Shown piece after piece: positions 1-64,000 of a stretch of 64,000 nt of DNA; position 1 is the stretch's first letter; each line of letters begins with the position of its first letter. The stretch lies in the NCBI RefSeq assembly GCF_052425735.1, contig NC_135760.1:26102001-26166000 (forward strand), written 5' to 3'. Made by a program: the position numbers and the translations under genes. The notes under the pieces are model-generated. The model was given only the letters and a program-made list of their open reading frames with translations. It did no database searches and was not told the DNA's origin. This stretch comes from Oculina patagonica (taxonomy: Eukaryota).

Positions 1-702
1 TTAAACTGCAATGCGCTTGTGCTTTTGCTTGAGTCAACGCTGTTTTCACCGTGAAATAAGAGCTGTTATTCTTGCGCTTGTGCTTGCGTCGCTAGTGAAA
101 ACCAGGCTTTAAAACTCGCGGCAGGCGTTTGCTTTGACAGAGGTAAGAAATTCTTTCGACATCCTTTTCTTTCTAAAGATTGATCATTCTCATGTCATTC
201 TTCATGCTCGGGCTCTCAGCCCATATATTTATAAAACAATTGGGCCAGCTCAAATGGTAATTTTAAAACGTTTTGCTGTTTCTAAAGTTTATCCTCGCTG
301 AGATCAAGACTTTACCACAGTGAAGTGAGTTCGATTCGAGCCCGCAAAGTGGCCCATTCAAAGCGACGAAGTCGCGAAAACGAGCCATGCAAGTCGCGAT
401 AGGTCGACCGTCCCGGCGTGTTAAATTAATAAAGACGATGGACTTTTTCTAAAGTCCAGCTTGAGTCTAGCTGAGATCCCCCACCACAGCAAAACATGAC
501 AAAATGATGTCAAGATGCTGTTGCGTTCCTGTAATTAAATGATTTACCGTATCATAATTAATAATCATCCAAAATAGAAAATTAATTTCCAATCAAATGT
601 CTGAATCGTAGAAAAGGATGAACAGCAAAGAAAAACCGATAAACATCGTCGAAACTTCGGGGCAACCTAGTGTCAGCTATTTCTAGTTATTATTTTACTT
701 AC

Positions 703-3700
703 CATTCATTGACAAATGGATAGCTTCTAAAAAATTTCCATCACATGAGCTGGAATTGCGTCCAGTAATTTTAGTGCCTTTAAGCCGGTCACAGCAGTTT
801 GTGAATCTGGGATATTGATTGAAGCAACGCTTTAGATTTACCAGCATTGGTATCCAGTCGTCACGTCTGTCTTGTAATACAACCACTTGATAGAAATCTT
901 CATAAAATCTTCCATATGGATCTTGCTGAATGCACGCTTGAGTATCTGCAGGAAATTCACCTGTAAAAAATCACACAGCAGGTCAGTTCTTAGAGTACTT
1001 TAATATGTTAAATCTCCCCATGCTTGGTGAAAGCAACTAGTAGAAAAGATTGTAATGTAGAGGAATTTCTTTAGGAGCAATTATATTATTATGACCCTTA
1101 AAAATAATAGTTTGAGGTGTGGTGGCCTAATGGTTAGTATGCTGAACTCCACATTGAGCGGCCTGGGTTTAAGCCCTAGCTGGAGCACTGCATTGTGCTC
1201 TTGGGCAAGCTAATTGCTCTCAGGTAATTTAATGCTGGGGTTAACCCTGCAATTGACTAGCATCCCATCTAGGGGAAAGTAAAAAAACTCCTAGTCACTC
1301 CATGCTATGGAAACTGGGATAAAAAAAAAGTAACTTTCAGTACTTATGAGGCTAGTGTATCCATTTGTGAGCTGGGTCAAATTGGAGGTACCAGTTTTCG
1401 TATTGGTCATATCCACTAAGTGAATTTGTCTGCTTATGGGTCTCAGTTAAGTTATATGTATCTACTTTTGGGATTTGTTTACTCAGTATGGCTGGTGTCC
1501 ACCCATGGACGTATTTACTAATGGGAGGTACTGTTACTGCTTGTGGGACTGGGTAGCCACTTTGGGAGGTGTTCAGTTACATTCTTATCCTCATAGCCCT
1601 TATCGTTTCTCTCAGCTGGCAAAGCCTTGGCATGAGAAGCCAAGAGCTCTGGGGACATTAGTGTTTTCAATTTATTTGAATTTTTTGATTGGCGGTTTGG
1701 AACAAGGAATTCCTAAAGGGAAGTCAAAAACGTAACAACTCTCTCATACATTCTTTTTAAACATCATGACTGGGAACATGAAGACCAGAAGTCCTAGAAT
1801 CTAGGACTGGAAATCCTGTGTCCCCAGAGCCCTTTGTTTCCTTGTGCCAAGGTCCCACCAACTAAGAGAAACGAAAGAGCTATGGGGATGAGAATGGTTC
1901 AGTTAGGGGAAGTACCAATTTATGATAGTGATGGCACTTATAGCCTGCGTTGCAGACGAACAAAACCCCGGTATAGTGCGTCTGCGAATTACTGCACAAA
2001 AGCTTGTTCGGGCCCCCCCGCCTGTTTATACCAGGGATTTCTATAATAACCTCTGATTGGCTTTTGAATAGGGCCGTTCTTTCGTGCGTCGTAATTGGTT
2101 GAGTGGATCTCGTGAAACCATAGTTACGCGTTCAATGAATACCAGATACCAGATACAGTAAAACGTTCTTGTCATATAATTTGTAAATTTACCGTTCTGT
2201 ATTGGAATTGGTCATCCAATCTATTTCGCTTTTCACTTGTTTAGAAAGGGTACGATATGCTGTCAGTTGTATTATTTGGAGGCGTTTAAAGTTGAGTAGA
2301 GCCATAAGACATTGGTTTTGCCCGGATATTTTGACACCTCTGTTTTACATTTGTCATATGTAATTAGTATCGCGGTTAGTCTTGGAACATTCACATTTGC
2401 AAGATATTTTTTGAGCTTTTGAAATATTCCCTCTGGTCCTAAATTTTCCGTGAAGATGTCGACTACTTGCATTCTGCATTTGTAATGCCGGGTCCGGCTG
2501 TTTATTGTGTTGCAAGGTGTGTGGCTTCTCATCACGGATGACGGATGTTCGTTGTGTGACATTCTTTCACAAGACAAACGTAGATTATTCAACATTTATA
2601 CCATGACCTTTTTGCTTGTCAGTTGTGTTTGCTTCTTGTCGTTATCGTTGTTTTCTTTTTTTATCAGATAGTTCGAACCGGCTGCTTTTTTACCGCTTCA
2701 AACGCTAATTCTCACCGATCTGGTCCGATCTGCCGTGATCGCCGCCAGCAAGTTTGTTTTGTATCTGGTCTTCGTCGAAAGCCTAACTATGGTTTCTCAT
2801 GATGCACTCGACCAATTACGACGCACGAAAGAACGGCCCTATTCAAAAGCCAATCAGAGGTTATTATAGAAATCCCTGATAACATGCGGGGGGCCGGAAC
2901 AAGCTTTTGTGCAGTAATTCGCAGACGCACTATACCGGTTTTGTTCGTCTGCAACGCAGGCTATGGCACTTACTGATAGACTGTGCATCATAGAATGTTC
3001 TTGAAAACAGAATAATGTTGACATCATGGTTTGCTTTGAGCTCTTTCCATTTGGTAAACAGTTCATACAGGAATCCATTGATGGCCTTTTCAATGTACAG
3101 GTCTCCGTTGAAATCAAAGTCCCACATTTCTTTACTCATTTGAATGAATAAATACATCCTGGTACTACATGATCTGAAAACCACCTGCAGTAAACAGGAA
3201 CCTTGATTACTTAAAAAAATATCTTTGTATAAAGTGAAAAGAAGGAAGCATGTTTGGTAATGCTTTACTTTACATGGCCTCGATATGGAAAGCAAATATT
3301 GCAATGGCAATGGAATCATCAGCTTGTTATTCAAAGGTCTTCAAAGCATTTCAAGACATACATTATGGAACAAGGAAATAACATCGATCCCAGTTACCCA
3401 TGAACTCAGGAAGTTATATTTTCGATGACTGCAAATCTTGTTGAAACCAACATCTACTGGAATGCATTGCCATTAGCCTAAGAATCAGACTCCTATCTGG
3501 TCATCTCAACTCCTACCATGCAAAATAGAAAGTGCAGAGTTTTTCCCTTTACGTTACTTTGCCGTTACTTTGTCTGCACTTTGTCATAATAACCCAGGGT
3601 GCATTCTGTGTAAATCTCATGGAAGTCTAGGCCAAGGCCCTAAATTCATGATGAAGATCTTCGGCATAACCTTCATAATATGCAGCCTGCAGCGTGGGTC

Positions 3701-4317
3701 ATAACCTGCTGCCCATGCGTTAATACAGGCGTCCCACCTGTATCGGAGGCATCAGGACTCAGTACTATAATACACCATACCCCCACCACCCCCCCCCCCC
3801 CCCACCCCACACACACACACACACACACCCTATCCTCCTTTCTTACCCTTGTGTCATCAGATATCACTCCACAAGACACCTTCTCTCCTTTGGTCCAGAT
3901 CTCATTCACTTGTGCACGCACCCCTGAATGCGAAATCTTCTTGGTGACATAAACACAAGAACCAACCAATTGTTTAGAAAATCGCCACATCTCACTTCTT
4001 GTGACGAACTGGTCTTTAAACAATAGCTCCACCAAATCAACAGATACATCCTTAGGTTCAACCTTGGTGACTTCTACATCCCAATACGTCCTCAGCTGGA
4101 ATATATTAGCCACCGACTGTTCGATACTGATTGTATCTTTCTGTTGGAAATCAGGGCTGATCGATTTAATCTGCAGCAGAAGGCGAGTGTTGTCTTCATC
4201 TGGGTGATGTATTTCCAAAATGTCTCCTACATTTTCGTTCGGAAATTCCTTTGGGTTTATGATAAGTTCATCCTCGCTGAAGTTTTGCTGATGGACCCAC
4301 AACTTGAAAAGCTTCAT
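703..4317 (-). CDS. DEPDC5: GATOR1 complex subunit DEPDC5 (Iml1 homolog), 5' part only; gene continues beyond the window start
   Basis: Exons complement(3847..4317, 2974..3184, 703..960) with GT-AG sites and consistent phases. The joined protein ([26 protein letters not shown]...VVFRS...[27 protein letters not shown]...[12 protein letters not shown]...[12 protein letters not shown]) matches the DEPDC5/Iml1 N-terminal and SABA region. Confidence 0.93.
1117..1322 (+). mobile_element. tRNA-derived SINE-like repeat
   Basis: A/B-box-like head (ggtggcctaatggttag...gggtttaagccct) followed by a body shared with copies at ~5915-6120, ~9840-9940, ~44470-44670 (-) and ~58803-59090. Confidence 0.6.
1941..2963. 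mobile_element. Non-autonomous DNA transposon (MITE), ~180-bp TIRs, 9-bp TSD (Mutator-like or unclassified)
   Basis: TIRs tagcctgcgttgcagacgaacaaaa... (1941-2125) and its inverse (2785-2963); TSD TGGCACTTA at 1932-1940 and 2964-2972. Confidence 0.9.
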
Positions 4318-4587
4318 CCTTTCACGCGTTTCACTCAGAATGGAAGGAAACTTAGAACAAACTGATAATTTTTGCTTTACAACTATTTTACCTCAAGTTT
4401 TCCGCCATATTGTTTTTCTAAGGACATACCGCTGCTTTCTTTCTTGTCATCGCAGCTTCAGCTAGTTCCAGTTTACCCGAACAACCACAAATTGACGCCT
4501 GACAAATTTTGTATTCGGCGCGTTTCGCAGGGCTTCGCTCTTTTTCTCGTTTTAAAATCTTTAAATTGTTTTCACGATCTGAATGCG
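4318..4587. promoter_or_regulatory. Bidirectional promoter region between DEPDC5 and MRM3
   Basis: Head-to-head start codons 270 bp apart; CpG-containing; YY1-like CCGCCAT at ~4401. Confidence 0.6.
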
Positions 4588-7461
4588 ATGCATGTGTTAA
4601 TTCAAAGGTTTAGTCTGGTGAAACAAGCCCGAATAGTGGCGAGATTTTCTTTTGAGGCACCTCAATCTGGCCAAGCGCAAAAGCCTAGGCACGAGACGAA
4701 AAGACACAATGAAACACATAACACGATTATTGAAAGTGGCACTCCACGTCTCAGGTAATTAGGAAGTTTTCCTACTGAACCATACAGTATTCTCATAAAG
4801 ACTTCATCAAGCACGAACTGTAGGCAACTGGAGCATTTCACGACCTCAACCACCCTTCTCTTTCCGAGAGTATACTTGGAATTTTTTGATGGGGCTCTCT
4901 ATTTTGATCCTATTTTTTTGACCAAAATACCCATCTGTATGCTATTACATTGTACTGCAAGAGTTTGTATGAACTTGAAATTTGATTGAAGATTAGCAGG
5001 TCATAAGCACAGTACTTGATGTTTTGTTTGAACAGATAGTTGAATCAAAGTTTGAGAAGTTTTACCAGGTGACTCGATCCCTTCCTCTTCCATTTCTGTT
5101 CAAGTGTTTTTTTTTTTTGGCTGTTTGTATGAGTTTAATGTCTCAAGCTTTGAGAGAAAATTGGACTCAAATAAATGTATCTTGTTCAAGCACATGTAGT
5201 AATCTACCGGTAAATGCGCTATTATTAAAAGACATTTTTTTTCTTTCAGAATGGCAGCATCCCTAAATAAAAGGAAACACAGAGAAAAACATAACCGTAT
5301 CATCCTTGAGGGATGGCGTCTAATAAAAGAGGCATTAATGGCCAAAGCTAAAGTATTAAGCATATTCTACAGTGATCCAGGACTCTTGAATCACTTTGAC
5401 ACTTTCAATTTGCCAAACAACTGTCTTGCACAAGTAAGCAGAGGAACAATGGAAACTCTATCGAATGCCGTCACACCACCTGGTATCATTGGAATGTTTA
5501 AGCGTCCAAGACAAGGGGAAGGAGGAAAATTAAAAAGCAAAACTGCGCTCCAAAATCCTCTGACAGTGTTATGTGATGGACTGAAAGATCCATCAAACTT
5601 AGGTATGATCATCATGTCCAGGGCCATAGGCGGGGGGGGGGGGGTACAATGGGCGCGTCTGCACCCCCAGGTCACAAAGGTCCACCTAAACTCTCAGAAT
5701 GCAGGGAATGTGGACTTCAACAACTTGATTTTTCAAAATTTGCCAGTGAAGAATACCCCCAAGTCTCCCTAGACACTCAAGCCTCCAGTGCTTGTACCCG
5801 CCCATGCAAAATCCTGACTACAGCCCTGATGTCATCATGTTATACACTGTACATATAAGCAGCACAAGCTTACCTAAGTAAACATGTTTGGTTCCAAAAG
5901 TTTTAATGCTTGTAAGAGGTTTTGTGGTCTAACATGGTCATTGGGCTTCAGTTGACTCCAGATCTAGTGGTCTGTGTTCAAGCCCTGACTAGGATCATTG
6001 TGTCGTGTTCTTGGGTTAGACACTTCACTCTCAAAATATATCTTTCTCTATCCAAGGCTATTTTATAAATGGGTACTGGCAAATTAAATGCTTGGCACTG
6101 GGACAATCCTGTAATTGAATGTTATCCTCAGTGATTTAATCACTGTGAACAGTACAAGAGCCCACATTAAGTAGCTGTGGTTTTTCACACCTATTTCACT
6201 CTGCTGAAAAATACCATAATTATGCAAATTTACTTCTATTTTCAGTGACATTAAAGTTCCCATTATTCTTGTCTTACCAATAACTACTATTAAGTGCCAC
6301 TAGATCACGATGATGATATGCTCTTTCTAGGTACATTATTGCGGATATGTGCAGCAGCAGGATGTCAGTCATTTATAACCTCAACCGGCTGTGTTGACGT
6401 GTGGGAACCAAAAGTGTTACGATGTGCTGCTGGTGGACATTTCTATGTTCCAATTCATTACAACTTGCATTGGGAAGATATCGAGACACTTGTTAAAGAC
6501 AAAAGGATTTTTCTTGCAGACAACAACATCCCTGGTATGAAAATCAATCAACATATTTTATTTTACATGGTACAGTTGAGATTAAGTAACACAATGGTAT
6601 CAGCTAGTGGTTTTTCTGGGAAAAGACAAAATTTTTAGTTGAATAAGAAAAAGTAAGGTCTTATTATAAGCTTAATAATGTGTAAATGAATCTATCATGA
6701 TCAGCAAAACCTGGATGAGAATGAATTGAATGAAACATAACTTTTTGAATTGCATTGTCTTGCATAATACAACCATCAAACATTAAGACTTTTACATGTA
6801 AGTATTTTGATCTTCGAGGGATTTTACACCACCTTTCAATAACATGCGAACTCTGAAGTTTAAAACCTAGCTAATGATTGCTTTTTTTGCTGCTGCCACT
6901 CTTAATTATGACACAGCAATCAACAATCCTCGGAAAAAGGAACAAAAAAAGAAATTTAATCTAATTTAATTAAAAACTTTTTTGTGACCTTTTGAACCTG
7001 TTTAAAAAGTAAACTTCTGTTTCTTGAGGGGTCTGCTAAGATGATAAATTGATGGCAGCAGAAAAAAGGAACAGTTGATTGAGCTGAGATCGAATGTTAT
7101 TAAAAGGTGCAGTAAAAGATCATCTGAAGCAGGGCCGATCAATTAGATTTGCATGTGTTAATAAATTTTCTTATTTTTCTGTGTGTTGTAATTTTATCCA
7201 TCAGGCGAGTTAAACATTCCATCCCTAAAATATTTCCAAGTGGACTGGACTCAAGGACCCAGTGTTCTGGTTATTGGTGGTGAAACGACAGGACTTGGAG
7301 AACCTGTGAAGAGCTTGGCATGTCAGTACGGTGGACAACTTGTTCATGTGCCCATGGCAAGCACAATTGACAGTATAAGTGCAGCAATGGCTGGCACAGT
7401 AATTATTTATGAGGCAAACAGACAATGGATTTTGGCACATCAAGCCAGAGACAACAGATGA
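4588..7461 (+). CDS. MRM3: Mitochondrial rRNA methyltransferase 3 (SpoU/TrmH SPOUT family), ~326 aa
   Basis: join(4588..4754,5250..5602,6331..6534,7205..7461); 981 nt in frame. SPOUT motifs: IILEGWRLIKEAL, DGLKDPSNLGTLLR, VDVWEPKVLR, LVIGGETTGL, VPMASTIDSISAAMAG. The start codon is less certain. Confidence 0.85.
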
Positions 7462-7550
7462 ACAAAAATGAAATATTAATTAAAATTCAATTGGCTGGAA
7501 AAGTGGCTATGCAGGATCACAATTCTTGTGGTGTATTGTAATACCTCGTA

Positions 7551-10500
7551 TTAGTTTATCTCCGCAATTACAGCTAATGCAGCTCCTGTTGATGCATCTG
7601 CATTTTCACTCAGTACCAGCGGCAATCCAAAAACCTGTTCAACTTGTTTTTGGAGAACCTGATTTCTTATCAGAGCACTTCCAGTGCCTACAATCCTTTG
7701 CACGCCATGGAAATGCAGAAATTCCCGTGACATCATCTCTTGTACATTTTCCATAAGTCCTCGACATAGAGCCACACCAACATCGCCAAGTGAGATATTG
7801 TCTGATGTAATGTTACTCACTTGCCCTCTTTGATCTGGAATGTGCCTTTCTCCCCACAAAGTGGGAACTACTTTAAGTGATGTTGAACCCTTTTTATCTG
7901 CACAGTCTAGTATTCTTTGATAAATTTCATCTGTAGATGGAAGGCTGTCGTTTATGCCAAGATCCTTTATCCATGATGTCAACATCTTGACATAGGTAGC
8001 AAACACATTACCACCTGTTAAGACAAATAAACAGTTATTTTTAACAATAATTACCATTGCCTTGTTGAAGGTTGCATAATGATAAATTGTCAACTTTAAA
8101 AACAACTTTCAATACTTGTGTTCTCTGCTGATCAAAGGACCAGTAACTGCACAAAGATAAAGCTATGCTTATTTCTTCACCTATCAGACAGTTGTGCTGT
8201 TTAATGGCAGCAAATACATAGAGCCTTCAAAAAATAATTATAAAGTTTATATCAACTGGCAACAGTATTGTGTGGTTCCAGAAAATGTCAGTACTCCCCC
8301 ACAGACGGGATTGGAAATTCCTGGGGGTGGGTGGGGGAGGTCTCAGAGACCAAAAACTTTAAAGGAAATGTATGAAACTAACTTGGAATTTCCAGAAGGG
8401 TGGGGGGGGGGGGGTCCTTAGGAATATCTGTTCTGTGGAGGAGGTATGGAGAATTTTTGGAACTACCCAAACATGGTTGCACTTGGAAACAGTCATTACT
8501 TACATGTAGAATAGTACAGTAATTCTTGGCCTCACATCAGCCATAAATACAGTGGAGGTTTAATGACTGTCCTTTAGTATCTGGCTATAATACCTGAAAG
8601 TGATGCAGCTGTAATGACTTTTCTTCCTCCAAAGAATGGAAGAATTTGCACCGCTTCACTTGTTATGTTTGTAGCTTGGCTAGGCGAATCTCCCAAACTG
8701 GCATTATCAGAAATGACAACAGCTAGCTGACAGGAAGTACCAATATTAAGAACTGTAAAGACAATGCCAGAAAACTTATAATTATATGAAGCCTGGAAAA
8801 GGTCTTTGTTGTATGTTTTTGTTCACTATGTTGGTGGTTGACAGTGCACAAAACCTGACAAAATACAATAGGTGGTTATGTGTGTTCTTGCAACTAACCA
8901 ATGGAAACATCGTGATTACATAATTTATGTATTGTGTATGAGCGCAAAACAAAAGATGTGCATGGTCATAGACCTTCCGACATAAATCTTGGCATCTTTG
9001 ACTTGTTTGCTTATTGATGTTTGTCAGGTTTCATAACCATTTCCCTTGATTAACTACATTGTATGATCAAAGGTTATTACATGTATGTTGTTTGTCACGG
9101 TATCCACACATGTTGTATCAGCCGTGGAGGACTGGACCAAGTCTTGTTCACACGAAGTTAAACATGGCGACCATGTTTCCTTTAGTTAGTTCAAGGTAGA
9201 ATAAACCTTGAATGTGTACCATTTCATTGTTAACATTAATGTAAAAAAAAAACAGTATTTATCACCTGCATCACTCTGCTGTGATATACTGGCAAGCACT
9301 GAGCACTGGAAGTCCCCCAGTCCCACCCCCACAGGTGTTCCAGCAGGAATATTGCAGAAAGTCTTTTGTAGTTTACCAGCCATGGTATCTGACTCTACCG
9401 CCACTGGCAGGAGATGGGTGGGGAATTTTGCACCTTTCAGGCTATAAATGGCAGAAAATAAGAAAAAATTATAAAAAAAGTTTAAACAAAAATGGGTCCC
9501 TGATAATAATATCAAATATCACAAACTATAAGAATTTTAACCAAACTATCCTGGTGGTTGGTTTTTGATGTTCTAAGAGTGCTGTGTTGGGAATTCACCT
9601 TGCTTTCATGCCAGGATCCCATGAAAGCTTGGCATTGATGGAATCAACAGGTATATATATATTGTACAGTATGCTGTATGCTGGGTTTAGAAAAAGTCAT
9701 ACATGTAGGGTTAGCTTCACCCTTGATTTGTACAGTTTGTAACTGTTCAGTTTTGGATGTGGTAGGAAAAATCAAAGAACATTTTCACAAATAACATTGT
9801 AAAGACTAGCCTAAATTTCAGACATCTTTCTCTGGTCACCCGTTGCATCTACGGCAGAGTAGAAATGCTCCTAGTAGCTTAATGCTCCAGAAACCGGGAT
9901 AAGCTCCAGCAGTGTGGGCCACTTGGCTTGATGCAGACTTTACATAACCTATCCTGTGGTTGTGCACTCCTGGAGGATGATATCTGAAATTCAGGCTAGT
10001 AAAGACCTCCTTGCCACTTTTATAACCTTATAATGTGCTTGTATTTCTTTTTTGTGGCAAAATGAATAAAACAAATTAATTTATTTACTAAATGACTATT
10101 ATTTTTTAATACTTTATTTTTAAATGATTATTATATTTATATTGTTTGAAGAAGCCCGATGTTGGCAGGTGCAAAAACTCCGCAATAAAGGGAGTTGGCT
10201 AATTAACTCACATCTCTAACTCCCACATCATGTTATGAACATCAAAATATCCCCAGCTTACAGCATTGTGTAGAGACATCCAAGGCTTGTCCATTTGACA
10301 CAAAACACACACGATAAAATCCATGATCGTTCCAGCACAGTCGAAACGTTCCAAAAGGCTAGGGTGGTTTCTTTGAAGCCAGAAAAGACTAGCACATCCA
10401 AAACCAGTAGAAATAGCAACATTTGTGCGCGTAGCTGGAAGTGTTGCCAAAAATTCATTAGTACATCTTCTATCCTCCCAAGTAATTAAACGAGAAACAT

Positions 10501-10843
10501 TGTCGCTGGATCTAAAATATTCGTTAGATTCTGATATGTTCCATGTCACGCAAGACTTTCCCTTCCACATCACACAACCATGCATTTGTCCGCATATTCC
10601 AACACTGCTCACTTTGGCCATGTAATGCGACGAGAGCCGGCCAAGCGCATGCTGCAAACAACCAATAATTTTTGCTGCATCTTGCTCCGCGAAGTTCACT
10701 CCCTCAGTGCAAATATTTGCCCCTGTTTCACATCTAAAACTTTCAACAACATCTCTTGTGGTATTTTGCAAGAGGGATACTTTGATCGAGGTTGTTCCTA
10801 CGTCGATTCCGAGGACAAACGATTCGGAGTCACAATCCGCCAT
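7551..10843 (-). CDS. SHPK: Sedoheptulokinase (FGGY carbohydrate kinase family), ~476 aa
   Basis: complement(join(7551..8014,8594..8752,9266..9441,10212..10843)); 1431 nt in frame. Motifs: LGIDVGTTSIK, GICGQMHG, LITWEDRRC, GDFQCSV, VLNIGTSCQL, AASLSGGN, PTLWGERH, VGTGSAL. Confidence 0.93.
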
Positions 10844-10992
10844 CTTCTTTTGTAACGCAACGCTCTTGGAAATATTGCGTGACGTGGGACTCTTGGTGCA
10901 TTTTACATGACATGACTATTTGCTTGAGTCAGCTCTCAGATTACTTTTTTTCAGAGAGCTTTTTTTTCGTTTCGCCTCTTTCTTTGTTGAAG
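10844..10992. promoter_or_regulatory. Bidirectional promoter region between SHPK and FMO paralog 1
   Basis: Head-to-head ATGs only 149 bp apart; contains a TGACGT (CRE-like) motif at ~10880-10885. Confidence 0.6.
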
Positions 10993-13900
10993 ATGAGAGT
11001 TGCAGTAATCGGAGCTGGAGCTAGTGGCCTTACTTGCATAAAATGCTGCAAAGACGAAGGATTGGAACCGGTGTGTTTCGAGCAAGAAGACTCCATCGGT
11101 GGCTTGTGGTATTTCACCGAGGAAGAACGGCATAGCTCTGTTTACAGATCAACTGTGATAAACACCAGCAAGGAAATGATGTGCTTTTCGGATTTTCCAA
11201 TCCCTAAAGAATACCCGCCGTACATGCGCCACGACTGGATCATGAAGTATCTTCATCTGTACGCGGAATCGTTTGATATGTACAAATGCATTCGATTTCG
11301 TACGAAGGTCGTTGACCTCAGGAAAGCGGCTGATTTCGAAGAGAGCGGAAAATGGGTAATCCTCTTTCAAGATCAAAACAGCGAGGATCCTGAAGAAGTG
11401 AAGAAAGAAGTTTACGATGCTGTCATGCTGTGTGTCGGTCACCATTCAGAGCCTTCATGGCCAAGCTTTCCTGGAATGGACGAGTTTTCAGGGCTGAAGA
11501 TCCACAGTCACGCCTACAAGGACTTCAAACCTTATGAAAACAAAAACGTTCTACTCGTGGGTACGTATCGTGTTCTTTTTGCTTTTGCATGTAGTCATGT
11601 ACCCTTTACAAATGGATCGAATTTACTGCCAATATTTTAAGCCATCAATCCCGGGGGGGGGGGGGGGTGGGGCACTTCCTATAAATGGGCTAATGGGGAT
11701 GTGCCGCTGGATGGGGTCGCATTTTCACGACTGGACTGACTAGAATGGGGGTCGCCATTTCAAGCATTTTTTATAGGGTGACTAGAATGGGGTCACACTT
11801 TTCCGGGATTTTGAGAGTACGAACATTCTGGCAAGTTGTGATTTATGAACGGAAATTTTCCCTGAAAAAAATGTTACCGTATTTATTGCTGTTGTTCAAT
11901 ATTTGACAAACAGCTCCCAGAAAGTGACTAAGTTGGGGTCGTAAAAATTAAATTTACTCAAAAGTGACTAAGATGGGGTCTATAATTGGCCATAGAATAT
12001 GACTATAATGGGTAGGGGTTCTGAGAGGCCAGCCGCACATACTCAACAAAAATTTACCCAAGTACCCCCCCCCCCCCGGCCATCAATGCATTAGGTCTCG
12101 TTTAGCGCTGCACATAAGAAATAAAAAAGTCATACTGTGTTGGTGGTCTAGAAATCAGCAGAGATGGTATCTTTCCGGGGTAAAGAGTGGTGCTCATATT
12201 GATCTCCTTTAGGGGTTTAATAGTCCAATTTCGATATTTTAAAATTCAGCCTAAAACAATAGACATCACTATGAGGCTCCGGGGAATAAACCCCACAAAC
12301 TCTATAGTTTGGTCCCCGGAGCCTCGTCTTGAGGTCTATATATATGTTTTAGGCTGAATTTTAATATATCAAAATTGGGCTATTCAAATTTTCTGATGAG
12401 CATCCCCCTCCCTTTCATATGGGAGATTCCCCCACCTCCGGAATATCCCCCCAAACCCCTAACCATTTTACCACTTGCCTTCCGTGTCGCTTATTCCATT
12501 TTTTACACTGCTCCCAACAAACCAAATGCCTGGAACTTGCTACAGATTGAGGTTTAAGTACACATGCCATGCCCAGCTTGTTCCCTGAACCTCTGCTTCC
12601 AGTTTTCAGCAACAGGGAGGGGCGAGGGTCCTGGGGATACAATTGTTTTGAAAATAGAAAAGTTGTACGAGTTCATAGACTGATATGAATGTCTCTACTG
12701 ATTGGCTGGCCTGCTGTCTCAGCTCTATGCCATGATCATGAACAGGCCCTGTTTTGGGAATAAGGCGAAAAGAAAAGACTGATAACAATGAAATGAAGAC
12801 TGAATGAAAAGGAGGGTTGACTGCAGAGAGAGGAAAAGAGGGCTTGTGAGCGAATGCTTACAGCCAACTGATACCAAAATCTGAAATCACTTTTTTTTAC
12901 AATGGTCAGATGTGGATTTACATGTACTGTATAGTTGACAAGGTTACACGAGCTAACTTTAGGATAGTCAAATTTGATGAGCTTGTATATACCAGTAGGT
13001 GTCCTGAGTCCTTTTTCCAAGCTTTTCCCTCTAAGTTCTCTATCCTCCACAAACTTGCCTCATCCCTGGTCCTTTGCAAGCTTTTCTTGGACTAGTGCTC
13101 CCTCCTCCTCCAGCCTGAGATGGCTTCTGTCCTAAGTTCACTTCCTGGGTAGTTGTTAAACAAATTCTCCACACCCTAAATTTCTGTCGGAATGAGCAAA
13201 TAAATCACAGTAGCTACATATGTCAATCTTAGGCAGAAAAAAAGAATTGAAAACAATAATTGAACTAGTTTCATAGGTCTGCAATGCGTGCAGATCTATT
13301 ATTATTATTATTATTATTATTTATGTTTTTATTGTTATTTATATATTATAGGTCTGCAGTGCATGCTGATCTAGATAGATCTAGGTATTTTCTATGATAT
13401 ACTCCATTACAGACCACAGAAATGATGCCAACTTTACCAATGAAAAAAATGTTGTTGATTTGTTAACAGAACAGTTTTTTTATTTGTTTGTCTTCTGTAG
13501 GTATTGGAAACTCTGCAGGTGACATTGCTGTGGAACTAAGCCGCCACGCATCCCGGGTTTACCTCAGCACTCGCCGAGGAGCATGGGTCCTATCCCGACT
13601 GGGGAAAGGTGGGGAGCCTGCTGACCAGCAGTTCCTCAGACGATCCGCATCTTTGATGCCATTATCACTTCTTAAGTACCTTTTCATGAAAGCAGTAAAC
13701 CAGAGATTTGACCATGAAACCTTTGGGTTACGTCCCCAACATTCAATCATTGGTCAGCATCCAATGGTTAATGATGACCTCCCTCACCGCATTATTGTTG
13801 GAAGTGTTGTTGTTAAGCCTAACGTGGCCAGTTTTACCAAAACTGGGGTTGTCTTTGACGACGGTACCCAAGTAAATGACTTGGATGCAGTGATCTTTTG

Positions 13901-15792
13901 CACAGGGTACAAGATAGGTTTCAACTTTGTAGATGAGTCTATTCTTCCTGTAAGTGATAACAAGGTGGAATTATACAAATACATGTTTCCACCAAACCTT
14001 GCCAAGCCAACTCTTGCTGTGTTTGGTTGTTTTCAACCTCTCGGTGCGATTTTTCCATTGTCAGAGCTGCAGGCGCGCTGGGCAACACGAGTGTTTAGTG
14101 GGAAATCATCGCTTCCTGCAAACATCGTCATGATGGAAGATATTGAGAAGAAAAGAAAAGCAATGCAAGAAAGGTATTATGCCTCAAAACGACACACCAT
14201 ACAGGTTAGACAAGGAGTTTAGTACATAATCAATAATAATAATCCCGGCCTGACCAATCGATGGCCTGACCGATCGATGATCAGAAATCAATCAATCAAT
14301 TGATATTAATCGATGATGGTTAGTTAATTGATATCAATTGGCATCGGCCAATCGATGACCAATCGATAGTCACAAATAAAATTTCCATAATTACATCGAT
14401 TGTCATCGATTGCTATCGATTTTCATCAATAGCTATCGATTTTCATCGATTATCATCCATTGTTATCGATACCTTACGGCGTACTTGGGCATCCCCAGGA
14501 TAATTCTACAGGATATCCGGAAATAGATTATATATATTGCAATCCTAAAACGACTGATTGTGAGCTGAGCGCACGATGTCTGAAGAAGCGGATAAAGTCG
14601 GGGATAAAGCAACGGACGTTACACTTGTTATTAAGTGCATAGTCAAAGGCTACCATCTTCTCAAGTACCCTATACGCTAGTGTAAACCTTGCCCCTTTTC
14701 TTAATAACGTTGTTTTTGCTGGATAACAGACATAACAGTAACGGTATATCACGAAAATGAATAAATGAGGTATTGATCGCTTTGAAGAGCCACTGAGTTG
14801 AAGTAATAACACGCATAATATTAAATCAAAACAAATAAAAAACAATCGATGAAAATCGATGGTAATCGATGATAATCAATGGTAATTGATGATAATCGAT
14901 GAAAATCGATGAAAATCAATGACAGTCGATGAAAATCGATGAAATTTAAAGTCACAAAATTTTCCGTCATCGATTGGTCACCAATTTCCAATATCAATCA
15001 ATTAATTGGCATCGATTATTATCGATTGGTATCGATTATCATCGATTATCGGTTTCATCGATTGGTCAGGCCGGGTAATAATAAATCCTGCATGTGATTC
15101 CATGAGTACACCTATCAGAGGTCTGAGCTCAGGCAACTACCAAGCTCTCTCTTCATGCTCCAACTCTCATTATCCTTCCCTTTTGAACGCTGGCCATGCA
15201 GTCTACTTTATTTAAACTTTTTTTTAAGAAAACATTGAATTTTGCATTTGTATACTTCATAATGGATAATTACATTGTTACCGTGTCAGCTACTTTGGCA
15301 ACGTTCTTGTGCAGTTGATCACTTAAAATTTTTCAGCTCTCAACAAATCGCTTGCTCAAACATCTGAGAGGACCCGAGGTAATGGAATGCAGGTCATCTC
15401 AAGCAATTCTGTATGTCCTATCATGTTTCACTGGCTATTTATTTTTTCCCTCCCTACAGGTTGACTATATTCCCTACGGTGATGAATTAGCAAATGAGAT
15501 TGGTTGTAAGCCCAACTTTGCCAAGCTCCTTTTCAGCGACCCTGCCTTAGCCCTGAGGTGTTTTTTCGGGCCTTGCACACCAGCACAATTCCGAATCATG
15601 GGACCTGGTGCTTGGGCGGGAGCCAAGAAGGCCATTGAAGATGCTCCTGAAAATGTGATTTACGCCACAAAGACACGCGTTTTGCAGCAGAAGGAGGATA
15701 AGGGGAACAACAGCGCTGCTGTTTACTTGAAGTTACTGGTTCTGTTAGTTGTTGTAGTTGCTATTCTAATGAGATATTTTCGTGAAACCTGA
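10993..15792 (+). CDS. Flavin-containing monooxygenase (FMO5-like), paralog 1, ~534 aa with C-terminal membrane anchor
   Basis: join(10993..11560,13501..14204,15460..15792); 1605 nt in frame. FAD motif VAVIGAGASG, FMO signature FSGLKIHSHAYK, NADPH motif VGIGNSAG, CTGY, ELQARW, hydrophobic C-terminus. Confidence 0.93.
14244..15075. mobile_element. Non-autonomous DNA transposon with CCCGG termini and ATCGAT-rich subterminal repeats, in FMO paralog 1 intron 2
   Basis: TIR cccggcctgaccaatcgatg / catcgattggtcaggccggg, inserted in a (TAA)n tract with taataat on both sides. Confidence 0.8.
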
Positions 15793-15936
15793 CCAATTTA
15801 TGAACATGATAGAGTTTTAAAAGGTGTTGTTGTGGTAGTGGCGCATGCTTGCTTTTCTGTTTCCAGGATCGCCCGTACTTAAAAACAATGCAACAACAAC
15901 CACTATTTTATTTTTGCAAAAGATAAATAGAATAAG

Positions 15937-16220
15937 AGAGCAGTTTTCAATTGAGTTTCGTAAAACCAAAAGTAAAGTAATTACTCTAGCCAATCACAAA
16001 GGACACAGACAATCCAGTGAACCAATCAAAACTCGAAGTACATGTACATGTAGCTGGCACGAAGCCCGGGAAAATGTGCATGAGTTTGTGACGATTGGCT
16101 TTAGTTTTACTTCTGATTGTTTGAGAAAGTGGCGTGTGATTTTCAACCCAATCACTAAGCGTGGTGATGCAAAACCAAAGCAAACGAGAATTACTTTCGA
16201 CACTCAGTGAAAACTGCTCT
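15937..16220. mobile_element. MITE downstream of FMO paralog 1
   Basis: TIR agagcagttttca / tgaaaactgctct. Confidence 0.7.
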
Positions 16221-16774
16221 AATAGTATAAAATAAATTAACTAACATAGGCCAAAAAACTACTCAGAATAGAAATTGACTAAACGAGGTGAGTAGTTACA
16301 AAATTATTTGATTAAAGAGAGAAGACGAAAGAAAAATAAGATATAAGTAATTATTACGAAGTTATTGTATAAATAGTATTTAAGTGATCAACTTTCTTAA
16401 AGGTGATCACTACATTGCTCAAACACTATTATTCATCAAGTTAAAACAAAGGAAATAAGAAACCGTGACCGTGATTTGTATATGTGATCTTAATTACCAC
16501 GTACAGATTTTAAAGATTCTTTTCACCTTTTTACTCCTTAGTTTTAGTCTCGATTGAGAAGATATAGCAAACATCATCGCATTTTCAAACACCTCGAAGT
16601 TCGTAAAAAAAAATGCTCCGCTGCGCGTCGTAATTTCAACTCTCTTCCCGTTGTTTGGAAATGTGATGAAACACTCTCTCCCGTGTTTCATATATTACGT
16701 CGTAACTCATAGTTTTAGGTTCATGGGCCACGCGGATATTGTAAAAATGTAACATCGGCGCGATGCTCTTGGAA

Positions 16775-16916
16775 TAGACTACGAGCAGTCCCTATTTTTT
16801 CGCAGAGTCCGTCGAGCTTGAAGCGAAAAAAATACAAGCTCGACGGACTCTTCGGAAAAAAATTTCGCATCAAGCTCGACGGACTCTGCGAAAAAATAGG
16901 GACTGCTCGTAGTCTA
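16775..16916. mobile_element. Short palindromic MITE, TAG...CTA ends, 9-bp TSD
   Basis: ~47-bp perfect TIR tagactacgagcagtccctattttttcgcagagtccgtcgagcttga; TSD CTCTTGGAA at 16766-16774 and 16917-16925. Confidence 0.9.
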
Positions 16917-17909
16917 CTCTTGGAATTGCCCTTGTGAAAAGTAGTTCAGTGCGTAGAACGTCTTGTAAAGTAGCATTATAGCTTTATTCAGGAAAACACA
17001 TTCGAGGTATTATAAACCAGTTGTGCTCGTCTTGTCAAGGTCAAAAGTAGTCCAAGTTTTAAGGTGCAAAAAGGGTTGTAGAATAGTTGCCGAGGGGGTG
17101 GAGGCACTCCCATATATGAGCTGTGAAGGGTATGGTTTTCAAGCAGTTTAGTCTGGGATAGGGTATAGAAATCAGAGAGTTTTGGTCTAGAAAAGGGTAT
17201 CATTTACTGGGAAACTGATCGACGGTCAGGTATGACAAATTAAGTCCAGAATAGGAATAGAAATTCGGAAGAGAAAAAGGCTTTCCTAAACGTAAATAAA
17301 ACCATCGTGGCATCGTTGTTGAAAGATGGTTTTCCATTTAAACACTGATAGTATATCCCGCAATCATTACGTTTCAGCTGCCTTACCCATGATAGAGTAA
17401 AAGGGAGTGTGGCGCTTGCAGCGACTGAACCAAAAAGAAATTCAAGAAATAAATACAGGGGAAGCTCTCGCAAGCGGACACCCTCGAGACGCGAAAAAAG
17501 TGTCCGTAACTGGAGCTGGTCGCTTACGAGAATGGTTCTCGTAAGCGGCCACTAGAGGGATAGGGGATAGATGGCCGCTTACGGGAGCTTGCCCAGCTAA
17601 AAATAACTGGACGGACGTGGATGACGACAAAACAAACACTGAAATATGGTACTGTAATTACTGTAAAATCATTGTGACAATCGCGAACGGCAATGTGAAG
17701 TTGATTGATAAAAACACGATATAGAGGTTGTTTATAAGATTTCCTTTGGGTTGTTCGCCTACGGGAGCTTAAAAGCAAAGAAAACGTCTAAGTAGTAATC
17801 TCTGAAAGTGTCCGCGGCCGCTTACGGGAATATCCGATTACGAGAATGTAAAAATACAGAGTTTGTATGGCAGTTAAAATCAGGATGGGGTTTCAAACAA
17901 GGCGGCCGT

Positions 17910-18035
17910 TAGACTTTCTCAAAGTCCTTTTAATTTTTTTTCCTCTGGTTGGTTGGGCCTCGCGACCTCGTTCGCTCGCACGGTCGTGACCGTGTTCGCT
18001 ATCCATTTATACGAGGTCGACTTGGAGCAAGTCTA
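17910..18035. mobile_element. Short MITE (TAG...CTA ends, 9-bp TSD) nested in an older repeat (~17455-18070)
   Basis: Ends tagactt.../...aagtcta; TSD GGCGGCCGT at 17901-17909 and 18036-18044. Confidence 0.8.
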
Positions 18036-19344
18036 GGCGGCCGTAAGTAGAGCTGTCCACTTTCGAGAGTGTCTAGGCGTGTCACCTTAAGGCCTGTCGT
18101 GGCTAGGTGTTAAAGTCTATTTTACAGGTCGTCTTTGAGGGTGCAAACAATCACGGAAAACCAAAGTTGAAAACAGGGAGGTTGATGGTTAGGTAACAAC
18201 GCCAAGTGAACCGTGCACGTCAGTCCCACAACGCAAAGCGAACCGGGCACGTCAGTCCCACAACGCCAAGTGAACCGTGCACGACCCAGGAGGATTACGT
18301 CTGGGACGAGGCAGTGATATCCCAGTTGTGAAAAATCGGATTCCCCTTCAAGTTAATGCGAAAGTGAACCATGTTGGCTCCACAAATAATTTATCTTAAT
18401 TTGTAAAAAAAAAAATCTTGAACATCGAAATTGGTAAGGGAAAATAAAGTGGTGCAGGTGTTATTTACAAACAAAGGTGTTTTGGGTGGAAACGAGTGAA
18501 TTAATGGCGAGAAAAAAAAAGATGAATAAAAGCAAATCGAAACAAAACAAAACAACGGCAACAGCAATAAAGAAAGGGTCATGCAAAGATGTTCATCATG
18601 TGCACCTTGCCATCCAAAGAGACCTGGGCTAGAGTGAAAACAGGAATTAAATCAAACACTTTTGAAGAATACTTTAGTTTTATTAAGTCCAGCAAACCTC
18701 AGAATTACAATGAACTCTGATAATAGCAAAAAGCTTTAAAGCACAGAGCAATTTGAACAACTTTCCCTTTGTAATAAACCTGGTAAACCCTAACCTAGAG
18801 TTTTTTGTCCTTTTTGGTGAAATTTAGACCTCTCTAGCCTCCCTAGGCCTGATGGGTTCTAAAAAATTCCACACTTAGTCTTCCTCCATGGTGGGGTGTG
18901 CCGTCCTCGCCGAAAAAAATCAGAGCCAATAAAAATGATATGGTTATGACATTTCAATGTTATTTGGCCGATTTCGGCGGGACTTTGCTTTACGATGCCT
19001 CCCCCCCCCCCCCCCCCCTCCCTGGGTAGTGAAGTTTCACCAGGAGCAATCCCCTATAAACATTGACGTTTCACCGTGTCTGTCTGACTACTTTTAAAAT
19101 TTACTTCGAGATAATCTTCCTTTAATTTTTTTTCAAAATGTTATACTAATAACGCAAAAAGGGCAAAATGATAAATGCGAGTAAATATTTTTGTCTAACT
19201 GACTAAACATAATTTAAGTTTAGTAACTAAGATTTAACAGCTTTAAGCTTGCACATGTCGTTTCAATTAAGCATGCATTATTTTTCCAGTGCCCCAATTA
19301 GTTTTCGCCATTGTATACCTGTTCTTCTTTTCCATTGTATACCT

Positions 19345-19520
19345 GTTCTTCATTCGACCGTCCGTCCGTCCGTTCTTTTGTTTGTTCGTTCGTTCTTTCG
19401 TTTATAATTTCTACTTTCGTGCGTTCGCCGGTTTATTCGTTCCTCCGTCAGTTCTTGCGTTCTTTCGTTCGTTCGTTCGTTTGTGCGTTGGCTGATTTGT
19501 TCCTTCGTCCGTTCGTTCAT
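19345..19520 (+). repeat. Degenerate (TTCG/TCCG)n low-complexity repeat
   Basis: ccgtccgtccgttc...ttcgttcgttcgtt tracts. Confidence 0.7.
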
Positions 19521-19932
19521 TTCAGTGGAATCCTGGAGGTTCCACAGTTTGTCACTTGTAACTCAACCAGGATGCTTAATTTAAAAAAAAAAAAAAAGAT
19601 TAGCTATACTTCCAAAGATTAATAGCATTGAATGGCCCGGTTTGTTTAAACGAAGATAAAGCTAATCTTAGATAAGCGTAAATTTTGGTTTCAATCTAAT
19701 AACTTTTCTCTTAGGTTTTCTGTCTATATTGTTCTTCAGTTTTGACTATGCTAATAAAAACTCCATAAAGCATTAGCATTAAAAAAAAAAACACTTTTAA
19801 TCGAGAGAATTAAAACCTTGGTTGAGTTTAAATCTTGGATTAGCGTTTATCGGTTGCCTAACAACCAGGCCCATGTCAATTTGATATATCAATGAATCAA
19901 TATCTTTCAATAATTCTACTTCTACTGTTTTA

Positions 19933-20472
19933 GGGCCTGTTTACAAGCAGGTAGGGTAACCCTAGGTGCTAGGGTTACCCTAGCAAGAGGATTAGAACAT
20001 AGCCCGGGTTTACAAGCAAAATTCGCAGGTAGGGTAACCCTACTTACCCGGATCAACTTACACCGGTTACGCTTCAGTTAACCTTGTAAAATTTTGTCGT
20101 TAGAAACTATTATTCGAAAATAATTCCGTTCCAACGCAAAAATACGACAAATTGTGAATGAACACGATGTTTCTTGGTCACAATTCGCTGTTTTTGACGG
20201 TATTTTTAAACATATTTAGCTTTTTGGAGACAAAATGAAGTTGTCCCGGGTAGGCGAGTTATCCCTAGCAGAGCGTTTACAAGGCGCTAGGGTTACCCTA
20301 GCAGCTAGGGTAACCCTAGCACTCAGCTAGGGTTACCCTAGCTGCTAGGGTAACCCTAGCGCCTTGTAAACACGTCGATGAAAAAAAGAAGAAATGTGGG
20401 AGCGCTAGGGTAACCCTAGGTGCTAGGGTAACCCTATGTGATAGGGTTACCCGCCTGCTTGTAAACAGGCCC
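19933..20472. mobile_element. PIF/Harbinger-type MITE with internal CTAGGGTAACCCTAG palindromic repeats
   Basis: TIR gggcctgtttacaagcagg / cctgcttgtaaacaggccc; 3-bp TTA TSD on both sides. Confidence 0.85.
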
Positions 20473-20620
20473 TTAAAACACACAACAATATCAGTTTGTT
20501 TCATTTCAAAACTAAATCAACGTCTTAAGGCTACAATTGTCTTTAGGTTAACAACGTTCAGCCATAGCCCACAAAACAGAGATTCTCATAAAATAGGGTG
20601 TTTTACCTCAGTTTATGTTC

Positions 20621-23255
20621 TCAGAAGTCGTCTTCAGTGAAACCTTCGTCTGCTTCTTTGATGGCACGACTTACGGTGTCATTTATTTCTTTTATTCTTG
20701 CTGGATCTTCAGGAGGAAGCACTTTTAGTAGCTCTGTTTCGATCTGCTTGATTCTCTTCTCCACTTTGTGGTGGAAGTGTTCTTTGGCTTCCATCACAAG
20801 CTTCCTTATAGCTTCTTGAGCCTCTTGGCTGCCTTCCATGAGCTCTGTCTTCTTCATCTCAATGGTGTGTCTTTCCTTCTCCGGATCCAAGGCGACCAAC
20901 TGGCCAAGACTCGCCAGGCGGCTCATCAGGTGGTTGCGGGATATTTCCACGTACGTGTTGGATATGGACCACACCACATACGACGTCGTATTTGCTTGGC
21001 TCACTTGCTCATAGATGAGATCGCGCATGAAATCACCATCAGCATAGCCGTTAGCCAGCACTCGCCTTTGGCCCACCTTGGCATAGTCGACAAAACTTTT
21101 TAGGCTTTCATTTTGACAAACCTTGATGATGTTGGTGATAAACTGGAAGAACTCCACCAGTTTCTGCCACTGCTCACGAACTGAGGCCAGGGCTTTGATG
21201 CCTTTCATCAGGGTGTCTCTTATTTGGTCGAAGTTAGCAATCTTCTCTGGGCTCAATTCGGCAAGGCTTTCTAACACCTTACTTAACTCTTCATTGTTCT
21301 CCTTTAGTTGCTTGCAAGTCTGATCGTAGCGGTCCTCTTGCCTTTCTAATAGGCCCCTTGTTTCAGCGATTTTGAACCGTGCACCTTCAACTGCTGTCTT
21401 AGCTGCACTTTTAGAGGTAGAACTTTGAGATCTGGCCATGTTTGCTTGCCTTGGAGATTTGGTAGTGAAAGGATTTCCTCCTGTCTTTGCACGAATTTTT
21501 GTGCACAACTTCATGACGTCATTCTTTAGTTCAGCTGCTTGTGTAGCAATTCCTTTGAGGTTCTCAGGTGAAAAGGTCAGCCCCTTCGTTATTGCTTCCC
21601 CTTCCTTGCTTATCTCCAAACCTTTTTTCAGAAGCTCTTGGACCTCTTTGTCTATTGGACCCCCTTTTTGGCCAGTCAAATCTTCCTGTAAGATTTCCAT
21701 ATATACCTTCATCGACTGAAGCTTTTTGTCCAACGGTTCTTCAGCACTGCTGGAGCCACTGTCGCCTTTAGCTTTTACAGAAGCAGAGTTAAGGTCTTCT
21801 GACAACTGAGTAGTGAGAAGCTTCAATTGCTCTCCAGCTTCTTTAAATTTTGGCACTGGGCCGGGAATTGGAGACTGCTCAATACCAGCTTCCTCCCCCG
21901 AATCTGCTGCTGCTGCCGCCGCAGAACCGGCGATAGATGCAAAAGGGTTTTTTGCAACTTTTGCGATGTCAACGACGCCATGTACGATTGTTTCAACAAC
22001 TTCCATGCCCAGGACATCCCATCCACTTGGCATAGAATCTACAGCCTTCTCCCAGCTTCTTTTCGCTTCTCGTACTTCCTTTTCTAGTTTTTCTTGCTGT
22101 TCTTTCGCCAAAGCCATCTTCTCGCGGGCTGCCTTTTCTTTAGCTAGGGCAATTTCTCGTCTCAGTTTTACTTCCTCTTGAGTTTTTTCATAATGTCCCC
22201 TGGCAGCTGAAGAAGCTTCCAATAGCTCGCCCGTCAGATCCATCACGTGCTCGAACTTTGCTTCAACTGATTGTGCCAAGCGCAAACATTCCGCAGAATT
22301 CCTCTCAATCTTTCCAAGTTCTATTGGAAGGAAGTCTTTGACATCCTCATCACTTCCCCTGACCAGAGTACGGACAACTTTCTTCACTTGATCTGGTACT
22401 TGAGCAGAATACAGTCGAATTGCATCCATGTTCTTGGAAAGAAAAAAATAATCGAATTTAGGTTTCAAGTCAGTGGAAATCCCCTGCTGAATGCCTTTGT
22501 CTTTTTATCAGTTTTCCTCGATTGGCATGTGCATAGAAGGATACCAAAAAGTCACCGAAGTATACCATTTTAGCATCGAAGCCTAAGTTACTATATTATT
22601 AATCGTGTTTAACGTATATTCTTAGCCGCGAAGGCCACCTTATGCATGTATTCGGGTAAATGGTCGTTTTAAATTTTATTGCACCCTAAAACTTATCAAA
22701 TATATGCGCAAGCCAGCGGAATACAAAAACAGTAAACGACCAATCGACCAACTGACCGAGCAAGCGAAATACACCGTTTTACTCGCGTTCATTGCCGCTC
22801 ATTAATGCGTTGTTTAAAGACTTAAAACTGTCATTAGAATAGGGCTCCAAATAATAGAAATTGTGAAAACACCAAAAACGTTTTAAATCACCCCAGGAAT
22901 GTTCTATCTTGCATTTTTTGTAAGCCTTTAGCGTTCTTACCTTGTGGGCTTCATTGAAAGCTCTCCATCCAGTATTGCTTACTTGCACCAAACATGCTCG
23001 AAATGATTCGGGATGTTTTATAAATTGGAAACCTTTCTCGGGCCTCTGCTGTTCCAGTGTGAAGTCCTTTTCCCCAGCAATCAGCAACAGGTGTCCCAGA
23101 AGGGCGATAGTCATGGGTGCAGGAGTCAGAAACTCTGCCCAGTTCACCTCGGGTGACATCATCAGCAAGGCCATCTCATTCTTGTCATTTCCTGAGTTGG
23201 AGCTTATCATCGCTTTGTTAAGATCTGCTACCATAGTGTCACTTGGTTCAGACAT
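20621..23255 (-). CDS. Uncharacterised ~708-aa alpha-helical coiled-coil protein with a central hydrophobic/amphipathic segment; putative large subunit of an alpha-pore-forming-like pair
   Basis: complement(join(20621..22432,22941..23255)); phase-0 GT-AG intron joins AFNEAHK|NMDAIRL. A splice acceptor at 23265-23266 just upstream of the ATG implies a 5'UTR intron. Long heptad-rich helices and the segment GWDVLGMEVVETIVHGVVDIAKVAKNPFASIAGSAAAAAA. The function call is inference. Confidence 0.85.
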
Positions 23256-23700
23256 GATTTTTCTCTGAAAATAAACAACCAACAAACAATAGTTTTATCG
23301 TTTATTTCCGCCCCGTGCTCCATAATGGATGTTCATAACGCATAATTTTAGGTGGGTTTTCGCCTTGCCATCCACATAACAACAGTCGAAAATATTACGC
23401 ACGCTTTCAGTGTTACGTGCATAGCGGATTTCTATCGACATCCATCTTTCGATGTGCTAAACAAACAAGACGGATCGAAATCCGCCAATCACAGCCCGCT
23501 AGAATGACCTTCTGAAATTGTCGGCTCTTTTGCATTAAACCAACATCGGTATGCAGCTGTTTTGATTGGCGCATTTCAAAAGAAAGACGATGTCGAAAGA
23601 TGGATGTAAAAAGATAGCTATGCACATAACACTGGAGCCGCGTCTGGAGGCGGGTGTAAAAAGGCGGCCCATAGTAGAGACAAGAAAACGGAGCCTTATC

Positions 23701-24140
23701 TAGGCTTTTGTACATTATGCTAGCATTTTTTCGAGCATTTTAGTGAAGCAAAAGCATTGAGCATTATTCGAGCATTTTAGTGGCATTTTCTCGGAAATTA
23801 TTTTTTTCCGAGAAAATATAAAATAAATTAACTTTTTTAGAGAAAATGAAGACTAAAACTCAAAATTCACAAAAACTTCAAATGCCACCTAATACAGGTG
23901 AGTGGAGACTGAGAGAAAGTCAGGGCCGGTTTTACGTTTCAAGAGTCAGGGCGGCCATGTTTGTTTTCCTTCGTGAGCCAAAAACTTTGAAATTAATTTT
24001 AAAAATACCGTTTGTACAATGAGCATTATCCGAGCATTTTAGTTACTTTTTGGGGGAGGCCGAGCATTTTGGTGGGAAAAATGGAGCATTAAGGTGGAGC
24101 ATTTTAGTGGGGAAACAAAAGCATAATGTAAAAAAGCCTA
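23701..24140. mobile_element. MITE with TAG...CTA ends and GAGCATTTT subterminal repeats
   Basis: TIR taggcttttgtacattatgct / agcataatgtaaaaaagccta; TSD only degenerate. Confidence 0.7.
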
Positions 24141-25792
24141 GCAGTATCGTATCAGTGTGGACGGCATGTCGAATGCACTGACGTCATTCGCGTATTTGTC
24201 GCATGCTCAGATGACCTTTAAAGCGTTTTTAACGCTGCATTCTCAAGCGAAAAGCAATAAGTGTGGACTGAAAGAACACTGAAAGAACGCTGCGAAAACG
24301 GTAGAGTGGACGGATGGGATTTCGGTAAAAACGGAGCGTTTCGAAAATGCGTAAGTGTATACTCGGGCCGGCCTTATTAACGCTCGCGTGTTTCGTATCG
24401 TTAGCTCGGGCCACCTGTGATTATTCAAATTACTACAACCGTATGCGTACTGTCCCGTAAGGCTTGCAGTCGATAACCTTCATTTGTAATACGCACCGCA
24501 AAAAAAGTTTATGCCTTAAGAATCCCTGAATATATCAATATCTGCATGTTGCTTTACCACACTAGTTTTCAGTGCGGCGAGCGGTTTATTTACGCAGGGC
24601 GGGAGAAGCCTTCTCCCTCCCTGATGTAGGCTTGCATATCAATCCACACATTGTTTAGGTCTCGTCGCATACTTTTCAACGCTATTTCCGGAAACTTTCC
24701 ACAAATGGCGATTCCTGTCTACAGACATCCTTTTCAAAACAACAGCGCTCTCCTAAGAAATTTGAATATTAGTGACTTGACCTTCCCAGAGTGTCACACT
24801 TACACGAATGCCGAAAATAAACTTCACGCAGCTATCCTATAAATACAAAACAAAAATCAATCCCTAATGGTTTTTTAATGCTTATAAACTTATTCGTTGA
24901 AACGATTCACCTCTCGCCTGGATGCGGCGACATATTTGTTAAAAAATATTTATTACACATTTCGATTTTATCTCTTCCAGGAAACATTGAGAAAAATATT
25001 GACATTTAAGTTTGATTTTCGTGAAATCATTCCATATTTTTATAGAAAAAGCAACTGGAGATTTTAATTGTAAGATAAGGAAAACGGCTGGAACAATTAT
25101 ATTCTGTAAAATTCTGTAATTCGAAATTCTGTAAAACGAAACATAATATTTGTAAAAATAGCGTTACAAATAAATATTTATTATCTTCTACCGAAAATAT
25201 TGCGTCGCGCTGTAGCGCGCTACAGAAGCGAAAATTCGCAGCCGGATGTAACCTGACCTGCGTTTGGATATTATCACTGAAGGTGGCACTGATCAAAGTC
25301 TATCGTCCTTTTCTCAGAACTCAATGCAAATTTTTTTCGTTAAAACAACAACGTTGCATGGGTCATTCATAAAGAAGCCCTCTTTGGGAAAAAAATTACA
25401 CAACCGACCTAAATGGAACGTCCTAGCGCCACCAGGCCAGTAAAGGCTTAGTGAAGTAGACAACAAGGAGAGTTTAGAAGGGCTTTCATTTATTCCAAGA
25501 ACAAGTGTTTCTTTGAGCGGCCAGGGCAAGGGCGAAAAGACTCTTAAAGGCAAAACGCCAAAACAATCTTCCCAGCCATCGAAAATGAAAATGCACCAGC
25601 CATCGCCACCATTTTCTCAAAATTCAATACATGGTCCAGTTTTCTCCTTAAATACTGCGCTGTCTAGAGTAACCCATTTAAATCAATAATTTTTAGAAGT
25701 GGCTTTTACCATACAACTTTCTTCTGACATTCAAAGGCGTTGAATCAACATCATTCGTTCATGTATATCGGATAAAACTGATATCTGACACT

Positions 25793-26256
25793 TACCTACC
25801 TCGTGTTAAAGCAAAACTTGTCGAATGTTCCTGTGTACCACACAACGCACGGAAGAAACTGGAATTGTCAGGCAACGGTAGAGGAAAAATTCACACAACC
25901 GATCTCAGTGGAGCGTCGATACACCACCCAGTTATATAGCTTAGCAAACAGGAAGTTTAGAGGGTATTTCCCTTATTCCTTGAATATTGCTCCTTTCATT
26001 TTCACCACGTGCACACTTGAAAGTATAATTGTTCCAGGAATAAGGGAACCCCCCTCTAAACTTCCCGTTTACTGCCGTTCTGGGCTGTTTTTACGGGAAA
26101 GTGTATGGTCATTCCATTGTGGTTGCTTTTGCTAATCAATTTGCGAGGACACTGTTTCATATTTGGACGTGATAACCCACTGCCTTCTGGCAATTTCATT
26201 TCTCCCGTGGCCACTGAAACCACTGAGACATCTTTCGCTTTAACACGAGGTAGGTA
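25793..26256. promoter_or_regulatory. Palindromic bidirectional promoter with inverted, homologous non-coding first exons
   Basis: Inverted-repeat core 25946-26070 (aaacaggaagtttagagggtatttcccttattccttgaa ... ttccaggaataagggaacccccctctaaacttcccgttt). The exact 20-mer GCTTTAACACGAG|GTAGGTA occurs on - (25793-25812) and + (26237-26256). Promoter function is inferred. Confidence 0.55.
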
Positions 26257-38416: not shown

Positions 38417-39082
38417 ATTAATCGGGCGGGGCCTGGGCCCGATTCATAATCTGCACGGAATTTGTCGGATCGATCGAGACCCCGCGGCCAAGCCGGCTCT
38501 CTGTCACGGTCACGCAAGAAAATTTAATGCGACAGCCGATCACTCGCGTACTGAACACTCTGCTCTCGTAATATATTTGTTCATCCAATTACAAGAAGAG
38601 AGGGCGAAAAAATCACATCAAGTACAAACGAAAACAAAGACCGCTGGACATGTCCAAGCAAACTACCACTACGTCAGACCCATGCACGCGACCCGCGAAA
38701 ATGATCATCACCCTGTGAAACCTGCCGGGATGTGTGACGCGTTGGCCGGAGCGAGACAGGACCGAGAACGGGACCTGACCCGTGAGACGGAGAATCGAAA
38801 CGACGAAACGAAGGAAGCCAGAAGAAGTGCAGACGGGAACACGTCATCGCGCCAGGGGACAAAAGCGGAAGACGACGGAGAACACAATGGGATGGCCGCA
38901 CCTGGCGTGATGACTGAACTGGTGGGACGGAACAAAGACGGGCCGCAGGGGAGAAGATGACGGAGGAAATATGTCACGTCCACCCGGACACGCAACACGA
39001 CTTGGTCAGTGACTGCCAATACGTGCGGCACCGTGCTTAGCCAGCACTGAAAGAGGCAGGTGGTCAACACCCGCACGATTAT
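38417..39082. mobile_element. GC-rich non-autonomous insertion, absent from duplication unit A
   Basis: Short TIR taatcgggcggg / cccgcacgatta; interrupts the A/B homology. Confidence 0.5.
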
Positions 39083-39165
39083 AAACTGCTTGCAGTTCTT
39101 GTTTCTTTTATGGCTGTTTCCAGAAGATGTCAGGAGATCGACTGTACCTAGTTTTGCCATCGGAT

Positions 39166-39326
39166 ACAGTCCCGCGTGAGAACCGCATGAGTTGGCAAAC
39201 GGCATGGGGACACGGCAGCCCGTGCACTGATCCAAGACATCCGAAAAAACAGAGAAAAAAAAAGAACCCCACAAAAGAACGGGGAGAGGAAGCAACGCCA
39301 GGAGGCGGGCCACGCGGGTTTTACTG
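39166..39326. mobile_element. Small MITE with CAGT...ACTG ends and TA flanks (Tc1/mariner-like)
   Basis: cagtcccgcgtg ... cacgcgggttttactg; interrupts homology with 32590-32635. Confidence 0.55.
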
Positions 39327-42300
39327 TATAGCATTCTTGGATAGAACGAGTCTCTTTAATATTGGAGAACGGCTAGATTTTAGAAGATTTGGTCATTATA
39401 ATATATCCATAATTGCGCATGTGTGGTTGCACTTTATCGATATCGCTCATTCACACTGAACAATGCAATTTAATGTGTATTGTGGATTGCCAGATCAAAA
39501 TTGTATACTTCAGAAGATTGTCGTAAGTCATCCGTTGTCTTCCGAAGACAAGTCGAAGATAACCGAAGTTGATACGAAAAGATTTCCAATGATATAAAGA
39601 TCACAACATCAACAACGAAATAGCAACTTTATCTGTGTCGATTTTGTAACAAATAATACAATATATTAATTTACGATTAAGTGAAAATTGCGCAAAATAA
39701 CCTTAATGGACAGATAGACAGTGCGCAATACAGACTAAGGGTACCTAGAGATTTATGACAAACAAGCTGGGAAATGTTATTGCTTGTACTTTACTGACTG
39801 AAGTACAAATATTCATATATTACAAATAGCTTTCAACAATATTCATTTTTTTAAAATTATTCTTGCATTGTTTTAGCGACAAAAGCTTAATATCATCACT
39901 AATAGCACTCAAGGTCATAGCTAACCCTGATATCTGCTGTTGAAACTTCCATAATTAGTTCTGGTTTTTGAAAGAGCATATGGAATTGTACAAAAAAGCC
40001 TAGTGCCATAATTTTGGGTTTCTTTGACCGAAGCGAAGGAACCGTCAAATGTAGAAGAAAGAAGTTGTTTTGGGAATTTGTAAATGGAAGCAGCAATATA
40101 AAGATAATTACGCCTAATGATTTGATGATCGACATTCAATTCTATGAATAGTAAACTTGAGAGATCATCGAAGCTAGAAAAAGTAATAATTCCGACATAC
40201 TCTTCTACTTACGAAAACTGCCGAAGGTTACCAAAAACTAACTTCCGAAGAAAGCCGAAGACGATTTTCGTAAAATTGAGAGGTTTTGCTTACGATGCAC
40301 AGGAACGCCTGTGAGAATAATTTTACCGGAAAATGTACGTAAATTAAGCAATCACATATACATAAACATATCAAGTCGGGTTAAATAGTCGGAAAACCGC
40401 AGAAAAAGGGAATATGTCGTCTAATCTGATTAAAAATGTCGCTTTAATTTGAAAAAAAATAGAAGGGAAAACATTTTCTTATTTGGTCTCCCTTTCTGGT
40501 TTTATATATACGAGAAAACTCTTAGGCTTAACAGAGTCAAAGGTTTCTAGAAAACACGACGCGGATAACTATGAATACTATTATGGGTCGCTTTCAAGGA
40601 ATAAAGAATTAAATGCAGCCGAATTTAGATGCCCTTGGATATTTGTCACTGTTAAGTACAAAAGGAAGGTGTGTATATTGCATTAGCGGAACAAATGTTC
40701 TAATCAGACTCGCACTCAATATACCATAACCACAAATTGACTTTATAATAAAGGTCAAAACAAATGAATTAACATCCAAAACCTCTTTGCTGAGGTAAGG
40801 GTAAAACATCGCATTATGACAGAATGACAAACTGCATGTACCATTCATATTCTTTATTCTGGATAATCGCGCAAATCAAATAACAAATGGCGTGAAATCA
40901 AGCTGGCGTTTATGTGGTTTAACTACGAAAAATCCATGTCTTTTTATTTATCACCGATGATCAATAAAAGTTTAAGCTTGTCGATATTAACCCCCTAAAA
41001 ACATTTTTTAAACAATTCATTTGAAAAAGAAAGCAGAACTTTTTATGCCGATAGGGTCGATAACAGTTTACCAAACCGTTAACAATAATACCCGTTTTCA
41101 GTACAATAGTAAAGAAACAACTGGAACAAAATTGTTGTATAGTTTTCATCACAATGCTTCGAAATCAACCATATGATGTTGCCCTTTTGAAGTTATCACT
41201 GACAACAATCTTTTAAAAAACTCACTGCTTACGTCCCGTTAATTTACTTAACCTTTATATTTTATCTTATCGTATCTGAGCATATCTTTTACGTCAAGAA
41301 GCCTACATTCGACAAATCAAGACAAAGCTAAATCTCTGGAGTCCGCTCGGCGAGTCTCGTTTAAAAGGGGGCGCTTAAGGGACGGTCGTAATTTCCGGCC
41401 ATTACCCTCAGTTGTAGAGATTTGATTACGTAGGCACTTTTGTATGAGCTGAAACATCCAGGAAAAATGTTAAATAGTGGTGATTTTTGTTGGCCACCTC
41501 AGGAATTTTCTCCCCTGACTCTGGGTGTTGCCACGGCACCACATTCCAACGCATGGCTTTGACTTGAACCACCATTCACGTTTAACAAGCGATTAAAACC
41601 ATTTTTAGTGGCGAGTAAGAAAAACAAGAAAAACAAGAGCGTAAAGTCACTGATAAAAAGAGGTAAACAAACGATCACTTCTTAAGTGAAGTCGTGAAGT
41701 GATTTATTATTAGGGTTAGGTTATGTTGGTTAACTTCCGTTAACTTGCAAATATTAACACTGCAAGTTGAATCATCGAAATTGGAACGTGTAGACAATCA
41801 AACATCCTTCTTTTTTCTTGTCTGTATGTTTAACCCTTTGTAAAATTCCACACAGTGAACAACATCCAGTCTTTCTTTCAATATCGATACATTAACGAGC
41901 AAACAGCTGATGGGAATAAGAGAATTTATTATTATAGAATTAGGCAGAAGTTGCACCAAATCGTAGTCACAGAACTGATATTAAAAGAAATGTATGGAAT
42001 TAATAAACTGAGTTAACTAAATTTAACTGAGCGAAAAACAGTACCTGAAAGAAGTAAATATATTGCTGCTTATTTCCCCCTATAAGTGTTTATGCCCAGA
42101 CTAGACAGTACAACTTTACACCGGAATTTAAAAGCTAAAAATGGACGAATTTTGTTTTTAAATCGATCAAAATTCCAGTAGTAATCGTTTAATGTAGCTA
42201 TTCAGGGATTAAATAAATGAGCAATATTTTTGACAAGCCAGTGGATTGAAAATGAGAAATTTCGGTTTTTGTTCAAAGCTCATTCAAACTAAAAATGGAC

Positions 42301-43278
42301 ACTGAAATTTTGTTTTCAGATCGGTCAGAATTCCATCAGCAATATTTTCAGCACGGCGCGTGGATTAAAAGTAAGAAAGTTTTGTTTTTGTTTAACGCTC
42401 ATTCAAATATATCAGTAAATTTGCATATTGTTGTACTGTACTCTAGCGGGTTTCGTGCCGCTTATTACATGCAGTTATCCCATTCAGCCAGCGCAGTTTG
42501 AAAGTAATTTGTGTCTACGTGTATACATTACAAACCACTAACTTCTGTAACAACGATCAACGAAATATTGATACGTTGAAGAACAACGGAAGGAGCCCCT
42601 TAGAAAAGTATTTGAGGGCATACCCTGGGAGACCTAAAAAAAGAAACTTCGAAACCTGTTTGGGAAACATCGACATGGAAACCTGCAAACGTGTTTGGAA
42701 AACATCGCAGCAGTAATGCATTTTCACAACTCTTTCAAAGGAAGCTTTTTAACACCGTAATCAATTTTTAATCGCTAAACGTTTAGCACCAAAGAAACTA
42801 TTGTTCTGGCCCACTAGGTGTTAAAAAGCCTTCGTTTTCGGGCCAATGTCACGCAAAGGTATCTTCTCGTTCGTAATAGTTGCACGTTTAACGAACCGAG
42901 AAAAAGCATGGAGAACGAACGAGGTTTAACTAGAGAGCTTTCTAGAATTTTCATTATTTCAAGCACGTATCGCTGTAAGCTTTGAACCAAGAGTATTATA
43001 ATACGCTAATGTTTGAAAGGCAATATCTTGAAATGTCTCCGGATTTCATCACAAAGCGAGCGCGGTAGGCAATATCCCAAAACAAAGGCTTGACTACGTA
43101 AAGGGCAATACACTGAGTGCGGAGGCTAATTATAACAAAACGTTTTTCAAGAGCGCTGTTAGTTTGATTTTAACCGAGAAGAGGGACGCACTCGAAGTGA
43201 ACGCTCCGTGGCAAGTTACGCTCGAAGTAACCCTCTGTACTTATAAACCCGAAGACAAACGACTGGCGACGGTTTACA

Positions 43279-46200
43279 ATGAAGGTCGCCATTATAGGAG
43301 CTGGCGTTAGCGGTCTAGTTTCTATCAAATGCTGTTTAGACGAAGGACTCGAGCCAGTCTGCTTTGAGAAATGCGCTGATATCGGCGGGTTATGGAAGTT
43401 TTCCCAAGCAAATGGCTCCTACTCGGGCAGTGGGTCGGTCTACGAATCCACCGTTATCAACACCAGCAAGGAAATGACATGCTTCTCGGATTTTCCCGCG
43501 CCAAAGGATTTCCCGCCATTTATGCCGCACGGCGACGTCGTGGAATATCTGCACATGTATGCTAAGCGTTTTGACCTGCTCAAATACATTCATTTCAACG
43601 CTGTGGTTGTGGAAATAAGCCGAACCCCAAACCACAGGGAAACTGGACAGTGGAAACTAAGCTTCGTTAACTGGGAAGGGAGGAGAGTTGAAAGCATTTT
43701 TGATGCTGTTATGATTTGCAACGGGCACCTATCAAAGCCATTCTTTCCAGCATTTAACGGGCTTGATAGATTCGAGGGACGCAAACTGCATAGCCATGAA
43801 TACAAGAGTTATCGTGGATTTGAGGGCAAAGTGGTTCTCGTCATAGGTACGTTTTTATAAGGATAACGTTACCTAGTATATTTTAACTTAAAAGTTGTAT
43901 TCATGTAAATTAGTCAATTTGGAACAGTTTTCAAATGTTATTACTGGTAAATAAGCGTTTTCTAGAGTTAGCATTTGTGGAACTTTGCAATGGGTTCCAA
44001 CAATCTTGGTGACAAGTTTTGACCAATCAGAGAAGAGAGGCAAGTTAATTTGCCCGCGTGCTTGTCGCTGATTGGAACTAGACTTCTGATTGGTTTAATG
44101 CATCAAAACTATTGGCTTTGTAATGGCTTCCAACATTCGTCTTATATGTTACGACAGCCAATGGATGGAACGACTCCTCTATTGATTATATAACATCAAA
44201 ATAGGTGTAAAGTTTTGGAAAACCTGAGAGCTAATATCGCCAAGCACAAATCCAATACTTACTCTAATTAGCTTTGTCGTTCTTAAACAAGGTAATTATG
44301 CTTTTAAGTAAAAAAATCACTTTATATTTAAACGATATCTTGGGCGCAGTTTATTTTTAACATAACGAGATTCAGTAGCCCAGAAGGGTACATTTTGCAA
44401 TCGGTCTTTCTGGAGTTAGTACGAAACTCAGCAACCGTGTATTATTATGTAGTCTTCCACGTCTCGCTTAAAAGTCAAATGAACATACCAGGCACTTAGA
44501 TTAGGTTTCCGTTGTATTTAGTCACTGGGATATTGCTACTCCCCCTGGATGGGATGCTAGTTTATTGCATATTTGCCATTGCTGGTTTACCAACAATTTG
44601 CCAGAATCCGTTTGTACCTCTGGGTAGAGAGGCACTGTAGGAGTAAAATATTTTGCCCCAAAACACGACGACTTTGAATTGAAACTGTTCAAACGCACTA
44701 GAATTGTAAATCTTCAAGGCCAACCATTTTCTTATTACCTATAAACCGTTAATTGTATAACTAAATCAATTGCTCACTTAATTCACTACAAGGAATACTG
44801 CAAATGAACTGATTCAGTATTGGCAATACTGCCTCCAAAACGCTATTATTTTGATAATGAACGGGTTTAGGAGCCTTTTTGAAAAATACCGATTTTAGCA
44901 TACGTCAGTAAAGTTCATTACTACATCCTGGATACGACACATTAGCACACTTTGTGGACAATTAACTGAATTATAAAGCTAAGATTGATCACATTTTTAG
45001 AATAGTCGACTAAATACTGGCCTTTCTACAACTCCACCGCCCGTTAATTTAGCTTTTTTTTCTGATCTCGTAAGTAGTGTGGTCTGTGTGGTAAACATTT
45101 GTGCGACGGATATCCGCCGAAAATGACCAACTTGTCTTTGCAAAATCTACGGAAAACAAATTGGGCGAAATTATTTGGTTCAGGTGCTAGTACAGTTTAT
45201 GGGCGAGTTAAGTAGGAAACCGTTAAGTTTCTAAATAACATAATATCGACCAATATAAAGGTTAAAAAAATTACGTGTTTTTTAAAGAATCAAAGCTAAT
45301 TGATCGCAATTTTTTTATTGGACTATGAAGAAAGTAGACTCTTGCTTGTGAAGCAATTTTGATAGAAAGGTAGAACTAAATTCACGGGTTTTACATGAAA
45401 AAAGAGCGCAATCTGCACTCCAAGTTCAAGGTGAAATATTAGTGGTGTGTATTACTCATAAGTGGCATTACATTAAAATCCCTTTCCGAAATTTCCGGCT
45501 TATATAAACATCGTTCTATTTTTAAATTAGCCTCTGTCGGCCCGACAGTAGCAGATCAAGTTAAAATTCCTTTAATTTTATCCACGTTTCAAACCATTGC
45601 TTTCAGTTGCTTTTGAGCAGTGAGAAAGGAGACTTTGCACGGGCGCTAATCAAAGCTTTGACTACGGCCAACCCTTGTCACTAATCTTTATCAGCAGCAA
45701 AGTACGATTCGTATTTGCGTACGTACAAATGCATCCCGTGCGATACCCCCTTAATATGGATTGGCCTCGTCTATTTACAAGCTTACGGTGTCTAATTAAG
45801 CAAAAGCAGGCTTCTTTGTTTCTACATTTTCTCCTGCACAATAGAGCAGTGAACAGTGAAAACATTTTTTTATATTTATATCCCTGATTCAATTATTCGT
45901 TAATCTGGAAAACAATTTCCAAAAAAATGTTCCTCGTAGTAATGATATTGACGCTTTTAACAGTAAACCGATAACTATATAAATTATCTTCAATGCAGGC
46001 CTTGGAAACTCTGCAGCCGATATTGCCGTTGAGCTCAGCCGCCACGCCTCCCAGGTTTACCTTAGCACCCACAGAGGGGCCTGGGTGATTTCCCGCCTGG
46101 AAAAACGCGGATTGCCATGGGACCAGCACGTGGAAACGAGATTCTTTCAAAACCTGCCGAGCAAGATCAAAGAGTGGATGGCTGTACGAAGCGCCCAGAA

Positions 46201-47506
46201 GAGGTTCGACCATGAGACCTACGGGCTTCTTCCCCAGCACGGAATCCTGAATGCCCCCACGGTGATTAGTGATGATCTCCCCCTTCGTATCGCCACCGGA
46301 ACGATTAAACTACAACCCCGAGTTTCTCACTTTACAAGGAATGGCGTGGTTTTCACCGACGGCACAAGAGTGGAAAACCTGGACGCCGTTATAGCATGCA
46401 CGGGCTATGATATCAATTTTGAGTTCCTAAAGGACAAGTACATCTTGCCAGTTGAAGACAACCAAGTATCGCTGTACAAACAAGTGTTCCCACCCCACCA
46501 CCCCAAGTCAACCCTTGCCATCATGGGTCTGATCCAGTCTTCTGGCGCGTTCTTTCCCGCGGCTGAGTTGCAGGCTCGCTGGGTGACTCGTGTGTTCAAG
46601 GGGCTGGCCAGGTTACCCAGAAGAGAATTTATGTTGCACGACATAGGATTGGAGAAAAGAATGCTCAGGCAAATTTTCTACGCTTCAAGGAGACTCACTA
46701 TCCAGGCAAGAAATCCGTTTTGATTTGATAAGACAATTGATTAGTACCATCAAAGGTCAATACGTCGATTGACTTTCCCCCTAAATTCTGCCAAATTTGT
46801 GAATAGGGCAAAAATATTTTCATTATATAGCCAGAAATACACTCTTATTTTAAGGGAAATCGATGTCAAAAATTTCAGGAAAATTTGGTTTCTGAGGTAT
46901 TCAATCCAACCTGTAAAATTTAGAGTCACCGCGCCGTGTTTGCTGCACTTTAACACGGTGGTTTTTAAAGTGAAAACACAAAATAACACAAAATAGTTCT
47001 CAGTGAATTATTCCTGTCACAAAAGGACCATTGGACCATTACTAAACCAAGGCAAAATGTTATGTCTCAATGTTGATTATCTGTTTCAAAAATAACATTT
47101 TTTAACGGACCGTTCCTCTATCTTTATTCTTCAGGTGTCCAGCATTCCGTACAAAGACCAACTCGCAGATTTGATTGGATGTAAACCAGATCTCAGAAGG
47201 CTCTTTTTCAGGGACCCTTTCCTGGCCTTCAAGTGTTTTTTCGGACCTTGCTGTGCAGCCCAGTACCGCCTCATGGGGCCTGGGGCATGGCCAGGAGCCA
47301 AAGGTGTCATAGAGGAAACGTACAGAAACGAGATGTTTCCAAACGTGGAGAAGAGAAATAAAACCACGACAAGCAAACACCAGACCATTGTGAAGCTGCT
47401 GAAGTTGGTCTTCATGTTTGTAACCGTGGCAACAATCAATGAACTGTCCCAGGATCTGCGAGGAGAATGGGACGCAGTGGTGGGTTGGCTGCGGGCGGGG
47501 CGATGA
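43279..47506 (+). CDS. Flavin-containing monooxygenase (FMO5-like), paralog 2, ~548 aa
   Basis: join(43279..43846,45999..46705,47135..47506); 1647 nt in frame. Motifs VAIIGAGVSG, FEGRKLHSHEYK, IGLGNSA, CTGY, ELQARW. Same intron positions as paralog 1; the second intron has a GC donor. Confidence 0.92.
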
Positions 47507-47931
47507 ACTGTGATGCCCGGATGTATCAAACCGCTGGCCCACTGTCGAGGACACGTTTATCACGTCGTAAAGCAGCCAGAATTCCCGATCTATGAAAACG
47601 CTGTACGTAACAGCAAATCCGAGAGGACTGGGATAAGGTTCAAGGATACTATAAGAGAGACAAAGAATGAATAAAGTATTTTGGAAGTGGCTTTAACCAC
47701 TTTTCTAAGAACTGACAAAGAACGGATGTTTTGGTTTGAAGGACCTTACGTATACCTAAGTTATACTTTACGACCAAGGCCGCCCACTGGGGAACGAAAT
47801 GGCCTTAAATATTTACCAAATGTACAATACCGTAAATTAATGATCTGCATTGACAAAATGCAAAAGAACGCTTATGTCGGTTGCTATTAAATAGAATACA
47901 TTGATCTCGGTAAGTAATACTGATTCATGCA

Positions 47932-48175
47932 TACTATTTTCTCGATTAAACGCCCCCGGTGTTTATTTCAAACTCACCCTGGTGGACCCGGCGTTTATTC
48001 GAATCATGTAGTTAATCTGAGCTCGATTTTTATTAAGAAAGTGTTTTTATTTATTATTTTTGACAAACATGTATCTGGCTTTTATACTTACAGCTTATGG
48101 TATCTCAAAAACAATACTAGGGCCTATTTTCAACTCCAGCTTAGAGACCCGGCGTTTAATCGAGAAAATACGGTA
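47932..48175. mobile_element. MITE between FMO paralog 2 and MVK
   Basis: TIR tattttctcgattaaacgcc / ggcgtttaatcgagaaaata. Confidence 0.7.
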
Positions 48176-48686
48176 CATATGAAACAAAATCACACTTGAG
48201 AAACGGAGGCAAATTGTTGTACATATATAACGTATTAAAAGTAGCAAAATGACAAATGTATATAGGAACTGCAGTATTTCATAAAACCCTTGCCGGCTAG
48301 CTTGTGAGTTAAACTCAAACAACCAATACCATTCTCTAAGGATTCTTTACTTTGTGGACTCTGTCCACGATGGAAAATGTGTGAAGGCAAATATCTCCAC
48401 ACAACAACGCTAACGGCACTAGCTTTAAATTTAAGATTAGTTTTAGTTTCAATAAACATTCACGCACAGTGTTATTATCGGTAGAAGAATAAAGTTTATA
48501 ACTCGATAAGCGTCTCTATCGTGACTTCTAAGACAGCCTTTTTCTAGCCGTACAGCTAGTTGGAAACCAGCGCAAAGAACAACAGTAAAAAAAGACTGCT
48601 TTCGCGCTGATTTCCAACTAACAAGAACGACTCGAAAAGGCCATTTCTATCACAGAATGACTCGCCAATCCTGAGGGAGGGGAGGG

Positions 48687-50020
48687 TCAGGTGAATGCCA
48701 GAGTAACACCATGATCACCAAGACACGAGTCCCAAACTTCAAACCCCAGGCTGGACAGTTCACGGGTGACCTCGGTCACGGATTCCTCACTCGTACCTAG
48801 GAAATAAATCGGATAAACTGGCATAAAACAAATACACCAAACGATCCTTTTATAAGTACTGAGGTCATTTTCGGGATTGAGAATGATCGTCCTTATCAAT
48901 TCTGACAGAACTATAAAAACTAACCCTTGTAGACAAAACAAGAGTTTCTCCTTGCAGACAAATGAAGCTATCGCTGCTTTCTTAGGTTGCAGTGAGGGAG
49001 GCAATTTTTGGGGTAAGTGGCAAGCACACATGTCTACAAGATAGTGTTACAAGCTACACGTAAATCATTTTTGCGATGAACAAAACAACCTTCATATCGA
49101 AAAAATCTTAAAACAATAGTTAACAAAGATAAAAACAAAACACCAATGAATATAGTGCAGTTATAATGATTGTAAAAAAAGACAATTTTGAAGGAGCACC
49201 ATTACTTGACGTATTCACTATAGCGCTAATATCGCGCGACGTTTCACCGATAGTAACTGTACTTTGCGTGACATGTGTAACGTACCTGGCGTGACAAGTG
49301 TAAAGGCACATCCCCCTCCGCCTGCTCCAGTCAGCTTGGAGTGCATACCGTGTTTAGCTGTCACGTGACACAGCTGGTCCAATGAGCTGTGACTAACTCC
49401 TAACGTTACCAGCAACTGTTGATTCAGGTCAATAAGTTTCTGAAAACGATAAAATGGAAATAAGAATCGTCTTACAAATGTACATACCTTGTTCACGCTA
49501 ACTTGTAAGTAATGCTATGGGAAAGTGGATCTTTAAAATGGTGATGATCTGTGCGTTGAAGTGTAACAATTGAATTGTCATAAGCAATCCCATTGGATGG
49601 AGCACTGAAACCGTTCAAAATCGTATGATTGTGTGGAACTCCATGTATGTAACTGACCACATGGAAAAATCTTTTTGCAAACCCCCCAACGCCACACGAC
49701 CTGTACAAGAACTCAAAACAAAACAGTGAATTTTGACCAGTCCAACTGAAAACAATACTGAGGCCTACTTCCATCCTGAAAGATGGACTATGTTCCCCCC
49801 CTTTTAGGGGGTTTGAGAAGGAGAACCAGCATAAAATATAATGAGAAATGTTTACCTCTAACACACAATAGTGCTCTTGAAAAGTTTGCTCTGTCTTGTT
49901 TGGCTCAGCTACAAAAAGAACATAACACGTACCTCATTTAATAGTGATTTAGTTATTGCAAACATTAACCACTGTTTTTGTTGATAGTTAAATGGCTTTC
50001 CTCCCCAAAGGTGTGCAGGA

Positions 50021-50051
<31 letters not shown>

Positions 50052-53000
50052 GAGGGAGGGAAGGGGAGAGGCTTGGAAGTTTTGAACAATCATTCAATGT
50101 CAGAAGAAAAAGATTAAGCACAAACAAAACATACCTTGGGTTTGATAGAGTTTCTCAAGAGAGATACAGCTCTCTTCTGCAATAGCCCCAATAGCATCAA
50201 ACAGAGGATTATAAACAGCTGGGAGCTGAAAGAGAATGTCAAGGAGATATGGATTACATCAGTGACATCACAGGTCAAAAGTTTGTGAACTTAAACAAGT
50301 TCATAAGGCACTTTATTCAGATCATTGGCCTTCTTACTTAAAACTTGATACAGTAACCTCGGTACCAACACTGCGGTCAAGTTCAGCACCTAGACTTGCA
50401 ATTCCCTTGGAACATGGAACCTTCCAGGACATGTCTACCAGCCTGTTCAATAACCTACCTGCCAACCTAAGAGCTTGTAGCGATTTCAAAATTTTCTGCG
50501 GGGAAGTCAGAAAGCACATTCTTAGGTCAAGATGCAGTCAATAGTAGCTTTTAAATAAATGATAAGATTTTAAAAGCTTGCATTATCTAAAGTATTTGTT
50601 ATTTTATTTTAGCTAAAGGAATTTTTGTCTTTTTATATTAATTGTATTTTTTTTAGCTTTAGGAATTCTTCATATTCATATCAAATTGTAATTTTTATAT
50701 TTAGTTAGTATTAACAGGTGAAGAGCCATGTATTATGGATATACTGTTAATAAACCATTAATATTATTATTATTAATTATTATTATTAAATTATAATTAA
50801 TTTATTGCAGATAACTGAAAATGATGACTTCAATCCACCTTCAGATTGTACACAGTTTAGCAGGATTAAATGGCTCTCCAAGTTTAGTTGTCTGGCCCTG
50901 TGTTTTTGTGCTTTTATGTTTTGGGTGTTTCTTGTCAAATCAGGGTTAGTAAAGGGCAATAATTAATAATTTACACAGGAACAACCAGAGAGTTGTTGGC
51001 CTTGGTCCATTTTGTGTGACATTAAGCCAAACGTTCTCCTGTGTAGTAACCCAACTCAGAACAAACTTCAGGTATTTTCACTGTAATTAGTATGAATTAT
51101 ACACTGAAGTACATACAAGTAAACAAGGTTCCTATAAAATGTTTGAAGTTATTCCCTTATGATACCACAGACTGGCAAACGTTTGGAATAAAATAACACA
51201 AAATACAGAAGAAGACCTCACTTGACCTGTTTACTTGTTAATATTCAAGGTTTCCATTAGTTGATCACTTTACCTGTTGATATCTTTCCCTGAGGCCAGA
51301 CACCAAGTCCTTTGTACTACGAGGTATCTTTGTATGGGTCACAAGAATCTTGAGTTGAGGAATTCTGTGGTAGTTAACAACACAATTTAAATTCAGTTCA
51401 ACAATAATAAATATTTATTGATACTGTTACCATTATTTATTACTTGATCAACTTCATACAACCATGGCAGAGAGAAGCATGGCATGACAACCAAATCTCG
51501 CCGAATTTAAGCAAAAACCTTCATCAAGAAAAATACATCACCATTGTCTACATTAAAATTTTATTATTCTGCAGGCTTGAAAAAAAAACCATGAGTTCCA
51601 GCTTGCTGTTAAGTCATGCAGCAGTCCAATGTAACTTGCCGAGGGCAGTTGCATGCGTGTCTTACAAGTATGTAGTTTACTTTTTTCACGATTTAGTCTG
51701 GGGATGACCTGCCTGGGCCTGTGCCCATCAGGGAAGTTACCATGAAAAGTTACTTGCTGGCAGAAAAATCTACTTGTCCTGGACGACCAGACTTTATTCA
51801 AGCCCTGCTTTGTAGTACAAATGCAAAGAAACCAGTCCTTTATTACTGTAATTGAAAGAAGCATTTCAGTTTTTAATAAGGAAGTTGAATTGTTCAACAA
51901 TGACACGAGCATGGGACAAAGAAAAAATCTGAGTCCCTGACGGGAATCGAACCCATAACCTCCCAGATACCTCCCAGACATTGCTGATACTAGCAGCATG
52001 CAGGATGCGTGTCACATATCAACCATGTAAATGGCCCGGCTCATCACGAGTCTCTCGTAGCTCAGTTGGTTAGAGCACCCAGGCGGTATCTGGGAGGCCA
52101 TGGGTTTGATTCCCATCGGTGACTCAGATTTTTTCTTTCTCCCATGCTGGTATCATTGTTGAACAATTCATATTCATTATTTATCACCAAGCTCAAAATT
52201 TACCATCTTTATTATTTACTAGCATTTCAGTAGGTGTAATACTGTATTTAATACAGAAGATGGATTCACATAAAATACATGAGTGGTAATTTTTTTTTCT
52301 ATTTTAATAAGTTTGGTTTTCCATAACTGGGATCATTACTCAATGAGAAGGTGTTGATGCCCTTGAAATTTAGCTCAACCATTATTTTTATTTTCAATAC
52401 CTTGTCAAATGTTTGATGATACCATCTTGAAATGTAAGAACTCCTCCTACAAAACCAAAAAAAGGTTTTAACAAACACTTGGTTAGAAAACAAAGCCATG
52501 ACAACTTACAGCAGCTACACTGACTGTACTGACAATTAAAAAATCCATCCCTAGCTATAATCCATCATTATTTATTATGCACATGATGCTTTCGACATTG
52601 CTGATCCTAGAAGTAAATACGGCCCAGCTCACCACAAGTCTCTCGTAGCTCAGTTGGTTAGAGCGCCCAACTGGTATCTGGGAGGACATGGGTTCATTTT
52701 CCCACAGGGACTCAGATTTTTCTTTGATCCACACTCGTGACAAATGAACACTTTGATGCTAACTAAAGGTAACATGAATCTTACCAGTGTGAAGCAATTT
52801 TTTTGCCAGGCCCCCAAAATGCCTATACAACTTGCACTTACCATATGTACAAACTGAGTTATCAATGCCAGATGGTTTTCCATGAACAAGCTTTTCAGCT
52901 TCTAAACTCCATTTGCAAATTAACTCCAGGTCTTCAGCAGACAAAGACACATTTTTTTCACTTGCAGTGGCAGATGAAACTGTGGCTGAGACACCTGTGG

Positions 53001-64000: not shown

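Follow-up and report, generated by a model that had tools for sequence, protein, structure and literature searches.

The window, a 64-kb stretch of Oculina patagonica DNA, contains two protein-coding genes that lie head to head on opposite strands. The large gene, on the minus strand, begins with an ATG at position 23255 and specifies an all-helical product of approximately 708 amino acids. The small gene, on the plus strand, corresponds to RefSeq LOC144647269, encodes a protein of 354 amino acids and is present as two consecutive units, A and B, with the start codon of copy B at 35400 and the equivalent position of copy A at 29645 (Table 1). The earlier note on this DNA had described the two genes as dissimilar and, in agreement with this, comparison of their products by BLASTP (E = 5.7) and hhalign (probability 0.1%) revealed no homology. 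Exons were searched singly, full-length comparisons were made with the database proteins P0056 and P0001, and copy A, which is decayed, was searched as separate pieces with its frames left unmended.

The large/small cluster sits between tandem copies of a flavin-monooxygenase (FMO)-like gene, as FMO-like paralogues are found on both sides of it (10792-14219 and 43279-46720). Other head-to-head arrangements occur in the window: within 3676-5769 an N-terminal exon of IML1/DEPDC5 on the minus strand faces an MRM3-like exon on the plus strand, and within 10211-11637 an FGGY-kinase exon on the minus strand faces the first FMO exon on the plus strand, with open reading frames that overlap by ~50 nt. 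Directly after copy A is a GC-rich, low-complexity segment with open frames on both strands (31490-31790) that has no counterpart at the corresponding offset after copy B. Near the end of the window, the strong AT skew and stacked long open reading frames at 60473-61675 and 62711-63845 are attributable to two arrays of a 37-bp satellite, each of ~31-33 copies with 89-91% matches. A run of N at 57459-57613 was left untouched.

Table 1. Features of the large/small gene locus, in coordinates of the window (a slash separates exon from intron).
Feature	Position	Strand	Remarks
Large-gene final exon	20473..22436	-	Codes for residues 105-708 (coding ends at 20624); also holds the stop codon and some of the 3'UTR
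Large-gene exon 2	22941..23264	-	Acceptor AG at 23266-23265; ATG at 23255; residues 1-105
Large-gene intron 1 start	25689..25799	-	Still homologous to the other arm; conserved block at ~25710-25760
Large-gene leader exon 1	25800..25945	-	Ends GCTTTAACACGAG/gtaggt; 5' boundary approximate, transcript L002 reaching 25937
Palindromic core of divergent promoter	25943..26073		CACGTG-centred; mirrored motif sites
Small-gene leader exon 1	26070..26249	+	Ends GCTTTAACACGAG/gtaggt; 5' boundary inferred; shares homology with the minus arm and with L012 exon 1
Small-gene intron 1 start	26250..26365	+	Mirror of 25689-25799; conserved block at 26300-26339
Copy A exon 2	29636..29853	+	GTG at 29645 in place of the start codon; original donor lost, exon running to a donor at 29853
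Copy A main exon	30359..31410	+	Split over three frames (breaks near 30650 and 30830); decayed
Unit B promoter	32650..33013	+	2.8 tandem copies of a 129-bp core; CACGTG at 32937
Unit B leader exon 1	33000..33163	+	Ends GTTTTAGCAAGAG/gtaggt
Copy B exon 2	35391..35447	+	ATG at 35400; codes for MTSAAVDEQKMSHESH; donor catg/gttagt
Copy B main exon	36370..37392	+	Residues 15-354 of P0001, RefSeq LOC144647269

Between the two genes lies an imperfect palindrome of ~675 bp (~25689-26365), the centre of which is a CACGTG E-box at 26006-26011. A repeat search identified the inverted pair that forms its core (25943-25998 and 26018-26073; 56 nt, 80% complementary) as well as three more colinear inverted pairs that stretch the palindrome to its full extent. 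Repeat search, alignment and BLAST of arm against arm (E = 1e-18 and 5e-17) together confirmed the mirror-symmetric core and mutually similar arms that had been reported from inspection of the sequence. Each arm consists of half of the core, a leader of ~150-180 nt and an identical 20-mer, GCTTTAACACGAG/GTAGGTA, that spans the splice donor. This 20-mer (GCTTTAACACGAGGTAGGTA), whose identity at both donors had also been claimed, is indeed exact at 25793-25812 on the minus strand and at 26237-26256 on the plus strand; 0 of 100 shuffles contained a match, and copies with three mismatches are found at 33151 (+) and 26801 (+). Mean column identity over the full arm alignment is 73%, and the two arms in the window are ~69-73% identical, with many indels. 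The earlier note had the arms ending at the donors. Their similarity up to the donors held, but the proposed end did not, since homology runs for ~110 nt into both introns, and the homologous mirror stretch of ~330 bp per arm takes in all of the non-coding first exon and its donor as well as the beginning of the intron. The conserved blocks within these intron starts lie 50-90 nt past the donors and equal the donor in conservation among all arm copies; each may be an intronic enhancer or a piece of an alternative longer exon.

The core carries a number of mirrored motif sites. GAS-like TTCNNNGAA sites are located at 25976 and 26032, and AGGAATAAGGG modules at 25971 (-) and 26036 (+); in addition, there is a kappaB-like GGGRNNYYCC site at 26044 and an ETS-like CAGGAAGT at 25950. 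At the level of consensus motifs, we take the sites in the core to be putative bHLH, STAT, NF-kappaB and ETS sites. The CACGTG hexamer occurs five times in the 64-kb window, and two of the five occurrences fall inside cores, one at the centre of the palindrome and one in the promoter of unit B (32937). The central E-box, the AGGAATAAGGG modules and the TTCNNNGAA sites are retained in both arms in both species compared, whereas the TATA-like sequences of the two arms are unlike one another. As expected of any palindrome, the core is predicted to form a strong hairpin (-59 kcal/mol, z = -10). A search of Rfam over 22.5-37.5 kb yielded no fitting family, the palindrome core being covered by a sub-threshold chance match of the miRNA-precursor kind, and RNAalifold applied to 11 copies of the leader returned no consensus structure.

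Transcripts of related corals indicate how the two arms are used. For the large gene, the JGI transcript L002 comes from a close relative and is 95.5% identical to the window's gene over coding nucleotides. Nucleotides 1-126 of this transcript align with 25937-25803 of the minus arm (85% identity), carry the indels of that arm and are followed by the exon that starts at 23264, just ahead of the start codon, behind the acceptor ttttcag/AGAAAAATCATG. The resulting junction, GCTTTAACAC(T)AAG/AGAGAAATCATG, is equivalent to the predicted junction 25800>23264, so that the minus donor is joined in a relative's transcript to the acceptor before the large gene's ATG exactly as had been proposed. The 5' end of L002 (equivalent to 25937) sits upstream of a TATATAA-like box. 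A second large-gene transcript from a relative, L001, uses the same acceptor with a different 5' end, its nucleotides 1-160 being antisense to the start of the small gene's main exon (30489-30330), including ~30 nt of intron. The window lacks a GT at the site equivalent to the L001 junction in copy A as well as in copy B, and the 5' end of L001 is either a far-upstream alternative exon that only the relative has or a chimera of assembly. Two further large-gene mRNAs, L013 and L014, have 5'UTRs of 35 and 11 nt, which are too short to be of use.

The acceptors of the small gene, cttgtag/AATTAACAAG at 29636 in copy A and cttgtag/AATTAATAAATG at 35391 in copy B, are likewise each positioned just before the start-codon position, and all three acceptors are good splice sites. 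The small-gene mRNA L012, from a more distant coral (protein P0016, 62% protein identity), begins with ~125 extra nucleotides, after which its leader aligns with the arms over ~175 nt and ends in TTTAACACGAG (GGATTTAACACGAG). This leader is joined to AATCAACAAG...ATG, a segment that aligns base for base with exon 2 of the window from the acceptor onwards (29636/35391). An arm-type leader is therefore joined to the homologue of exon 2 in a mature mRNA, which bears out the link between the plus donor and the small gene. Our scan of JGI metagenomes for small-gene transcripts returned only genomic or unspliced contigs (L006 and L008-L011; L007 repeats L003).

Unit B possesses a promoter and leader of its own: BLAST matched 32886-33547 to 25956-26650 of the plus arm with 70% identity, and the equivalent donor that unit B was said to retain is present, with the exon ending at 33163; the unit B promoter is without a minus-pointing partner. 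In unit A, by contrast with its orthologue in a related coral (L006), which has an uninterrupted reading frame, the coding sequence is decayed, and it is therefore probable that the plus promoter of the palindrome at present supplies copy B through splicing over a long distance. RefSeq isoform X1 (P0176) joins exon 2 of copy A to the main exon of copy B. As this isoform uses the copy-A exon 2, its transcription, or annotated gene start, must lie upstream of 29636; such a start fits a promoter near 26 kb, but implies only that the promoter is upstream.

Both kinds of junction that had been predicted from the sequence are thus real in coral mRNAs, as observed in the relatives represented by L002 and L012. 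Both transcripts are intron-free across the junction, and the corresponding genomic sites pair GAG/GTAGGT with ttttcag/AG for the large gene and with cttgtag/AA for the small gene. The splice coordinates given in the earlier note proved right to the base for the exon ends (25800 on the minus strand, 26249 and 33163 on the plus strand) and for the acceptors (23264, 29636 and 35391), and its claim that the two genes share homologous first exons is upheld by the alignment of the arms and by the arm-type leaders on transcripts of relatives. A distance of 450 bp separates the two donors and, if both leaders begin beside the core, the transcription starts are ~130 bp apart. We considered whether the leaders could be supplied by trans-splicing and rejected this unlikely explanation, as their length is 150-180 nt, they are encoded in cis and each is specific to its arm, the minus-arm indels recurring in L002.

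The arrangement is not confined to the window. In L004, from a coral with ~85% coding identity, a large-pointing arm (3254-3539) and an opposite arm (3053-2511) both contain the donor; this contig has an extra copy of the large-pointing arm (5535-5781), and its core is amplified in tandem with CACGTG in every unit. Contigs L005 and L006 have arms with the donor upstream of the large gene, as in L004, and L004 and L006 also retain the donor of the small-gene leader. Identity is 74-79% between orthologous arms, which share indels, against 61-70% between the arms of one genome, indicating that the inverted duplication predates these species and was kept. Some indels are arm-specific, among them an insert of 30-45 nt that the small-type arm alone carries. 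When 11 copies were compared, the most strongly conserved parts were the core module AGGAATAAGGG, a block within the leader (26100-26139), the final 20 nt of the leader together with the donor (0.87) and the intronic block; the donor-proximal leader and the intronic block are kept in all 6-11 copies.

In other corals, homologues of the large and small genes occur together on 12 contigs or more, as judged from contigs of equal length. In a paralogous pair from the species that provided L004, the large gene (in L015) and the small gene (P0026, in L017) are on the same contig in divergent orientation. This pair has an inverted repeat of its own, with arms at 2987-5186 and 2820-1099 of L015 that are 1.6-2 kb each, 71-83% identical over aligned BLAST segments and near-identical over long stretches around donor-like sites. 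The donor-like sites, TTGTGAAAG/GTTTGT, are mirrored at 4378 (+) and 1607 (-), with CCAAT/ATTGG boxes before each, and we infer that they end exons; the exon-1 tail of the paralogue-type mRNA L013, CCTGTGAAG/AAAAGAGAAAAATG, is only loosely like them. We found no similarity between the mirror repeat of L015 and the arms of the window. Arms that are alike within a locus and unrecognisable between loci point to inverted duplication on repeated occasions or to concerted evolution of the arms. On the small-gene side of the L015/L017 pair, the long interval harbours a LINE with reverse transcriptase and endonuclease. In a more distant coral, L016 contains a 346-bp self-palindrome at 8013-8358 with mirrored CRE-like TGACGTCA sites and CCAAT boxes; the acceptor that precedes the ATG exon of the large gene follows ~80 nt downstream. 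This self-palindrome is unrelated to the palindrome of the window and may represent a MITE or a further mirrored promoter.

Searches of Pfam, NCBIfam and PDB sequences with both proteins returned nothing significant, only coiled-coil noise, the Pfam/NCBIfam matches to NheB (E = 0.2) and NheC (E = 0.32) falling far below the cut-off. The model that AF2 gave for the small protein (pLDDT 80) predicts two helices of ~110 residues arranged as a hairpin with a small head bundle, and a Gly-rich, hydrophobic, low-confidence turn at residues 162-184. The best compact PDB matches of this model in Foldseek were the pore forms of AhlB and SmhB together with XaxA and YaxA. These matches had E-values of 2e-3 or higher (~3e-3 for AhlB/SmhB) and TM scores of ~0.35, they were scattered among generic coiled coils, and no Foldseek match of the small protein reached E<=1e-3. 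C19orf12-like glycine-zipper matches, also weak, were obtained for 9 of 29 small-protein homologues. The model thus weakly suggests a resemblance to components of alpha-pore-forming toxins, a lead rather than an assignment to that group. For the large protein, AF2 gave an unreliable model (pLDDT 48), which was not used for fold searches. The large-protein family comprises 1154 clusters (50% identity) at E<=1e-3 with a patchy spread over sharks, a lizard, a teleost, Lingula, corals and basidiomycetes (P0177-P0324), and all named members are 'uncharacterized' or 'hypothetical'.

That the locus holds a mirror promoter with homologous spliced leader exons, and that this structure is real, old and used, follows from the observations above. 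As for how it arose and what it does, we favour, with a probability of about 0.78, a mirror-symmetric divergent promoter that originated in an old inverted duplication and whose leaders are spliced to two unrelated genes. The duplication would have copied a cassette comprising one half of the promoter and a non-coding leader exon with its donor and the adjoining ~110 nt of intron, placing two copies back to back around the CACGTG E-box and so giving rise to a divergent promoter with mirror symmetry. Splicing across a 2.5-kb intron would join the minus leader to the ATG exon of the 708-aa all-helical protein, and the plus leader would be spliced onto exon 2 of the 354-aa protein, a predicted coiled-coil hairpin whose hydrophobic tip is rich in Gly. 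The small-gene unit would later have been duplicated in tandem to generate units A and B; copy A has decayed since, and its exons would now serve mostly as extra 5' exons for copy B. Two transcription starts would flank the 130-bp core, the mirrored, shared factor sites would drive both genes jointly, and the common leader would give both mRNAs the same 5' end, with the products perhaps made together as partners. As the arms are only ~69% identical, their regulation may have diverged. Also weighing against this reading are the decay of copy A, which is the nearest target of the plus donor, the origin of both supporting transcripts in other corals, the deviating 5' end of L001 and the absence of a consensus RNA structure from the leaders. 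Co-regulation and partnership of the two proteins are plausible, and what speaks for the 'two-component system' of the earlier note is conserved linkage and shared 5' architecture.

The features of the palindrome allow other readings. Palindromic junctions are a recognised type of artefact, so that a fold-back chimera of long-read assembly might be suspected; however, arms of only 69-73% identity with many indels, the same layout in the independent assemblies L004, L005 and L006, and transcripts that match individual arms specifically effectively refute this already. A MITE or foldback transposon, or the remnant of one, that came to lie between the genes is also an unlikely source of the palindrome, whose donors would then be used by accident and whose link to the genes would be fortuitous. 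The inverted repeats, the small size and the lack of a meaningful open reading frame are features of such elements, though not specific to them, and the strong hairpin of the core, the tandem amplification of the core in unit B and in L004, fragments of the core in the small-gene introns (28649-28695 and 34636-34720 by BLAST), the miRNA-precursor-like match below threshold and the unrelated palindrome beside the ATG exon in L016 all fit this origin. Yet the palindrome occupies the orthologous position in at least three other coral assemblies, where orthologous arms group together, and it supplies the 5' end of mature mRNAs from both genes. Within the ~90 kb of coral sequence that we searched, no copy was present outside the locus, whether in the remaining ~48 kb of the window or in L015 and L017 (43 kb), and the palindrome is flanked by no recognisable target-site duplication. 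The prospect raised in the earlier note, that the whole palindrome with its donors is a high-copy MITE, therefore found no support over this range of sequence, and the present role of the palindrome would be the same even if its origin lay in a transposon.

Somewhat easier to entertain, though still improbable, is the explanation that two independent one-directional promoters stand back to back and that their similarity is a relic of duplication, with neither shared control nor selected symmetry. The divergence of the arms to ~69% identity, arm-specific indels such as the insert of the small-type arm, the dissimilar TATA-like sequences and the ability of unit B to work without a mirror partner would all be accommodated. 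On the other hand, the AGGAATAAGGG and TTCNNNGAA sites and the central E-box persist in both arms of both species, the donor-proximal leader and intronic block have been conserved across the 6-11 copies, and the second, sequence-unrelated mirror at the paralogous pair argues that symmetry is maintained or recurrent. More speculatively, and on balance doubtfully, corals could keep a mirror promoter-leader cassette at several paralogous loci of the gene pair, its arms homogenised within a locus by gene conversion or by repeated inverted duplication while different loci drift apart until no likeness is left. The cassette would then be a eukaryotic stand-in for an operon: two unrelated proteins that form a binary membrane-inserting (alpha-pore-former-like) system would share their transcriptional input and their 5' leader and so be produced in matched amounts.

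Sites for ETS/GABP and NF-Y as well as E-boxes are enriched in bidirectional promoters. As in ordinary animal bidirectional promoters, two protein-coding genes on opposite strands here leave one short region, an ETS-like site and an E-box are present in the core, CCAAT/ATTGG boxes are found at the paralogous locus, and coordinated expression would be expected. Ordinary bidirectional promoters, however, are not long palindromes and have unrelated first exons, whereas in the window ~330 bp per arm are mirrored. Inverted duplication has produced head-to-head pairs of paralogues, such as divergent histone pairs, COL4A1/COL4A2 and the inverted hsp70 pair of Drosophila. Such pairs resemble the window in having a symmetric shared control region created by inverted duplication, but there the coding genes themselves are duplicated, whereas in the window duplication is limited to the promoter, leader and intron start, and the coding sequences are non-homologous. 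BRCA1/NBR2 and NBR1/pseudo-BRCA1 are duplicated bidirectional promoter units, in which segmental duplication of a promoter and first exons likewise gives unrelated neighbours homologous 5' exons; in that case, however, the whole bidirectional unit was copied elsewhere, and the diverging first exons within a unit are not mirror copies.

Clusters of variable first exons, of the UGT1A and protocadherin type, are similar in that units A and B each have their own promoter and leader and that isoform X1 crosses units; they differ in that the window has only two units, one of which is a decaying gene copy and not a dedicated alternative exon. The likeness to bacterial operons that encode bipartite and tripartite alpha-pore-forming toxins of the ClyA superfamily (XaxAB, YaxAB, AhlABC, SmhABC and Nhe) is functional only, with a larger and a smaller all-helical protein adjacent to each other and presumably made together, and is qualified by the coral small protein's lack of a match at E<=1e-3 (TM ~0.35) and by the unreliable model of the large protein. 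We found no description in the literature of a mirror-homologous promoter, first exon, donor and intron start that feeds two unrelated genes.

Bidirectional promoters are common, and what stands out here is that the two sides are mirror copies that feed unrelated genes. The locus illustrates a simple route by which animals can couple genes: a promoter-leader cassette is duplicated in inverted orientation and spliced onto a neighbour. The conservation of this arrangement across corals, together with a second, sequence-unrelated mirror at a paralogous pair, indicates that the symmetry itself may be under selection. In addition, these findings flag a conserved and uncharacterised pair of genes whose products may act jointly at membranes.
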